From: Deltaproteobacteria bacterium
Lineage (GTDB): Bacteria > Desulfobacterota > GWC2-55-46 > UBA9637
NCBI GenBank assembly: GCA_038042015.1
Contig: JBBTFC010000068.1
Location: forward strand, 3,851-55,692
DNA: 51,842 nt
Direction: 5' to 3'
Part shown: positions 1 to 51,842 of the stretch, in pieces
How positions within the stretch are numbered: the first letter of the stretch is position 1
Layout of the letters: every line of letters starts with the position of its first letter
Translations under genes and position numbers: made by a program
Notes under the pieces: generated by a model
What the model saw: only the letters and a program-made list of their open reading frames with translations
Database searches by the model: none
What the model was told of the DNA's origin: nothing

Positions 1-150
1 TTGGCTTTATTGCCTTCGCCGATTGCAATGTTTGCTGAGCCCTTTACATCTGACTTATTGATAACTGCGCCTTTGATGTCTGAGCCGGCAAATGCCGTTG
101 CAGCTGTCAGAAATACACTAATACCCAGAACTACGATTTTTTTAAACATT
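1..150 (-). CDS. Small secreted protein, N-terminal part only (gene runs off the left edge)
   Basis: Absent from the ORF track because it is under 60 aa. The reverse complement of 148-150 is ATG, with GGAGGA (155-160 on +) 4-5 nt upstream. The translation MFKKIVVLGISVFLTAATAFAGSDIKGAVINKSDVKGSANIAIGEGNKA has a typical signal peptide with an AFA cleavage motif. Confidence 0.45.
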
Positions 151-435
151 TTATCCTCCGTTTTTTCGTTTTTTTTAAATTGCGGCAATAAAGTTGCCGT
201 TCATACGTTTCATTAAACTGTTAAAGTTAAAAATCACTCGCCTCAAATTTAAGGCTCTTGCCTCACCTCCTCTTCGACTTCTAAAAACTCTATTTTACGA
301 TAGAATATTTTTTTGCGCCTCCTTTCGTAAATTTTACTGATATATCTATAAATAGTGATAAGCAGTATAACTATTACAAGATATAACTGTCAAGGGAATT
401 GTTAAGCCCTGTTAATAAATAAATGTAGCCCCTTA

Positions 436-3123
436 TTAACGTGAACTCTTCAGCGCCGCATGCGCAGCGGCAAGCCTTGCGATCGGCACTCTGAAAGGAG
501 AGCAGGACACATAGTTAAATCCGTTCCTGTGGCAGAATTCAACTGTGGCAGGGTCGCCGCCATGTTCGCCGCAGATGCCTATCTTTAAATCTTTTCTTGT
601 CTTTCTGCCTTTTTCAATGGCGATTTTTATGAGCATGCCAACGCCGTCCTGGTCAAGTGACTGGAATGGGTCGTTTTTCAAGATGCCTGCCTTTTTCTCA
701 TCCACATAATCGGGCAAAAATCTTCCTGCATCATCCCTTGACATGCCAAGGGTCATCTGCGTAAGGTCATTTGTGCCGAATGAAAAAAATTCTGCAACCT
801 CTGCAATTTTATCGGCAAGAAGCGCCGCCCTCGGCACTTCAATCATGGTTCCTACAAGATATTTAACCTTAACGGCTTTTTCTTTTATAACTTTTTCAGC
901 AACCTCTCTTGTCTTTGTTTCAAGTATTTTTAATTCCTTGCCGTCTATCACAAGGGGGTGCATTATCTCGGGATGCACTTTGATGCCTTCTTTTGCGCAT
1001 TCGCACGCAGCCTCAATTATCGCCCTCACCTGCATCTCAAGAATTTCCGGGTAGGTAATGCAGAGACGGCAACCCCTGTGCCCAAGCATGGGGTTTGCCT
1101 CTTTAAGCCTTTCAACACGGCGCCTTACCTGCTCATACGGAACACCTATCTTCTCAGCCAAATGTCTCTGCTCACCTTCAGTATGAGGCACAAATTCATG
1201 TAATGGCGGGTCTATAAGTCTGATGGTGACCGGCTTCCTATTCATTGCCCTGAATATGCCTTTAAAATCTCCTCTCTGAAATGGAAGAAGTTTTGAAAGG
1301 GCAACTTTTCTTGTTTCGAGGTCATCTGCAAGTATCATCTCCTGTATTGCAAGCCGCCTTTCATCTGTATCAAAAAACATATGCTCTGTTCTGCAAAGGC
1401 CTATGCCTTCTGCGCCGAGCCTTATGGCGTTTTCGGCGTCATACGGCGTATCCACATTTGTCCTTACATTCAGTTTCCTTACCTCGTCAGCCCATTTCAT
1501 AAGCGTATAATACGCATCCGGCAGCTCTGGTTTTATAAGATTCATGCTGCCCTGAAATACCTCGCCTGCAGAGCCATTGATAGTTATCGCGCTTCCTTCT
1601 CTCAGAACCTTGTTTCCTACAACAACGGTTTTATGGATATAATCTATAACCAACTCCTCACACCCCACAATACAGCATTTGCCCCAGCCTCTTGCAACAA
1701 CTGCGGCATGAGAGGTCTTACCGCCTGTTGCAGTAAGTATACCCTGCGCAGCATGCATGCCGCCAACATCCTCCGGGCTTGTCTCTTTTCTTACAAGGAT
1801 CACCTTCTCGCCTTTTTCTGCCCAATCCTCTGCATCCTTTGCAGTAAATACAACCTTGCCGCATGCAGCGCCAGGAACAGCGGCTATGCCTGTTGCAAAA
1901 TGGTGCTTATTCAATTCATCTCTTGTTATTTTTGGATCAATGACGGGATAGAAAAGACCTTCAATCTCTTTATCTGTAATCCTCAAGATTGCCTCTTTTT
2001 TTGTTATGAGTTTTTCTTTTACCATGTCAACTGCCATGCAGAACGCTGCGGTTGGCGACCGTTTGCCGGAACGGCATTGAAGAATGTAAAGCTTGCCCTC
2101 TTCAACAGTAAATTCTATATCCTGCATCTCCCTGTAATGCTTCTCAAGGCTTTTCCTTATATCGCAAAGCTGTTTGTATATCTTCGGCATCCTCTCATTC
2201 AGGTCGCTTAGATGAATGGGCGTACGGATGCCTGCAACAACATCCTCGCCCTGCGCATTCATAAGCAAGTCGCCGTAAAAGATATTTTCACCTGTATTGG
2301 GATCTCTGGTAAAACAGACGCCTGTGCCAGATGTTTCACCCTTATTTCCAAATACCATCTGGACTATATTTACCGCTGTGCCGAGAAGCCCTGAAATCTT
2401 TTCAACGCGGCGGTATGTGACAGCCTTTTCAGCCATCCATGAACCAAAGACAGCATTGATTGCGCCTTGGAGTTGTTCTGTCGGGTCTTGCGGAAAATCC
2501 TTGCCTGTATGTTTTTTATACACATCTTTTAAGCGGGAGATAAGTTCCTCAAGTTCCTGCTCATTCACCTCGGTATCAAGGATCTTGTTATTCGTTTTAT
2601 TCAACCTTGGCCTTGTCTTCTCGTTTTTAATTTTTTCAAACTCATGGTCAAACTTCTCACGTGATATACCCTTGGCAATTGCGCCATACATCACAATAAA
2701 CCTGCGGTAGGCATCCATGACAAAACGCCTGTTATTGGTCTTTTTTGCAAGCCCCTCAATGGATTTATCGTTAAGCCCCAGATTTAGTATCGTTTCCATC
2801 ATCCCGGGCATTGACCGCGCCGCGCCTGAACGGACTGAGACAAGAAGCGGGTCATTCGCATCGCCTAATTTCTTGCCGATCAGTTTTTCAAGCCTTGATA
2901 GATTTTTGGCAACCTCTTTATCAAGACCCGGAGGGTGTTTTTTATTATTCTTGTAATAGAGATTACAGACCTCTGTGGTAATAGTAAATCCTGCCGGCAC
3001 AGGCAGGCCGATATTTGTCATCTCAGCAAGCCCGGCGCCCTTGCCGCCGAGAAGCTCTTTCATGCTTCCCTTGCCTTCGGCCTTGCCTCCGCCGAAGAAA
3101 TAAACAAATTTATTAGACGCCAT
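436..3123 (-). CDS. ppdK: Pyruvate, phosphate dikinase
   Basis: Roughly 895 aa. It has the ATP-grasp N-terminus LLGGKGAGLAEM, the phosphohistidine swivel motif GGKTSHAAVVARGWG and a C-terminal PEP-utilising TIM-barrel region (NDLTQ, CGEHGGDP). The start is set at the internal ATG 3123 (MASNKFVYFFGGG), which has GGAGGAA 7 nt upstream and matches the usual PPDK N-terminus. Confidence 0.95.
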   Translation of the reverse strand: MASNKFVYFFGGGKAEGKGSMKELLGGKGAGLAEMTNIGLPVPAGFTITTEVCNLYYKNNKKHPPGLDKEVAKNLSRLEKLIGKKLGDANDPLLVSVRSGAARSMPGMMETILNLGLNDKSIEGLAKKTNNRRFVMDAYRRFIVMYGAIAKGISREKFDHEFEKIKNEKTRPRLNKTNNKILDTEVNEQELEELISRLKDVYKKHTGKDFPQDPTEQLQGAINAVFGSWMAEKAVTYRRVEKISGLLGTAVNIVQMVFGNKGETSGTGVCFTRDPNTGENIFYGDLLMNAQGEDVVAGIRTPIHLSDLNERMPKIYKQLCDIRKSLEKHYREMQDIEFTVEEGKLYILQCRSGKRSPTAAFCMAVDMVKEKLITKKEAILRITDKEIEGLFYPVIDPKITRDELNKHHFATGIAAVPGAACGKVVFTAKDAEDWAEKGEKVILVRKETSPEDVGGMHAAQGILTATGGKTSHAAVVARGWGKCCIVGCEELVIDYIHKTVVVGNKVLREGSAITINGSAGEVFQGSMNLIKPELPDAYYTLMKWADEVRKLNVRTNVDTPYDAENAIRLGAEGIGLCRTEHMFFDTDERRLAIQEMILADDLETRKVALSKLLPFQRGDFKGIFRAMNRKPVTIRLIDPPLHEFVPHTEGEQRHLAEKIGVPYEQVRRRVERLKEANPMLGHRGCRLCITYPEILEMQVRAIIEAACECAKEGIKVHPEIMHPLVIDGKELKILETKTREVAEKVIKEKAVKVKYLVGTMIEVPRAALLADKIAEVAEFFSFGTNDLTQMTLGMSRDDAGRFLPDYVDEKKAGILKNDPFQSLDQDGVGMLIKIAIEKGRKTRKDLKIGICGEHGGDPATVEFCHRNGFNYVSCSPFRVPIARLAAAHAALKSSR

Positions 3124-3222
3124 GCAAATTCCTCCAAAAAAAGTACCCATCCCTTTGTCCCCTTCAAGGAGGGGATTTTTTATTATAGTGGTTAGGGGTG
3201 AGTTCTTCTATCCGCTTATCCG

Positions 3223-4176
3223 CTAATTTCTACTGAACCTTCTAAAACCCGATGCGGCAACAATCTCTACGCTTTTCTCAAGTATATCATCAAAAAGGAG
3301 ATTCACTCCAAGGTTGTCGCTGCTCATATGGCCGGCAATAACTACATTAACATGATGCTTTTCCGCCTCTTTCTTATGGTCTTCGCCTATATGCATGCCA
3401 ACAATGGTGCCGATACCGGCAATGGACAACTTTTCATAGATATCCTTACTGCCGCCGGTGCCACCGGTCATATCTACAAATATCTTTCCTGTTTTTCTTT
3501 TCTCTGAGCCAACAACTACCTTCGGCCCTGCCTTTTCATTCACGGCATCCTTATATTCCGGAATATCTTTTAATATATCTATAATATCAGAAATATAATC
3601 CGGCTTTTTTTCATCAAAAACCTTCTGCAGATAGTTTGCAACCGCATTATCAGCAGGGGTATGAATACACATGAACGGCATATCAAGAAGCCGGGCAGCA
3701 TCCACTGCCCTTGTATGATTAGCAGGCAGAAGTCTTCTTTCAACCTCTTTTATCCTGTCAGACATTATGTCTTCAGCAATATTGATAGGAATGCCGTATT
3801 TTAGAAGAATGCCTGACTGCATATCCATAACCTCGTATAGGGCAGCCAAGGCCCTGCCTTCCGGATGGTGGGAAATGACAAGGTCAATATATCTGCTTTT
3901 ACTTTTAAGCCTGTCAGCAAGGAGAACCTCTCCAACCTCCATGTCAATGCCGACCAAAACGGCTTTTACATCCCTGTCAGGCTCGCCGTATAATATACGG
4001 GTATCTGCATAAGGATTTATAAGCTTTTCTTTATCAAAATCTTTTTTCTTGTCTTCTTTCAGCTCATCAAAATCCTTCTTTACCCTTTTAAGCTCTGCCT
4101 CAACCTGATCCTTACCCCTCGGGTCAAGCTCAATACCGCGCTGGACAGCCTTTGCATAGATGTCTTTAATTTTCAT
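3223..4176 (-). CDS. Nif3-like (DUF34/NIF3 family) dinuclear metal centre protein
   Basis: 317 aa. It has an ISHHPEG motif, a later IHTPADN motif and a C-terminal IAGHMSSD motif, as expected for the NIF3/YbgI family. The family was recognised by motif only. Confidence 0.6.
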   Translation of the reverse strand: MKIKDIYAKAVQRGIELDPRGKDQVEAELKRVKKDFDELKEDKKKDFDKEKLINPYADTRILYGEPDRDVKAVLVGIDMEVGEVLLADRLKSKSRYIDLVISHHPEGRALAALYEVMDMQSGILLKYGIPINIAEDIMSDRIKEVERRLLPANHTRAVDAARLLDMPFMCIHTPADNAVANYLQKVFDEKKPDYISDIIDILKDIPEYKDAVNEKAGPKVVVGSEKRKTGKIFVDMTGGTGGSKDIYEKLSIAGIGTIVGMHIGEDHKKEAEKHHVNVVIAGHMSSDNLGVNLLFDDILEKSVEIVAASGFRRFSRN

Positions 4177-4189
4177 TGCGCCTCACAAT

Positions 4190-4217
4190 GTAGAGGCGAC
4201 CCGCGGGTCGCCTCCAC
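4190..4217. repeat. GC-rich palindrome, GTAGAGRCG family, copy 1
   Basis: gtagaggcgacccgcgggtcgcctccac has a perfect 10-bp stem (gaggcgaccc/gggtcgcctc). It lies in the 43-nt spacer between the nif3-like start and the yqeY stop. Related copies are at 5662-5689 and 27648-27676. Confidence 0.8.
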
Positions 4218-4219
4218 GG

Positions 4220-4687
4220 TTAATTGCCCAGTAACTCTTTTACCACCTCATTTACCAACTTGCCATCTGCCTTACCTTGAACCTTCGGCATAACCTCTTT
4301 CATAACCCTGCCCATATCTTTAGCCCCGGAGGCACAGAGCTTTTTTACTGCATCGCTTACGATAACCTTTACCTCATCCATAGAAAGCTGCGGCGGAAGA
4401 AAAGATTGGAGGATTTTTAGTTCTGCCTCTGATTGGTCAAGCAAATCCTTTCTTCCGCCCTTTTTAAAAAATTCTATAGATTCAAGACTCTGTTTCACCA
4501 TAAATGAGACAACAGCAATGACTTCCTCATCGCTCAAACCCTCAGCCCGCTTGATAAGCGCTATCTCCTTATTTTTTACAGCAGATAGAATATTACGCAA
4601 CACCCCAAGGCTTTGCTTGCCTGCCTCGTCTCTGGCAGCCCTGGCTGCCTCATTCATCCGCATGACTAATCCTTCTCTAATAGACAT
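4220..4687 (-). CDS. yqeY: GatB/YqeY domain protein
   Basis: 155 aa with the typical YqeY layout (LRNILSAVKNKEI near the N-terminus, GKADGKLVNEVVKELL at the C-terminus). Its ATG overlaps the rpsU stop by 1 nt (TAATG). Confidence 0.8.
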   Translation of the reverse strand: MSIREGLVMRMNEAARAARDEAGKQSLGVLRNILSAVKNKEIALIKRAEGLSDEEVIAVVSFMVKQSLESIEFFKKGGRKDLLDQSEAELKILQSFLPPQLSMDEVKVIVSDAVKKLCASGAKDMGRVMKEVMPKVQGKADGKLVNEVVKELLGN

Positions 4688-4884
4688 TAAAACTCCCTTT
4701 TCTTTGTCCGTTTAACCGCCCTCTTCTTTGCTGCGATGGCCTTCTTTTTCTTCTTTACGCTCGGTTTATCATAATGCTCACGCTTTTTTATCTCGCCCAA
4801 TATCCCGGCCTTTTCGCACTGTTTCTTAAACCTTTTCAAGGCGCTCTCAAAGGATTCGCCTTCTTTTATCCTTATTCCCGGCAT
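4687..4884 (-). CDS. rpsU: 30S ribosomal protein S21
   Basis: 65 aa, very basic. [28 protein letters not shown] is the canonical S21 N-terminus. Confidence 0.95.
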
Positions 4885-4907
4885 TAATTTTTCACCCCCC
4901 TCCGCTT

Positions 4908-5008
4908 TATAGAGTCAGAGAGTCAAAGATTCAGAGAGTCAGAGTTAAAAACCTTTGATGTGCTGTTGTTACTTTGACTCTATGACTCTATGACTCTTTG
5001 ACACTGTT
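4908..5008. repeat. Word-built imperfect hairpin (GAGTCA/GACTC words), family A copy 1
   Basis: The left arm is tatagagtcagagagtcaaagattcagagagtcagag (4908-4946). The right arm is actttgactctatgactctatgactctttgaca (4971-5003) and is its approximate reverse complement. It lies in the rpsU-mglA spacer. A close relative sits inside a CDS at 49874-49920. Confidence 0.8.
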
Positions 5009-5010
5009 TT

Positions 5011-5598
5011 TTATGTTCCTTTCTTTAGCTCAATCAGCACCAACTTCACTACAGCCTTCAGCGTCTCAAAAACTCCTACACCGGCAGCGGCAACAGCCTC
5101 AAAATCAGGGGCGCCGTCAACATTCAATATCTTTTTCAGCTCTGCTACAGGCGCCACACCCGGGAGGTCCCTTTTATTATACTGAATAACATATGGTATA
5201 CCGGCAAGGTCATAACTCTGCTCTTTTAAATTTATCTTCATATTCTCAAAACTCTCCATATTGGCATCCATCCTCTCTATCTGAGAATCTGCAACAAAGA
5301 CAATGCCGTCAACACCCTTTAAAATAAGCTTTCTTGACGCATCATAGAATATCTGGCCTGGAACTGTATAGAGGTGAAATCTGGTTTTAAAACCTTTTAT
5401 GTCTCCAAGTGAAAGCGGGAGAAAATCAAAGAAAAGGGTCCTCTCTGTCTCAGTGGCAAGAGATATCATCTTGCCCCTGTGTTCGGGGTTGGTCTTTTTG
5501 AAAATAAATGACAGATTTGTAGTCTTACCGCAAAGTCCAGGGCCGTAATATACTATCTTACAGTTTATCTCCCTGGAAGAATAATTTATAAAAGACAT
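5011..5598 (-). CDS. mglA: Ras-like small GTPase MglA
   Basis: 195 aa. [28 protein letters not shown], the MglA-specific TVPGQ switch II, NKRD and the C-terminus [15 protein letters not shown] are near-identical to my recollection of Myxococcus xanthus MglA. Confidence 0.9.
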
Positions 5599-5661
5599 TA
5601 TTTAGAACCCCTTTTAAGAAAAGTAGGTAATCTGTTATCGGTTGATGGAGATGCGATAAAT

Positions 5662-5689
5662 ATAGAGACGCCCCGCCGGGTATCTCTAC
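5662..5689. repeat. GC-rich palindrome, GTAGAGRCG family, copy 2 (imperfect)
   Basis: atagagacgccccgccgggtatctctac lies in the mglB-mglA spacer. It shares the outer TAGAGA...TCTCTAC arms and GC core with copies 1 and 3. Confidence 0.65.
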
Positions 5690-5693
5690 TCCG

Positions 5694-6179
5694 CTAATGA
5701 AACAATTTATCTATATCACCATCCGTAATTTCTGAGAGCAGGTTTTCCTGATCTGATGGCTTTTTTTCCACCCTCTGCAGAAGTTTTTGCAGTATCGTAT
5801 TAAGTTCATCGCTTGCCTTTTTCACCCTGAGCCTCACAAGGCCAAGGGACGACTTTTGGTCAAATATAACAACCAGTATAACCCTCTGCGCAACAATGGA
5901 GATATGGAGATTATCCCTCTCCCCTTCATGGAAGAGTATGGAAAATTCTCTCTCACCTATAAGCTTTGCCAATCCTCCGGTGGCGGCAATATTACCCGCT
6001 GTCAATGATGCAAGGGAGGTCGTATCTATATCTCCCGTATCGCCGCTTGACGCAATCAGCTGTCCGTCTTTATCTACAACGAATACTACCTTTGCATTAG
6101 CCTCTTTAAGCAGCCTGTCAATAACAACAGTAATCTGCTTAAACTCTTCTTCGAACATTACGAGTGAACTTGTCGGCAT
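5694..6179 (-). CDS. mglB: Roadblock/LC7-domain GTPase-activating protein MglB
   Basis: The segments LVMFEEEFKQITVVIDRLLKEANAKVVFVVDKDGQLIASSG and SLGLVRLRVKKASDEL match my recollection of M. xanthus MglB. The start is moved to ATG 6179 (MPTSSLVMFEEEF, AGGGG upstream) because the longer ORF overlaps porB. Confidence 0.85.
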   Translation of the reverse strand: MPTSSLVMFEEEFKQITVVIDRLLKEANAKVVFVVDKDGQLIASSGDTGDIDTTSLASLTAGNIAATGGLAKLIGEREFSILFHEGERDNLHISIVAQRVILVVIFDQKSSLGLVRLRVKKASDELNTILQKLLQRVEKKPSDQENLLSEITDGDIDKLFH

Positions 6180-6193
6180 AGTTAAACCCCTGC

Positions 6194-7126
6194 TTATATT
6201 ACCTTCCCATCCAGACTCAAAAGCCTCTCCCACTCTTTATCTATATTCTCCTGTAACTTGTCCAGCAATTCTTTATTCTCCGGTTTTAAAAGATGTTTGA
6301 ATCTGCCCTGCATCTTAAGCCATTCTGCTATAGGCTTTTTCTCTTTTGGTTTATAATTAATCTTTAAAACCCCATTTTCAACCTCGTAAAGCGCCCAATA
6401 ACATGTATCAACAGCAACCTTTGCAGCTTCTACAGACTCTTCCGGCTTTGAATACCAACCCAAGGGACATGGAGATATGACATTCAAAAAGCTCGGACCA
6501 TCTACTTTAAGAGCCTTCTCAGCCTTTCTGGAAAGGTCTGCCCAGTTATGGGGCGAGGCCTGAGCAGCATAGGGTATATTATGGGCAACAACTATCCTTG
6601 TAAGGTCTTTCCTTGCCTCCTGCTTTCCCAGTATAGCATCTCCTGCCGGCGAGGTTGTTGTGGCAGCGCCGAAAGGCGTTGCGCCTGAACGTTGGATACC
6701 TGTATTCATGTATGCGCCGTTATCGTAGCATACATAAAGAAAATTATGCCCCCTCTCAAGGGCGCCTGACAGGGCCTGCAGACCGATGTCGTATGTTCCT
6801 CCATCTCCGCCAAAGGCAATAAATTTTATATTTTTATCCGGAGGGATCTTGCCTCTTTTTTTAAATGCCCTGTAGGCTGTCTCTATACCGCTTATGGTAG
6901 CAGCGGCATTCTCAAAGGCAGAGTGTATCCACGGTATCCTCCATGCTGTGTAAGGATATATTGTGGTGCCAACCTCAAGACATCCTGTGGCGGTAGTGGC
7001 AACCACAGGGCCGTTAGCTGCCCTTAATACCAGCCTTACTATCGGCGGTATGCCGCATCCCGAACAGAGTCTGTGACCGCCGGAGAAAAGCTCATCTCTT
7101 TTTGAAAGTTCTTTAAGTGTAGCCAT
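6194..7126 (-). CDS. porB: Pyruvate/2-oxoacid:ferredoxin oxidoreductase, beta (TPP-binding) subunit
   Basis: 310 aa with an N-terminal Cys cluster (CSGCG, then C) and the TPP motif FGGDGGTYDIG. It is the last gene of a gamma-delta-alpha-beta set. Confidence 0.9.
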   Translation of the reverse strand: MATLKELSKRDELFSGGHRLCSGCGIPPIVRLVLRAANGPVVATTATGCLEVGTTIYPYTAWRIPWIHSAFENAAATISGIETAYRAFKKRGKIPPDKNIKFIAFGGDGGTYDIGLQALSGALERGHNFLYVCYDNGAYMNTGIQRSGATPFGAATTTSPAGDAILGKQEARKDLTRIVVAHNIPYAAQASPHNWADLSRKAEKALKVDGPSFLNVISPCPLGWYSKPEESVEAAKVAVDTCYWALYEVENGVLKINYKPKEKKPIAEWLKMQGRFKHLLKPENKELLDKLQENIDKEWERLLSLDGKVI

Positions 7127-7146
7127 GATCTACCCCTTTATTCAGT

Positions 7147-7206
7147 TGCCAGTCACAAGTCACCAGATTTTAGACTTGAGACTAAAAACTGATGACTGGT
7201 GACTAA
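7147..7206. repeat. Word-built hairpin (AGTCAC/GTGACT words)
   Basis: tgccagtcacaagtcaccaga ... actgatgactggtgactaat flank an inner TTTTAG/CTAAAA stem. The element fills the porA-porB spacer. Confidence 0.7.
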
Positions 7207-8397
7207 TTACAATGTTATATATTTTGTTACTGTTTCAACCTTCCCCGTCTCCGCAATTTTCAAGAGATCATCAAAAACCTCTATAGCATCTTTTACCTTA
7301 TAGTCCCTCCCCCCAAGACCAAATATCCTGCTTACAACCTTAGGACGCTTTTCCAGTTCATAGAGCGCGGAACGAACCTCGTTAAAAAGAGGGCCTCCAA
7401 AACCACTCATTGAATCAGCTCGGTCAAGCACAGCTATAGCCTTTACATTCTTAAGCGCATCGGCTATCTCTCTAAAGGGGAAAGGTCTGAAAAGCCTTGG
7501 TCGTAAAATACCAACCTTTTTGCCTGCCTTTCTTAACTCGTCAACTGCAACTTTGGTAGTGCCGGCAGCGGAGCTCAATATTACAATGGCTGCATCAGCA
7601 TCCTCCAGTCTGTATTTTTCCATAAGGCCGTATTCTCTGCCAAACTTCTTTCCAAATTCCCTTCCAATTTCAGAAACCACATCCTTTGCGCCGGCAATAG
7701 CCTCTGACTGCTGATGTTTAAATTCCATGTATGAATCCGGCAGGGTCATTGCGCCGTAAGTAACAGGATGGTCGGTATCTAATAAAGAATGTTTCGCCCG
7801 GTATTCTCCTATAAACTCTCTTACCTCTGCATCATCAATTAGTGAAATATTTTCAATGGCATGGCTTGTTATAAAACCGTCAAGACAGACCATTACCGGC
7901 AGAAGCACCTTTTCATTTTCAGCTATCCTTACCGCCTGAAAGAGATTATCGTAGGCCTCCTGCACTGTCTCAGAATAAACCTGAATCCAGCCCGAATCTC
8001 TCGCACCCATGGAATCAGAGTGGTCACAGTGGATGTTTATAGGGGCTGAAAGCGCCCGGTTTACATTGATAAGCGCTATTGGCAGCCTCATGCCGGAAGC
8101 GATATAAAGCATCTCCCACATAAGCGCCAGCCCCTGCGAAGATGTTGCAGTCATAACCCTTGCACCGGAGGCAGATGCGCCAATGCAGGCGCTCATTGCC
8201 GAATGTTCGCTCTCAACCGTTATAAACTCGGTGTCAACATCGCCGTCCGCAACATAGCTTGAAAACTCTTCCATGATTCCCGTAGAAGGGGTTATCGGGT
8301 AAGCCGCGTATACATCCGGATTTATCTGCTTCATGGCGTGGGCAATTGCGGAATTTCCTGTAAGCCCTGCCTGTCCCTTTGCCACTAAAATTGCCAT
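7207..8397 (-). CDS. porA: Pyruvate/2-oxoacid:ferredoxin oxidoreductase, alpha subunit
   Basis: 396 aa with a typical POR alpha N-terminus (GNSAIAHAMKQINPDVYAAYPITPST) and operon context. Its ATG shares one base with the porD stop. Confidence 0.9.
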   Translation of the reverse strand: MAILVAKGQAGLTGNSAIAHAMKQINPDVYAAYPITPSTGIMEEFSSYVADGDVDTEFITVESEHSAMSACIGASASGARVMTATSSQGLALMWEMLYIASGMRLPIALINVNRALSAPINIHCDHSDSMGARDSGWIQVYSETVQEAYDNLFQAVRIAENEKVLLPVMVCLDGFITSHAIENISLIDDAEVREFIGEYRAKHSLLDTDHPVTYGAMTLPDSYMEFKHQQSEAIAGAKDVVSEIGREFGKKFGREYGLMEKYRLEDADAAIVILSSAAGTTKVAVDELRKAGKKVGILRPRLFRPFPFREIADALKNVKAIAVLDRADSMSGFGGPLFNEVRSALYELEKRPKVVSRIFGLGGRDYKVKDAIEVFDDLLKIAETGKVETVTKYITL

Positions 8398-8678
8398 CAG
8401 TCTTTCTCCTCTTCCATCTTTATAGCCTTGACTTTATCAGGGCATTCTTCGGCGCATATACCGCAGCCTTTGCAGTGTTCCATGTCAAATCCTATCATCT
8501 TACCTTCCTCCACGATGATGGCGGAATCAGGACACATAACCCAACAGATAAGGCAATTGGTGCATCTCCCTTTATCGAGCACCGGCCTTAGCTTTCTCCA
8601 CCCACCTGTAACATATTCATGGGCTGTTCCACCCTCTGTTATAACACCGCCGATTGGAAGGTTCTTTTTCTCCTTCAT
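8397..8678 (-). CDS. porD: Pyruvate:ferredoxin oxidoreductase delta subunit (2x[4Fe-4S] ferredoxin)
   Basis: 93 aa with two CxxCxxCxxxCP motifs (CTNCLICWVMCP, CKGCGICAEECP). Confidence 0.9.
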   Translation of the reverse strand: MKEKKNLPIGGVITEGGTAHEYVTGGWRKLRPVLDKGRCTNCLICWVMCPDSAIIVEEGKMIGFDMEHCKGCGICAEECPDKVKAIKMEEEKD

Positions 8679-8680
8679 AT

Positions 8681-9286
8681 CTATTCCCCTTTTACCTCTT
8701 GGAAGCCCCTGTTCATAGCAGTAATATTTCCTTCTATAACCTTGGGGCTGAACTTCTTTGAATAGTTATCCTTGAAATTATCTATAAGCGCATCAAACAT
8801 AATAACATTCGTTACTTTTGCCAACGCGCCAAGCATCGGGGTATTAGGCATATTCCTGCCAATTGCCTCAAGAGATATCTTTGAAGCATCCAGGGTATAG
8901 ACCTTTACTCCCTTACTTTTAAGGCCAAGTTCTTTACGCATCTCGTCAGGCAACTTTGGCGTATTTACTATGAATACCGCATCATCAGTGGCGCCATCCG
9001 TAACACCGCCGGAAGACTCCATACCTCCGGAGAGAGCCATGCCTATCAATGTTGGATCAGCTATAAGCACATACTTTGGCTCTGTTACACGGCAGTGCAG
9101 CCTTATAGGCTCATCCGACACCCTGTTGTATGCTGCTACGGGCGCGCCCATCCTTTCAGGGCCAAATTCAGGAAAGGCCTGAACGTATTTGCCAGACCTT
9201 AAACAGGACTCCCCAACCATTTTGGCAGCAGTCACAATCCCCTGCTGCGCTCTTCCGTGCCACCTTATTTCAATGTAATCAGCCAT
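8681..9286 (-). CDS. porG: Pyruvate:ferredoxin oxidoreductase gamma subunit
   Basis: IEIRWHGRAQQGIVTAAKMVGE is the usual POR gamma N-terminus. The start is set at ATG 9286 (MADYIEIRWHG), not the longer ORF start at 9322. Confidence 0.85.
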   Translation of the reverse strand: MADYIEIRWHGRAQQGIVTAAKMVGESCLRSGKYVQAFPEFGPERMGAPVAAYNRVSDEPIRLHCRVTEPKYVLIADPTLIGMALSGGMESSGGVTDGATDDAVFIVNTPKLPDEMRKELGLKSKGVKVYTLDASKISLEAIGRNMPNTPMLGALAKVTNVIMFDALIDNFKDNYSKKFSPKVIEGNITAMNRGFQEVKGE

Positions 9287-9307
9287 AAGTCGCTCCGCTC
9301 CATTGCA

Positions 9308-9382
9308 AAATGTAAAGTGCAAATTTTAAATTGCAAAGTAAAAAACATTTTTCATTTTTCAATTTGCATTTTACAATTTAAT
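9308..9382. repeat. AT-rich word repeat (TGCAAA/TTTGCA words), family C copy 1
   Basis: aaatgtaaagtgcaaattttaaattgcaaag ... caatttgcattttacaattta lies in the recR-porG spacer. It shares the exact 14-mer gcaaattttaaatt (9319-9332) and the flanking aattgcaaa and ttacaattt words with 22005-22049. Confidence 0.75.
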
Positions 9383-9988
9383 TTACAACTCCCGTCTCCC
9401 TTCAATCGCCCTTATAAGTGTTGCGCCGTCTATATATTCAATATCGCTCCCAACAGGAACGCCTGTTGCAATCCTTGTAACCCTTACACCCATTGGTTTT
9501 AACAGCCTTGTTATATAAAGACTGGTGGCCTCTCCATCCATATCTGAATTTACGGCAAGAATTATTTCTTTTATCACACCCTGCCTTGCCCTGTCTACAA
9601 GTCCATTTATTTTTATATCATCCGGTCCTATACCCTTAAGCGGAGAAAGCGCGCCGTGGAGAACATGATACCTCCCCTTAAAACCGCCCATCTTCTCAAT
9701 AGCCGCCATATCTTTTACATCCTCTACCACACAGATCACATCATCTCTTCTTGAACTATCGCTGCATATCAAACATGGATCTTTATCAGCGAGACTAAAA
9801 CAGGAGGAGCAGAGCCTTATCTTTTCCTTTACATCAATAAGGCATCTTGCAAGGCCTTCAGCATATTCCTTGTTGGTATTAAGCACATAAAAGGCAAAAC
9901 GGGCAGCGGTTTTTTCTCCTACCCCCGGAAGCCTTGAAAGTTCTCTTATCAAGCAGGTTATCGGTTCGGCATAATATGTCATTAGCAT
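9383..9988 (-). CDS. recR: Recombination protein RecR
   Basis: It has the LPGVGEKTAARFAFYVL helix-hairpin-helix, a C4 zinc finger (CSSCFSLADKDPCLIC) and a Toprim domain. The start could instead be Met3 at 9982. Confidence 0.92.
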   Translation of the reverse strand: MLMTYYAEPITCLIRELSRLPGVGEKTAARFAFYVLNTNKEYAEGLARCLIDVKEKIRLCSSCFSLADKDPCLICSDSSRRDDVICVVEDVKDMAAIEKMGGFKGRYHVLHGALSPLKGIGPDDIKINGLVDRARQGVIKEIILAVNSDMDGEATSLYITRLLKPMGVRVTRIATGVPVGSDIEYIDGATLIRAIEGRREL

Positions 9989-10002
9989 TGTCCTTAAAGA
10001 TA

Positions 10003-10317
10003 CTAAAAAAGTCCGGGGATATTCAGGCCTGCTGTAACCTTCTCCATCTCTTCGCTCATCATCTCCTGAGACCTTTTTATTGCGCCATTTACTGCCGCTG
10101 CAATCAAGTCCTGAAGCATCTCCACGTCGTTCGGATTTATCACAGACGGGTCTATCCTGATAGAAATTATCTCCTGTCTTCCATTTATTGTAACATTAAC
10201 CATACCACCGCCTGACGCGAATTCTATGGTCTTATTTGCAAGCTCCTTCTGGATATCCGCCATCTTCTCCTGCATCACCTTGGCCTGCTTTAAGATATTC
10301 CCCATGCCTTTATACAT
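10003..10317 (-). CDS. ybaB: YbaB/EbfC nucleoid-associated protein
   Basis: 104 aa. MGNILKQAKVMQEKM and the GGGMVNVTINGRQE core are present. It sits in the conserved dnaX-ybaB-recR arrangement. Confidence 0.9.
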   Translation of the reverse strand: MYKGMGNILKQAKVMQEKMADIQKELANKTIEFASGGGMVNVTINGRQEIISIRIDPSVINPNDVEMLQDLIAAAVNGAIKRSQEMMSEEMEKVTAGLNIPGLF

Positions 10318-11872
10318 TTGCCCTCCTGCGGTCTTCTGCTATCCTGCCTCCCAAAACCTTAACAGCCTCCTTTATAATATTATCTCCTTCCTTTGGTTTT
10401 AAAGAAACGGCAGCATTCTCATATGCCTTTATGTCTATCATTACTTCTTTGCCAAAAAATTCATTACAGAGTTCTTCTAATATTTTTTTATTTTCAGAGA
10501 GATATATAAAATACGGCCCTGTCTTTACACTCATATAAATAGCGCCTTCATCCATGGAAATAAGATTTGCAAGCTCAAGGTGTGAAGCCAGCGGAGGTTT
10601 TTTCTTTTTTATAAAATCCAGAAGGACAGGCCACTGACTGCCTGAAAATCCTTGTGCCCTGTGTCCCGTATCCTGCGTCTTGTCTCCTGCGCCCTGCTCG
10701 GCTATCTTATTATTACTAATTACTGTGTCCCCGCATCCCTTCAACTCCTCCAGCCTGTTAAGCATGGCGCCTATTGATTGAAGATTTTCAAGATGAATAA
10801 TCTTAAGAAGGGCCATCTCTAATGCGTATCTTGGGGACTGAGACCTTGAGATATCCTCATATCCCTTGCTCAAAAATGTAAACATCATTTGAAGGTCTAA
10901 AACACCAACCCTGCCAGCCAATCTTTTTAAATCCACTATCTCCACATCAGGAAGATCCAGAACATCCTCGGGTTTTTCAACTGTCTTTACAATAAACATA
11001 TCCCTTATATGCTCCAGAAAATCCTGACAGAATTTTTTTACATCATAACCAAAATCATATACCTTTTCAATAAGTTTTAAACAGTCCCTGCCGTTTTTAT
11101 CAATTACAGCCTCAGATAATTGGAAAAGAAGCGCCCTGTCCATGAGCCCGAGGGCATCCACAACATCCATTTCCTTTATGTCGTTACCTGCGAATGCTAT
11201 TACCTGGTCAAGCAGGCTGTGGGCGTCTCTCAGGCTGCCGTCTACTTCCCTTGCTATTAGATAAATAGCTTTATCGGCAAGTTTTACGCCCTCTGTCTCT
11301 GCAACAAGCTTAATATGATTCTGAATCTCCTTCAAAGATATGCGCTTAAAATCAAACCGCTGGCACCGCGAAAGTATAGTGGCCGGTATCTTATGGGATT
11401 CTGTCGTTGCAAAGATAAAGATGGCGTGAGCAGGAGGCTCCTCTAGTGTTTTTAATAAAGCATTGAATGCCTGAGTGGAAAGCATGTGAACTTCATCTAT
11501 TATATAAACCCTGTATCTGCCGTGCGATGGAAGATATTTGATATTTTCTCTAATCTCTCTTACATTATCAACACCGGTATTAGACGCCCCGTCTATCTCA
11601 ATCACATCCACTGAAATGTTATTGGCAATCTCTTTGCAGGACATGCACTCATTGCAGGGTGACGGTGTTGGACCGTTTGCGCAATTCAGCGCCTTTGCCA
11701 GAATCCTGGCTATCGTTGTCTTGCCTACGCCCCTGGGCCCTGAAAAAAGATAGGCATGGGCAATCCTTTTTGCAATAATAGCATTCTTGAGCGTTGTGGT
11801 AACATGAGCCTGACCCACCACATTCTCAAAAACGGCAGGCCGCCACTTCCTTGCTAAAACTAAATATGACAT
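10310..11872 (-). CDS. dnaX: DNA polymerase III subunit gamma/tau
   Basis: 520 aa with Walker A GPRGVGKTT, a Zn module (CNECMSC), DEVHML and the sensor ILSRCQRFDF. Confidence 0.93.
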   Translation of the reverse strand: MSYLVLARKWRPAVFENVVGQAHVTTTLKNAIIAKRIAHAYLFSGPRGVGKTTIARILAKALNCANGPTPSPCNECMSCKEIANNISVDVIEIDGASNTGVDNVREIRENIKYLPSHGRYRVYIIDEVHMLSTQAFNALLKTLEEPPAHAIFIFATTESHKIPATILSRCQRFDFKRISLKEIQNHIKLVAETEGVKLADKAIYLIAREVDGSLRDAHSLLDQVIAFAGNDIKEMDVVDALGLMDRALLFQLSEAVIDKNGRDCLKLIEKVYDFGYDVKKFCQDFLEHIRDMFIVKTVEKPEDVLDLPDVEIVDLKRLAGRVGVLDLQMMFTFLSKGYEDISRSQSPRYALEMALLKIIHLENLQSIGAMLNRLEELKGCGDTVISNNKIAEQGAGDKTQDTGHRAQGFSGSQWPVLLDFIKKKKPPLASHLELANLISMDEGAIYMSVKTGPYFIYLSENKKILEELCNEFFGKEVMIDIKAYENAAVSLKPKEGDNIIKEAVKVLGGRIAEDRRRANV

Positions 11873-11925
11873 ATTTTATAGTTTAATTTGAGTTTTGAGA
11901 TTCAAAATCTTTTATAGCCACTACT

Positions 11926-12027
11926 GATAGCTAGGCGCCCCTGCGGCACATAGAATATGTTACTACCGTTGCTTCCTTCCGGATCTGGCGGGGTTTGTAA
12001 CCTTCTATTGCGCAAGACCCAGCTATC
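11926..12027 (-). ncRNA. ffs: Signal recognition particle RNA, small (4.5S-type)
   Basis: The reverse complement reads GAUAGCUGGGUCUUGCG...CCAGAUCCGGAAGGAAGCAACGG...CGCAGGGGCGCCUAGCUAUC. It carries the conserved domain IV motif (GGAA tetraloop followed by GGAAGCA) and a closing terminal helix GAUAGCU/AGCUAUC. It lies immediately upstream of dnaX, the classic ffs-dnaX synteny. Confidence 0.85.
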
Positions 12028-12094
12028 AATACTAACTACAAAAATACAGTTTAGCTCATGGCTGATAGCTCATAGCAACTACTATGAACTAAAT

Positions 12095-12187
12095 TGGCGG
12101 AGAGAGAGGGATTTGAACCCTCGGTACACCTTTTGGATGCACACACGATTTCCAGTCGTGCTCCTTCGGCCGCTCGGACATCTCTCC
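12095..12187 (-). tRNA. tRNA-Ser(GGA)
   Basis: The reverse complement is GGAGAGAUGUCCGAGCGG...CACGA-CUGGAAA-UCGUG...long variable arm...GGUUCAAAUCCCUCUCUCUCCGCCA. It has a 7-bp acceptor stem, anticodon GGA and an encoded CCA. Confidence 0.9.
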
Positions 12188-12196
12188 ATTAAATAC

Positions 12197-12270
12197 AGTG
12201 ATCAGTGCGCAGTGGTCAGTGTTCAGTAAAAGCTAACCACTAACCACTATCCACTGATCACTGACCACTG
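12197..12270. repeat. Word-built long hairpin (CAGTG/CACTG words), family B copy 1
   Basis: The left arm is cagtgatcagtgcgcagtggtcagtgttcagt. The right arm is aaccactaaccactatccactgatcactgaccactg, its approximate reverse complement. The element fills the spacer between the two tRNA-Ser genes. Confidence 0.8.
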
Positions 12271-12276
12271 TCCAAA

Positions 12277-12366
12277 TGGCGGAGAGAGAGGGATTTGAAC
12301 CCCCGGTAGAGTTGCCCCTACAGTTGATTTCGAGTCAACCGCCTTCAGCCTCTCGGCCATCTCTCC
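12277..12366 (-). tRNA. tRNA-Ser(CGA)
   Basis: The reverse complement is GGAGAGAUGGCCGAGAGG...GUUGA-CUCGAAA-UCAAC...long variable arm...GGUUCAAAUCCCUCUCUCUCCGCCA. Anticodon CGA, encoded CCA. Confidence 0.9.
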
Positions 12367-12497
12367 ATCAACTACAGTGAAAAGTCAGCCTGTAATTTCT
12401 ATCATGCTTTTATTTTAAAGTCAAACTTTTGATTGAACTGATTGGACTTTTTGATTGGAAGAGGTTTAAAGAAAAAGATTATATCAGGATGGGTTTT

Positions 12498-13490
12498 TTA
12501 TTCCAATATTTCTACAAAAGACATAAGTATCTCTCTATCCCAATACCCCTTTCCTGCCTCCAGCTTCATGACTTCCAAGGTCACCTCCTGAGGCATTCCT
12601 CGTCTGTACGGGCGGACAGATGTTAAGGCGTCATATATATCTGCAATCCCTATTATCCTTGCCCCCAACGGTATATTATCTCCTGTAAGACCGTCTGGAT
12701 AGCCTGTTCCATTGAACCTCTCGTGATGGTTGCGGATTATAGGAAGTAAGGGTTTGGCAAATTTAAGAGGGCTGCATATCTTTTCCCCAACCACAGGGTG
12801 TTGTTTTACATGTTCATATTCTATGGCATTTAATGCGCCAGCTTTATGTAGAATACCCTTGTCAGTCGCTACTTTCCCAATATCATGCAAAAGCCCTGCA
12901 TCCCTTATATTACCCTGCTCCTGCTGCGAAAGACCTAAGAAGCCTGCCAGCTTGCCTGCCATCTCAGAAACCCGGCGAGAATGTCCGTGGGTATAGGGGT
13001 CATTAAATTCCAGGGCTATTGCAAGGCTGAATATCACATTTCTTGCATCTTCCAGCTCTCCGAGAAGATTCTTAACCCGTACAAGAGATTTAACCCTTGC
13101 CAGAAGCTCAGGCTTCTGAAATGGTTTAGAAATAAAATCATCTGCCCCTGCCTCAATCCCCTTAATTTTATCATCTATACCAGACAATGCGGTAAGCATT
13201 ATTATCGGAATAAATCGGGTTGTCATCTTCTCTTTTAATCTTTTACATACCTCATAGCCATCCATCCGCGGCATCATTATATCCAGGAGGATTACATGCG
13301 GGAACACCTCTTCGGCCATCTTAAGGGCATCCTCACCATTGTAAGCCTTAAATATATTATACCCCATGGACGATAAAAGGGCATCAAGAAGCTCTACATT
13401 CCTGTAGTTATCATCCACCACCAGAATATTTACCTGAGCATCTTCCATCTTGCCATTGATTTGCTCTATACTCTTTACAGCCAAAGACAT
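12498..13490 (-). CDS. Response regulator with HD-GYP output domain (c-di-GMP phosphodiesterase type)
   Basis: The receiver domain shows ILVVDDN, LLDIMMPRMDG and the conserved K in FISKP. The HD-GYP domain shows HDIGKV and HHERFNGTGYP. The start is placed at ATG 13490 (AAGGAG 5-6 nt upstream). The ORF-track start at 13505 is the alternative. Confidence 0.85.
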   Translation of the reverse strand: MSLAVKSIEQINGKMEDAQVNILVVDDNYRNVELLDALLSSMGYNIFKAYNGEDALKMAEEVFPHVILLDIMMPRMDGYEVCKRLKEKMTTRFIPIIMLTALSGIDDKIKGIEAGADDFISKPFQKPELLARVKSLVRVKNLLGELEDARNVIFSLAIALEFNDPYTHGHSRRVSEMAGKLAGFLGLSQQEQGNIRDAGLLHDIGKVATDKGILHKAGALNAIEYEHVKQHPVVGEKICSPLKFAKPLLPIIRNHHERFNGTGYPDGLTGDNIPLGARIIGIADIYDALTSVRPYRRGMPQEVTLEVMKLEAGKGYWDREILMSFVEILE

Positions 13491-13514
13491 ATCATCTCCT
13501 TTCATCCGCCTTTT

Positions 13515-14174
13515 TTAAGGTGTAGTTTCTTTTTTAGCAGGGAAAGATATCGGAGGAAGCAATATATCATATCTTGCATGTTTATAAGAATTAAATGAGG
13601 TAAAATTAGCAAAAACCCAGCCATTTGCCACGCTCTTGCCCCCTTCTAAAAGCTCCACAAGCACAGCAGGATTCATAGGTTCATTTGATTGGGAGCTCAC
13701 ATAAGTATCATACATTGTGTAATGCGGCAAAAACACAAGAATCTTTATAGCAAATTTAGTGCCCTTCATAGGTGTCTCTTTGCCTACATTCACACTAATT
13801 AACTCCTCTGTCTTTTTCTCCTTATCAACCCATTTCAAATTAATGGTCTTCCACTTTACCTTGACATCATCAGGCACCCTAACCTCTCTTTTTACCCCAC
13901 CGGATGATAGATGACCAACTGCAGATTTATTTATATCGCCACTCCCTTTCTGGCCTATATCGTCTGCAATATCCTTGCCGCTAACTATAGATTGCTCCTG
14001 GCCGCCGCCTATGGGTGGATGCCCTTCAGGAGGCTTTGCCTCTCCAATTTCTGCCTTAACCTCTTTCTTTTCCTCAACATTACCTGTTTCTTTTTTTTCC
14101 TCTTGCTTGCTGCAGGAAAAAATAAGTCCAGCCAGCAAAAATAGCATTACCACCCTGCCAACATATCGTCTCAT
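13515..14174 (-). CDS. Lipoprotein of unknown function
   Basis: MRRYVGRVVMLFLLAGLIFSC is a lipobox signal peptide, followed by a K/E/G-rich linker and a beta-rich C-terminal domain. The start is at ATG 14174, with GGAGG 10 nt upstream. Confidence 0.6.
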   Translation of the reverse strand: MRRYVGRVVMLFLLAGLIFSCSKQEEKKETGNVEEKKEVKAEIGEAKPPEGHPPIGGGQEQSIVSGKDIADDIGQKGSGDINKSAVGHLSSGGVKREVRVPDDVKVKWKTINLKWVDKEKKTEELISVNVGKETPMKGTKFAIKILVFLPHYTMYDTYVSSQSNEPMNPAVLVELLEGGKSVANGWVFANFTSFNSYKHARYDILLPPISFPAKKETTP

Positions 14175-14264
14175 CTTAAAATAGCCTCCATATTTATGCA
14201 AAACCAGATTCTTATGAAAATTATACCATATTTTAAAAATATTTCAATAATAATTCCGCAACTC

Positions 14265-14969
14265 TTATTTTATTCCGAAAGTCTTTTTTGGGGAGCGATG
14301 GCACCTTTGGCAATTTTCAAACCCCTTCATCTGAAATGATACCTTGCCATGACATCTGCCGCAGAATTTCCCACTCCAGTTATCATACATGCTAAACTGG
14401 TTAGCGCCTCTTTTGGCTATAAATATGCCCGGGTGGCAAATCTTGCAGGAAAGCCAGAAATTATGCGCCTTATGCGGAAATATTACATTTGCCATAAGCC
14501 TGTCATTTATTTCAAAGAGGATATCCTCATCAAAGACTTCTGAGGCGGGCGCCTCTTCATTTGTAGATATAGACCCTCTGGGCTTTACTATCCCTTGTTT
14601 TGCAGTAGCAACCCAGTCAGGATAGCCAAACTTATCCTTCGGAAAACCCCTTATTGCGGGCGGAAGGTCTGAAAGCGGGCGGATAGCTGGAGATATCCAC
14701 GGGTCCCAGGTTACGGTAGGAGCTGGCCGTCCTTCTAACCTCTTTTTTATTTCCTCAGCAAATCCCGCCTTCACCTGCTCTTCTGCCTGTTCTTCTGCCC
14801 TTTTTTTCTCCTCTATTGCCTTAAAGGCTGCCTTTGTATCAAAGGCAGAGGATCCCCTTGGATAAACTGGTATTGTGTCTAAACCAGGGGTCTCACCCAC
14901 CTCCTTGATATCCTTTGTGCAACCGCAGATAAAAACTATCCCCAGTAAAACATAAAAAATAGACTTCAT
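14265..14969 (-). CDS. Lipoprotein with C-terminal c7-type triheme cytochrome module
   Basis: The lipobox is LGIVFICGC. The C-terminus FPHKAHNFWLSCKICHPGIF...FCGRCHGKVSF...CQRCH holds three CXXCH motifs in about 65 aa. It overlaps the NHL gene stop by 4 nt. Confidence 0.8.
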   Translation of the reverse strand: MKSIFYVLLGIVFICGCTKDIKEVGETPGLDTIPVYPRGSSAFDTKAAFKAIEEKKRAEEQAEEQVKAGFAEEIKKRLEGRPAPTVTWDPWISPAIRPLSDLPPAIRGFPKDKFGYPDWVATAKQGIVKPRGSISTNEEAPASEVFDEDILFEINDRLMANVIFPHKAHNFWLSCKICHPGIFIAKRGANQFSMYDNWSGKFCGRCHGKVSFQMKGFENCQRCHRSPKKTFGIK

Positions 14970-15904
14970 CCCTTTTCCTCTTGAAATACCTGTATCCTGT
15001 TGCCATCTATGGTATATATCCTTCCTTCCTTATCTATGAATATATATGAAGGATATGAAAGTTCCCCTTCTTTTACGCCAGGCCGTGATACGGCATGCTG
15101 AAAAACCCCTTTCTTATCAAAAACCAATATCCTGCCGGCATGCTGGTCCATTATGTATATAAGGCCGTTTTTATCCACTGCAAGGCTTGTAGGGAAGCGG
15201 AAGTTGTCTTTCTTATTTTCTCTGCTGCCAAATCTGGAAACAATACCTCCTTTATCGTCAAATATATAAACAACACCGGCAATTGCATCTATTGCATATA
15301 TCTCACCCTTATCATCCACCCTGACATCGGTAAATCCAAAAAAACCCTTATCTTTCACAGTAACTTCCCTTACAAATGCGCCTGTTTGTTCAACAATAAT
15401 AAGCCTTCTGTTTAACTTGTCAATAATATACAGCCTGTTGTCCGCATCTATCGCCATTCTGCCTGGCACAAACTGCTCCTTAGCTGAAGACACACCTGAG
15501 AGTGGAAATGATTTAACCACCTTCTTTTCAAGGTCAATAAATACTATCTCCCCTTTCCCCCTGTCCAGTATAAAAAAATGACCTTCCTTGTTTCTTACAA
15601 GGCTTGAGGGAAGCGTCATGGCCTCATTGGTTAATTCTGCCATGTATTTAAATTCCGAATCAAAAGAAACAAGCCTGCCATTCCCGCTGTCTGCTATATA
15701 GAGCCTTTTCTTAATCTCGTCAAAAAACAAACCGGATGGCTGTTTGAGCCTGCCCATAATCTCATCTCCGGTTATAACCGCAACAGTCCGTACCCCGCCT
15801 TTGTCCCCGGAAAATGCCGTGGTTGCAAAAGGCAAAATACAGAAAACAGAACACAGAAGAAATAATAAAAATTTTTGATTTTTGATTCCCATCTTATATC
15901 TCAT
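14966..15904 (-). CDS. NHL-repeat beta-propeller protein (secreted)
   Basis: It has a signal peptide and six repeats of the NHL kind (GRLVSFDSEF, GEIVFIDLEK, RRLIIVEQTG, GVVYIFDDKG, GRILVFDKKG, NRIQVFQ). Confidence 0.75.
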   Translation of the reverse strand: MRYKMGIKNQKFLLFLLCSVFCILPFATTAFSGDKGGVRTVAVITGDEIMGRLKQPSGLFFDEIKKRLYIADSGNGRLVSFDSEFKYMAELTNEAMTLPSSLVRNKEGHFFILDRGKGEIVFIDLEKKVVKSFPLSGVSSAKEQFVPGRMAIDADNRLYIIDKLNRRLIIVEQTGAFVREVTVKDKGFFGFTDVRVDDKGEIYAIDAIAGVVYIFDDKGGIVSRFGSRENKKDNFRFPTSLAVDKNGLIYIMDQHAGRILVFDKKGVFQHAVSRPGVKEGELSYPSYIFIDKEGRIYTIDGNRIQVFQEEKG

Positions 15905-15922
15905 AATCTTATCTCCCTAATT

Positions 15923-17155
15923 CTACATCTGATGGCATTGCTCGCATAATTCCCTGTCCTTCTCAAATCTCAGTACGGCCTTTTCAGGAGAACCCATAGG
16001 ATTGTGGCAGGTGCTGCAATTCATCGGCGTCTTGGAACGAGGGTCTATTATCTTTTCTCCGATTGGGTGCGTAAATTTACCTTGTGTAGAGTGACAGTTT
16101 TCCATTGCGCAGGTATCGTTGCCCTTTGTAAGAAAGAATTGGCTGTTTGAGCCATGTGATGTATGGCAATCCGAGCAAATGCCAAGCTTCGGATGTTTAT
16201 GATTGCTCTTTGCCACATATTCCTTTGTATCATTATGGCATTCATAACAAACCCTCGCCTCTTTATCTTTCAACAGATATTTCTCATCAGAGGCATGGGG
16301 ATTATGACAATTATTGCAAAGGTTGTCGGCTCCGCCTCCAATGAAGAAATGGCTATTTATTTTATTAAACCCGGCTAATACAGCCTCATGGCACTCTGTG
16401 CATAAACTGATACCGCTCTTTATAACAGATGCTGAACCAACAGGATGACAACTTGAGCATTTATTATCCTCAAACGGCTTATGCAGCGATGCCTTCATCA
16501 TGCCCTTTTTGTCGGAGGAATGCGGACTGTGGCAGCCAAGACAGTCGGTACCACTGACTTTATAACCCAGATGCGCCTTTGCAAATACCTCGCCGGTCCC
16601 GGGATGACAGCCTGCACAAAGGCTCTTTTTGTCCTTGATCAGCAAACCTTCCCTGTCCGATGAGTGCGGATTATGACAGACTATGCACCTCCCATTTTTA
16701 ACTTCAGGATGGACATTCTTCTTATTGATTATACTTTCCTTTGGATGACACGAAAAACACCCTTCCCCCCCTGCCTTCTTCAATAACCCCATTATATCTG
16801 ATGAATGCGCATCATGGCAGGAAAGACAATTTCCCTCTTCAACAGGCTTATGCACAACCTTACCCATGAAACCCTTTTTCTGGTCATGGCAGTTGTAGCA
16901 AAGGTCGCTGCCTGTGTATGATAAAAGGCCCGCATGCTTTGATGCATGAGGATTGTGGCACCATGTGCATTTACCATCTTTAACAGGTTGATGGACAGCT
17001 GCCTTATTAGTCAATTCCTCCGCTTTTTTTGAATGGCATTCAAGGCAAATTCCCCTGGTGTCTTTCACAGCCTTCGCATAAATTATCCCTGGCTGAAGGC
17101 CGAGAAAAATAACCAGACCAATTGTTAGCCATATTATATGTCCAGAGGACTTCAT
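15923..17155 (-). CDS. Multiheme cytochrome c, 16 heme-binding motifs
   Basis: It has an N-terminal signal/anchor helix. I counted 15 CXXCH motifs plus one CX4CH (CAMENCH, 16091-16111). The repeated unit C..CH.PH.S....L is the doubled-CXXCH type. Confidence 0.9.
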   Translation of the reverse strand: MKSSGHIIWLTIGLVIFLGLQPGIIYAKAVKDTRGICLECHSKKAEELTNKAAVHQPVKDGKCTWCHNPHASKHAGLLSYTGSDLCYNCHDQKKGFMGKVVHKPVEEGNCLSCHDAHSSDIMGLLKKAGGEGCFSCHPKESIINKKNVHPEVKNGRCIVCHNPHSSDREGLLIKDKKSLCAGCHPGTGEVFAKAHLGYKVSGTDCLGCHSPHSSDKKGMMKASLHKPFEDNKCSSCHPVGSASVIKSGISLCTECHEAVLAGFNKINSHFFIGGGADNLCNNCHNPHASDEKYLLKDKEARVCYECHNDTKEYVAKSNHKHPKLGICSDCHTSHGSNSQFFLTKGNDTCAMENCHSTQGKFTHPIGEKIIDPRSKTPMNCSTCHNPMGSPEKAVLRFEKDRELCEQCHQM

Positions 17156-17183
17156 TTCTTACATCGCTCCTTATATATAATTG

Positions 17184-17255
17184 CAGGAGAGGGGCTTGTC
17201 CCCTCCTGTGGTGGGACAGGCATCTTGCCTGTCATCACAGGCTGGAAGCCTGTGC
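17184..17255. other. Three consecutive GC-rich hairpins in the intercistronic spacer between the 26-heme and 16-heme genes
   Basis: The hairpins are caggagaggggcttgtcccctcctg (17184-17208), gacaggcatcttgcctgtc (17215-17233, 8-bp perfect stem) and cacaggctggaagcctgtg (17237-17255, 7-bp perfect stem). Confidence 0.8.
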
Positions 17256-17294
17256 CACTGGAGACCACAAGGATCTCTCCTACAATAATACCCC

Positions 17295-19232
17295 TTATAA
17301 CTTTTGATGGCACCTGTCGCATTCTCCTTTTTCAAAAGGAGTATGCATTATCTTATGTATAAGCCTTTTATCCTTTCCTGCATGAGGCTCATGACAGCCA
17401 AGACAGTCAGCGCCCTTTGTAGAGATATTCCCATGCGCCTTTACGAATTTTGCATCTCCCTGGTTTGCATGGCAATTATTGCACAATGTGTCACCCCTCG
17501 CTATCAATAGCCCTCTCTCATTTGAATAATGCGCAGAATGACATTTTTGGCAATCACCGTCTGCAACAGGCCTATGGGTAACAATATCCTTTTCCTTTAA
17601 ACTCTTATCAAATTCTGCATGACAAGAAAGGCACAAACTTTTAAGAGGACGCGGTAAAAGTCCCTTTATTTTACTGCCGTGCGGCCTGTGACAGTCAATA
17701 CATTTTTCTTCAAATACCGGCTTATGAGGATATTTTGCAATCTGAATGCCAATTTTAGTGTCTTTATGGCAATTATAACAAAGAGCGCCTTTCTCTTCCG
17801 TCAACTGTTTTGTATTATTGCTGGCATGCGCATCATGGCAGCTAAGACATTTGCCTTCCTTGAAAACAGGGTGTGTCCCTTGTTCCCCTATCTCTCTTAG
17901 CATACCGGAATGACATTTAAAACACAATTCCTCTTCCTTTAATAAAGCAAGTTTCTTTACCTCGCTTGCATGGGGGTTATGGCAGGCAGTACATGCCCCA
18001 TCCCTTACCTTGGGATGCCTTGTCACTTTATTAAATTTCTTTTTTTCCTGGCTGTGGCAGCTATAACACAGGTCTTCAACAGGTGAAACCAGTTCAAAAT
18101 TATAATCTGACGCATGGGCATCATGACACGGCAGGCAATTATTCTGAGCAATAGGGGCATGCGTTACCGTCTTAACAAAACCGTCCTTATTGTGACATTT
18201 ATAGCAAAGTTGGGCGCCAACTACACGAAGCGCATCCTTATTGTCAGAGGCATGTGGGTCATGGCAGCCGGAGCAATCTCCCTTGGCTATCGGAGTATGG
18301 GTAAACTTCTTTGCATGCCTCTTTTCTGTAGCTTTGTGGCAGCTATAGCAAAGCGGCTTTTCCGGTATCAAAAGCTCATTCTTCTGGTCAGTTGCGTGGG
18401 GACTATGACATGCTGTGCAGTCCCCTTTAAGAACAGGCGAATGAACAAGTGCCTTTTTAAACCCATTTTCCTGGGCAGTATGGCAAGTATAGCAAAGTTT
18501 ATCAGCTTGAAGTTTTGTTTTTAACGGTTCTTTTGAATCAGGAGAATTATGGCAGTCACTGCATTTTCTCTGGCCAAATGGCCCGTGATTGTATTCCCTT
18601 ACAAGCTTATCGCTTGACGAAGAGTGCGGAGTATGGCATGAAAGACAGTTGGTTCCTGCAACCTTATAATTAAAGTGTCCATCTGTAAATTTTACAGCAT
18701 TTACATCATGGCACTTTTCACACAACTTATTGCCTTTTTCAAGCAGGTTATAGCCATGCTCTGAGGAATGCGGATTATGACAGTTGTCGCAGCCGTCCGC
18801 AACTGCCTTGTGGATTGTCTTTTTTGCAAAAGGCCCCTTTGCATGGCAAAGATAGCATAGGTCATTTCCTGAAACCCTTGTAAGCCCTTTTAATTTTGAA
18901 GAGTGCGGATTATGACATTTAAGACATATACCTTGTGTTAACGGCGTATGCAGCGGCGCTTTTTCAAGTCTTGACCTGTCTTTTTCATGACACTGATAGC
19001 AGAGTTTTGCGTCTTTTTCCTTTAGTCTTAACGCCCCGATAAGGCCGTGCGGTATGTGACAAGCTTCGCAGTTGTTGTCAGCAAGGGGCTTATGCAGATT
19101 CCCCTCCTTGTATTTCAACATCTCTTTCTGGTGGCAATCCGAACAGGACTTTCTTACTATTCTTGTGCCCATACAACCTGACAGCATCAAGGTTGCAGCA
19201 AGGATTATCAACGAAAAACGAATAGGCTTCAA
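17295..19232 (-). CDS. Multiheme cytochrome c lipoprotein, 26 heme-binding motifs
   Basis: 645 aa with a TTG start and AGGAGG 8 nt upstream. The lipobox is ATLMLSGC. I counted 26 CXXCH motifs arranged as a roughly 45-aa repeating doubled-CXXCH unit. Confidence 0.9.
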   Translation of the reverse strand: MKPIRFSLIILAATLMLSGCMGTRIVRKSCSDCHQKEMLKYKEGNLHKPLADNNCEACHIPHGLIGALRLKEKDAKLCYQCHEKDRSRLEKAPLHTPLTQGICLKCHNPHSSKLKGLTRVSGNDLCYLCHAKGPFAKKTIHKAVADGCDNCHNPHSSEHGYNLLEKGNKLCEKCHDVNAVKFTDGHFNYKVAGTNCLSCHTPHSSSSDKLVREYNHGPFGQRKCSDCHNSPDSKEPLKTKLQADKLCYTCHTAQENGFKKALVHSPVLKGDCTACHSPHATDQKNELLIPEKPLCYSCHKATEKRHAKKFTHTPIAKGDCSGCHDPHASDNKDALRVVGAQLCYKCHNKDGFVKTVTHAPIAQNNCLPCHDAHASDYNFELVSPVEDLCYSCHSQEKKKFNKVTRHPKVRDGACTACHNPHASEVKKLALLKEEELCFKCHSGMLREIGEQGTHPVFKEGKCLSCHDAHASNNTKQLTEEKGALCYNCHKDTKIGIQIAKYPHKPVFEEKCIDCHRPHGSKIKGLLPRPLKSLCLSCHAEFDKSLKEKDIVTHRPVADGDCQKCHSAHYSNERGLLIARGDTLCNNCHANQGDAKFVKAHGNISTKGADCLGCHEPHAGKDKRLIHKIMHTPFEKGECDRCHQKL

Positions 19233-19258
19233 ACTTCTTTCCTCCTGATTACAGAAGA

Positions 19259-19286
19259 CAAGGGCGAACCTGTGTGTTCGCCCTTG
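19259..19286 (-). terminator. Probable intrinsic terminator or attenuating hairpin after the PPIase gene
   Basis: caagggcgaac-ctgtgt-gttcgcccttg has an 11-bp perfect stem. On the minus strand it is followed by TCTTCTGTAATC, which is only moderately U-rich. It separates the two envelope/cytochrome operons. Confidence 0.5.
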
Positions 19287-19303
19287 TTAGGGCAGACACG
19301 TAG

Positions 19304-20836
19304 CTACTTGCCTTGCAGTTTATCAAGTTCCTTCTGGTTTATCTCTATTGCCACTGTTTCTCTTAGCTGTTTGATATATCCATTTAATGCACCATTAAAC
19401 ATCTCCCTTCCAACTATCGTATCTATTTCGCTTCTCACCCTGTCAAACGGTATATATGCGCCCTTTTCAAGGCCGCGAAACTCTATAATAGCATAACCCG
19501 CCTCTGAAGAAAACGGCCCTAATATATCTCCTTCTTTTGCCCTCTGAATAGCCTTGTTAATGTCACCAGAGAGTTGATTTGTCTCCACCCAACCGATATC
19601 CCCTCCTTTTTCCCTGGAAGTGTCTACTGATTTTTCTCTTGCAAGATATGAAAAGTCGCCGCCTTTTTTAAGGTCATCAAATATGGTCTTCGCCTCTCCC
19701 TCATCCCCTAAATGTATCATCCTTAAATTTACCCTGTCAGACCCCCTGTAGTTTTCCTGATTTGCCTTATAATAGTCCAAAATATCGTTCTCATCAACTT
19801 TTATTGCAGGAAGAATGGCCTTTTTCTTAAACTGCTCTATAAGCTGCGGCTCCTTGTATTTCTTTATCTTTGCCTTAATCTGTTCATCATTCTCATAACC
19901 CATGTTCATTGCCTTATGGTCAAGAAGCTTATACAGGACAAGCTTATCTAAAACTTCCTTTTTTGCATCCTCACCCTGTGCCTTAGAAGAGATCAGTTCT
20001 CTTAATACATCTATGCCTAATATGGATTCACCATTCACATTTGCAACATCTTTGCCAAAAAGTTCGGTTTTATCACGGGAGAGTGCGCTTAAAACCTCAT
20101 TATCTATCTTCACCTTTGCCTTTTTTCTAAGTTCATCAAAATATTCCTTTTCCCTTTCTTTTGTCTTTATATCAAAAAAACCTTTTCTGATTACATCCCT
20201 GTCCGCAGCCGACATCTTCGGCGGCTCTTCCTTTTTATCCGAATCTTTTTTAACCTCTTCTTTTGCAGCATCTGTCTTTTCTTTTTCAGCCTTTTCTTTA
20301 TCGGCTTTTTCCTGAGCTTTTTCCTTTTCCTCTTCTTTCTTCTTTAATTGTTCATGGTAATAGTCTTCTATCTCTTTATCTTCCACTTTAATCTTATTTA
20401 ATATCTCTTCCTGACGGAGCTTGTCCAAAAACAGATTAAGGGCAAAGTTATCCATGACCATTATAAAATCTGCCTCTTTATCCAGCCCCAGATTTCTGGC
20501 CTCTATTGCCATAAGCTTATTGTCTATGAGCTCGCTTAGAAACTTGCCAAAATCCTGCATTGCAAAAGAGGTTTGCTCAGAAAGGTTCCTGCCTACCCGG
20601 CTGCTTTTGTGCAGTTTATCTATCTTGTCTAAAAACTCATCTTTTGTAATAATCTCATCCCCAACCCTGGCAATATACACCTCTTTTTTTGCGGAGGTAA
20701 AGGGCCAGAAACCGAAAGAATCTCCGGTCCCCCCTATAAAAACGAAAAAGATAAAAACCGTGGTCAGGAAAACAATATCCCTTAATCTTCTGATCTCTGA
20801 CTTATGCCTTCTGACTCCTGACTTCTTTATCATCAT
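19304..20836 (-). CDS. Membrane-anchored parvulin-type peptidyl-prolyl isomerase (SurA/PpiD-like)
   Basis: It has an N-terminal TM helix and a SurA-N-like helical region with a K/E-rich insert. The C-terminal PpiC domain shows LRMIHLGDEGEAKTIFDDLKKGGDFSYLAREKSVD...GGDIGWV. Confidence 0.8.
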   Translation of the reverse strand: MMIKKSGVRRHKSEIRRLRDIVFLTTVFIFFVFIGGTGDSFGFWPFTSAKKEVYIARVGDEIITKDEFLDKIDKLHKSSRVGRNLSEQTSFAMQDFGKFLSELIDNKLMAIEARNLGLDKEADFIMVMDNFALNLFLDKLRQEEILNKIKVEDKEIEDYYHEQLKKKEEEKEKAQEKADKEKAEKEKTDAAKEEVKKDSDKKEEPPKMSAADRDVIRKGFFDIKTKEREKEYFDELRKKAKVKIDNEVLSALSRDKTELFGKDVANVNGESILGIDVLRELISSKAQGEDAKKEVLDKLVLYKLLDHKAMNMGYENDEQIKAKIKKYKEPQLIEQFKKKAILPAIKVDENDILDYYKANQENYRGSDRVNLRMIHLGDEGEAKTIFDDLKKGGDFSYLAREKSVDTSREKGGDIGWVETNQLSGDINKAIQRAKEGDILGPFSSEAGYAIIEFRGLEKGAYIPFDRVRSEIDTIVGREMFNGALNGYIKQLRETVAIEINQKELDKLQGK

Positions 20837-20837
20837 C

Positions 20838-21431
20838 TTATTTTATTGTGTCTATCATCTCCCTGACAACTTTCTGCGTAAGCGCGGTTAGAGACCTCAC
20901 CTCGCCGAGGTCAAGGACAATAATATAATCATCCCCTTTTCTCTTATTTTGGCCTGACCATATGAGCTTGCCGGTATTAGAGTCAATCATCCTTGCGGTG
21001 ATTGCAACCGTTGGCACAGAATACGCGCCGCCAGCCTCGGCAAATTCTTCTACTGTGCCGGTCATAACAGCATCTACGCCAAGACGTTTGCCAAGGATCT
21101 TCAACCTTTCTATTTCAATCTCACCTATGGTGTCCATCCTTTCCTGTATCATAAACTGAACTATGTTGCCGGTCTCTTCTACATTAAACCTGTCGGTTTT
21201 AAACATCTCAGTGACAAATATATTGGCAACCACCTTGCCGGCATCCCGATACCCGCTTATATTGTAAAATGGAAGTATAGCCACCTTTTTTGAGGCATGG
21301 GGTGAAAGAGCCTCCCGTGACAAAACTGCGCAACCTACTATAAGCAACGGAGTTAAAAACAAGGTTAAGACCAAATTAAAAATCTTTAACCAGTATCCGG
21401 GATTCAACCTTGACAATGGCTCTTTATTCAT
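20838..21431 (-). CDS. Small lipoprotein, TolB-N/LpoB/CsgG-like fold predicted (paralog 1 of 3)
   Basis: The lipobox is LLIVGC. The core KKVAILPFYNISGYRDAGKVVANIF...LGVDAVMTGTVEEF...ITARMIDSNTGKLIW is shared with 24861-25439 and with the N-terminus of 23225-24748. Confidence 0.65.
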   Translation of the reverse strand: MNKEPLSRLNPGYWLKIFNLVLTLFLTPLLIVGCAVLSREALSPHASKKVAILPFYNISGYRDAGKVVANIFVTEMFKTDRFNVEETGNIVQFMIQERMDTIGEIEIERLKILGKRLGVDAVMTGTVEEFAEAGGAYSVPTVAITARMIDSNTGKLIWSGQNKRKGDDYIIVLDLGEVRSLTALTQKVVREMIDTIK

Positions 21432-21982
21432 AACTGAAATTCTTTAACAGCCTCTTCTAATCTTTTCTGCACATCTAAAATCTTTTTTATATGCTCATCC
21501 CCTTTGTTTACATTGTTAGAGCAAACTGCAAGTTCATCTGATGCTGTCTTAATTTTCCCCAATTTTAACTTAAGCTTTTCAATCATAATATTCAGGGCTT
21601 CAGCAAGTTCCCCGACCTCATCACCCTTACGGACTGAAAACCTTACAGTGAGATTACCCTCGCCAACTTTTTCCTTAATTTCCTTCTCCATCCTGTATAA
21701 AGGACCTGCTATCTTGTGAGGGAAAAAGAGGGCTATGATAAATGCTACAATAATGCCGATAATCAAAGCAATTACAATAGCCGGCAGAAGGAAATCCAGA
21801 AAATTTCTCGCCTGTATATGAAAGTGTCTGAATGACTGACCTATCTCCTGATTACTGTAAATGTAGAAGAAGGCAGAGAGTATCGCTGTGTTTATCAAGA
21901 CAATCAGCATTACCCTTACGAGCAACCTTAACTGCATATGCCTATTTATAGAGTAATTTATAACGCTTCTTCTATTCTGCAT
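21428..21982 (-). CDS. Two-TM HAMP-domain protein with no recognisable output domain
   Basis: It has two hydrophobic helices, a HAMP-like segment (IAGPLYRMEKEIKEKVGEGNLTVRFSVRKGDEVGELAEALNIMIEKL) and a short coiled coil. It overlaps the next gene by 4 nt. Confidence 0.65.
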   Translation of the reverse strand: MQNRRSVINYSINRHMQLRLLVRVMLIVLINTAILSAFFYIYSNQEIGQSFRHFHIQARNFLDFLLPAIVIALIIGIIVAFIIALFFPHKIAGPLYRMEKEIKEKVGEGNLTVRFSVRKGDEVGELAEALNIMIEKLKLKLGKIKTASDELAVCSNNVNKGDEHIKKILDVQKRLEEAVKEFQL

Positions 21983-22004
21983 TATGGCCTCCCTTTACTC
22001 GCTC

Positions 22005-22049
22005 CGCGAGAATTGCAAATCGCAAATTTTAAATTTTTATCTTACAATT
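22005..22049. repeat. AT-rich word repeat, family C copy 2
   Basis: cgcgagaattgcaaatcgcaaattttaaatttttatcttacaatttta contains the same 14-mer gcaaattttaaatt (22022-22035) as 9319-9332. Confidence 0.75.
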
Positions 22050-23222
22050 TTAGATATACGGTTCGCCTGTATGGCATGAGATGCACAGGTCTCTTCCAGA
22101 ATCCATCCTTATAAAATATCTTTTATTGCCGCCATGAGGGTTGTGGCATGTAACGCAGGTTATTACACCGCCTTCTATGGTCGGAAGAGCAGACGAAATT
22201 TTTGTTTTTAAGCCCTTGCTCCTCATCCCAACAGGGTGCGATGCGCCTTGCGGGTGACACTTAACACACGCATCTATCATGGAAACCCTTTCAGGAACCA
22301 AACCGAAACCATGCTTATCAATCTCAGCAGGCTCAGTGACTATTAAATATGCCTTCACAGGCTTATCGCTTAGAAGTTTAAGAAAAATATCTTTTGTACC
22401 TTTTATTTTAAAGGCATTGGCCTCTTTTATTTCAGGTAGTGTCTTATCTATAATCCTTGCGCCTTCCCCCTTATCACTAATTTTCATGGATGTATCAAGC
22501 ACAAAATTATTTGACACGGTTTCATTGCCGAATATATCTCTGGATATTACGCGATAATGGTACTGCTTGCCTGGCCTCAGCCCCGCTATTGTTATTTTGT
22601 GCCCATTTGCAAATATCTTCTCATATACTGCTGTTTCCCCATACCGGGGAGTTAATCCGTACTCCACAATTGAGTTGCACGGCTTATCTGTATCCCATGC
22701 AATTACTGCCTCAAGAAATACAGCCTGCCTTATTTCTGCTACTGCCACATTCCTGATGAGAGGCGGCTTCCGGTCATTATCCATAGAGGCATTCACCTGT
22801 GATGGTATAAGTTGCAAAGAATTAACTTTTACCTCATTCCCTGCGCTATCCTTTACTTTCAAATCCAACTGATATTTTCTGTCCCAGGACAGGTCCTTCA
22901 AAAAAAATATCTGTTCTCTCTGACCAGACAGGGAGGCAACCTCCCATACCCTGCCTGTTTTAGTAAACCCCTTTAAAATATGACACAGTTCACATTTATC
23001 CTCTTCTACAACAGAATGCCGGTATTGTAATGCCGCGATCCGCGCATATACATCATCCAGCTTAAGTTCTAAGGCCTTTGAGCCGGAATGGCAATCTCTG
23101 CAGCCGCCTGAGCCTCCATTTCTGCTCCAAGACAAGTCGCCGGGTGCCGCCAGTAGTAAAAACCATATAAAAACAACTACCGCAAGGACCAAAAGGGCTG
23201 ATGAAAGGATGTACTTACCCAT
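22050..23222 (-). CDS. Membrane-anchored pentaheme cytochrome c with a central FN3-like domain
   Basis: It has an N-terminal TM helix and five CXXCH motifs (CRDCH, CELCH, CVKCH, CVTCH, CISCH). The central AWDTDKPCNSIVEYGLTPRYGE...ITIAGLRPGKQYHYRVISRDIFGNE is the fibronectin-III / purple-acid-phosphatase-N type signature. Confidence 0.8.
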   Translation of the reverse strand: MGKYILSSALLVLAVVVFIWFLLLAAPGDLSWSRNGGSGGCRDCHSGSKALELKLDDVYARIAALQYRHSVVEEDKCELCHILKGFTKTGRVWEVASLSGQREQIFFLKDLSWDRKYQLDLKVKDSAGNEVKVNSLQLIPSQVNASMDNDRKPPLIRNVAVAEIRQAVFLEAVIAWDTDKPCNSIVEYGLTPRYGETAVYEKIFANGHKITIAGLRPGKQYHYRVISRDIFGNETVSNNFVLDTSMKISDKGEGARIIDKTLPEIKEANAFKIKGTKDIFLKLLSDKPVKAYLIVTEPAEIDKHGFGLVPERVSMIDACVKCHPQGASHPVGMRSKGLKTKISSALPTIEGGVITCVTCHNPHGGNKRYFIRMDSGRDLCISCHTGEPYI

Positions 23223-23224
23223 GC

Positions 23225-24748
23225 CTAAAAGTCCTCAGCCAATTGACCCTTTTGATCCGCCTTTGCAAACGGGGTTTTTCTGGAAAGGATGGATGGTATT
23301 GATTTGGTTAAGTTGAATGGATTGTCCGCATTATCTACAGCAGTAAGTGAAAATGCCATTGAATTTATATCAAATTCTGCTTCCACAAAGTATTCCACTT
23401 TTGGCGGAAACTCGCCTGTCCCTTCAATTGTCTTTACAGGCTTGCCTCCTCTATCAAGTATGGATAGCTTCCATGATTTTATATCATCATCAGGGCTATG
23501 CCTGAAAGTAAACAGCACCTTGTCTTCTATCTTATCCATATCAACTTCTATAACAGGGGGGGTGTTCTTTATCTTTAAGCTGTCGGTCAAAACGGCTTCA
23601 TTCCCAGCAATATCTTTTACCACAAACCTGTATGTATATTCTCCATCTGATGCCTGAACAAGTCTATCTGTTTCACCCCTCCAGATGAGTCCCTTGGGCA
23701 GCTTGCCATATCCTTTATCGCCCCTCATCATCTTCCCTTTTTTATCAAGGATTTCTATTTCCCATTCATCAATCTCATCAAAACTCAGAAGCCTGGGGGT
23801 AAATATTATATAACCCTTTCTCTGGGGGGCAAAAATTTTCCTGTTAATCGTCAAGCTAACCTTTGGCGGTGTGCTGTCAACAATCATCTTCCCTACGGCG
23901 CCAAATGGAAATAACGACATTGCCCCATCTCTTGCAACCACATCTACAGGATATATCCCTTCCTGAAGAGGCGCAGTCATAACCCCTTCATATTCCCCAT
24001 CCTCTCCTTTGACAAGGCTTATTTCAGCGCCATCAACTACAGCCTTTACCTCTTTTGGCTCCTCTGTGATAGACACTACCTTTACTCTTAACCCAACCCT
24101 TGCCCCACCCTTTGCTACAGTAGGAAATGTATCCGCCTTTTCTATCTCAAACGGACTTAGCCCCGTCTCTTTTATGAAAAACTGGGCTGCTATGCCCTTT
24201 ACAAGATCCTTTGCAACCCTTGAACTTAAGACATCAACTGATGTTATAAGACCAAATCCAAGAAGACCAACAAAATCCCGTTCTGTGTAAGAAATGGTGT
24301 CTGCCCATATTACGCTGCCGTCAATGGTATTAACCAAACGGGCTGTCACCGCCACGTTCATCCTGCCATTTACGTCAGAGAACTGGTTTATCGAACCAAC
24401 CAGCACAGCATCAACCCCAAGAACTTTTCCCATTTCTCTTACAGCCAGCCTTGTTACGCCGCCGGTATAACGGATCCTCCTCTTTGCAAGAAATTCCTCA
24501 ACAGTGTCGTCAATGGTTATAAACACCAACCCCTTGCCTCTCAATTCCTTTTTTATAAGCTCGGTAATAGTCTTTGTGGCAATAGGGTTTTCACTAAGAT
24601 TTTCAAACGGCAGAATAGAGATATCCTTTAAAATAATAGGCTGGCTTGAGTTATTACCAAGCCCATTACCTATTGCCGCAATTGGAGGAATGGCAAAAAC
24701 AAAAAGACAGGAGATGGAAGACAGAAGACAGCATAAGAAGATTCTCAT
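23225..24748 (-). CDS. Large secreted or lipoprotein: TolB-N/LpoB-like module (paralog 2) plus Ig-like (FlgD-Ig type) repeats
   Basis: The start is set at MRIFLCCLLSSISCLFVFA (24748). The N-terminal module is ISILPFENLSENPIATKTITE...LGVDAVLVGSINQF...VTARLVNTIDGSVIW. The C-terminal repeats are of the kind WEIEILDKKGKMM...WRGETD...DGEYTYRFVVKDIAGNE. Confidence 0.65.
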   Translation of the reverse strand: MRIFLCCLLSSISCLFVFAIPPIAAIGNGLGNNSSQPIILKDISILPFENLSENPIATKTITELIKKELRGKGLVFITIDDTVEEFLAKRRIRYTGGVTRLAVREMGKVLGVDAVLVGSINQFSDVNGRMNVAVTARLVNTIDGSVIWADTISYTERDFVGLLGFGLITSVDVLSSRVAKDLVKGIAAQFFIKETGLSPFEIEKADTFPTVAKGGARVGLRVKVVSITEEPKEVKAVVDGAEISLVKGEDGEYEGVMTAPLQEGIYPVDVVARDGAMSLFPFGAVGKMIVDSTPPKVSLTINRKIFAPQRKGYIIFTPRLLSFDEIDEWEIEILDKKGKMMRGDKGYGKLPKGLIWRGETDRLVQASDGEYTYRFVVKDIAGNEAVLTDSLKIKNTPPVIEVDMDKIEDKVLFTFRHSPDDDIKSWKLSILDRGGKPVKTIEGTGEFPPKVEYFVEAEFDINSMAFSLTAVDNADNPFNLTKSIPSILSRKTPFAKADQKGQLAEDF

Positions 24749-24860
24749 TCTCGATTTTTGCCCCGCATGGAATACTGGGGTGATTTTTAGCTTCCTTTGT
24801 CTGTTCACAACTCCCCTCCTCCTGGTTTTCAAAGCTAAGGCATTAAAACACAATAAACCG

Positions 24861-25439
24861 CTACAATAGGGTATCCAGCGCGCTCTTCACTGCCCTTCTT
24901 GTCAATTCGCTTCTATCTACCTCCTCAATACCTATCAACTTTCTCAAAACACTCCTGCTCGTCTCGGTGGCCTTTGCCTGCCATAGGATTATACCTGAAC
25001 CTGTATCAATCATCCTGGCGCCAATTGACACAATACTGCCGCCACTACCCGCGCCTGAATATTCATCTACACTCCCAAGTATTACAGCCTGCACACTCAA
25101 TTTCTCTCCAATCAGTTTTAGCGTCTCCTTATCTACCGGCACAGCCCTGCCTTCTTCAACGCCAGCCTCTCTGAATATTACACTAAGAACCTTTGTAACC
25201 TCTCCCTGCTCCACCACCTCAAAGACCCCCCTGGACATAAGGTCTACAATCAAGGAGTTTCTTATCCTTTCACCCGCATACCTGTCATCACTAAGATTAT
25301 TGAACGGCAGCACCGCTATTTTCTTTATGTATGAAAAGTTGGCTGTCGGATTAATATACCTTACTGTAGACCCGCAGCCTCCAATAAAGATAAGGAAAAA
25401 TAAAACCACACCCCCCCTTTTCACATAACTATTATACAT
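24861..25439 (-). CDS. Small lipoprotein, TolB-N/LpoB/CsgG-like fold predicted (paralog 3 of 3)
   Basis: The lipobox is LIFIGGC. The core is KKIAVLPFNNLSDDRYAGERIRNSL...LSVQAVILGSVDEY...IGARMIDTGSGIILW. Confidence 0.65.
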   Translation of the reverse strand: MYNSYVKRGGVVLFFLIFIGGCGSTVRYINPTANFSYIKKIAVLPFNNLSDDRYAGERIRNSLIVDLMSRGVFEVVEQGEVTKVLSVIFREAGVEEGRAVPVDKETLKLIGEKLSVQAVILGSVDEYSGAGSGGSIVSIGARMIDTGSGIILWQAKATETSRSVLRKLIGIEEVDRSELTRRAVKSALDTLL

Positions 25440-25495
25440 TATTCCTCCTTTTATGCAAGGTTTTTTATACTGTTATTAATATCCCGCCCTCTCGC

Positions 25496-27685
25496 CTATA
25501 GCCTCAATGATGCGCTCGCAAAAACAGAGTCAGTATGGTCATTCGTTACATTATCTGTTTTTGTGCCGCTATAGCCGACACGTAGGCTAAGCCTTGAAAC
25601 CGGCGTCCAACTGATATCAGCCCCCCTGTTTATAACATCCCCTGAAATACCATATCTTGCGCTTGTCTGTATATTCCTGGACGGAAGCCATGTAATGTTA
25701 TAGGTTTGCGAGCTGGTTGGTTCTATGCCTATTGAAGTTGAAAGATATATATTCCTTGTTGGTGTATATGAAATGACCGTATTGAGCGACTGGCTGCTGG
25801 AATCTGTCTCTTTCCCCGCAGTTTCAGTAGCGCTGTCTGAGGTTCCAGCATTTACAATTATAGTCATGGACCTCCATGGAATAAGATTCAGATTTCCGTA
25901 AGAATTTATAGAGTTTGTCTTAGAGTTTGCCTTAATGTCCTTTGATTCACTCATACTGCTTCCAAGACCAAGGTCAACACCTTTGTAAAGATTCATAAAT
26001 AAATTGCCGCTTATTGAATTGGTCTTTGAATTTGTTTCTCCGCCTGTTAAGGCCTCGCTGTAACCATAATTCAAGCTTGCATTTAATGTCGGAAGCGGAC
26101 TTGACGAGATGGACAGGGAATAACTGTCTGCGCCGGTCTCTGTTGAACCGGTCGTTGATTTTGAACTGGCATTTGATGTGCTATAACTTGCGGAAAGATT
26201 AAGATACTGAGGCACAATAACAGAACTCAGTCCTGCCCCTTGGCCTATATTAGTTGTATCAGTGTCATTGATATTAGGGTCATTGAAGTCCTGGGTAGCA
26301 TGGTCGTAGGTAAGATTATAACTCATGTTCAGCCGTGTAAGCGGCGAAAATGAAAGACCAAAACCGCCAAAATCTCTGGTTGTAGTAAATCTAACTATCT
26401 CTGTCGGCGTTGAAGTAAGATGCCCTATGGCCTCAATCTCGGTCACATTTATTGTCCCCGCTCCGGCAGGGAATTGGGTGTTTACAACCTTAAAATATAG
26501 GGCGCTGGTCTCTGATGAAAAGGTAAAGACAATTCCCGTTCCTGTCAACCCCCCCGGGCTACTGATTACTGGATTATAAGATGTTGTTACACCTATTGAT
26601 GCCCAATTTGTCCCGTCGCTGCTTGTATATAATTGCCAGCCAAAGTTATTAGAAGAAACATAGGCGGCAATATTCGGATCTGCTGTGTTTATGTAAAGAT
26701 TTATCTTGAACACAGATTGAGATGTTGTAAGTTTGATGCCTATATTTCTATCTAAGCCATTCAGGTCTATCCCTGCGGATGAAGTAGTATTATTGTCTAT
26801 CAAAGCAGGTGTACTGGCAAGTGGGTCAACAGTGGGTGTACTATCTAAAGCAAACAGGCCATCAGATGCTGTACGCTTTGCGTCAAATTGTTGAGGCGCA
26901 CCCAGACTTTTAGTTGTTGTTTCCGACTGACTATAGCCCATATTTGCATTTGTATTTATCTTCTTATCCCAAAATGACCTGACAAGACCCGCTGACACAA
27001 GGTGTAATTGAGTCTCGTTTCTGGTTTTGCCGACTCTATCTATTACAATAGGGTCTGAAAATGAATAATTCAGGTTAGTTGCTGTTTCAAGAAAACTAAA
27101 ACCATAAGCTGTATTAAAGCCCTGATTGATGGACATAGTATCTAATTTATGAGGATCGAGATAATCGTTATTTGTTGCCTGATTATAAAAAAGCGAGACA
27201 GAAGGCCATCTGTCGCCAGGTAGGATAAAAGAGGCATTCATATTGGAGATTGAAATAGGGTCCCCGCCAGGGGGCAGACTCTCATTTCTTGTATAACTGA
27301 GGGATAGATAATATAAATCAACGACAGGCGGTGTATAGTTTAGAAAAAACATCGGAAATATGTCCGATGTCTCTTTTCCATTTACAATAAATCTCGACAA
27401 CCGCACATTGGCCAAAATCATTATTGTGGAGGTCGGGGCATGGCTCAGGCCAAATGTATAACTTTCATTATAGCTGGAACTTTCAGTAGTCTTACCGCCG
27501 CTGGATGTAGTAGTCTTTTGATAACTCATATCTGCGCTGGCATCTATAGCAAATACAGCATTTGGTCTCACAAGGCTTATAAACGCTATTACAAAGAAAA
27601 GTAAGGCAGTTAGACCTGCTCCGCAAGACCCTTTTCCTATATTATAAGTAGAGACGTCCGCGTGGGGCGTCTCTACGGAGTTCAT
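25496..27685 (-). CDS. Large outer-membrane-type beta-barrel protein with an inserted discoidin (F5/8 type C)-like domain
   Basis: The signal peptide is LTALLFFVIAFISLVRPNAVFA. The sequence is S/T/N/G/Y-rich with alternating-hydrophobic strands throughout. Residues encoded at about 26420-26878 form a distinct domain (IDLNGLDRNIGIKL...FGWQLYTSSDGTNWASIG...ALYFKVVN...INVTEIEAIG). The start is placed at ATG 27685, 1 nt after the upstream stop. Confidence 0.7.
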   Translation of the reverse strand: MNSVETPHADVSTYNIGKGSCGAGLTALLFFVIAFISLVRPNAVFAIDASADMSYQKTTTSSGGKTTESSSYNESYTFGLSHAPTSTIMILANVRLSRFIVNGKETSDIFPMFFLNYTPPVVDLYYLSLSYTRNESLPPGGDPISISNMNASFILPGDRWPSVSLFYNQATNNDYLDPHKLDTMSINQGFNTAYGFSFLETATNLNYSFSDPIVIDRVGKTRNETQLHLVSAGLVRSFWDKKINTNANMGYSQSETTTKSLGAPQQFDAKRTASDGLFALDSTPTVDPLASTPALIDNNTTSSAGIDLNGLDRNIGIKLTTSQSVFKINLYINTADPNIAAYVSSNNFGWQLYTSSDGTNWASIGVTTSYNPVISSPGGLTGTGIVFTFSSETSALYFKVVNTQFPAGAGTINVTEIEAIGHLTSTPTEIVRFTTTRDFGGFGLSFSPLTRLNMSYNLTYDHATQDFNDPNINDTDTTNIGQGAGLSSVIVPQYLNLSASYSTSNASSKSTTGSTETGADSYSLSISSSPLPTLNASLNYGYSEALTGGETNSKTNSISGNLFMNLYKGVDLGLGSSMSESKDIKANSKTNSINSYGNLNLIPWRSMTIIVNAGTSDSATETAGKETDSSSQSLNTVISYTPTRNIYLSTSIGIEPTSSQTYNITWLPSRNIQTSARYGISGDVINRGADISWTPVSRLSLRVGYSGTKTDNVTNDHTDSVFASASLRL
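27648..27676. repeat. GC-rich palindrome, GTAGAGRCG family, copy 3 (inside the 5' end of the barrel CDS)
   Basis: gtagagacgtccgcgtggggcgtctctac has outer arms forming a near-perfect inverted repeat. It is translated as VETPHADVST, upstream of the signal peptide. Confidence 0.8.
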
Positions 27686-27686
27686 G

Positions 27687-29129
27687 TCATCTTTCAAGCA
27701 ATAGCGCCCCATATGGACTCTTTCCAACAAAGAGTTCTTTTAACACCCTTTCCCCTATCGGGTCAAGAAGAGAGACCGTATTATCTCCATAATTTGTTAC
27801 ATAAAGGCGGTTTCTTTTTTCATCGCCCGCAAGCCCTGTCGGCATTATTCCAACCGGTATAGTCCTTGTAACAACATCCTGAGAGTTAAAAAATGTAAGT
27901 GTATTTGCAGCGGTATTTGCGACAAAAAGTCTCTTGCTGAATCCCTGCATACCCCTTTTAGGAGGGCCTTCGACAGATATGGTTGCAACCACTTTTCTTA
28001 AAGAAGGGGAGATAATGCTTATCCTGTTGGATCCTTCGTTAAAGACATATATCTTATCTTTGCCGGCATCATCTTTGCCGACAAAAACACCTGTCGGCCT
28101 GTTATCCACTGTAATATTAGCAACCAGTGTGTCATCAATGGCGTTTATGATGCTTAGATTGTTTGATCTCTCGTTTGTCACGTAAACTTCCTTCCTGACA
28201 GCGTCCGCAGCAATGCCTGAAGGGCCTATCCCAACAGCAATGCTCTTTAATGTGCGCTTTGCTACAGTACTCACCACTGTAACATCATTGGATATCCGGT
28301 TTGCAATATAAAGTTTGCCTTCAATTAAATTGTTATCATCAGGTATAATTACTATATCTACCGGTAATATTCCTGCTGTCAGATAGATTGTATCCAGCAC
28401 AGAAAAGCGGGTTACATCCACTACAGATATATTCCTTGAAGCGGAGTTTACAACATAAAGCCTGTCCTGTGTGGCATTTAATGCCATACCCATTGGTCTG
28501 TCGCCAACTGTTACAGCGCCTATAACCCTTTCAAGGCTTCTGTCTATTATGGATATATAGTTTGACGCGCTGTTTGATATAAACAAGAGCAGCTCTCTTG
28601 CCGAAGGTATCTGTGTTTCTATTTCTATAGATGGCTGAAAAATATGCCCCTTTTCAATAGATTTCTCAGTGTCCCATACAAGAGAAACTGCTGAGATTTC
28701 CTTTCTTTGCAACCTGATATTCGATTTTATCACAACCTCTCCACCAGGCTGCGGAAGGGCAAGGCTTACATGACCATCTCTTCCCATGACAGATGCCCTT
28801 GAAATGATTAGTTTCAGACCTTTATACTGACCAGGCTCTACAGCCGCTTCTTTTAAGAGTATCTGCCTGTCAATCAAACCAGTGGACATTATGTCAACCG
28901 GACTATCTATCAGATTTATCCATCTGTTGTCTTCTGCCTGAAGTTTAATTTCAGATATTGTGAAGGCTATATTCGGAGGGGCAAGCGATGTTGAGTGCAT
29001 ATAAATAAGAAGCCTTGCAGCGGAAGAAGAGGATAGTGGTGGTGAGGTATCTATCAGCCATTTCTCGCAAGAGATAAATAGCAAAGAAGACAGCAGAAGA
29101 AAAAAAAGATATATCCTTTTAAAGGTCAC
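27687..29129 (-). CDS. Lipoprotein with DUF4382-like N-domain and YVTN-type beta-propeller
   Basis: It has a GTG start with GAGG upstream, and the lipobox LLFISC. Repeats include LYVVNSASRNISVVD, LYIANRISNDVTVVS, VYVTNERSNNLSIIN, IYVFNEGSNRISIIS, LFVANTAANTLTFFN and LYVTNYGDNTVSLLD. Confidence 0.75.
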   Translation of the reverse strand: MTFKRIYLFFLLLSSLLFISCEKWLIDTSPPLSSSSAARLLIYMHSTSLAPPNIAFTISEIKLQAEDNRWINLIDSPVDIMSTGLIDRQILLKEAAVEPGQYKGLKLIISRASVMGRDGHVSLALPQPGGEVVIKSNIRLQRKEISAVSLVWDTEKSIEKGHIFQPSIEIETQIPSARELLLFISNSASNYISIIDRSLERVIGAVTVGDRPMGMALNATQDRLYVVNSASRNISVVDVTRFSVLDTIYLTAGILPVDIVIIPDDNNLIEGKLYIANRISNDVTVVSTVAKRTLKSIAVGIGPSGIAADAVRKEVYVTNERSNNLSIINAIDDTLVANITVDNRPTGVFVGKDDAGKDKIYVFNEGSNRISIISPSLRKVVATISVEGPPKRGMQGFSKRLFVANTAANTLTFFNSQDVVTRTIPVGIMPTGLAGDEKRNRLYVTNYGDNTVSLLDPIGERVLKELFVGKSPYGALLLER

Positions 29130-29390
29130 ACAAACCTCGTTTAAAAGATTAGGTTGGCTGCCTCAACTGAATTAAGAGTTGTTGTATTAGTTCGAAACCT
29201 GATATTAACAAGCTGATTTTGTAGGTTCAGACTTTATTTCTCTATCATATCTAAAAACACATTGCAAGAAAAATATTGAGGTCTGTCCGGACTATATTTC
29301 ACCTGATTTATTTGATGACTTTTTCTGATTTCTCTGATATAAATTTTTGTATGCATTAGGCTTCGGATTAGCTTTGAGAGGGTTTTAATT

Positions 29391-29582
29391 ATGACTTATT
29401 TTCTAAGCGTACTGGGTTTGGTGCTGGTAATTGAGGGATTGCCATATTTTGCATTTCCTGCAAAAATAAAAGAGTGGGCTATCTCTCTGCAAGAGTTGCC
29501 GGAGAGGACACTCCGCATTATGGGTTTTGTCTCCATAACAGCAGGTTTGCTTCTGGTCTATTTGGGCAGGAGGGTGTTTTGA
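29391..29582 (+). CDS. DUF2065-like small membrane protein
   Basis: 63 aa with two hydrophobic helices and an EGLPYFAFP motif. Confidence 0.6.
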   Translation: MTYFLSVLGLVLVIEGLPYFAFPAKIKEWAISLQELPERTLRIMGFVSITAGLLLVYLGRRVF

Positions 29583-30709
29583 AAAAGGGGATAAAGGTGC
29601 GGTGGTTTACTGCTTACTGTTTACTGCTTTTTTTATTTTCCTGCGCCAGAGATACCTCTATTCCCTTCTCACAAAGCAAAGAAAAGATTAGGATTGCGGT
29701 ATTGAAAGGCGCAAGAGACCTGAAAATAGGCGGGGTTGGGATAACAGCAGCCGGAATTGAATTTAATAAAGACAATACAGCGCTGGTTGTCTTGGAAGAA
29801 GACACCTTAAGTATAAATGGCAAAAAGATACCGGATTCGTCGGTAATATTCTCTTCAGAAAACGGTATACTCTATTTGAACAGTCGTCCGTTCAGAGGGA
29901 AAATAGAGGTCATAAAAGACCAACGGGGGATTTTGGTTGTAAATGAATTGCCGTTAGAGTTTTATATAACCGGCCTTATCAATAACGAGATATCTTCAAA
30001 ATGGCCGATAGAGGTTGTAAAAACGCAGGCTGTTATTGCGCGAACTTATGCTCTATATCAGAAGAAGAAAAAAGGCGCAGTAGCCTATCACATGGAATCA
30101 ACCGTTGCAGATCAAGTCTATTCAGGGAGCATTGCCGAGGATGACAGTTCCATTTATGCTGTTAAGGAGACTGTTGGCGAGGTATTGACCTATAACGGAG
30201 AATTAGCGCTGACTGTCTATCATTCAAACGGCGGCGGCGCAACAGAGGATTCTAAAAATATCTGGGGCAAGGACTATCCATATCTGCGGCAGGTACAAAG
30301 CCCGTTTGATAAGGATTCCCCTAATTTTTCATGGATGCTGAATATAAGCCCGGAGTCCGTTGAAACAGCATTGAAGGGCGCAGGTTATCCGGCAGTAGAT
30401 ATCAAAAATATAACACCTTTATCCAGGACAAACAGCGGCAGGATAACAAGATTAAGGATACTTCATGGCAAAGGAGAATTAGAGATAAGCGGCGAGGACT
30501 TAAGAAAGGCTATCGGCTATGACAAGCTCAAAAGCGCCATGTTTACCGTTGAAATGACAGACGGGTTATTTGTGTTTAACGGGAAGGGCTCCGGCCACGG
30601 CGTAGGATTATCACAGTGGGGCGCAAAAGGCATGGCGCAGGAGGGACACAGCTATACTGAAATACTTAAGCATTTCTATCCCGGCACAAGCCTTGAGCGG
30701 ATATATTGA
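29579..30709 (+). CDS. SpoIID/LytB-domain lipoprotein
   Basis: The start is set at TTG 29579, with AGGAGGG 4-5 nt upstream, overlapping the DUF2065 stop. This gives MKKGIKVRWFTAYCLLLFLFSC (lipobox). The SpoIID core shows VVKTQAVIARTYAL and YHSNGGGATED. Confidence 0.8.
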   Translation: MKKGIKVRWFTAYCLLLFLFSCARDTSIPFSQSKEKIRIAVLKGARDLKIGGVGITAAGIEFNKDNTALVVLEEDTLSINGKKIPDSSVIFSSENGILYLNSRPFRGKIEVIKDQRGILVVNELPLEFYITGLINNEISSKWPIEVVKTQAVIARTYALYQKKKKGAVAYHMESTVADQVYSGSIAEDDSSIYAVKETVGEVLTYNGELALTVYHSNGGGATEDSKNIWGKDYPYLRQVQSPFDKDSPNFSWMLNISPESVETALKGAGYPAVDIKNITPLSRTNSGRITRLRILHGKGELEISGEDLRKAIGYDKLKSAMFTVEMTDGLFVFNGKGSGHGVGLSQWGAKGMAQEGHSYTEILKHFYPGTSLERIY

Positions 30710-31797
30710 TGAGGCTTGAAGAGTTTAATTATTACCTTCCAAAGGGGCTTATTGCCCAGTTTCCATGCGAGAGGCGGGATAAATCCAAGCTGATGATCCT
30801 GAGTAAAAAGGATGGAACCATTGAACATAGAAACTTTTCTGATTTAACAGAATATCTTAAGCCAGGCGATATTTTGATATTAAACAACACCAAGGTTATA
30901 CCCGCAAGACTCTTTGGGAAGAAAACAACAGGCGGCGCTGTAGAAGTCCTATTGATACAGGAAAGAGAAATTTCTCAGCCGCTGCCAGATAACGCCCAAA
31001 GCGCCGTACGCCCGATATCCCAAACATGGAGTTGTCTTATAAGTAAAACCACGGGTATTAAAAAAGGTTCCGTGATTGTCTTTGAACATGGGCTAAAGGC
31101 TGTAATTATAGAAAAAGATGTTGATGGACATTGGGTTATTGAACTTTATGCGGATATTGAAATAGATAAGGCAATTGAGATGGCCGGAAAGATGCCTCTT
31201 CCGCCGTATATTAAAAGGGATAAAGGACAGGATAAATCTTCCGAATTCGATAAAGAAAGGTACCAGACTGTATTTGCAAAAGAAAAAGGCGCTATAGCAG
31301 CGCCGACAGCAGGACTGCATTTTACAGATGAACTTTTAAAAAAGATTCAGTCTCTCGGAGTGAAAATTTTTTATATAACCCTACACACAGGCATCGGCAC
31401 ATTTAAGTCTGTAAAGACCGAGGATATAACAGAACACAAAATGGAGTCCGAACATTATAATATTGACCGTGCCGTATTTGAGGCTATAAAAAAGGCAAAA
31501 ATGGAAAACCGGCGGGTCGTTACGGTTGGATCAACTGCAACAAGGGCATTGGAGGCAATGGCGCAGCATGGCTGGGTAAGGCCAATCTTAAGCGGCGCCA
31601 CAGATATATTTATCTATCCTGGATATAAATTTAATACAGCGGATGCCATTATCACAAATTTTCACCTTCCAAAATCAACCCTTATTATATTAGCGGCGGC
31701 ATTTACAGGAAGGGAATTTATTATGAGGGCGTATGAAGAGGCCATAAGGTTTAGGTATAGATTTTTCAGTTATGGCGATGCAATGATGATATTGTAA
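30706..31797 (+). CDS. queA: S-adenosylmethionine:tRNA ribosyltransferase-isomerase
   Basis: 363 aa with the motifs FNYYLPKGLIAQFP, LNNTKVIPARL, LPPYIKR, TAGLHFT and YRFFSYGDAMMI. Confidence 0.93.
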   Translation: MMRLEEFNYYLPKGLIAQFPCERRDKSKLMILSKKDGTIEHRNFSDLTEYLKPGDILILNNTKVIPARLFGKKTTGGAVEVLLIQEREISQPLPDNAQSAVRPISQTWSCLISKTTGIKKGSVIVFEHGLKAVIIEKDVDGHWVIELYADIEIDKAIEMAGKMPLPPYIKRDKGQDKSSEFDKERYQTVFAKEKGAIAAPTAGLHFTDELLKKIQSLGVKIFYITLHTGIGTFKSVKTEDITEHKMESEHYNIDRAVFEAIKKAKMENRRVVTVGSTATRALEAMAQHGWVRPILSGATDIFIYPGYKFNTADAIITNFHLPKSTLIILAAAFTGREFIMRAYEEAIRFRYRFFSYGDAMMIL

Positions 31798-31814
31798 TTG
31801 CAAATGGCAGATTG

Positions 31815-31844
31815 ACAACTTTATACAGCAGGCAGTTGTTTTAT
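31815..31844 (+). terminator. Weak candidate terminator after queA
   Basis: The acaact/agttgt 6-bp stem has a 13-nt loop and is followed by TTTTAT. The stem is short, so confidence is low. Confidence 0.3.
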
Positions 31845-31994
31845 CAAAAAAAACGCAACCTCCTACACAAACTTATTAAATCGGAAATAGAATGTCTATA
31901 ACTTTTGCCTTTTTTACTCAAATAATGTATGTGAAAAATACAGGAAGGCTGTTGACCAGCTGAAATGCGGTTGGATACTCAAGTATCCGCAAAG

Positions 31995-32023
31995 ATTATA
32001 GGGTTGGCAAAGAGGGAATACAA
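31995..32023 (-). promoter_or_regulatory. Orphan near-consensus sigma70-type promoter inside a convergent spacer
   Basis: The minus strand reads TTGTAT-N17-TATAAT (-35 at 32023-32018, -10 at 32000-31995). No annotated gene lies downstream. An overlapping plus-strand TTGGCA-N18-TATAAC (32004-32033) faces the other way. Confidence 0.4.
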
Positions 32024-32202
32024 AAGATATAACGATTCCTACATCTTGGCAGCTATCTTAATGAGTTTATCTTTCGGTTTAACCGAAGGACATCAGCCCA
32101 CCGCGGTAAGCTTTTTTTACGTTTAGCGCAACAGTCTGTGGCAGTGGAGCCTGTTCCCTATGCATGTCTAATAAAAGGCGTCCGGGAAGGGGGAAGAACT
32201 AA

Positions 32203-32249
32203 TTCAAAAACACAAACGCTTGGGGTATGTGCTGTCAAGTGCATACCCC
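32203..32249 (-). terminator. Intrinsic terminator after the triheme lipoprotein gene
   Basis: The hairpin ggggtatgtgc-tgtcaa-gtgcatacccc (32222-32249) is followed on the minus strand by AAGCGTTTGTGTTTTTG. Confidence 0.6.
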
Positions 32250-32257
32250 ATATCACT

Positions 32258-33313
32258 TTATTTTGATACCGTCTGAGGCTTTTTGGGCGATGTATGACAT
32301 CTATTACAATCAGTAAATGGAAATGCTATCTTGCCATGACATCTGCCGCAAAATTTGTTATCAACAATCATACCTACCATTGTTATGTTGTTTGCCCCCC
32401 TCACAGGGATAAATATCTTTGGATGACAGATTTCACACTTTAGCCACCATGTATGGATATAATGGGGAAAGACAACGTCTTTTACAAAATTGCTTTTAGT
32501 CTCTATCAAAATATTAAAATCAAAAGGTGGAATATCCTCGGCATCAGGGTCTAATGAGTGTCTTGGTGTAAGGGCATTCTCTTTCACAGCCTTTGCCCAA
32601 TCTATCAGACCATATTTATCCTTTGGAAGCACGTTTGAGGCAAGGGCTGCAGGGTGCCAAGCGCCCCCCAGTTTGTATGATGCGCTGGGAGAACCTGATT
32701 TCTTCGGATCTCCTGTTCCCGCCAGATTGCCCTTTGTATCCAAATACAGGGCACTCTTCGGATCATCTGGATTAAGAAAGGGAGATGTCTTTTTTTCTTT
32801 TTCTTCGGAGGAAATAACTGTTATGCCGGTAGGATTAAAAATGATAAGAGGAGCGGATGTCTTTTTTTCTTTTTCTTCGGAGGGAATAACCGGTAAGGTT
32901 ACCGCAGGCGCTACAGACGTTCTTTCAGGCTCTGGTCTGACAACCGTGATATTTGTTTCTGTATTTTCTGCTATAGGTAAAGCAGGCACAGCAATAGGTT
33001 TTTGGGACGGCACTGGAGCAGGGGCAGGTGCTACTACTATCACTGATTTTACCTCAACAGGGGGGGCAGCAGGTTTTGGCGCTTCTGCCACTACCTCTAC
33101 AGCAGTAGGAGAAGGCGCTGTAGCAGATTTTTCTGCCTCTGCTGTTTCTTCCATCCCTGTAGTAACAACAGAAGGTTCTGTTGTTACTACGGGGGTATTG
33201 GCTGACATGGCAGGTTCTGTAAAAGGTTTTGGATTTGAACAACCAATAAAGACTGTGAAGATAACCAGTGGAATAACCCTGGAAATACATTTCATTAAGT
33301 AAAGCCTATTCAT
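32258..33313 (-). CDS. Lipoprotein with Pro/Ala/Val-rich linker and C-terminal c7-type triheme module
   Basis: The lipobox is FTVFIGC. A roughly 130-aa P/A/V/T/E-rich linker carries a duplicated SEEKEKKTS unit. The C-terminus is FPHYIHTWWLKCEICHPKIF...FCGRCHGKIAF...CNRCH. Confidence 0.8.
   Translation of the reverse strand: MNRLYLMKCISRVIPLVIFTVFIGCSNPKPFTEPAMSANTPVVTTEPSVVTTGMEETAEAEKSATAPSPTAVEVVAEAPKPAAPPVEVKSVIVVAPAPAPVPSQKPIAVPALPIAENTETNITVVRPEPERTSVAPAVTLPVIPSEEKEKKTSAPLIIFNPTGITVISSEEKEKKTSPFLNPDDPKSALYLDTKGNLAGTGDPKKSGSPSASYKLGGAWHPAALASNVLPKDKYGLIDWAKAVKENALTPRHSLDPDAEDIPPFDFNILIETKSNFVKDVVFPHYIHTWWLKCEICHPKIFIPVRGANNITMVGMIVDNKFCGRCHGKIAFPFTDCNRCHTSPKKPQTVSK
32784..32890. repeat. 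Direct 35-nt repeat with 72-nt period inside the CDS
   Basis: gatgtctttttttctttttcttcggagg[a/g]aataac occurs at 32784-32818 and 32856-32890. It encodes the duplicated (I/S)SEEKEKKTS segment. Confidence 0.85.
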
Positions 33314-33351
33314 CTTTTTCTCCTTTCATACTCTCATATCCTAATCTATAG

Positions 33352-33756
33352 TTATTTTGCCGCCGGCTTAGCTTCTTCCGGCTTAGCTTCTTCCCATGGT
33401 GGAGGTCCTGCATAAGGCGGAATAGGACCATTCCATGAATGACAACGTTCACAAAACATAGGTTCCCATGCAATGATACCATTGTGGCATTTGCCGCAAA
33501 ATTGTCCATTCATTATGGCATCCATATTTATATCGTTATCCCCTCTCCGCAAGATAAATATGTCTTCATGGCAGACCCTGCATCTAAATCTAATCCTGTG
33601 AAGCCAATGGGGAAATAACACTGGTCTAACCGAAGCCTTGCGCATGGCCTCTTTTTTCCTTGCAATGACAATGTCGCCGTATTCCGCATAGCCTATATTT
33701 ACACCAATGATTCCAGCTATAAGCATCAACAATACAAAAATAACTTTTCTTTTCAT
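33352..33756 (-). CDS. Small membrane-anchored c7-type triheme cytochrome
   Basis: The start is set at ATG 33756 (MKRKVIFVLLMLIAGIIG), with GGAGGG 9 nt upstream. The module is FPHWLHRIRFRCRVCHEDIF...FCGKCHNGIIAW...CERCH. Confidence 0.8.
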   Translation of the reverse strand: MKRKVIFVLLMLIAGIIGVNIGYAEYGDIVIARKKEAMRKASVRPVLFPHWLHRIRFRCRVCHEDIFILRRGDNDINMDAIMNGQFCGKCHNGIIAWEPMFCERCHSWNGPIPPYAGPPPWEEAKPEEAKPAAK

Positions 33757-33933
33757 TCTGCTCACCCTCCATTTCAACCTAATTTATGCCTAACTTTGTA
33801 AAGTTTTGGTAGTTTACCTAATTTGCTCCGAAAATGCATATTAGCGTACAGCGTAGAGCGGATAGATATGCGCTTCTTCTATAAGCTATCCGCTATTTTC
33901 ATCCCCCTTTGTAAGCCAAATGCCCGTGTGGGT

Positions 33934-35196
33934 TTACTGAGATAAAACCTCTCCGTCTTTAATCTCAGGCGGTCTTCTATTACGAATCATTGCGCCCTCG
34001 GGTATCTTTCCTTTTGGAACCTTATGACATTTAAAACAATCCGCAAATGTAAAAGCCACCCTGCTATGACATTCACCGCAATACCTGCCTTCAACATTGT
34101 ATATCATCCGCTCATCATTGCCGCCCAGTTCCGCTTCAAATATTTTGGGATGACATGTGGAACAATTATGCCACCATGAATGAACCTTATGATCAAATAA
34201 CACATTATTCGTACTCGGACTTACCGCCTCAAATAAAATGGCAGTTTCTCTTATCTCTTCCTTAAAATCTTTACTTAAAGAGGCGACCGGTTTAATAACC
34301 CTCATGTCTCTAAGTTTAATCCAGTCTATAAAACCAAATCTATCTAAAGGAATAGCCTTTCCAGGTATGTTCTCAATATTCCATTCAGCGCCCAGACGGG
34401 AGGCTACATCCTTAATCTTATTATGATCTACATGGCGGGGATCAAGCAATCTCTCAGCCTCAGGCTTGCCTGCTATATGACACTTCGCACACTGTTTATT
34501 TGCCCCAAAGGCAATTGTGTCATTATGACAAACCCCGCATTGTTTCCCTTCATTCATTTGACTATGGGATATATTGTTCGCCCCTTGTATTTTAATAAAT
34601 ATACCCTCATGGCAGACCTTACACTTGAAATATGTCCGATGTATCCAGTGAGGATAAACAACAGGCGAGAGACCACTGGCCGTCATCTGGTCCAAATGCT
34701 CTTTCAATACCAGATTGCCAATAAATTTCTTCTCCTTACTCCACTTATTAAGTTCCGTATTTATCTTCTCCCCTTTTGTTATCTCTACCCGCCGTAGATT
34801 CTGTATCTCTTCAAGAAGTTCTTTTCCTCCGCCATGCCAATAATCATACATAGACGCCATCCGCTCAGCAATATCCAAAAGGTATAGCCGTTCTCCTAAC
34901 TCCTTTGTCATTGCATCTTTGATAAGCGACTTGATTTCCCCTGGGATAATATCCTTATCTTTTTTAATTATAGTTACCAGCGCCTCAAACTGTAATGTCT
35001 CGCTTTTTTCTATAAATTCCTTACGAAAGGCGCTTTCTTCCGCTAAAACATCATTTCTCATAATAAGGAAAATGGATGTGTTTGTAATAAGGCATATCAA
35101 TAATATAAATGTAAATGATGTATAAAACTGCCATTGCCTCACAATATTTATATCATACATTATAATCCGTAAAGTACGGTAGAAATGATTCAGCAT
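33934..35196 (-). CDS. Membrane-anchored protein with two c7-type triheme modules (6 CXXCH)
   Basis: It has an N-terminal TM helix and a helical region. The modules are YPHWIHRTYFKCKVCHEGIF...CGVCHNDTIAF...CAKCH and FDHKVHSWWHNCSTCHPKIF...CGECHSRVAF...CFKCH. The start may be Met13 at 35160. Confidence 0.8.
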   Translation of the reverse strand: MLNHFYRTLRIIMYDINIVRQWQFYTSFTFILLICLITNTSIFLIMRNDVLAEESAFRKEFIEKSETLQFEALVTIIKKDKDIIPGEIKSLIKDAMTKELGERLYLLDIAERMASMYDYWHGGGKELLEEIQNLRRVEITKGEKINTELNKWSKEKKFIGNLVLKEHLDQMTASGLSPVVYPHWIHRTYFKCKVCHEGIFIKIQGANNISHSQMNEGKQCGVCHNDTIAFGANKQCAKCHIAGKPEAERLLDPRHVDHNKIKDVASRLGAEWNIENIPGKAIPLDRFGFIDWIKLRDMRVIKPVASLSKDFKEEIRETAILFEAVSPSTNNVLFDHKVHSWWHNCSTCHPKIFEAELGGNDERMIYNVEGRYCGECHSRVAFTFADCFKCHKVPKGKIPEGAMIRNRRPPEIKDGEVLSQ

Positions 35197-35206
35197 GCTT
35201 GGTGTG

Positions 35207-35236
35207 CTTATACTAAAATAATTATTATTTTGTCAA
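35207..35236 (-). promoter_or_regulatory. Sigma70-type promoter candidate for the double-triheme gene
   Basis: The minus strand reads TTGACA (35236-35231)-N18-TATAAG (35212-35207), about 10 nt upstream of ATG 35196. Confidence 0.4.
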
Positions 35237-35286
35237 GGTAAAATTTTTACCTTTCTCCAACCTATCTTTTACCATTCCTTATTTCT

Positions 35287-36369
35287 TTATTTCTTTAAAA
35301 ACTGCAAGCCTTTGCATCCATTTTCATTCCCCATATCACAGGCTTTCTGAAAATCCAAAATAGCCCTATCCTTTATACCTGTCATAGCGTATGCACTTCC
35401 GCGACTATTGTAAATATCAGCAAAATTTGGGTTTATACTAATTACCTTATTGTAATCCTCAATCGCCTTATCAGCCAGTCCTTTATAATGGTACGCAGTC
35501 CCTCGGTTATAGTATGCCTTGGCAAAATTTGGGTTTATAGCGATTGCCTTATTATAACCTTCCATCTCTTTGTCATACAATCCCTTATTACTGTATGCAA
35601 ATCCTATATTGTTATATGCCTCTTCAAAATTAGGATTTATAACAATTGCCTTATTATAATTCTCAATTGCGGTATCATACTGGTCTTTATCAATATATAC
35701 ATTTCCAAGACTATTGTAGGCATCAGCAAAATTGGGGGCTAACGAAATAAGAGAGGTATATGCCTTTACTGCACTGTCGTAATCATTGTTTAATCTATAA
35801 TAGTATCCTTTTTCAAACAATTCGTTTGCCTTAAATAATATCTCTTCATTTTTTATCTTTGCTTGCAATGGTTTTCTTTCCGTTATCTCTTTTATCTGTG
35901 TTAATTGTTTTTTTAATTCATCAATTGCCTTCTGACTTTTTTTGTAAGTCTCTATTATCTTCCTATACTCATCTATAACTGATTTTTCTTTGAGACTTAT
36001 TGCAATATCTTCAACATTAACCGCATTCACACTTGACATTACCTTAACCCAAAAGAGGGTACCGTCGCTTCCAATAGTTTTCTTCTTTTCTAACAGAGTA
36101 ATATTTATAAGTCCAAGAGACATAATTTGTTTCTCGTCCTCTGTCAATTTGATATTTCTGACCTTTAAGTACTCCTCCACATAAGGCATCGCCTGCTCAA
36201 CTATAGCCCTTTTTGCCTGAAGCAATGCCTTGCTTTCAGCAACAGATGCCTTTTCTCCCTCACCCATATTGTAAGTGCCTTCAGCAATAATCTCTTTGGT
36301 CTCTGCCAAACCCAATGAAGATAAAAACGAAATCATAACAACCATGATTGACATGATAATATATTTCAT
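35287..36369 (-). CDS. Secreted TPR-repeat protein with an N-terminal LPP20/FlgP-like segment (tentative)
   Basis: It has a signal peptide. The N-terminal AEGTYNMGEGEKASVAESKALLQAKRAIVEQA resembles the LPP20/FlgP pattern. The C-terminus has at least five TPR units (AYNSLGNVYIDKDQYDTAIENYNKAIVINPNF and similar). The start is at ATG 36369. Confidence 0.7.
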   Translation of the reverse strand: MKYIIMSIMVVMISFLSSLGLAETKEIIAEGTYNMGEGEKASVAESKALLQAKRAIVEQAMPYVEEYLKVRNIKLTEDEKQIMSLGLINITLLEKKKTIGSDGTLFWVKVMSSVNAVNVEDIAISLKEKSVIDEYRKIIETYKKSQKAIDELKKQLTQIKEITERKPLQAKIKNEEILFKANELFEKGYYYRLNNDYDSAVKAYTSLISLAPNFADAYNSLGNVYIDKDQYDTAIENYNKAIVINPNFEEAYNNIGFAYSNKGLYDKEMEGYNKAIAINPNFAKAYYNRGTAYHYKGLADKAIEDYNKVISINPNFADIYNSRGSAYAMTGIKDRAILDFQKACDMGNENGCKGLQFLKK

Positions 36370-36459
36370 AACTATCATCCTCTTTTTGGCGGGCGCTGCC
36401 GCCTCATTAACACCTCTGCTATTGTTTTATCAGGCGGGGTGCGGGTTTTACTCTACAAT

Positions 36460-37896
36460 CTATGGTTCCAATTGCAGCCAATGCATATTGGTCAATGTAT
36501 GCTTAGATGCCTTTTCTCCATTTGAACCATCCCAATTGGCAAATGTTACAGGTATCAATACATCTCGTTCAAATTGGAAATCATCATGTGTATTAGATGT
36601 TGTAAGACTCCTCCTCAAAATCACCTTCCATATACCTGCCTTGTATTCGCCGGTTCCTTTTATATTTATCCTGCCTGCATCTCTTATCTTTTCTGTTCCA
36701 AACCCAGTTGCATCTATCGTCTTTATTGTCTGAGCACCAGAGGTATTCCCAATACCCCAATACCACATCTCTACGCCCAGTGTTTTATCGCCATGTCCGG
36801 GATACGGCTGCTGAACAGCAGTCGGAGGCCCCACCCTTAACTGGATGGAAATAGCATCTTCAAAAGTCTCTCCTTCACCTAGTTTTTCTATAATGGGATC
36901 CCCTGGCACACTCTTTGTCCTGTCATCCCACTCTATTAAAAATGCTATCTCCTTTTCATTGAAAAGCACCCGTGCAGTCACAGAATCATTCGTTGGTCTG
37001 AATCCCCTTAATTTATCATTTTCAATGAGCTGCGGAAACAATTTAAATGCTGCTGAAGGTGTTTCATTCCATTCTGCTGCATTTACATCATTAGGCAACG
37101 GTGCCTTTATATATTTTGCCCTTAAAACAGTCTGTGGCGATACAGGCCTCTTTGCCTCATCTACAAGTGACTTCACATAATTGGCAACATGCCAACGTTC
37201 ATTTTCTGTCAACCCCTTTTCGTTCGCGAAGGACGGCATTTGTGTCCCGGGGATACCTACTGTCACCCTGGTAAAGATATCCTTTACATCATTCCCACCC
37301 CTGAATGTCCATGGCTTTGTCAGATTTCTGGGCCACTCCCTATCATCCCAGTCATCTCTCAATTTCTTCATACCATCCCCTTTCGCATTTTCACCATGAC
37401 ACTCATAACACTTTGCCTTTTTAAAAGCCTCCCTGCCTTTATTAACACTATCCACCGAATAAGGAATTTCACCCTTATAATCTACCACCCCGGATGCCTT
37501 CTCTGACTCAAAGACATCTGTAAACGACTTTATATACTCAATAACATCCCACCTCTCTTTATCTGATAATACTAACTTCCATGAAGGCATAGGCGTACCT
37601 GGAAGACCATTACTTATTGTTCTAAAGAGATCATCATCTGCTGCTATTTGCCCAGGAAGAGACCGCTTAAATTTAAATATACCACTTGTAAAATCCCTCG
37701 GCCTCACATTCGTGAATTGGGCAGCAAAACCATTTCCTTCTCCTGTTGCGCCATGACACCACCAGCATCTTACCTCGTAAATTTTCTTTCCTGCTTCTTT
37801 ATCACCCTGCTCAGCATATGTATATGACGAGAAAAGGATTACACTAATCAACAGCCAAAATAAGGCAAAAAAACATCTTCCCCATTGAATAAACAT
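36460..37896 (-). CDS. Diheme class I cytochrome c fused to an EB_dh/DOMON-like (ethylbenzene dehydrogenase gamma-type) heme-binding domain
   Basis: It has a signal peptide and two cytochrome c domains (CWWCHG...GTPMPSW; CYECHG...GTQMPSF). The C-terminal roughly 220 aa carry IAFLIEWDD, ISIQL, GIWKVILRRSL and FANWDGSNGEK...WLQLE, shared with 38629-39636. Confidence 0.7.
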   Translation of the reverse strand: MFIQWGRCFFALFWLLISVILFSSYTYAEQGDKEAGKKIYEVRCWWCHGATGEGNGFAAQFTNVRPRDFTSGIFKFKRSLPGQIAADDDLFRTISNGLPGTPMPSWKLVLSDKERWDVIEYIKSFTDVFESEKASGVVDYKGEIPYSVDSVNKGREAFKKAKCYECHGENAKGDGMKKLRDDWDDREWPRNLTKPWTFRGGNDVKDIFTRVTVGIPGTQMPSFANEKGLTENERWHVANYVKSLVDEAKRPVSPQTVLRAKYIKAPLPNDVNAAEWNETPSAAFKLFPQLIENDKLRGFRPTNDSVTARVLFNEKEIAFLIEWDDRTKSVPGDPIIEKLGEGETFEDAISIQLRVGPPTAVQQPYPGHGDKTLGVEMWYWGIGNTSGAQTIKTIDATGFGTEKIRDAGRINIKGTGEYKAGIWKVILRRSLTTSNTHDDFQFERDVLIPVTFANWDGSNGEKASKHTLTNMHWLQLEP

Positions 37897-37977
37897 CTCA
37901 AACCTCCATCAAATTTAGGTTGCCCTCATTTTATTCTTTAGATTATTATTTCCCCAATATCTATATCCTTTTGACTG

Positions 37978-38006
37978 GATATACTCCATCTTTAATAGTT
38001 TGTCAA
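37978..38006 (-). promoter_or_regulatory. Sigma70-type promoter candidate for the cytochrome c/EB_dh fusion gene
   Basis: The minus strand reads TTGACA (38006-38001)-N17-TATATC (37983-37978), about 75 nt upstream of ATG 37896. Confidence 0.5.
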
Positions 38007-38030
38007 GAAATTTTTGGTCTCTGTTGTTGC

Positions 38031-38075
38031 AAAGTGATAATGTCACCTTTTATTGCAAAGTGATTATGTCACCTC
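38031..38075. promoter_or_regulatory. Two tandem 19-bp 9-1-9 palindromes (AAAGTGAnnAnnTCACyTT), operator-like
   Basis: aaagtgataatgtcaccttt starts at 38031 and aaagtgattatgtcacctc starts at 38057. They sit 25-69 nt upstream of the -35 at 38001-38006. A third copy is at 38472-38490. Confidence 0.4.
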
Positions 38076-38134
38076 CATAAGGTTTAGGGTATCCTTCCTA
38101 ATTCAAATAATAACTAAATAACCAGGAGGGATAT

Positions 38135-38497
38135 ATGAATAAGGAGGCAGCCCGGTTGTTAAACCTTTCTGTAAGACAAAAAAAGGCTTATGCAGTCTTT
38201 TCTATCAAGGAGGAAAGAACGGTAATGGCTGATAATACCATCTCTTTTGAGAACCGTATATTCCAGATACTCCCGGACGATAGAAGATACTCTTATACAA
38301 AGGCAAAGGTATCTGTAGAGGTAAGACTGGATTTGTCAGTTCACATCAGATACAAGGATTACTATTTGAATGTCAAAGAACTAAAACCTGTTTATAAACC
38401 AGATAGGGTGTTAAAAACTCTACCGGAACCGATAACAAGATTATTACAAAAATACCCTGTCCAAAAACAGGAAAGTGACAATTTCACTTTGTATTGA
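38135..38497 (+). pseudogene. Internally deleted transposase (ISNCY/IS481-like integrase-type), possibly still translated
   Basis: The N-terminus MNKEAARLLNLSVRQ looks like the transposase HTH. It joins directly to a C-terminal beta-rich tail (RTVMADNTISFENRIFQI...VSVEVRLDLSVHIRYKDYYL). The DDE catalytic core is absent. A strong RBS (AGGAGGG) is retained. Confidence 0.45.
38472..38490. promoter_or_regulatory. Third copy of the 19-bp palindrome
   Basis: aaagtgacaatttcacttt matches at 8 of 9 arm positions. It overlaps the 3' end of the transposase remnant and lies upstream of the candidate promoter of the EB_dh paralog. Confidence 0.4.
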
Positions 38498-38515
38498 CAT
38501 TGCTCTCTTTTTTTA

Positions 38516-38545
38516 TTGTCTATCTCGATTTTTTTGCTGTATACT
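38516..38545 (+). promoter_or_regulatory. Weak sigma70-type promoter candidate for the stand-alone EB_dh-like gene
   Basis: TTGTCT (38516-38521)-N18-TATACT (38540-38545). A consensus TTGACA at 38494-38499 has no matching -10. Confidence 0.3.
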
Positions 38546-38628
38546 ATTTTTCGCTTTTTTAGCGCCGCCTCTATAGTTTTTAAGGAGTTACAAACACCCT
38601 TATTGGGGATAATTTCAAAAATGGACTG

Positions 38629-39636
38629 ATGAACATTATGAAGATAAAAATTCCTTCCATTAAACTCATTTTTATTGCCTTTTCTGTAATTTATTCCTTT
38701 GAAAATATTTTTGTATTATCGGGTTTCGCAATAGCCGCAGACATAGAAAAAGGAGAGATCCTTAGGTGCATCTATACAGAAGAACAGGCGCCTCAGGAGA
38801 TTGATAGCCCCGTATGGAACTCTGTTAAAGGATTAGCTATCAAAATGATGTGGCCTATAAATGAGGGTATACTGATGACCATGCGGGCAAATCTATCTAT
38901 CCTTGTAAATTGCGTGTTTGATAAAACAAGTATTGCCTTTCTGATTGAGTGGAACGACCTCACCCGCAGCGTAATAGGAGATGAAAGAATCCGTCTTTTA
39001 AGCGAAAATGAGGAATTATATTCGGATGCCGTGTCAATTCAGATACCCCAAGCGCCCATAAAACCAACGGATGAAGAAGGCCTTATTATTTTTGGACACA
39101 ATAGCAAACGGATACCAGTAAATATCATGCAATGGAGCGCAGGGACTGTAGAAAAAACAGACCTTGCAGCTATATATGATACCGATGCGGACGGCAAGAT
39201 TAATGTCAGGCCATCTCATGATAAATCAGGGTTTGCAGCCAGAGGTAAATATCTTGATGGGGTTTGGAAGGTATTGATAACCAGAGAGTTAAAAACATCT
39301 GACCCGGCTGATTACCAGTTCATTGGAACAACGCGTATCCCCATTGCATTTGCCGCTTGGGACGGCTCCAAATTAGAGAAAGGGTGGAGTCATGCTATTT
39401 CAAACCGGTACTGGTTGGTGCTTGAAAAACTTACAGCAGATATGGACATCCTGCAGAAGTTATATGCCAAGCTGTCAAGCTATCTTGTTTTAAAAAAGTT
39501 TGAGTTGCGGGATATAGAAAAACACAGGGAGGCAATACAACTCTGGGAAAAAGAGGCGCATACCTGGGATGCAAAAGATTTGCAAAAGGTTAAGGCATTG
39601 CTTGAATGGGCTGATTCTGATAAGTTGTCAAAGTAG
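38629..39636 (+). CDS. Secreted EB_dh/DOMON-like heme-binding domain protein with helical C-terminal extension
   Basis: It has a signal peptide. The motifs IAFLIEWND, AVSIQIP, GVWKVLITRELKTS and FAAWDGSKLEK...WLVLE are paralogous to the C-terminal domain of 36460-37896. There is no CXXCH. Confidence 0.65.
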   Translation: MNIMKIKIPSIKLIFIAFSVIYSFENIFVLSGFAIAADIEKGEILRCIYTEEQAPQEIDSPVWNSVKGLAIKMMWPINEGILMTMRANLSILVNCVFDKTSIAFLIEWNDLTRSVIGDERIRLLSENEELYSDAVSIQIPQAPIKPTDEEGLIIFGHNSKRIPVNIMQWSAGTVEKTDLAAIYDTDADGKINVRPSHDKSGFAARGKYLDGVWKVLITRELKTSDPADYQFIGTTRIPIAFAAWDGSKLEKGWSHAISNRYWLVLEKLTADMDILQKLYAKLSSYLVLKKFELRDIEKHREAIQLWEKEAHTWDAKDLQKVKALLEWADSDKLSK

Positions 39637-39787
39637 ATTGAAAAAGGGTTACTCTTGATTGCTGTAATGGTATAGGTTACCGTGCACCCTCTCCTATTTT
39701 TGTTACAAAGGCATCATAATAACTACCGGCATTCCCTCCTGGATAGGGGATTTGAGGGGGAAGTGGGTAGAATCTATGTATCAAAAG

Positions 39788-39821
39788 AGTCTGCGCCTGC
39801 TTGCGCAAGCAGGCGCAGACT
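39788..39821. terminator. 34-nt perfect palindrome between convergent genes (bidirectional terminator candidate)
   Basis: agtctgcgcctgcttgcgcaagcaggcgcagact forms a stem of about 15 bp. The flanking U-tracts are poor on both strands. Confidence 0.5.
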
Positions 39822-39866
39822 TAATCTTAATGCAAATGCAAAACTCAAGAAGAAAGAGGATTCCGT

Positions 39867-40259
39867 TTAGGAAGGCCCCTTACAGTTGCAAAGCTTACGC
39901 AAATGACCAACCATATCCTTTATCTCTTCCTCGGTAAGCGTCTTGCCCCAGGGCGGCATGAGGGCCGCCTTGTTCACTGATATGCCGCCGCCTGTTATGG
40001 CATTAATAACATCTGTATCGCTCAGCTTTGACATATCCTCTTTACTTGCATGGTTTCTTGGCGTAACCGACATCTCAGGCAGGTCTAAGCCAAATGTGCT
40101 TGGCTTTGCGTTTGGACCTGTGCCTGTGCCGTCCTTGCCATGACATTGCACACAGTAGAATTTGTAATTCTCTTCAGCGCTTGCGGCAAATACTGTGCCT
40201 TTTGCTATAAACACCGTTGCGCATATTAAAAATAGCCCTATAAAAACTGACTTCATCAT
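39867..40259 (-). CDS. Monoheme class I cytochrome c
   Basis: 130 aa with a signal peptide, CVQCHGKDGTG, and a distal Met region (ALMPPWG). Confidence 0.85.
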   Translation of the reverse strand: MMKSVFIGLFLICATVFIAKGTVFAASAEENYKFYCVQCHGKDGTGTGPNAKPSTFGLDLPEMSVTPRNHASKEDMSKLSDTDVINAITGGGISVNKAALMPPWGKTLTEEEIKDMVGHLRKLCNCKGPS

Positions 40260-40296
40260 TATTTTTATTCCTCCCTTCTAAATTTGTAGTCAAGTA

Positions 40297-40968
40297 CTAC
40301 CTCGGGCCAGTTACAAACCCGGCTAATGCCTTCATATCCTCGTCAGATATAATGCCCGCAAAATTAGGCATCCTCCTTACAGGCTTAAAGAGCTTGATAT
40401 CTTTAAGATAGGCATATACCCAGGCTCCATTAAGTCTTTTGTCGGCCTCGGAAAGATCAGGCCCGGTTATACCGCCTTTCTTCTTCCCTGCCTTATCAGG
40501 GAGAATATGGCAGGCTATGCAGCCGTATTGCTTGATAAATAGGTTCTTGGCTTTCGCTCCTCCCTTTTCTTCCACTGACCCTGGTACCACCTCTTTGGCT
40601 GTCAGTGTCATAAGGTAATCTCCCACCTCTTGAGCCTCAGCCTTTGAAAGGGCAGGATGTTGAATGGTATTTTTCTCTGATACAGAGTTATACGCCATAA
40701 GGCGGATAATAACCGGTTTCTCCAGCCATTCCACAAGCCATGCCTTTTTGAACTTACTTCCTGCGTACCATAATTCAACCCCTTTTTGCTTAAGCTTGTC
40801 TTCAAAGGTCTTTTCCGTTGCAGGGCCTTCTGTCTGATGGCAGCCGCCACAACCTTTGGCGGCAAATGTGCCTTTGCCATCGGCCAAACTAATACCCCTT
40901 GAGAGAGTAATTAAAAAAACAGCTAAAACCACTGCTGCTGCCAAGCTACCAATCCTTGATACACTCAT
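40297..40968 (-). CDS. Diheme cytochrome c
   Basis: 223 aa with a signal peptide, CGGCHQ and CIACH motifs, and a C-terminal RRMPNF motif. Confidence 0.8.
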   Translation of the reverse strand: MSVSRIGSLAAAVVLAVFLITLSRGISLADGKGTFAAKGCGGCHQTEGPATEKTFEDKLKQKGVELWYAGSKFKKAWLVEWLEKPVIIRLMAYNSVSEKNTIQHPALSKAEAQEVGDYLMTLTAKEVVPGSVEEKGGAKAKNLFIKQYGCIACHILPDKAGKKKGGITGPDLSEADKRLNGAWVYAYLKDIKLFKPVRRMPNFAGIISDEDMKALAGFVTGPR

Positions 40969-41063
40969 TTCTGAAACCTCCTTTTCTTTTTTTATCTCAC
41001 TGCTGCTGCCAAACTACCAATCCCTCTATATATTCATCCATGAAACCTCCTTTTCTTTTTTTA
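40930..41063. repeat. 69-nt tandem duplication of the RBS plus first codons of the diheme cytochrome gene
   Basis: The block cactgctgctgcca[a/g][g/a]ctaccaatcc occurs at 40930-40955 and 40999-41024. The block gaaacctccttttcttttttta occurs at 40973-40994 and 41042-41063. The distal copy creates a 14-codon uORF (41041-40997, MDEYIEGLVVWQQQ). Confidence 0.85.
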
Positions 41064-41065
41064 GC

Positions 41066-41094
41066 TATATATCCCAACTGCAAAAGTTTGTCAA
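41066..41094 (-). promoter_or_regulatory. Sigma70-type promoter for the cytochrome c pair
   Basis: The minus strand reads TTGACA (41094-41089)-N17-TATATA (41071-41066), immediately upstream of the duplicated leader. Confidence 0.55.
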
Positions 41095-41200
41095 GGATTT
41101 TATTGGCTGTGATTTAAGAATCAAAACCGGACTGTTTTTGAGAGATCTAAAACTTAAAACCGGACTTACAAGGAGGGCGAGCCAACAATATTTCCAATTT

Positions 41201-41285
41201 TGGCGGAGGGTGAGGGACTCGAACCCCCAAGGGCTTTCGCCCGCTGGTTTTCAAGACCAGTGACTTACCATTAGCCTAACCCTCC
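41201..41285 (-). tRNA. tRNA-Ser(UGA)
   Basis: The reverse complement is GGAGGGUUAGGCUAAUGG...CUGGU-CUUGAAA-ACCAG...long variable arm GCGGGCGAAAGCCCUUG...GGUUCGAGUCCCUCACCCUCCGCCA. It has a 7-bp acceptor stem and anticodon UGA. Confidence 0.85.
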
Positions 41286-41297
41286 GAAAGCAGCGAT

Positions 41298-41324
41298 CGG
41301 TGGTCAGTGGACAATGACCAGCGG
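41298..41324. repeat. Family B word hairpin in the tRNA-Ser(UGA) leader
   Basis: cggtggtca-gtggacaa-tgaccagcg uses the same GGTCAGTGG/CCACTGACC vocabulary as 12197-12270. Confidence 0.6.
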
Positions 41325-41355
41325 AAAGGAATTTTTATGGAAATTTTCACTCGGA

Positions 41356-41384
41356 ACTTTAACAAAGCTGATAACGCCTGTCAA
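41356..41384 (-). promoter_or_regulatory. Sigma70-type promoter candidate for tRNA-Ser(UGA)
   Basis: The minus strand reads TTGACA (41384-41379)-N17-TAAAGT (41361-41356), about 70 nt upstream of the tRNA 5' end. Confidence 0.4.
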
Positions 41385-41427
41385 TACAAACCAATTTTAA
41401 TCTTCTTTCTAATGTTCATTTACTTTT

Positions 41428-41471
41428 CACTGAACACTGGTCGCTGAGCAGTATTTTTAAACTGACCACTG
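41428..41471. repeat. Family B word repeat downstream of rel
   Basis: cactgaacactggtcgctgagcagtatttttaaactgaccactg is built from CACTG/CAGTG words. Confidence 0.55.
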
Positions 41472-41474
41472 TTT

Positions 41475-43658
41475 TCACCCCTCCACCCTTTCCACCTTTA
41501 TAACCTTTTTAACCTTCTTAAGGCCGCTCATAATACTCATCAGATGTTCAAGGCTTGTAACCTCTATCTCAAATATACATATTGCTTTTTTATCAGCCGT
41601 AGTCGTAATAGCGGCATTTGTAATATTCGCCTCCTGCGCTGTAATGACGCTGCTCATATTTACCAGCAGCCCCTTTTCGTCATGGCATACAACCCTGAGC
41701 TTTGCGGGACGGACTGTTTTTAAGCCTTTATCCCACGCAACATCTATCAACCGTTCAGTCTCGCTGTGTTTTATGCTTGGACAATTTTTTAAATGAACAG
41801 CAACCCCCTTGCCTCTGCTTATAAATCCTACTATGTCATCGCCATGCAAAGGGTTGCAGCATCTTGCAAACCTTATCATAACATCATCTATGCCTTTTAC
41901 AAGCACCGCCTCATGCGGGGCCTTTTTAAGCCCCCGATTGAATCTATCGGGGGTAAACCTCTGTAAAACTTTTTTAAATGTAGACACCGGATGCGCCTGA
42001 ATCTTTTCCGGCGGAAGAAGTTTGCCCAGAAGCTGGTGGCTGGACAGTTTGCCGTAACCTATGCCGGCAAGGGCGTCGTCAACCGATGAAAAGCCAAACC
42101 CTTCTCTTGCAATCTTATCCAATTCGCCTGATTTGAGCAATTTATGGAAATCCACAGCATGTCTTTTAAAGTCCTTATCGCATATCTCCTTGCCAAGGGT
42201 TATGCTCTTTTCGCGCTCTTCTGTCTTTACCAATTGTCTTATCTTTGCCTTTGCCCTTGATGTGACTACAAACTTAAGCCAGTCCTTGCTTGGCGCGTGA
42301 TTCTGTGATGTTATTATCTCCACCATATCGCCGTTTTTAAGCTGATATTTCAAAGGCACAAGCCTTCCATTAACCCTTGCGGCTGAGCATCTGTGTCCCA
42401 CATCTGTATGCACGGCATACGCAAAATCCACAGCCGTAGCGCCTTTTGGCAGATCCTTTACAGCGCCCTTTGGCGTAAAGACAAATACCTCTTCGGAAAA
42501 GAGGTCCATCTTCATAGTATCCATGAACTCCCTTGCATCCTTCATATCCTTCTGCCACTCCATCATTTGCCTGAGCCATGCAAACTGCTTGTCATCCTTT
42601 TCAAGCATTGCCTTGCCTTCCTTATATCTCCAGTGTGCCGCAATGCCCTCTTCTGCGATCTTATGCATCTCTTCTGTCCTTATCTGTATCTCAATTCTTT
42701 CGCCGTAAGGCCCTACTACGCTTGTGTGTAAAGACTGATACATATTTGGCTTAGGTATGGCAATGTAGTCTTTAAATCTTCCCGGTATCGGCTTCCATGC
42801 AGAGTGGATAATACCAAGGGCTTCGTAACATTCTTTAACTGTGCCCACGATAATCCTGAATGCAAGGACATCATAGATATGCTCAAGCGAAACCCCGTCT
42901 TTCAACATCTTCTTATACATGCTGTAAAGGTGCTTTGGCCTGCCGGTAACTTCAGCCTTCAAATTATATTCGGCAAGCTTCTTTTCTATAATTGCCTTAA
43001 CCTCCTGGATATATCTCTCCCTCTCCTCTTTTTCTGTGGCAAGCCGCTCCTCAAGTTCTTTGTAGGCATCAGGCTTCTGATAATTGAAGGAAAGATCTTC
43101 CAGTTCTGTTTTTATCCAGCCGATGCCGAGACGATTTGCAATTGGCACATAGATATCCATAGTTTCCTGGGCTATTTTTAGTCTTTTCTCAGGCGCAAGG
43201 GCAGAGAGCGTTCGCATGTTGTGCAGCCTGTCGGCAAGTTTTATCATAATGACCCTGATGTCCTCTGCCATGGCAATTATCATTTTACGGAAGTTCTCTG
43301 CCTGACGCTCCTCTCCTGATGCTCCCTTACTCTCAAAACTTATCTTTCCTATCTTTGTAACCCCGTCCACAAGCGTTGCAATATTTTCGCCAAACAGCTC
43401 TTTAATCTTATCAAGGGTCGTCAATGTATCTTCAACAGTATCGTGGAGGATGCCGGCCACAACGGTTGTCACATCCATCTGCATATTTGCCAGAGTATTG
43501 GCCACCTCAATAATATGGCTGAGATAAGGCTCTCCTGATAAACGCACCTGCCCCTGATGAACCTTGGCAGAAAAGATATATGCCTTTTTTATAAGCTCAA
43601 GGTCTGCCGCAGGATTGTAGGCGGATATTTTATCTATAATTTCTTCAAGCCTGACCAT
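41475..43658 (-). CDS. rel: Bifunctional (p)ppGpp synthetase/hydrolase
   Basis: 727 aa with the HD hydrolase motif (HDTVEDT), the RelA/SpoT synthetase core (YIAIPKPNMYQSLHT), TGS and a C-terminal ACT domain. Confidence 0.93.
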   Translation of the reverse strand: MVRLEEIIDKISAYNPAADLELIKKAYIFSAKVHQGQVRLSGEPYLSHIIEVANTLANMQMDVTTVVAGILHDTVEDTLTTLDKIKELFGENIATLVDGVTKIGKISFESKGASGEERQAENFRKMIIAMAEDIRVIMIKLADRLHNMRTLSALAPEKRLKIAQETMDIYVPIANRLGIGWIKTELEDLSFNYQKPDAYKELEERLATEKEERERYIQEVKAIIEKKLAEYNLKAEVTGRPKHLYSMYKKMLKDGVSLEHIYDVLAFRIIVGTVKECYEALGIIHSAWKPIPGRFKDYIAIPKPNMYQSLHTSVVGPYGERIEIQIRTEEMHKIAEEGIAAHWRYKEGKAMLEKDDKQFAWLRQMMEWQKDMKDAREFMDTMKMDLFSEEVFVFTPKGAVKDLPKGATAVDFAYAVHTDVGHRCSAARVNGRLVPLKYQLKNGDMVEIITSQNHAPSKDWLKFVVTSRAKAKIRQLVKTEEREKSITLGKEICDKDFKRHAVDFHKLLKSGELDKIAREGFGFSSVDDALAGIGYGKLSSHQLLGKLLPPEKIQAHPVSTFKKVLQRFTPDRFNRGLKKAPHEAVLVKGIDDVMIRFARCCNPLHGDDIVGFISRGKGVAVHLKNCPSIKHSETERLIDVAWDKGLKTVRPAKLRVVCHDEKGLLVNMSSVITAQEANITNAAITTTADKKAICIFEIEVTSLEHLMSIMSGLKKVKKVIKVERVEG

Positions 43659-43710
43659 AATTTGTAATTTAACTCAATATGGAATAATTTGCAATAATAC
43701 CAACCTCTCC

Positions 43711-44646
43711 TCAACCTATCATCGCCCTCAGATGCGCCTCCACAGACATTGCAAGGGCATTCAGGTTATAGCCGCCCTCCAAGGCCGAGAGAACCCTTCC
43801 CTTACAGCAAGTATTCGCAATATAAAGAATTATCTTTGTCATCTCCGCATAAGACGCCTCTGTAAGCATCAGACTCCCCAATGGGTCGTCTCTGTGCGCA
43901 TCAAAGCCGGCAGATATGAGAATAAAGTCGGGAGAAAACTCTATTGCCTTGTCGTAAAGCGTGTTCCTGAACTTCTTCATAAACTCATCAGCAGGGGTAC
44001 CTGCCCTCATGGGCACATTTATGGTAAACCCCACCCCCTTACCCTCACCTTTTTCATTGGCAGAACCTGTCCCGGGGTAATGAGGATACTGGTGTGTTGA
44101 GAAGTAGAGGACTGACGGGTCTTCATAAAAGACATACTGGGTTCCGTTGCCATGATGGAGGTCCCAGTCTATGATCAGAACCTTTGCTATTCCGTATTTC
44201 TTCTGCAGATACCTCGCACCTATGGCAATATTGTTAAAGAGGCAGAACCCCATGGCCTGGTCTGGCATTGCATGATGCCCCGGAGGACGGACGAGGGCCA
44301 TGCCATTATCTATCTCTTTGGCCATAATCTTGTCTATCCCTGTTAATACGCCTCCCACTGAGAGGAGGGCAATGCGATAGGATTCCTCGGATATTGGAGT
44401 ATCAGAGGTTAGCGCTGTGCAGCCATTATCCCATGCGCTTTTTATGGTCTCGAAATACCTTTTTGAGTGGACAAGGAGGATGTCTTCTTCTTTGGCTGGA
44501 TTAGGTTCAATCAGGATTAGTTTTTTAAGAAGGCCGGACTCATCTAATCTGCGCATGATGGCTGTCAGCCTGTCGGGAGATTCAGGATGACTAAAGCCGG
44601 TTTTATGCCTAAGGTAATCAGGATGATAAACGATAGCGCATATCAT
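43711..44646 (-). CDS. Histone deacetylase-family (AcuC/Aph-type) deacetylase
   Basis: 311 aa with the motifs RPPGHHA, DWDLHHGNGTQ and EGGYN. Confidence 0.85.
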   Translation of the reverse strand: MICAIVYHPDYLRHKTGFSHPESPDRLTAIMRRLDESGLLKKLILIEPNPAKEEDILLVHSKRYFETIKSAWDNGCTALTSDTPISEESYRIALLSVGGVLTGIDKIMAKEIDNGMALVRPPGHHAMPDQAMGFCLFNNIAIGARYLQKKYGIAKVLIIDWDLHHGNGTQYVFYEDPSVLYFSTHQYPHYPGTGSANEKGEGKGVGFTINVPMRAGTPADEFMKKFRNTLYDKAIEFSPDFILISAGFDAHRDDPLGSLMLTEASYAEMTKIILYIANTCCKGRVLSALEGGYNLNALAMSVEAHLRAMIG

Positions 44647-45392
44647 ACCGGCTTTTTACTTTCAGGGACTTTTAATCCAAGTTTGGCCAGTACAGTTTTC
44701 ATGTCTTCCCATACCTCTTTTTTCTTTTCCGGACTCCTCAGGAGGTATGAAGGGTGGAATGTCGGCATGAGTAGGATATTATTTCTGTACCCATGAAATC
44801 TTCCGCGAAGCGCGCTTATCTTTTCAGGTGTGTTTAAAAGCGTTTGTGCCGCATGGGTTCCGAGGGCGACAATTATCTCCGGTTTTATTGTGTCAATCTG
44901 TTTTTCAAGAAATGGCCGGCATGTTAGAATTTCGTCAGGCTGAGGCGGGCGGTTTCCAGGCGGCCTGCATTTTACAACATTGCAGATATACGCATCTCCT
45001 CTTTTTAATCCCATTGCCTCAATCATCTTTGTCAACAACTGACCTGCCCTGCCGACAAAAGGTTCTCCCTGAAGGTCTTCATCCTCTCCCGGACCTTCGC
45101 CGACAAATACAAGCCTGGCTTTGGGATTGCCTACTCCAAAGACGATATTTGTTCTTTGTTCGTGTAGTTTGCATCTCCTGCAATCTCCCAACTCTTCACG
45201 GACAGACTCAAGAGATGCAAGTGATGGTTGATGATCGGTGAGCGGTGGCTTTTTATTACTGACCACTGACCGCTGGCCACTAACCACTGAACTCTGCACA
45301 GGCAGTTCTTCTATCCCAATCTCCTTCAGGTAGAGGAGGTAATTTTTTGCATCCATTGCTAACTTCTTATAAAATACTCCTGTATCCGCCAT
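44643..45392 (-). CDS. Uracil-DNA glycosylase, family 4, with N-terminal extension
   Basis: It has CRRCKL, GEGPGEDED, NVVKCRPP and FHPSYLLR. The first 70 aa or so are an extension that contains a translated family B repeat. Confidence 0.88.
   Translation of the reverse strand: MADTGVFYKKLAMDAKNYLLYLKEIGIEELPVQSSVVSGQRSVVSNKKPPLTDHQPSLASLESVREELGDCRRCKLHEQRTNIVFGVGNPKARLVFVGEGPGEDEDLQGEPFVGRAGQLLTKMIEAMGLKRGDAYICNVVKCRPPGNRPPQPDEILTCRPFLEKQIDTIKPEIIVALGTHAAQTLLNTPEKISALRGRFHGYRNNILLMPTFHPSYLLRSPEKKKEVWEDMKTVLAKLGLKVPESKKPV
45257..45292. repeat. Family B word repeat translated inside the UDG gene
   Basis: The minus-strand sequence cagtggttagtggccagcggtcagtggtcagt matches the left arm at 12197-12228 at about 26 of 32 positions by eye. 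It is translated as SVVSGQRSVVS. Confidence 0.75.
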
Positions 45393-45488
45393 ATTATCTC
45401 CTTTAACGGGTCTAAGGACCCGTTTCTACTAACCCTCACTGCTTACTGTCTTCTCTAATCTCCAACCTCCATCTATTTGGTATGGGGG

Positions 45489-45517
45489 TTTACATCCTAT
45501 CTTTTTTGCTGTAATAT
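45489..45517 (+). promoter_or_regulatory. Sigma70-type promoter that predicts a leaderless mRNA for the PLC-like gene
   Basis: TTTACA (45489-45494)-N17-TAATAT (45512-45517). ATG 45524 lies 6 nt after the -10 and there is no SD sequence. Confidence 0.45.
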
Positions 45518-45523
45518 TTTATC

Positions 45524-46378
45524 ATGTATTTTTCAGCCATTATGATTTTTATCATTTTTGTTCTTATTCCCGACAATGTATATGCTTGGGGGCCTGCAGC
45601 GCATCTGGAGTTCGGCAGGGACATATTAAACAATTTGAGATTTCTGCCGCTGTCGCTGCAGGGGCTTCTGCTGGCATTTCCTTACGATTATCTCTATGGG
45701 AATATAAGCGCTGATATAGTTGTCGGCAAAAACATGACAGAAACTTTAAAACACTGCCATAACTGGAGGATCGGCCTTAAGGTGCTGAAAAGCGCCAGGA
45801 CAGACTCTCAAAAGGCCTTTGCCTATGGGTATATCAGCCATCTTGCAGCAGACACCATTGCCCACAACTATTATATCCCTGAAAAGTTTATTCAATCATT
45901 TTCCAGCAGGGTTCTCAAGCATACATACTGGGAGATACGGTTTGACGCCCTCGCTGATAAAAGCGTCTGGAAGCTCTCTTCCAGAATATCCAAAAGGGTT
46001 CATCGGGGGAATGACGGTCTTTTAAAAAATATACTTGAAGACACGCCCCTGTCTTTCAGAACAAACAAGACCATTTTTTCAAGCATACTTCTCATACATA
46101 GATTAGAACAGTGGCAGAACATGCTCAGTATGTTCTCCTCATCATCCAGATGGGTTTTAAGCACAGAGGAACGAAGAGAATATTATAACCGCTCTCTAAC
46201 AGCCATTAAGGATTTTTTAACCCATGGCCCTAAGGCAAAATGCTTCAGAGATGACCCAACCGGCAGGGCAAAATTAGATACCGCTAAGAAATTAAGAAGC
46301 CATTTAAAAACGTTGAAGCGGAATGGAAAAGACTGGGAAACCGCCATGGAAAAGGCCCTTCACATAATTAACCCTTAA
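45524..46378 (+). CDS. Zinc-dependent phospholipase C-like family protein
   Basis: The signal peptide ends in AW, with WGPAAHLEFG at the mature N-terminus. HLAADTIAHNYY supplies a histidine cluster. The call rests on motifs only. Confidence 0.5.
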   Translation: MYFSAIMIFIIFVLIPDNVYAWGPAAHLEFGRDILNNLRFLPLSLQGLLLAFPYDYLYGNISADIVVGKNMTETLKHCHNWRIGLKVLKSARTDSQKAFAYGYISHLAADTIAHNYYIPEKFIQSFSSRVLKHTYWEIRFDALADKSVWKLSSRISKRVHRGNDGLLKNILEDTPLSFRTNKTIFSSILLIHRLEQWQNMLSMFSSSSRWVLSTEERREYYNRSLTAIKDFLTHGPKAKCFRDDPTGRAKLDTAKKLRSHLKTLKRNGKDWETAMEKALHIINP

Positions 46379-47559
46379 CTCCTTAACTCCTTTACAACCT
46401 TATCCAATATCCGCTCGGCCACCTCATTTTTGGGCAAAAGGGGCAATTCTTCCACCTCGTCTTCCTTGCCTATAACAGTAACCCGTGTTGCCTCTCCATC
46501 AAAACTCGCAGGGCCATTTGCAATTATAAAATCAAGCTTTTTATCTTTCAGCTTTTTCCTTGCATTTGCCAGCATATCTTCTGTCTCAAGGGCGAAACCA
46601 ACAAGGAACTGACCCCTTTTCCTCCTTCCCATCTCTTTAAGTATATCCTGAGTCCTCTCCAGCTCTATATTGAACCTTGCCTCCTCTTTTTTTACCTTCT
46701 TTCTATGGCTTATCTTTGGCCTGTAGTCAGATACAGCAGCAGCCATTATAACTATCGTAGATTGGGGATAGTGTCTCATGCTGGCCTCTGCCATATCTTC
46801 TGCGGTTTGGGTTTTTATAAATGTAACACCCCTTGGAGGCTTGAGATAAGAAGGTCCGCTAACCAGAACAACCTCTGCGCCACGTCTTCTGGCAGCCCTT
46901 GCAATAGCGTATCCCATCCTGCCTGACGACGGATTGGAGATAAATCTTACCGGGTCTATTGCCTCTCTTGTTGGCCCGGCAGTAACCAATACCTTCTCAT
47001 TCTTTAGATCTTTCGGCGCAAGACATTCCTCTGCCGCATCTATAATATCCTCAACCGGCGCAAGCCGCCCTTTGCCTTCGTAACCGCAGGCAAGCTCGCC
47101 ATCTTCAGGTCCAATGAAGCAGCAGCCAAGTTTTCTGAGTTTTTCAATATTATGCTGAACAATCTTATTTTCATACATATTGGAATTCATTGCCGGCGCA
47201 AAAAGCACAGGGGCCTTTGTGGCCATAATAACAGTTGTCAAAAGGTCATCCGCTATGCCTGATGCAACCTTCCCTATGATATTTGCCGTTGCCGGGGCAA
47301 TAACTACAATATCCGCCTTTTCTGCCAAATCAATATGAGAAATCCGTGACTCATGGGTAAGGTCAAACATATCCTGGCTGACAGGATTTCCAGCAATTGT
47401 CTGAAGGCTCAGCGGGGTTATAAAATTTGCTGCTGCCTTTGTCATAACAGGCCAAACCAGGGCCTCGTTTTTAATGAAAATCCTTGCTATCTCCAAGGCC
47501 TTGTATGCAGCTATCCCGCCTGTAATGCCAAGGACTATTTTTTTGTTATTTAATATCAC
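46375..47559 (-). CDS. coaBC: Bifunctional phosphopantothenoylcysteine decarboxylase / phosphopantothenate-cysteine ligase
   Basis: 394 aa. The flavoprotein N-domain shows GITGGIAAYK and PAMN. The C-terminal CoaB domain shows ISNPSSGRMG and AAAVSDY. Confidence 0.92.
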   Translation of the reverse strand: MILNNKKIVLGITGGIAAYKALEIARIFIKNEALVWPVMTKAAANFITPLSLQTIAGNPVSQDMFDLTHESRISHIDLAEKADIVVIAPATANIIGKVASGIADDLLTTVIMATKAPVLFAPAMNSNMYENKIVQHNIEKLRKLGCCFIGPEDGELACGYEGKGRLAPVEDIIDAAEECLAPKDLKNEKVLVTAGPTREAIDPVRFISNPSSGRMGYAIARAARRRGAEVVLVSGPSYLKPPRGVTFIKTQTAEDMAEASMRHYPQSTIVIMAAAVSDYRPKISHRKKVKKEEARFNIELERTQDILKEMGRRKRGQFLVGFALETEDMLANARKKLKDKKLDFIIANGPASFDGEATRVTVIGKEDEVEELPLLPKNEVAERILDKVVKELRS

Positions 47560-47586
47560 AGTGTTATATTACCAGCAAAGAAATAT

Positions 47587-49080
47587 TTACGCCACCTCAT
47601 ACTGGTCCTGGTGAAGACTGCTTAATGTCTTGATGGCAACCCTTTTTTTAAATCTTTTTTCCAGGTCCTCTATTATATGCTCGCTTTCTCCATATAGAAG
47701 CTCTGCAATCACAGGATGGACATAAAGGTTGATTTTTCGCCGTCTCTTTGGCAGTTCCTTTATAAGTTCCCTGTAAATCTCCATTATCACAGCATCCTTT
47801 GATTTTACAATTCCGTTTCCTTCGCAGTAGGGACACGGCTCGCAGAGGAGTTGATTTATGCTCTCCCTGCTCCTTTTTCTTGTCATCTCTATAAGGCCCA
47901 TTTCAGATATCTTCAGGATATTTGTCCTTGCCTTATCTCCTTTAAGCGCCTCTTTTAAAGCATTGTAAACCTTTTCCCTGTTGGCTGACTTTGTCATGTC
48001 TATTAGGTCAAGGACAATGATGCCGCCTATGTTCCTGAGCTTTAACTGATAGACAATCTCTTTTACAGCCTCCATATTTGTCTTGAGGACTGTCTCCTCC
48101 GAGTTTTTTTTGCCGACATATTTGCCTGTATTGACATCTATGGCAGTCAGCGCCTCCATCTGATCTATGATGATGTAGCCGCCTGATTTTAGCCAGACTT
48201 TTTTGGAAGCGGCGTCTGCAAGCTCTATTTCAACCCCGTATGTGTCAAATATCGGCTCCTCTCTTTCATATAATTCAATGCGATGCTTTAGCTCCGGCAT
48301 AAAGTCTTCTGCAAATCTTACTGCCCTTTCATATTCCTCTTGGGAATCTATAGCTAATCTGTCCACATCACTGGTAAAGATGTCTCTTATCGTCCTTAAG
48401 GTTAGATCCAGTTCCTGATATAAAAGAGCCGGGGCCGGCTCTTTTTCTCTTTTTTTAAGTATATCGGCCCATAATTTTATAAGAAAATCCATATCAGCCC
48501 TTATATCATCTTCCTTCATCCCTTCGCATGCAGTGCGTATTATAAAACCTGAACCCGACGGCCTGAGTTTTGCCACAATATCCCGCAGCCTTCTTCTTTC
48601 TTTTTCGTTTTCTATCCTCCTGGAAATACCGATATGGTCGTCTGACGGCATAAAAACAATCTGTCTTCCGGGGAGAGAGATGTGGGATGTAACCCTTGCG
48701 CCTTTGCTGCCCATAGGTTCCTTTGTTACCTGAACCATAATCTCCTGACCTTCTTTTATGATGTCCTGAATAGGGGCATATCTGGATTGTTTCTCTCTTA
48801 CCTCGTCTTCCCCATCTTTTGCGATGTCTTCAAATTCATCAAATGTCTCATAAACATCTGTCGCATGAAGAAATGCCGTTCTTTCCAAACCGATATCAAT
48901 AAACGCAGCCTGCATCCCGGGCAGCACCCTTGCAACCTTTCCTTTGTAAATGTTTCCGCTGAGGCCCCTGTCCTTTGGTCTCTCCAGATAAAATTCCACA
49001 AGCCTGCCGCCCTGCAGAACTGCAAGCCTTGTTTCATGCGGGCTGTAATTTATAATAATTTCATTTCCTGAATGTTTCAT
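47587..49080 (-). CDS. rng: Ribonuclease G/E family endoribonuclease
   Basis: 497 aa. The S1 domain shows GNIYKGKVARVLPGMQAAFIDIG. The catalytic core shows GGYIIIDQMEALTAIDVNTG and GGIIVLDLIDM, and a Zn-link CPYC is present. Confidence 0.9.
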   Translation of the reverse strand: MKHSGNEIIINYSPHETRLAVLQGGRLVEFYLERPKDRGLSGNIYKGKVARVLPGMQAAFIDIGLERTAFLHATDVYETFDEFEDIAKDGEDEVREKQSRYAPIQDIIKEGQEIMVQVTKEPMGSKGARVTSHISLPGRQIVFMPSDDHIGISRRIENEKERRRLRDIVAKLRPSGSGFIIRTACEGMKEDDIRADMDFLIKLWADILKKREKEPAPALLYQELDLTLRTIRDIFTSDVDRLAIDSQEEYERAVRFAEDFMPELKHRIELYEREEPIFDTYGVEIELADAASKKVWLKSGGYIIIDQMEALTAIDVNTGKYVGKKNSEETVLKTNMEAVKEIVYQLKLRNIGGIIVLDLIDMTKSANREKVYNALKEALKGDKARTNILKISEMGLIEMTRKRSRESINQLLCEPCPYCEGNGIVKSKDAVIMEIYRELIKELPKRRRKINLYVHPVIAELLYGESEHIIEDLEKRFKKRVAIKTLSSLHQDQYEVA

Positions 49081-49092
49081 ATTTTAAGATGA

Positions 49093-51747
49093 TTACACAG
49101 ATTTTAAAAGACCAATCTTTTCTTTATCGGTATAATCTGCTTTCGTAATCTGTGTAATCGTTTTACCCTCTCCTTTTATTTTTAATATTTGGAAAAGACG
49201 GCTCTCATTAAGAGAGATGCCAAAAAGATATGCTATTATCTCATAAGGCCTTACGCTTCCTCTTTCCCCCCTGTCAAGCGTCAATTGGATTGTGGCATTA
49301 TCATCTGCAAGGGAAAGTTTTTTTATAAGCGGTCTTATATTTATACTCCTTTTCTTTTCTTCCCTTTGTTGATGGATGATAATCTCATCCTTTTCCAAAA
49401 CTCTGTTTATAAGCCCTTGCAACTGCGCGGCCCGGCCTTCTGCCTGGTTTCCGGTAAACACGGTTAAAGACGCCGATAAATCAGCAGCTGCGGAAATCAG
49501 ATAGGTTGTCTCAGTGATAATAGCAGAGACCGAATGAAGTTTCAATGGTATATCCCTTGCTTCTAAAATCTTAATTCCGTCAGGCAGCGCCGTATTGAGC
49601 CTTTTATGAATTTCATCCGGCTTCATATGTTCTGTTAATTCCAGAACTGCCTCTTCCGCAATACTTTCTATACCCACAGGAAGGGGCTGGCTAAAAACTA
49701 TTTTTGGAAGCGGATGAAAACCGGCAGAATAAACAATAGGGATGTCCGCCCTTCTTATTGCCCTGAAAAACAGGGTTACAAGTTCCAGATGCCCAAGATA
49801 CTTCATCTGCCCTGTTTTGGAGAAAATTAATCTTATTTTACAAGCTGATGGCTGATTGTTGCTTGCCGACGTTCTTTTTAATTTTGACTCTCTGACTCTT
49901 TGACCCTCTGACTCTCTATAAAAGCTTATATTCTTCACCACCTTGTGGTCGCATATGCCGCAGATACTGCATTTGTCTGTCTTACAGTCAGCCGTCTCTT
50001 CAAGCAGGAGAGACCTTTCGTATTCTTTATACAAAAACTCTTTATCAACCCTTGTATTGAGATGTCCCCAGGGAAACACCTCGTCTTTAGCCCGCCTTCT
50101 GTGTGTATAAAATTCCGGGTCAATCCCTGAATCTTTAAACACCCTTTCCCAGATATCAAATCTGAACTGCTCCCCCCAGCCATCAAAACGGCAACCTGCC
50201 TCAAACGCAGCCATTATGGCGCCTGAAAGCCTTCTATCGCCTCTTGAAAACACACCTTCCATAAAACTCATCCCTGCGTCATGCCATTTAAAATCAAGCC
50301 TGCGCTTCTTGAGTTCCTTTCTTAAGAATGTCTGCCTCTCCAGACATTCCTCCGGTTTTATCTGCGGTTCCCACTGAAACGGCGTATGCGGTTTTGGTAT
50401 GAATTGAGAAACGCTGACATTTACCTCGGGCCTGAAGCCATGCCTTTTACCGGCTTCCTGAACCCTGCCGGACAGCTCAACAATTCCCATGATATCGTTA
50501 AAAGTTTCTGTTGGAAGTCCTATCATGTAATAGAGTTTTATTGACCTCCACCCCATGTCAAAGGCATTTCCCGCAGTTTCTATCAGGGCATCTTCTGAGA
50601 CCACCTTGTTTATCACATGTCTCAGTCTTTCGCTTCCTGCCTCAGGCGCCATTGTAAATCCGGTTTTCCTAACCCTCTTTATTTCTTCAATAAGCCCTTG
50701 TTTAAGCGTCCCTACCCGCATGGACGGAAGAGACACAGCTATCTTTTTATCTGCAAACCTGTCCATAAAATTTATCAGCACATCCTGTATACAGGAGTAG
50801 TCCCCTGAGCTTAATGATAAAAAAGACACCTCACCATAGCCTGTATTTTTCAAGGCCTCTTCAATTATCTTTATTATGTTTTCAGGAGACCTTTCCCTGT
50901 TAGGTCTGTAAATCATCCCCGCCTGACAGAACCTGCATCCCCTTGTGCATCCCCTGTTTATCTCCACGGTAAGATGATCATGGACAATCTGCGGAAAAGG
51001 CACAACAGGCCTTACCGGCAGCGGTAAAGTATTTATGTCCGCAACTATCCTTTTGTTTACACATTTATAATCTTTCACCAGGGGGATTATCTCTTTAATG
51101 GTTCCATCTGTATTGTACTTAAAATCAAAAAATGACGGCACATACACACCTTCAATCTGAGATAGCTTCTTTAGCAAATCCACGCGTTTCCATTTATGGG
51201 ACTTACAGTCCATCACAACATCGGAAATCTCTAATATAACCTCTTCCCCGTCGCCAAGGACAAATATATCAAAGAAGTCTGCAATAGGTTCCGGGTTGAA
51301 TACAACAGGACCGCCTCCGATTATAAGCGGATGTGTTTCGCCTCTGTCTTTTGAATAGAGCGGGATATTTCCGAGATTAAGAATATTCAGGATATTTGTA
51401 TAGGAAAGTTCATATTGGATTGAAAAACCAAGCACATCCAGTTCATACAGTGGAATACCGGATTCAAGTGTCGCAAGCGGAAGCCCCTTATCTCTCAGGA
51501 GCTTTTCCATATCAACCCACGGCGAAAAGACCCTCTCACATGCTATATCAGCCCTGCTGTTCAATATCTGATAGAGAATCTGCATTCCGAGATGGCTCAT
51601 GCCAACCTCATAGACATCAGGAAATGCAAGGCCGAACTTAAGATTTACGCTTGAAAGGTCTTTTTTAACCGAGTTTATCTCGCCGCCTATATACCTGCCA
51701 GGCCTTGAAACAAGCGCAAGATAGTTTTTTATGTTAAATGCTGTCAT
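49093..51747 (-). CDS. Radical SAM protein (TIGR03960-type, B12-binding-like N-domain) fused to a DUF2344/TIGR03936-type domain
   Basis: 884 aa with the CTRGCRFCQAG radical SAM cluster motif. The C-terminal domain begins at KIRLIFSKTGQMKYLGHLE. It sits next to rng, a recurrent synteny. The inter-domain linker is a translated family A repeat. Confidence 0.8.
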   Translation of the reverse strand: MTAFNIKNYLALVSRPGRYIGGEINSVKKDLSSVNLKFGLAFPDVYEVGMSHLGMQILYQILNSRADIACERVFSPWVDMEKLLRDKGLPLATLESGIPLYELDVLGFSIQYELSYTNILNILNLGNIPLYSKDRGETHPLIIGGGPVVFNPEPIADFFDIFVLGDGEEVILEISDVVMDCKSHKWKRVDLLKKLSQIEGVYVPSFFDFKYNTDGTIKEIIPLVKDYKCVNKRIVADINTLPLPVRPVVPFPQIVHDHLTVEINRGCTRGCRFCQAGMIYRPNRERSPENIIKIIEEALKNTGYGEVSFLSLSSGDYSCIQDVLINFMDRFADKKIAVSLPSMRVGTLKQGLIEEIKRVRKTGFTMAPEAGSERLRHVINKVVSEDALIETAGNAFDMGWRSIKLYYMIGLPTETFNDIMGIVELSGRVQEAGKRHGFRPEVNVSVSQFIPKPHTPFQWEPQIKPEECLERQTFLRKELKKRRLDFKWHDAGMSFMEGVFSRGDRRLSGAIMAAFEAGCRFDGWGEQFRFDIWERVFKDSGIDPEFYTHRRRAKDEVFPWGHLNTRVDKEFLYKEYERSLLLEETADCKTDKCSICGICDHKVVKNISFYRESEGQRVRESKLKRTSASNNQPSACKIRLIFSKTGQMKYLGHLELVTLFFRAIRRADIPIVYSAGFHPLPKIVFSQPLPVGIESIAEEAVLELTEHMKPDEIHKRLNTALPDGIKILEARDIPLKLHSVSAIITETTYLISAAADLSASLTVFTGNQAEGRAAQLQGLINRVLEKDEIIIHQQREEKKRSINIRPLIKKLSLADDNATIQLTLDRGERGSVRPYEIIAYLFGISLNESRLFQILKIKGEGKTITQITKADYTDKEKIGLLKSV
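49874..49920. repeat. Family A word repeat translated as the inter-domain linker of the radical SAM fusion
   Basis: The minus-strand sequence tatagagagtcagagggtcaaagagtcagagagtcaaaattaaaaag matches 4908-4952 (tatagagtcagagagtcaaagattcagagagtcagagttaaaaac) at about 40 of 45-47 aligned positions by eye. It is translated as YRESEGQRVRESKLKR. Confidence 0.8.
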
Positions 51748-51842
51748 AGATATTTTTTTGATAATGGCTAAATTAACATAACAGTATGATTGATTACAAT
51801 TTGAAATTTGCCTGTTTCTGTTTCTCCTGTATATTTATTATA

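Follow-up and report, generated by a model that had tools for sequence, protein, structure and literature searches.

Gene content and order of the cluster

The window, that is, the whole 51.8-kb stretch of DNA that was analyzed, carries on its minus strand, at positions 12498–29129, an envelope gene cluster of 14 genes and 16.6 kb. From the first gene to the last, these are:

27687..29129, minus strand: seven-blade YVTN-type β-propeller, 480 aa, lipobox FISC; first gene of the cluster
25496..27730, minus strand: outer-membrane β-barrel, 744 aa, recognized from an AF2 model and Foldseek
24861..25439, minus strand: lipoprotein, 192 aa, lipobox IGGC; first of three LpoB/DUF799/CsgG-like paralogs
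23225..24853, minus strand: exported protein, 542 aa, LpoB-like N-terminal domain followed by Ig-like domains
22050..23222, minus strand: pentaheme protein, 390 aa, hydrophobic N-terminal segment, 5 CXXCH
21428..21982, minus strand: HAMP membrane protein, 184 aa, Pfam HAMP 37 bits, without an output domain
20838..21431, minus strand: lipoprotein, 197 aa, lipobox IVGC; paralog of the 192-aa lipoprotein
19304..20836, minus strand: SurA/PrsA-like parvulin peptidyl-prolyl isomerase (PPIase), 510 aa; Pfam Rotamase, Rotamase_2, and SurA_N
17295..19232, minus strand: 26-heme lipoprotein, 645 aa, 26 CXXCH, 55 His, lipobox
15923..17155, minus strand: 16-heme cytochrome, 410 aa, 15 CXXCH plus CAMENCH (CX4CH), 33 His
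14966..15904, minus strand: exported six-blade NHL β-propeller, 312 aa, Pfam NHL 56 bits
14265..14969, minus strand: c7-type triheme lipoprotein, 234 aa, lipobox FICGC, GSU1996-type C-terminal domain
13515..14201, minus strand: lipoprotein, 228 aa, lipobox-like LIFSC, DUF2155-like C-terminal region
12498..13505, minus strand: response regulator receiver plus HD-GYP protein, 335 aa; Response_reg 106.6 bits, HD_5 124.5 bits

A divergent SpoIID gene at 29474 on the plus strand marks the upstream edge of the cluster, and two tRNA-Ser genes and the SRP RNA lie downstream of the response regulator/HD-GYP gene. The original prediction concerned five of these genes, from the 645-aa to the 228-aa one, which it took for an operon of exported proteins. 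All five ORFs are present, with export signals (lipobox, Sec) read from the N-termini by eye, and the gaps along the series (645-, 410-, 312-, 234-, and 228-aa genes) are 139, 18, −4, and 63 nt. They are, however, no separate unit but the downstream third, or tail end, of the 14-gene cluster: the 26-heme, 16-heme, and NHL genes belong with nine upstream genes, and those for the triheme and 228-aa lipoproteins are additions particular to this lineage.

In the fetched related loci that are long enough to display it, a common order is kept: barrel, lipoprotein, a protein of about 500 aa (p542), lipoprotein, PPIase, 26-heme, 16-heme, NHL. Its carriers include Desulfuromonadales, Thermodesulfobacteria, Desulfofervidaceae, a SEEP-SRB2 MAG, Malonomonas rubra, Thermosulfurimonas, and others, and it agrees with the S5 table of PMC10553843 and Table 2 of PMC8322314. 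In every locus reaching that far, the 26-heme gene is immediately followed by the 16-heme gene; the next gene in the loci is that of the NHL propeller. The PPIase gene directly precedes the 26-heme gene in nearly all loci extending upstream of the latter, and is in turn preceded by the gene for the 197-aa lipoprotein.

The 26-heme and 16-heme cytochromes

The 645-aa ORF opens with a TTG start, 8 nt behind an AGGAGG Shine–Dalgarno sequence, and its product begins with MKPIRFSLIILAATLMLSGC. The predicted count of 26 CXXCH motifs is exact, while the doubled-CXXCH period, first put at about 45 aa, is approximately 48 aa, the motifs being 22–28 residues apart and mainly alternating between 23 and 25. 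The lipoprotein is composed of 13 tandem MtrA-type paired-CXXCH modules, amounts to approximately 86 kDa as holo-protein, and has 24 aa per heme without a catalytic domain. In the Pfam and TIGRFAM searches that had been suggested as a check, it scores 445 bits with Paired_CXXCH_1 over 12 stretches and 292 bits with TIGR03508 (NCBIfam). Chance does not account for the heme motifs: not one of the 26 CXXCH differs in 15 homologs of 33–36% identity, nor do the lipobox Cys and the remaining invariant His. The motifs are also invariant among 40 homologs, and the count of 26 CXXCH recurs in 36 of 37 syntenic homologs. One subclade of the family, of the Acidobacteria type, has a plain signal peptide, so that not all members are lipid-anchored. 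By sequence, the protein matches MtrA (6r2q_A) at E 3.4e-17, and MtrA is also the sole significant PDB fold match (E 2.7e-7, 27% identity) of its AF2 model (pLDDT 89.5).

The 410-aa protein (holo-protein approximately 52 kDa) has an ordinary Sec signal peptide without a lipobox, so that the N-termini of the two cytochromes, again by eye, parallel those of MtrC and MtrA. It scores 249 bits with Paired_CXXCH_1 (Pfam) and matches MtrA 6r2q_A at E 4.2e-15 and also NrfB (2ozy), its layout being one of MtrA-type modules with an NrfB/NrfH-like C-terminal part. The predicted 15 CXXCH and one CX4CH were counted. Because the CAMENCH position is CXXCH in 27 of 36 syntenic homologs and CX4CH in the other nine, it is the 16th heme site. 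Bis-His ligation is expected in both cytochromes from their His counts, 55 for 26 hemes and 33 for 16.

By the TIGR03508 score and the 6r2q_A matches, both cytochromes are concatenated MtrA/DmsE-type modules. The earlier impression that their layout is unlike any known system thus does not hold, the more so as the whole cluster has been published repeatedly. A catalytic role, as subunits of a periplasmic nitrite, sulfite, hydroxylamine, or tetrathionate oxidoreductase, is highly improbable. The NrfB-like C-terminal part of the 16-heme protein and weak NCBIfam matches to NrfB, NrfH, and HmcA point in this direction, but the latter are far under their cut-offs (HmcA 39 bits vs. 400), and by the His counts essentially every heme has a second His ligand. 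Moreover, the cytochromes contain no CXXCK and no catalytic or cofactor domain at their 24 aa per heme, and Pfam/NCBIfam searches found no enzyme subunit gene in the cluster.

The outer-membrane barrel

A partner barrel had been suspected among the upstream genes, and the 744-aa protein fits this expectation. The true start of its gene is probably 18 nt further downstream, giving 738 aa, and the ORF occupies the position labeled 'omb' (OetI) in published cluster tables; its position relative to the cytochrome genes is fixed across other genomes. Pfam, NCBIfam, and PDB sequence searches returned no match for this ORF. Its AF2 model (31 sequences, pLDDT 83.9) shows about 12 strands, an inserted domain, and about 18 further strands, approximately 30 in total. 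The best Foldseek match is MtrB (6r2q_B; E 6e-9, TM 0.34/0.38, which is low), followed by LptD, TonB-dependent transporters, and ushers. The barrel differs from MtrB in having more strands and an additional F5/8-type-C (discoidin)-like domain, at residues ~296–426 (window ~26453–26845). This insert is present in 13 of 13 barrels compared from other clusters, in one version exceeding the Pfam F5_F8_type_C threshold. A profile search with the barrel gave 1006 representatives at E ≤ 1e-10. The protein P0121 is 100% identical to the 744-aa barrel.

Other envelope proteins

The 480-aa propeller scores 156 bits with TIGR02276 (beta_rpt_yvtn) and matches YncE/lactonase propellers. Most of the related loci have a homolog, placed before the barrel gene or after the NHL gene, and by position and size the propeller corresponds to Geobacter OscD, Desulfovibrio ferrophilus DFE_0452, and the HotSeep-1 'YVTN beta-propeller'. 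The 192-aa lipoprotein shares 31% identity with the 197-aa lipoprotein and 27% with the N-domain of the 542-aa protein, and has the same position in related loci reaching far enough upstream. In locus L002 its counterpart is labeled 'LpoB, CsgG (weak)', and the S5 table of PMC10553843 has either 'DUF799 family lipoprotein' or 'CsgG' for it. The 197-aa protein has weak GNA1162-like, LpoB, and CsgG matches, and the 542-aa protein matches Pfam LpoB (29.1 bits) and, weakly, Big_13 and FlgD_ig. The position of the latter gene is kept across loci (527 aa from the ENA-called start in L041).

In the pentaheme protein, two CXXCH motifs, an FN3-like domain, and three CXXCH motifs follow one another (Paired_CXXCH_1 47.8 bits; weak FN3 and purple-acid-phosphatase-N matches). 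Its gene and the HAMP gene always co-occur in the related loci. The near clade L003–L006 and Desulfofervidaceae L010 have the pair within the cluster; in L002, L014, L025, L026, L030, L032, and L034 it lies downstream of the propeller. The PPIase, described for clusters of the 26-heme type (PMC5539420, PMC13194489, PMC8322314), counts among the four core genes of the published cluster; its equivalents are OscH in Geobacter and DFE_0457 in D. ferrophilus. The fourth core gene is that of the NHL propeller, corresponding to DFE_0463; the six repeats predicted for it are supported by Pfam NHL, by DUF5128 ('6-bladed beta-propeller'), and by six blade motifs seen by eye.

The triheme lipoprotein, the 228-aa lipoprotein, and the response regulator/HD-GYP protein are encoded in the closest relatives only. 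The c7-type module predicted for the first (3 CXXCH, 5 His, and 4 Met as counted) is confirmed by TIGR04257 (59.7 bits, cut-off 40) and by the GSU1996 structure 3ov0 (E 2.7e-26), with homologs at the same position in near relatives L004–L007 only. The 228-aa protein gives DUF2155 at 20.8 bits (cut-off 27) and no match in a PDB sequence search. Its homologs number only 24; they belong without exception to the same 'Deltaproteobacteria bacterium' lineage, and one carries the name DUF2155. Among the related loci the gene is in L005 and L006 only. A promoter-like site matching at 11 of 12 positions lies at 14247..14220. The 335-aa gene begins 9 nt after the 228-aa gene, is the last before the tRNA genes, and has the same position in L005, L006, and L007, and its domains suggest a putative c-di-GMP phosphodiesterase.

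Published relatives of the cluster

Clusters of this type are already known, under several names, from Geobacter, sulfate reducers, and iron-corroding bacteria (PMC5539420, PMC10553843, PMC13194489, PMC8322314): as the "26-heme + 16-heme + PPIase + propeller" operon of SEEP-SRB1 (Skennerton 2017), the Oet conduit (Murali 2023), the Geobacter osc operon, and DFE_0451–0465 ('OMC' cluster) of D. ferrophilus. The 26-heme protein corresponds to hmlB in the S5 table and OetB in the text of PMC10553843, to GSU2495 (OscI), and to EL361_RS02315 (DFE_461) of D. ferrophilus; the 16-heme protein corresponds to hmlA/OetA of the same source, GSU2494 (OscJ), and DFE_0462.

Two competing models have been published: the cluster as a conduit across the outer membrane, or as a machine for assembling cytochrome nanowires. 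In D. ferrophilus, the DFE_461 product was found in the heme-stained outer-membrane fraction and the cluster is induced on electron-donor starvation (PMC5815863), and in Geobacter an omcB-deficient strain is reported to up-regulate gsu2495 on Fe(III) oxide (PMC10599522). On the other hand, deletion of DFE_0461–0462 left Fe(III) oxide reduction unimpaired (PMC9769857). The side of the outer membrane that the 26-heme lipoprotein faces is disputed in the literature: it is placed extracellularly in PMC10553843, and in the periplasm, or as an outer-membrane-bound periplasmic protein, in PMC5815863 and PMC13194489.

Proposed function

The electron-transfer module originally proposed is upheld insofar as the heme and His counts, the 24 aa per heme, and the MtrA fold are concerned; its role is disputed, a rival function in the folding and secretion of cytochrome nanowires having been published for the upstream half in Geobacter. 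The heme counts and their conservation, the MtrA-type and barrel folds, the synteny, and membership of the published cluster type are established here; how the complex is arranged, which way its electrons flow, and what it may do for the cell is what we infer from here on. We lean, with some reservation, toward a porin–cytochrome conduit across the outer membrane. The conservation of the 26 and 16 heme sites, the MtrA and MtrB fold matches, the synteny, and the export signals speak for it, as do the outer-membrane fraction, starvation, and gsu2495 data from relatives. The deletion phenotype, the Geobacter assignment of 2025, the disputed location of the 26-heme protein, the anchor-less Acidobacteria-type subclade, and the departures of the barrel from MtrB speak against it.

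In a rival reading along the lines of the Geobacter assignment, PPIase, barrel, LpoB/CsgG-like proteins, and seven-blade propeller would together fold, export, and organize an extracellular filament-forming cytochrome, cf. OmcS, with the 26-heme, 16-heme, and NHL proteins as accessories, for example, charging the filament with electrons. This is a doubtful but serious alternative, and one compatible with a conduit. As far as the account of Shen et al. (2025) in PMC13194489 goes, GSU2495/GSU2494 are oscI/oscJ inside the omcS-companion operon, where the PPIase (OscH) is assigned to OmcS nanowire folding, OscE/F/G to secretion, and the propeller (OscD) to morphology. The same parts are found in the window, including three paralogous LpoB/CsgG/DUF799-like domains, and such a chaperone and channel-like set exceeds the needs of MtrCAB or Pcc conduits. 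However, no OmcS- or OmcX-like gene lies within the 51.8-kb window, the remaining cytochromes of which are c7-type trihemes, a hexaheme, and a diheme/EB_dh protein, and OscE/F/G map onto window genes by gene order and relative size only. Furthermore, wherever a locus reaches that far, the 26- and 16-heme proteins are its invariant cytochromes, so that they should be core or cargo rather than accessory.

The dispute over location bears on another, distinctly unlikely reading, in which the 26-heme lipoprotein sits on the inner leaflet of the outer membrane as a periplasm-spanning wire or electron store, reaching an inner-membrane partner such as the pentaheme/HAMP pair, while the 16-heme protein alone, or neither cytochrome, enters the barrel. 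It parallels the 'periplasmic' cytochrome proposed for PCC3 of iron oxidizers, whose 21–27 hemes are argued to be enough to span the periplasm (PMC10734462). PSORT-type predictions put homologs in the periplasm (PMC5815863, PMC13194489, PMC5539420), but such predictors are unreliable for lipoprotein localization. Proteomics of D. ferrophilus found the lipoprotein cytochrome cell-associated and DFE_0462 in the extracellular fraction (PMC8322314, Table 2), although extracellular fractions contain lysis products. The fold of the 26-heme protein is that of MtrA, the periplasm-side component, and not of MtrC/OmcA, and the pentaheme protein with its hydrophobic N-terminus and the membrane HAMP protein are conserved companions; against this stands the extracellular assignment in PMC10553843.

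In the conduit that we favor, the Sec-exported 16-heme protein would be a periplasmic wire, taken to enter the barrel of about 30 strands as MtrA does, and the 26-heme protein, held at the outer membrane via its N-terminal lipid, would extend the heme chain. The lipoprotein cytochrome of characterized conduits (MtrC, OmcB, ExtC/D) sits on the outside, which argues against an inner-leaflet position; likewise, the 26-heme protein is most likely on the cell surface. MtrA reportedly carries 10 hemes across approximately 8 nm, and scaling from it would give rods of approximately 12 nm for the 16-heme and 20 nm for the 26-heme protein. The SurA-like PPIase would fold these proline-rich, peptide-minimized cytochromes, and the three paralogous LpoB/DUF799-like proteins and two propellers would scaffold or assemble the complex.

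The cluster is a further copy, in an uncultured groundwater bacterium, of a described type that is thought to carry electrons over the outer membrane. In this lineage, the c7-type triheme lipoprotein probably passes electrons to the conduit, or takes them from it, on the periplasmic side, and the response regulator/HD-GYP gene suggests c-di-GMP-linked control.

Extent and conservation of the cluster

The five minus-strand open reading frames (ORFs) that the original prediction had singled out as an operon, 13515-19232, were all found at their coordinates, and the gene order in related loci shows that they are mis-bounded as a unit of their own, being a portion of a larger conserved cluster that runs from 29129 to 12498 in the window. 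The related loci come from a search with one peptide pattern through GTDB genomes, one for each species, which returned 38 loci; ORFs were called in every locus and compared by BLAST with the 14 window proteins. Neither G. sulfurreducens nor D. ferrophilus is among the 38, and both are compared here through the literature only. The nearest relatives (69-84% identity) are groundwater and Rifle-aquifer MAGs labelled 'Deltaproteobacteria bacterium', and the farther ones (33-50% identity) belong to Desulfuromonadales, Malonomonas rubra DSM 5091, Thermosulfurimonas, Thermodesulfobacteriota, Desulfofervidaceae and the MAG 'E20SeepSRB2'.

In loci long enough to show it, a recurring order is found: a 744-aa barrel protein, a 192-aa lipoprotein, a 542-aa protein, a 197-aa lipoprotein, a PPIase, the 26-heme lipoprotein, the 16-heme cytochrome and an NHL propeller, with a 480-aa YVTN propeller encoded immediately before this series or a few genes beyond it. 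Homologs of the barrel, both lipoproteins, the 542-aa protein, the PPIase, both cytochromes and the NHL propeller stand in this order in L015 ('E20SeepSRB2' MAG, contig PQXE01000022) and in L010 (Desulfofervidaceae), whose 26-heme homologs show 34-41% identity. The upstream block (29129..19304), comprising a seven-blade propeller, the barrel and DUF799/CsgG/LpoB-like lipoproteins, is ordered as in the S5 table of PMC10553843, in Table 2 of PMC8322314 and in the loci that reach that far upstream. The cluster is bounded upstream by a divergent SpoIID gene starting at 29474, and past its downstream edge lie RNA genes followed by dnaX:

11926-12366, minus strand: a pair of tRNA-Ser genes (with CGA and GGA anticodons) and a small SRP RNA (Rfam 71.6 bits), between the cluster and dnaX

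The cluster abuts these tRNA genes; its horizontal mobility has been proposed in the literature, and its GC content is the same as that of the flanks.

A promoter and terminator scan of the cluster gave counts near the shuffled expectation and did not define transcription units. The best sigma-70-like match (14220-14247, minus strand; TTGAAA, a 16-nt spacer, TATAAT and an extended -10 TG) immediately precedes the gene for a 228-aa lipoprotein, so this gene and the RR/HD-GYP gene may be transcribed apart from the cytochromes. A GC-rich hairpin followed by a T-rich run is present between the PPIase and 26-heme genes (19262-19290; GGGCGAAC-acaca-GGTTCGCCC), and several GC-rich stems lie between the 26-heme and 16-heme genes (17156-17294); such hairpins may be attenuators or mRNA-stability elements that set cytochrome stoichiometry.

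Two cytochromes of MtrA-like modules

The two large cytochromes are encoded by adjacent genes:

19232..17295, minus strand: 645-aa, 26-heme ORF with 26 CXXCH motifs, 55 His and 53 Cys
17155..15923, minus strand: 410-aa, 16-heme ORF with 15 CXXCH motifs plus CAMENCH, and 33 His

The 26-heme gene lies 71 nt downstream of the end of the PPIase gene and has a TTG start preceded by a strong AGGAGG ribosome-binding site; its product begins with MKPIRFSLIILAATLMLSGC. Successive CXXCH motifs are 22-28 residues apart, mostly 23 and 25 in alternation, so that the doubled-CXXCH repeat is as regular as had been noted, with a period of ~48 aa rather than ~45 aa. In an alignment with 14 database proteins of ~650 aa, at only 33-36% identity, all 26 CXXCH motifs, the lipobox Cys20 and the other module histidines are invariant, and most of these sites are likewise invariant in a 40-sequence alignment of the family. 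Exactly 26 CXXCH motifs are present in 36 of the 37 syntenic homologs in the fetched loci and in 35 of the 42 database matches of 600-760 aa. Because the motifs are invariant across homologs, an origin of the repeats by chance was rejected, and on sequence grounds they are functional heme sites.

In the first protein search with the 645-aa query, the best match had 37% identity and the protein itself was absent; a 100% identical entry exists for the neighbouring barrel. The 645-aa protein is not an orphan, since relatives at 69-84% identity occur in GTDB genomes. The 26-heme family also has a second size class of ~1060 aa, in which 69 of 74 matches (among database matches P0001-P0120) carry exactly 42 CXXCH motifs and most lack a lipobox; the named examples include members of the FCB group, Zixibacteriota, Latescibacterota, Krumholzibacteria and Gemmatimonadaceae. 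Within the 26-heme class, one subclade has a plain signal peptide and no lipobox, its members being Acidobacteria or Polarisedimenticolia where named.

The 16-heme protein has an ordinary signal peptide without a lipobox, and its gene lies directly downstream of the 26-heme gene in every locus that reaches that far. Among its homologs, 27 of 36 have 16 CXXCH motifs and the other nine, the window copy included, have 15 plus one CX4CH; this split identifies the CX4CH as the sixteenth heme site. Both mature cytochromes contain 24 residues per heme, with holo-proteins of ~86 kDa (26-heme) and ~52 kDa (16-heme), and their histidines exceed the bis-His needs of 26 and 16 hemes by three and one, respectively.

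Pfam recognises 12 Paired_CXXCH_1 units in the 26-heme protein and eight in the 16-heme protein. Against TIGR03508 (DmsE/MtrA decaheme, cut-off 192), the former scores 292 bits as five partial stretches and the latter 179.7 bits, below the cut-off. A PDB sequence search matched both to 6r2q chain A (E 3.4e-17 and 4.2e-15, respectively), which is MtrA of Shewanella MtrCAB, the depositor's molecule label in the file being wrong. The 26-heme protein was modelled with AlphaFold2 on the 40-sequence alignment (pLDDT 89.5, pTM 0.70), and the model has MtrA as its sole significant PDB fold match (E 2.7e-7, 27% identity, TM 0.42 on the target). Both cytochromes are thus built of MtrA-like paired-CXXCH modules. 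No cluster protein reaches the cut-off (209) of TIGR03507, the MtrC/OmcA-type lipoprotein family, which does not match the 26-heme protein; the best scores are 14.5 bits for a pentaheme protein of the cluster and 20.3 bits for an unrelated hexaheme. The idea that the cluster encodes a catalytic enzyme was also considered; it is very unlikely and was rejected.

The upstream barrel and its accessory proteins

Searches of Pfam, NCBIfam and PDB sequences gave no match for the 744-aa ORF. Its AlphaFold2 model, built from 31 homologs (pLDDT 83.9), is all-beta, with ~12 long strands, an insert at residues ~296-426 and ~18 more strands. Among PDB folds, MtrB (6r2q_B, E 6e-9, TM 0.34-0.38) ranks first, ahead of LptD, TonB-dependent transporters and ushers; these TM-scores are low (0.2-0.38), as is expected where strand numbers differ. 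The model therefore supports the earlier suggestion that a partner barrel is encoded among the upstream genes. The insert constitutes a domain of its own:

26453-26845, minus strand: discoidin/F5-F8-type-C-like insert, residues ~296-426 of the 744-aa barrel, found in all 13 barrels aligned from other clusters

One homologous version passes the threshold of Pfam F5_F8_type_C, the window version scoring 16.6-18 bits, and the motifs LIDG[DN], W.[VL]Y.S.DG..W and YFKVV are conserved. MtrB has nothing comparable; binding of surface glycans or minerals and docking of a cytochrome are conceivable roles for the insert. A profile search of 1.84 billion representatives (50% identity) with the barrel retrieved 1281 proteins at E<=1e-3, of which 1006 reach E<=1e-10; of the best 150 matches listed, most are full-length (680-770 aa). 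An identical barrel protein is encoded on a Hainich groundwater contig.

Three of the proteins encoded between the barrel and the 26-heme gene are related to each other:

24861-25439, 23225-24853 and 20838-21431, minus strand: LpoB-like trio (192-aa lipoprotein, 542-aa protein and 197-aa lipoprotein) with a shared 'LPF.N.S' motif and weak LpoB, GNA1162 (DUF799) and CsgG matches

The two lipoproteins are paralogs with 31% identity, and the 542-aa protein, which has no match in a PDB sequence search, shares 27% identity with the 192-aa one over its N-terminal domain. These relationships hint at a hetero-oligomeric ring or scaffold beside the barrel. The PPIase is a SurA-like parvulin. A PADLOC scan of four accessory proteins was negative.

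A pentaheme/HAMP gene pair (21428-23222) always occurs together and travels with the cluster, with a position inside the cluster in Desulfofervidaceae and the near clade, and downstream of it in other lineages. The pentaheme protein has a hydrophobic N-terminus and an FN3-like middle, and its partner is a 184-aa membrane HAMP protein without an output domain; the pair is a candidate for the inner-membrane end of the pathway. Its conservation is one of the points that would fit a 26-heme lipoprotein spanning the periplasm, along with 'periplasmic' predictions in the literature and the Acidobacteria-type subclade without a lipobox, and this placement of the protein is nonetheless quite unlikely.

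Comparison with MtrCAB

The combination of a Sec-exported cytochrome, a lipoprotein cytochrome and a barrel is common to the window cluster and MtrCAB (PDB 6R2Q). In contrast to the 10 + 10 hemes of MtrCAB, the window proteins carry 16 + 26; the window lipoprotein cytochrome has the MtrA rather than the MtrC/OmcA fold; the barrel has ~30 strands, against 26 in a porin of the MtrB/PioB type, a discoidin-like insert and no sequence similarity to MtrB; and the window cluster has many extra genes. It had been held that the layout was unlike that of MtrCAB, which is not so at the level of modules, these being MtrA-type, and is correct for the heme numbers of 26 and 16 and for the presence of the MtrA fold in a lipoprotein.

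Downstream end of the cluster and other cytochrome genes

Downstream of the 16-heme gene, three further proteins are encoded:

Minus strand, following the 16-heme gene in conserved position: 312-aa NHL propeller (Pfam NHL 56 bits; DUF5128, '6-bladed'; six recognisable blades)
Minus strand: 234-aa triheme lipoprotein with lipobox FICGC and a C-terminal triheme domain (TIGR04257, 59.7 bits, cut-off 40)
Minus strand: 228-aa lipoprotein with lipobox-like LIFSC and a DUF2155 match below threshold

The triheme domain matches the structure of the Geobacter dodecaheme GSU1996 (3ov0, E 2.7e-26). Among the related loci, the triheme lipoprotein is limited to L004-L007, the 228-aa lipoprotein to L005 and L006, and the RR/HD-GYP gene at this position to L005-L007. 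Database homologs of the 228-aa protein number just 24, every one from the same lineage, and the PDB sequence search gave no match for it.

No OmcS- or OmcX-like gene is present in the 51.8-kb window, and no filament-type cytochrome adjoins the cluster. The only other CXXCH ORFs of the window are small ones and those for a diheme/EB_dh protein and for trihemes and hexahemes of the c7 type. Some of the window's cytochromes form another gene group (32258-37896, minus strand), which encodes a 351-aa protein with a c7-type triheme domain, a short open frame, a 420-aa hexaheme, a TPR protein and a 478-aa protein. The short frame (33352-33783, minus strand) has 143 codons, stop to stop, with three CXXCH motifs, and the 478-aa protein combines two class-I cytochrome c domains with an ethylbenzene-dehydrogenase-type heme-b domain. 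The 420-aa hexaheme (33934-35196) was rejected as an OmcS-like protein, consisting of two GSU1996-type c7 domains (3ov0, E 1e-40). Unrelated to the cluster, a Ras/Arf-like GTPase gene next to a Roadblock/LC7-domain gene (5011-6233, minus strand) forms an MglA/MglB-like polarity pair.

Relation to published clusters

The window cluster is a copy, new and from an uncultured groundwater lineage, of an already described and widespread cluster type. Its core of PPIase, 26-heme, 16-heme and six-blade propeller genes is that of the SEEP-SRB1 operon, with homologs in Desulfuromonadales, Geobacter, Anaeromyxobacter, Desulfofervidus, Thermodesulfobacteria and Desulfurivibrio, and the authors knew no physiological role for it and did not find it expressed during metal respiration (Skennerton 2017, PMC5539420). 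It was later described as the Oet conduit, composed of periplasmic OetA, the porin OetI and the extracellular lipoprotein cytochrome OetB (Murali 2023, PMC10553843). The S5 table of that study gives the order propeller, omb, DUF799/CsgG-like lipoproteins, PPIase, hmlB and hmlA, which is the window order, and adjacent extracellular or filament-type cytochromes (OmcS-like, OmcX-like, Apc2a) are frequent, not obligatory (PMC10553843). The SEEP-SRB1/Oet clusters and the window share the four core genes and the upstream genes for the seven-blade propeller, barrel and DUF799/CsgG-like lipoproteins in the same order. The window host, however, belongs to an uncultured groundwater 'Deltaproteobacteria bacterium' lineage and is not an ANME partner, and its cluster lacks flanking OmcX-, OmcS- and ExtA-like genes and ends with an extra triheme lipoprotein, a DUF2155-like lipoprotein and the RR/HD-GYP gene.

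In D. ferrophilus IS5, the annotated order of DFE_0451-0463 is six-blade propeller, seven-blade lipoprotein propeller, 'F5/8 type C domain protein', lipoprotein, OmpA-family protein, lipoprotein, PPIase, lipoprotein multiheme cytochrome, Sec multiheme cytochrome and six-blade propeller (PMC8322314). The annotated gene order of DFE_0451-0465 is identical to that of the window, and the annotation of DFE_0453, at the barrel position, as an 'F5/8 type C domain protein' agrees with the discoidin-like insert of the window barrel, although further multiheme cytochromes (DFE_0464/0465 and DFE_0448-0450) lie beside the cluster there. The DFE_461 product was found in a heme-stained outer-membrane fraction, and the cluster is induced by electron-donor starvation (Deng 2018, PMC5815863), both being experimental observations in D. 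ferrophilus. Deletion of DFE_0461-0462 left Fe(III) oxide reduction unaffected (PMC9769857).

GSU2495 of G. sulfurreducens has 26 hemes and ~70 kDa (PMC12977616, PMC2996986). PMC13194489, citing Shen 2025, places it as oscI, beside GSU2494 as oscJ, in the omcS-companion (osc) operon GSU2494-GSU2504, and proposes that OscH (PPIase), OscE/F/G (channel-like) and OscD (propeller, ~473 aa) fold, secrete and shape OmcS nanowires. Mapped by order and size, the osc parts match the window genes in kind and, as far as can be judged, in order; the filament-type hexahemes of the osc operon (omcS, omcT, oscC) have no counterpart in the window. By analogy, the upstream genes of the cluster could be a cytochrome-filament assembly machine, a role compatible with a conduit; we regard it as somewhat unlikely, given that the window holds no OmcS- or OmcX-like gene and that the cytochromes which never vary in the cluster are those with 26 and 16 hemes.

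Two further systems are of related design by description and differ from the window in heme numbers and gene order. The Uet cluster of Ca. Tenderia electrophaga comprises a PPIase (UetB), a 28-strand barrel (UetC), c7-type trihemes (UetD/E/G), two NHL propellers (UetH/I) and one long 11-heme cytochrome (bioRxiv 10.1101/2022.05.06.490989), and, unlike the window, a cupredoxin and a tetraheme protein. PCC3 of Sideroxydans/Gallionella combines a porin with multiheme cytochromes of 21-27 and 10-35 hemes (PMC10734462).

Proposed mechanism and significance

The original prediction of an electron-transfer module was right in spirit, and right in looking upstream for the barrel, while its boundaries and its claim of an unmatched layout did not hold. 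Fold, signal-peptide type, synteny and analogy lead us to favour, with modest confidence, a porin-cytochrome conduit. In such a conduit, the Sec-exported 16-heme protein would enter the barrel from the periplasm, as MtrA does, and the 26-heme lipoprotein, probably on the outside of the cell, would carry the chain on at the outer membrane. Assembly of the complex would fall to the PPIase and the LpoB-like proteins, and in the window lineage the c7-type triheme lipoprotein may link the conduit to periplasmic carriers.

A further reading, which we consider unlikely, would see in the PPIase, the ~30-strand barrel with its discoidin-like insert, the LpoB/CsgG-like trio and the propeller not a passive porin but machinery dedicated to export and assembly. 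The 26-heme lipoprotein would then be the ancestral cargo of this machinery, serving as the extracellular wire where no OmcS-type gene is nearby, and in the window lineage the system would be coupled to c-di-GMP turnover through the RR/HD-GYP gene. If this were true, the 26-heme lipoprotein would be a single-polypeptide rod of ~20 nm that takes the place of polymerised cytochrome filaments.

Clusters of this type are widespread, with ~1,000 representatives at 50% identity (E<=1e-10) for the barrel family alone. The literature ties them to methane-oxidising consortia, iron corrosion and Geobacter nanowires, and whether they act as a conduit or as a machine for nanowire assembly is contested. 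The window copy introduces no new principle and gives experimenters no fresh handle; what it adds is an occurrence in an uncultured lineage from groundwater, with no filament cytochrome beside the cluster, and this mildly favours the 26-heme and 16-heme proteins as the functional core.

Follow-up and report, generated by a model that had tools for sequence, protein, structure and literature searches.

The 14 genes at 12498-29129 on the minus strand of the window (the whole stretch of DNA analysed, 51.8 kb) very probably form a single cluster of the Osc/Oet type. The cluster is a variant of a widespread machine of the outer membrane that serves extracellular multi-heme cytochromes and has been described before. 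All 14 genes share one strand, with short gaps between them (Table 1). The first eight, g1 to g8, had been described in the first-pass annotation as an envelope operon of no recognised type, apart from a "next operon" with cytochromes. All eight open reading frames are present, and the junctions were reproduced: the g1 stop at 27687 and the barrel ATG at 27685, the g4 stop at 23225 and the g5 ATG at 23222, the g7 stop at 20838 and the g8 ATG at 20836, and a 4-nt overlap at 21428-21431, which reads ATGA. The separate status of these genes was not upheld. They are not an unrecognised machine of their own, because they belong with the six following genes to one cluster that is collinear and homologous with GSU2500-GSU2493 of Geobacter. 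The barrel, the lipoproteins, the propeller, the PPIase and the "next operon" all match this described osc/oet cluster. In relatives, the genes for the PPIase and the 26-heme cytochrome abut or overlap (they overlap in locus L001).

A hairpin between these two genes had been proposed to end the operon. The structure is real. It has no U-tract, does not appear in the output of the terminator scan and is missing from the closest relative (L007), and is therefore poor evidence for an operon end.

Table 1. Features of the cluster, in order of transcription, with their Osc counterparts
Feature	Position	Strand	Description	Counterpart
g1	27687..29129	-	Lipoprotein, DUF4382-like N-terminal domain and 7-blade YVTN beta-propeller	OscD (GSU2500 position)
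g2	25496..27685	-	Large outer-membrane beta-barrel, 729 aa from ATG 27685, discoidin-like beta-sandwich insert	OscE/OetI (GSU2499 position)
g3	24861..25439	-	Small LpoB/GNA1162-like lipoprotein, lipobox IGGC	OscF (GSU2498 position)
g4	23225..24748	-	LpoB-like module and Ig-like repeats	OscG-like (GSU2497 position)
g5	22050..23222	-	Pentaheme c-type cytochrome, tandem FN3 between hemes 2 and 3; accessory gene	
g6	21428..21982	-	2-TM HAMP protein without output domain	
g7	20838..21431	-	Third LpoB/GNA1162/CsgG-like lipoprotein paralog, lipobox IVGC	
g8	19304..20836	-	Membrane-anchored PpiD-like SurA_N + parvulin PPIase	OscH (GSU2496 position)
Hairpin	19258..19287	-	12-bp GC-rich stem between g8 and c26; MFE -30.6 kcal/mol, z -3.35	
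c26	17295..19232	-	26-heme lipoprotein cytochrome, 26 CXXCH, lipobox LSGC	OscI (GSU2495)
c16	15923..17155	-	15/16-heme periplasmic cytochrome, 15 CXXCH + 1 CX3-4CH	OscJ (GSU2494)
NHL	14966..15904	-	Six-bladed beta-propeller, Pfam NHL E 2.4e-15	OscK (GSU2493 position)
c7 lipoprotein	14265..14969	-	C-terminal triheme c7 domain, Cytochrome_C7 E 4e-12; lineage-specific tail gene	
228-aa lipoprotein	13515..14201	-	Lipobox IFSC; function not assigned	
RR-HD-GYP	12498..13505	-	Response_reg E 1e-30 + HD_5 E 5e-36; c-di-GMP phosphodiesterase type; last cluster gene	

Propeller, barrel and lipoprotein modules

The g1 protein has seven YVTN repeats (TIGR02276, E 1.5e-46) and the lipobox FISC. The DUF4382-like domain proposed for it is sub-threshold in g1 itself (E 0.006) and clear in its homologs. 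In Geomonas and Geobacter loci, the genes in the corresponding place match g1 with E 1e-27 to 5e-38 (phmmer).

No Pfam family matched g2. In its AlphaFold2 model (pLDDT 83), roughly 28-30 strands close into a barrel and a beta-sandwich is inserted at about 281-411, and the discoidin domain PF00754 was found in a g2 homolog of 63% identity, in agreement with the barrel of about 730 aa and discoidin-like insert first described. The closest PDB fold is MtrB (6r2q_B), with a TM-score of 0.42-0.47; other large barrels reach about 0.25. The barrel family has 1302 representatives. Its profile covers the Geomonas barrels over their full length (E 3e-50 to 8e-61), and hhalign gives a probability of 99.7% between g2 and the barrel of Geobacter sp. 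AOG1. The assignment to OscE follows the GSU2499 position, and g2 is a putative homolog of the OetI reference OEU57520.1.

As first noticed, the cluster encodes three paralogous lipoprotein modules: g3, g7 and the N-terminal domain of g4 are related to one another at E 1e-21, 4e-18 and 1e-9, and g7 is 31% identical to g3 (E 1e-21). The three-lipoprotein form recurs in many Desulfobacterota loci. A g3 homolog lies directly 3' of the barrel gene in 53/53 barrel loci. In phmmer comparisons with Geobacterales loci, g3 matches with E 3e-14 to 8e-23, and g4 matches the second lipoprotein with E 1e-16 to 4e-23. The likely start of g4 is ATG 24748, and its reading frame could extend up to 24853. Pfam assigns LpoB (E 1e-6, 29.1 bits vs a cut-off of 22.3), Big_13 and FlgD_ig to g4. 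This LpoB match is the sole one above cut-off to the LpoB, GNA1162 and CsgG families; among g3, g4 and g7, CsgG reaches 17.1 bits, under its cut-off of 20.8, GNA1162 is weak and sub-threshold, and the score for the LpoB equivalog TIGR02722 is far under its cut-off. YjbH/GfcD gave no Pfam match at E <= 0.1. Membership in the CsgG- or GfcD/YjbH-type systems, once offered as an analogy, is thus not supported. The likeness to CsgG, the curli channel, and to LpoB/GNA1162 is that of small alpha/beta modules that match weakly and accompany an outer-membrane export/assembly machine. Whereas lipoproteins form the channel as a ring in CsgG, the putative channel of the window cluster is a monomeric barrel of its own.

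PPIase, cytochromes and accessory genes

The g8 product contains SurA_N and parvulin domains (Pfam Rotamase E 2.5e-14, SurA_N_2 E 4e-11; PRK10788 E 1.5e-26), as expected for the membrane-anchored parvulin first proposed, and has homologs in 49 of the 53 barrel loci. The count of 26 CXXCH motifs in c26 was confirmed. This cytochrome has 361 relatives in GTDB species genomes, and matches those of Geomonas and Geobacter sp. AOG1 at E about 1e-127 to 1e-131 (phmmer). It was assigned as OetB from its lipobox and the published description, and c16 was assigned as OetA. In the loci examined, c16 always follows the 26-heme gene, and in 15 loci the two are fused collinearly into a 42-heme protein. The NHL propeller has a homolog in every one of the 53 barrel loci (E 1e-24 to 1e-32 against Geobacterales loci, phmmer). 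L007, L087 and L089 also keep a c7 gene in this place; the 228-aa lipoprotein is conserved only in L007 (E 1e-83).

Five CXXCH motifs in g5 are invariant in 23 homologs. Its AlphaFold2 model shows confident beta-sandwiches at 91-297, whose top fold matches are tandem FN3 pairs. The pentaheme and FN3 parts of the earlier description stand; the membrane anchor is doubtful, as in many homologs the N-terminal hydrophobic segment looks more like a signal peptide that would be cleaved off. The g6 protein is, as described, a HAMP protein (Pfam E 4e-9) with two TM segments and no output domain.

Comparison with the osc and oet clusters and MtrCAB

The order propeller-barrel-lipoprotein-lipoprotein-PPIase-c26-c16-NHL recurs in many phyla (53 non-redundant barrel loci), and multi-heme cytochromes are encoded within or beside the block in 53/53. 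Because 80 loci were retrieved via the 26-heme gene, their cytochrome co-occurrence is biased by design. The four unbiased look-ups that started from the barrel (L001, L003, L005, L006) all have neighbouring cytochromes (4/4).

The summaries (PMC13194489; bioRxiv 10.1101/2025.11.06.686851) of the work of Shen et al. (2025, Cell Chem Biol 32:239) describe GSU2500-GSU2493 of G. sulfurreducens as OscD-OscK of the osc (omcS companion) cluster, with GSU2495 as OscI and GSU2494 as OscJ. They interpret the block as machinery for folding and secretion of OmcS nanowires, where OscH acts in folding, OscE/F/G in secretion and OscD in filament morphology. The osc names were mapped here solely via the loci of Geomonas and Geobacter sp. 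AOG1 and the published gene numbering. The Geobacter block has the YVTN propeller, the barrel, two LpoB-like lipoproteins, the PPIase, the 26-heme and 16-heme cytochromes and the NHL propeller in the same order as the window. In the Geomonas and Geobacter sp. versions, which lie beside a true OmcS, each family is significantly homologous to its window counterpart (phmmer against Geobacterales loci: lipoproteins 1e-14 to 1e-32, PPIase 1e-11 to 2e-25, c26 about 1e-130). Unlike the Geobacter block, the window cluster has a third lipoprotein paralog, Ig-like repeats on the second lipoprotein, the g5 and g6 pair inserted before the PPIase gene, and a tail of the c7 lipoprotein, the 228-aa lipoprotein and the RR-HD-GYP gene. 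GSU2500-GSU2493 has no counterpart of g5.

The NHL propeller belongs to the four-gene core of six-bladed propeller, 16-heme, 26-heme and PPIase genes that Skennerton et al. (2017, PMC5539420) described in SEEP-SRB1 and Geobacter. Murali et al. (2023, PMC10553843) later gave the same core the name OetABI, an OetI-type cluster of syntrophic sulfate reducers, and interpreted it as a porin-cytochrome conduit. OetABI shares with the window the 26-heme lipoprotein cytochrome, the 16-heme cytochrome, the outer-membrane barrel, the PPIase and the six-bladed propeller. A locus in an Eth-SRB1 MAG (L016) is homologous to the window (g4 E 9e-67, phmmer; barrel E 3e-19). The OetABI clusters usually carry OmcX, OmcS-like or Apc2a cytochromes, unlike the window, and the barrels of Desulfobacteraceae and Eth-SRB1 lack the discoidin-like insert of g2. 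OetABI clusters are also noted to include a cytochrome with FN3 domains, OetF, and g5 may be its counterpart.

MtrCAB (PDB 6R2Q) also combines the gene for a large plug-less outer-membrane barrel with those for periplasmic and lipoprotein multi-heme cytochromes. MtrB has 26 strands. Although it is the top fold match of the g2 model, the TM-score is below 0.5, and there is no sequence homology between the two; g2 is larger and has the inserted beta-sandwich domain. The cytochromes of MtrCAB have 10 hemes, against 16 and 26 in the window cluster, which adds a PPIase, propellers and LpoB-like lipoproteins.

Absence of an OmcS-family gene

The gene directly upstream of the block in Geomonas silvestris is a true OmcS homolog (E 1.5e-120 to PDB 6EF8), and every Geobacter genome with the block also has a GSU2501-type hexaheme. 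No OmcS/GSU2501-type hexaheme gene was found in the 51.8-kb window, which covers about 24 kb on either side; the top score of the OmcS-family HMM there was 38.7 bits, compared with >170 bits for true members. The block occurs without an OmcS-family gene nearby in 17 of the 53 barrel loci, among them such well-covered ones as the window, L087, L089 and L003. As there is no such gene within 24 kb, the client is encoded elsewhere in the genome or is the cluster's own cytochrome. Candidate clients within the cluster would be the 26/16-heme pair or g5.

Functional interpretation

Both functional readings of the first-pass annotation make sense, each being identical with a published hypothesis. The conduit sheathed by the barrel and working together with the 26-heme operon corresponds to the OetABI model. 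The first-pass annotation also cast g5 as a possible donor on the inner-membrane side. The export or anchoring of a surface polymer corresponds to the Osc model, in which, as summarised, the polymer is the OmcS cytochrome filament rather than an unrelated adhesin.

It is possible, if short of probable, that the cluster is purely a porin-cytochrome conduit, as published for OetABI. The 16-/26-heme cytochromes would then pass through the barrel or dock on it and conduct electrons across the outer membrane, no filament would be secreted, and the lipoproteins, propellers and PPIase would merely build or stabilise the barrel-cytochrome complex. The persistence of the block without an OmcS-family gene is consistent with this, although such genes may sit elsewhere in the genome. 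The lipobox of the 26-heme protein, expected of an outer-membrane cytochrome, and the single 42-heme chain also point to a conduit. So does the top structural match to MtrB, which may reflect mere similarity in barrel size. Against it, described conduits such as MtrCAB are not known to require a PPIase of their own, LpoB-like lipoproteins or propellers, the barrel is unrelated in sequence to MtrB and the other conduit porins known, and Geobacter genetics, as cited in the summaries, favour a role in secretion or assembly. A conduit is compatible with the Osc/Oet-type machine preferred here, and does not exclude it.

It is unlikely that g5, g6 and the terminal RR-HD-GYP gene form a redox-sensing regulatory module, neither structural nor cargo, that would adjust the machine, or the c-di-GMP levels of the biofilm, to redox conditions in the periplasm or outside the cell. 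HAMP domains serve to convert signals. The g6 gene adjoins a g5 homolog in 9/9 loci, including one without any osc genes (L088), where the isolated pair lies near a PilZ gene and polysaccharide genes. RR-HD-GYP is kept at the terminal position in L007 (E 7e-180) and in L087 (E 3e-155), where g5 is only 35% identical. However, g6 has no output domain, the cluster has no histidine kinase gene, and L089 carries g5 and g6 yet lacks the HD-GYP gene. The suggestion for OetF in the literature on syntrophic sulfate reducers is, moreover, matrix binding or partner recognition.

A CsgG-/GfcD/YjbH-like apparatus for a non-cytochrome polymer or adhesin, with the cytochromes as mere neighbours, is very improbable: surface proteins typically carry Ig, FN3 and discoidin-like domains such as those seen here, and the lipoproteins weakly resemble CsgG and GNA1162, but cytochromes accompany the barrel at all loci, CsgG stays under its cut-off, YjbH/GfcD is absent, and the cluster has no polysaccharide or amyloid subunit genes.

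The window cluster departs from the known block in the third lipoprotein, the g5 and g6 pair, the terminal RR-HD-GYP gene and the missing OmcS-family gene; the first three are lineage-specific accessories. For the Osc/Oet-type machine itself, the parts are those of Table 1, and their roles are drawn from inference or the literature. The PpiD-like PPIase would chaperone cytochrome clients in the periplasm, and the barrel with the LpoB-like lipoproteins (g3, g4, g7) would form an outer-membrane channel or anchor. The g1 and NHL propellers may serve as periplasmic or surface scaffolds, and the 26-heme lipoprotein and the 16-heme cytochrome would make up one long heme chain that passes electrons to or through the barrel channel.

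Gene Composition of the Cluster

The eight minus-strand ORFs (g1 to g8) and their junctions, including a 4-nt ATGA overlap, are located as the first-pass annotation placed them, and the gene 3' of g8 (c26) encodes 26 CXXCH motifs, as it had counted. Nearly all of its domain labels were also borne out by domain searches; the barrel g2 matched no Pfam or NCBIfam family. The g1 protein contains seven YVTN repeats (TIGR02276, E = 1.5e-46), preceded by a weak DUF4382-like N-terminal domain. LpoB/GNA1162-like modules make up the lipoproteins g3 and g7 and the N-terminus of g4, and they are paralogous to each other (E = 1e-21, 4e-18, and 1e-9); g4 has Ig-like repeats in addition to this module. In g5, FN3-like domains occur together with five CXXCH motifs. 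The g6 protein (184 aa) has a HAMP domain and two TM segments, and g8 is a PpiD-like PPIase that combines SurA_N and parvulin domains. g1, g3, g7, and the 26-heme protein carry a lipobox (LSGC in the 26-heme protein), and a signal peptide is predicted for the 16-heme protein (c16).

Positions of the genes and features in the window and in related loci
Sequence	Feature	Coordinates	Strand
Window	14-gene unit	12498-29129	-
Window	g1, DUF4382/YVTN propeller	27687-29129	-
Window	g2, barrel	25496-27685	-
Window	g3, small lipoprotein		-
Window	g4, LpoB module and Ig-like lipoprotein		-
Window	g5, FN3-pentaheme	22050-23222	-
Window	g6, HAMP protein		-
Window	ATGA overlap	21428-21431	-
Window	g7, third lipoprotein		-
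Window	g8, PpiD-like PPIase		-
Window	Hairpin 3' of g8	19258-19287	
Window	c26, 26-heme lipoprotein cytochrome	17295-19232	-
Window	c16, 15/16-heme cytochrome	15923-17155	-
Window	NHL propeller	14966-15904	-
Window	Second cytochrome-rich gene set	32258-37896	-
Window	Hexaheme with two c7-type domains	33934-35196	
Window	Second EB_dh-domain protein (+); mono- and dihaem class-I cytochromes (-)	38629-40968	+/-
L003	Propeller, barrel, and cytochromes	8611-17171	
L014	Short barrel	3613-5295	
L016	Short barrel	3708-5378	
L087 (GCA_027016745.1)	System II cytochrome c maturation genes	2297-4071	
L088	Lone g5 and g6 homologs	10001-11791	

Homology and Synteny with the osc Block

The eight genes had been considered to match no machine. 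This view is not tenable. The barrel, lipoproteins, propellers, and PPIase are homologous to and collinear with those of a described cluster, the omcS companion block (osc, GSU2500-GSU2493) of Geobacter and the OetABI/OetI cluster (oet) of syntrophic sulfate reducers. The system is a variant of the osc/oet cluster and not a new machine.

Look-ups starting from distant barrel homologs, which are 22-46% identical, led to four loci (L001, L003, L005, and L006). L001, L005, and L006 share the order of NHL propeller, YVTN propeller, barrel, two to three LpoB-like lipoproteins, and PPIase, after which there are a ~650-aa 25-26-heme protein, a ~420-aa 16-heme protein (cut by the end of L001), and more cytochromes. 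L003 is a reduced version with the YVTN propeller, the barrel, and cytochromes only. In this 46%-identical relative, a DUF4382-YVTN propeller and the barrel are followed by a PQQ-like propeller, an octaheme, and two c7-type trihemes; there are no LpoB-like lipoproteins, no PPIase, and no 26-heme gene. The first-pass annotation had proposed a survey of the barrel neighborhood, and the barrel has cytochrome genes in its neighborhood in all four loci.

In a second survey, an alignment of the 26-heme protein was scanned against one genome per GTDB species. At least 361 relatives were found and 80 loci were kept. These 80 loci were found via a cytochrome gene and are biased in this respect, so co-occurrence with cytochromes is testable only by the four barrel-first look-ups. 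The 80 loci are spread over Desulfobacterota, Nitrospirota, Acidobacteriota, Ignavibacteriales, Anaeromyxobacter, Eisenbacteria, Gemmatimonadota, and others, with Geomonas silvestris, Geomonas oryzae, and Geobacter sp. AOG1 as cultured hosts.

The proteins of the window were mapped onto the loci by phmmer and hmmsearch. The canonical order in the mapped loci is OmcS-like hexaheme, propeller, barrel, lipoprotein, lipoprotein, PPIase, c26, c16, and NHL propeller. The window keeps the order of the osc block with three inserted genes, and the same order is observed in the three cultured hosts and in many other loci. All eight osc families match counterparts in L027 (G. silvestris), L031 (Geobacter sp. 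AOG1), and L039, with E values of 1e-11 to 1e-131 in phmmer and profile searches. The barrel profile matches the G. oryzae protein over its full length (E = 8e-61). The apparent absence of the barrel from Geobacter sp. AOG1 is a false negative of hmmsearch, as hhalign gives a probability of 99.7%. In G. silvestris, the gene 5' of the propeller is OmcS (E = 1.5e-120 to PDB 6EF8).

In the literature on the osc block, GSU2495 is a ~70 kDa, 26-heme protein, and each of the 12 Geobacter genomes that contain the block carries an adjacent OmcS/GSU2501-type hexaheme. According to a 2026 paper summarizing Shen et al. 2025, GSU2495 is OscI and GSU2494 is OscJ. Consecutive GSU numbering then fits the propeller (D), barrel (E), lipoproteins (F and G), PPIase (H), c26 (I), c16 (J), and NHL propeller (K). 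These names were assigned through the Geomonas and Geobacter sp. AOG1 loci together with the published gene numbers. It is very likely that the cluster in the window encodes a machine of the Osc/Oet type that serves extracellular or outer-membrane cytochromes.

The Barrel Family

The AlphaFold2 model of the barrel (mean pLDDT 83) has 11 strands, a beta-sandwich insert at residues ~281-411, and then ~17 strands, the strand count being approximate. In a homolog with 63% identity, the discoidin family PF00754 is present. The closest structural analogue is MtrB (6r2q_B), with a TM score of 0.42-0.47, which is below 0.5, versus ~0.25 for TonB-dependent receptors, LptD, and ushers. Searches with Pfam and NCBIfam revealed no membership in MtrB or another known conduit-porin family, and the similarity of the fold is the sole link to them.

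A word-indexed profile search for distant relatives gained only two proteins, and an exhaustive profile search was therefore used. It detected 1302 representatives with E <= 1e-3, of which 650 reach E <= 1e-30. The distant representatives that were named bear Nitrospirota MAG labels only, with no Geobacter among them. Shorter barrels of ~556-568 aa are present in Desulfobacteraceae and Eth-SRB1 MAGs (L014, L016, and L015). The profile matches those of L014 and L016 in two pieces skipping ~237-390, indicating that they do not have the discoidin-like insert; L015 is included by length alone. The insert is dispensable because it is absent from some barrels of Eth-SRB1 and Desulfobacteraceae.

Absence of OmcS and Fusion of the 26-Heme and 16-Heme Proteins

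No ORF in the six frames of the 51.8-kb window has the CxxCH[T/S/A]MH signature. An OmcS-family HMM built from 55 OmcS-like ORFs recovers true members elsewhere with 176-287 bits, and its maximum in the window is 38.7 bits, which corresponds to the multi-heme background. No OmcS/GSU2501-type hexaheme adjoins the osc block in the window. Two candidates were rejected. The hexaheme upstream of the cluster consists of two c7-type triheme domains and is related to GSU1996 fragments (3ov0, E = 1e-40). The score of g5 with the OmcS-family HMM (25.5 bits) is also at background level, and its PDB matches cover heme motifs and FN3 only.

An OmcS-family gene is present in 36 of 53 non-redundant barrel loci and absent in the other 17. 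The 17 include the window, L087, L089, and L003, all of which are well covered. The block is conserved where the OmcS gene is absent in cis.

The 454-aa heptaheme in L005 has no phmmer match in the PDB despite its CxxCHSMH motif. In the Desulfobacterota form with three lipoproteins, the OmcS-related gene usually encodes a ~350-400-aa pentaheme with a CxxCHTMH N-terminus (L018, L021, L051-L053, L055, L056, L060, L062, L069, and L076). The one in L076 matches 6ef8 (E = 6e-7). These pentaheme genes are located 3' of the NHL propeller and not 5' of the barrel, and some are followed by an octaheme and a YVTN propeller.

Collinear fusions of the 26-heme protein with the 16-heme protein, called "42-heme" proteins, are encoded in 15 loci (L022, L042, L044, L047, L049, L050, L056, L066, L067, L072-L075, L078, and L080), from Acidobacteriota, Eisenbacteria, Gemmatimonadota, and others. 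The fused proteins are 1012-1478 aa in length (most ~1,000-1,250) with 40-44 CXXCH motifs. In most of them, the N-terminal half resembles the 26-heme protein and the C-terminal part the 16-heme protein, in a collinear manner. These fusions suggest that the two proteins act as one heme chain.

The window contains further cytochrome genes. A second cytochrome-rich set is located upstream of the cluster, beyond SpoIID/QueA. It encodes a TPR protein, a c7-domain lipoprotein, a 141-aa PpcA-like triheme, a 420-aa 2x c7 hexaheme, and a fusion of a dihaem cytochrome c with an ethylbenzene-dehydrogenase-like (EB_dh) domain. Another EB_dh-domain protein and mono- and dihaem class-I c-type cytochromes are also found.

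Lineage-Specific Genes

The window has three lipoprotein paralogs, not two, a form common to many Desulfobacterota loci, and the inserted pair of g5 and g6. The g5 family has ~85 full-length members from uncultured Deltaproteobacteria and Nitrospirota, and g5 may be the equivalent of OetF, an FN3-bearing cytochrome of oet clusters. All five heme motifs are invariant among the homologs, and the central region of g5 is modeled with confidence as tandem sandwiches of the FN3 type. g6 adjoins g5 in nine of nine loci. The pair is observed within osc-type clusters in the window, L007, L001, L009, L010, L087, and L089; in L051 it stands last in the cluster. Since L051 also has an OmcS-related pentaheme, the pair is considered an add-on and not a strict replacement. 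A lone pair of g5 and g6 homologs (184-aa HAMP-type) in L088 is accompanied by no osc genes; its neighbors are sugar epimerase, glycosyltransferase, and PilZ-domain genes.

L087 shows a near-identical gene order, with only the 228-aa lipoprotein missing, and its g5 is 35% identical to that of the window. The terminal response-regulator/HD-GYP (RR-HD-GYP) genes of the two loci match with E = 3e-155. System II cytochrome c maturation genes (ResB-like and CcsA-like) are directly upstream of the propeller gene in L087.

Extent of the Operon

The first-pass annotation ended the operon at a hairpin 3' of g8. The hairpin itself is real: it has a strong 12-bp stem (MFE -30.6 kcal/mol, z = -3.35). The operon probably does not end there. 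The hairpin has no U-tract and is missed by a terminator scan, so its function as a terminator is not supported. The same spacer in L007, a 75%-identical relative, has no equivalent hairpin. Elsewhere among the relatives, the PPIase gene either overlaps the 26-heme gene or is separated from it by 57-81 nt. In the window, 14 genes on the minus strand follow one another with short gaps. The unit is bordered by a 344-nt divergent spacer to SpoIID upstream and by a 625-nt gap to dnaX downstream.

Functional Models and Implications

On sequence grounds, the parts list, the osc/oet homology, and the predicted localization signals are established. Skennerton et al. 2017 (PMC5539420) described an operon core of six-bladed propeller, 16-heme protein, 26-heme protein, and PPIase in SEEP-SRB1, Geobacter, Anaeromyxobacter, and others. 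Murali et al. 2023 (PMC10553843) named the cassette OetABI and interpreted it as a porin-cytochrome conduit, in which the barrel of the outer membrane is OetI, the cytochrome in the periplasm is OetA, and the extracellular lipoprotein cytochrome is OetB. The window has the corresponding barrel, periplasmic 16-heme protein, and lipoprotein 26-heme protein, together with the PPIase and the six-bladed NHL propeller. The Eth-SRB1 lineage belongs to the family covered by that study, and the barrel of the Eth-SRB1 MAG (L016) matches the barrel of the window (phmmer E = 3e-19), with a profile match in two segments. For the regions of OmcE and OmcS, a preprint noted a beta-propeller lipoprotein and a large beta-barrel, "putatively functioning as a secretion or anchor". 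As cited second-hand, Shen et al. 2025 proposed PPIase-assisted folding, a barrel and lipoprotein channel, and propeller-dependent filament morphology for Geobacter OmcS.

Because osc and oet are two literature names for one cluster, the two readings in the first-pass annotation, a new electron conduit and a secretion or anchoring apparatus, correspond to these two published hypotheses; the novelty of the machine is the part that fails. The secretion/assembly and conduit models are compatible, and the machine may both mount and wire outer-surface cytochromes. The 26/16-heme chain would be its built-in wire, through which the mounted cytochromes would be electrically connected.

It is possible, but not favored, that the porin-cytochrome conduit alone is correct; the MtrB-like fold agrees with it, and the sequence families do not place the barrel among known conduit porins. 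Export of a non-cytochrome polymer, as in the CsgG and GfcD/YjbH analogies drawn earlier, is highly improbable: the Pfam search gave no match above cut-off to CsgG, GfcD/YjbH, FlgO, or LPP20. For CsgG, g7 stays below the cut-off of 20.8 with 17.1 bits, and g3 and g4 do not match. For the LpoB equivalog TIGR02722, g4, g7, and g3 score 22.5, 18.2, and 15.3 bits against a cut-off of 110.55, and the generic Pfam LpoB domain passes in g4 only. No GfcD/YjbH group-4 capsule barrel matches the barrel at E <= 0.1.

For the Osc/Oet machine, a more specific and rather unlikely proposal is that it works without an OmcS-family filament subunit in this lineage, that g5 with g6 is a lineage-specific client or surface terminus and thereby a new kind of exported or anchored cytochrome, possibly polymeric, and that the RR-HD-GYP protein gives c-di-GMP control. 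If this is true, the OmcS-less clusters would indicate that what is conserved is the mounting of the 26/16-heme chain and further cytochromes on the outer membrane, and not specifically the construction of OmcS nanowires.

In annotation, the label of OscD-H/OetI homolog can replace that of hypothetical protein for the barrel, lipoproteins, propellers, and PPIase. With 1302 barrel representatives and the 26-heme gene in at least 361 species genomes from many phyla, the osc/oet cluster is among the most widespread gene sets linked to EET. Its function is disputed between nanowire secretion/assembly and a porin-cytochrome conduit. The well-covered clusters without OmcS, the 26/16-heme fusions, and the portable FN3-pentaheme/HAMP module bear on this dispute.
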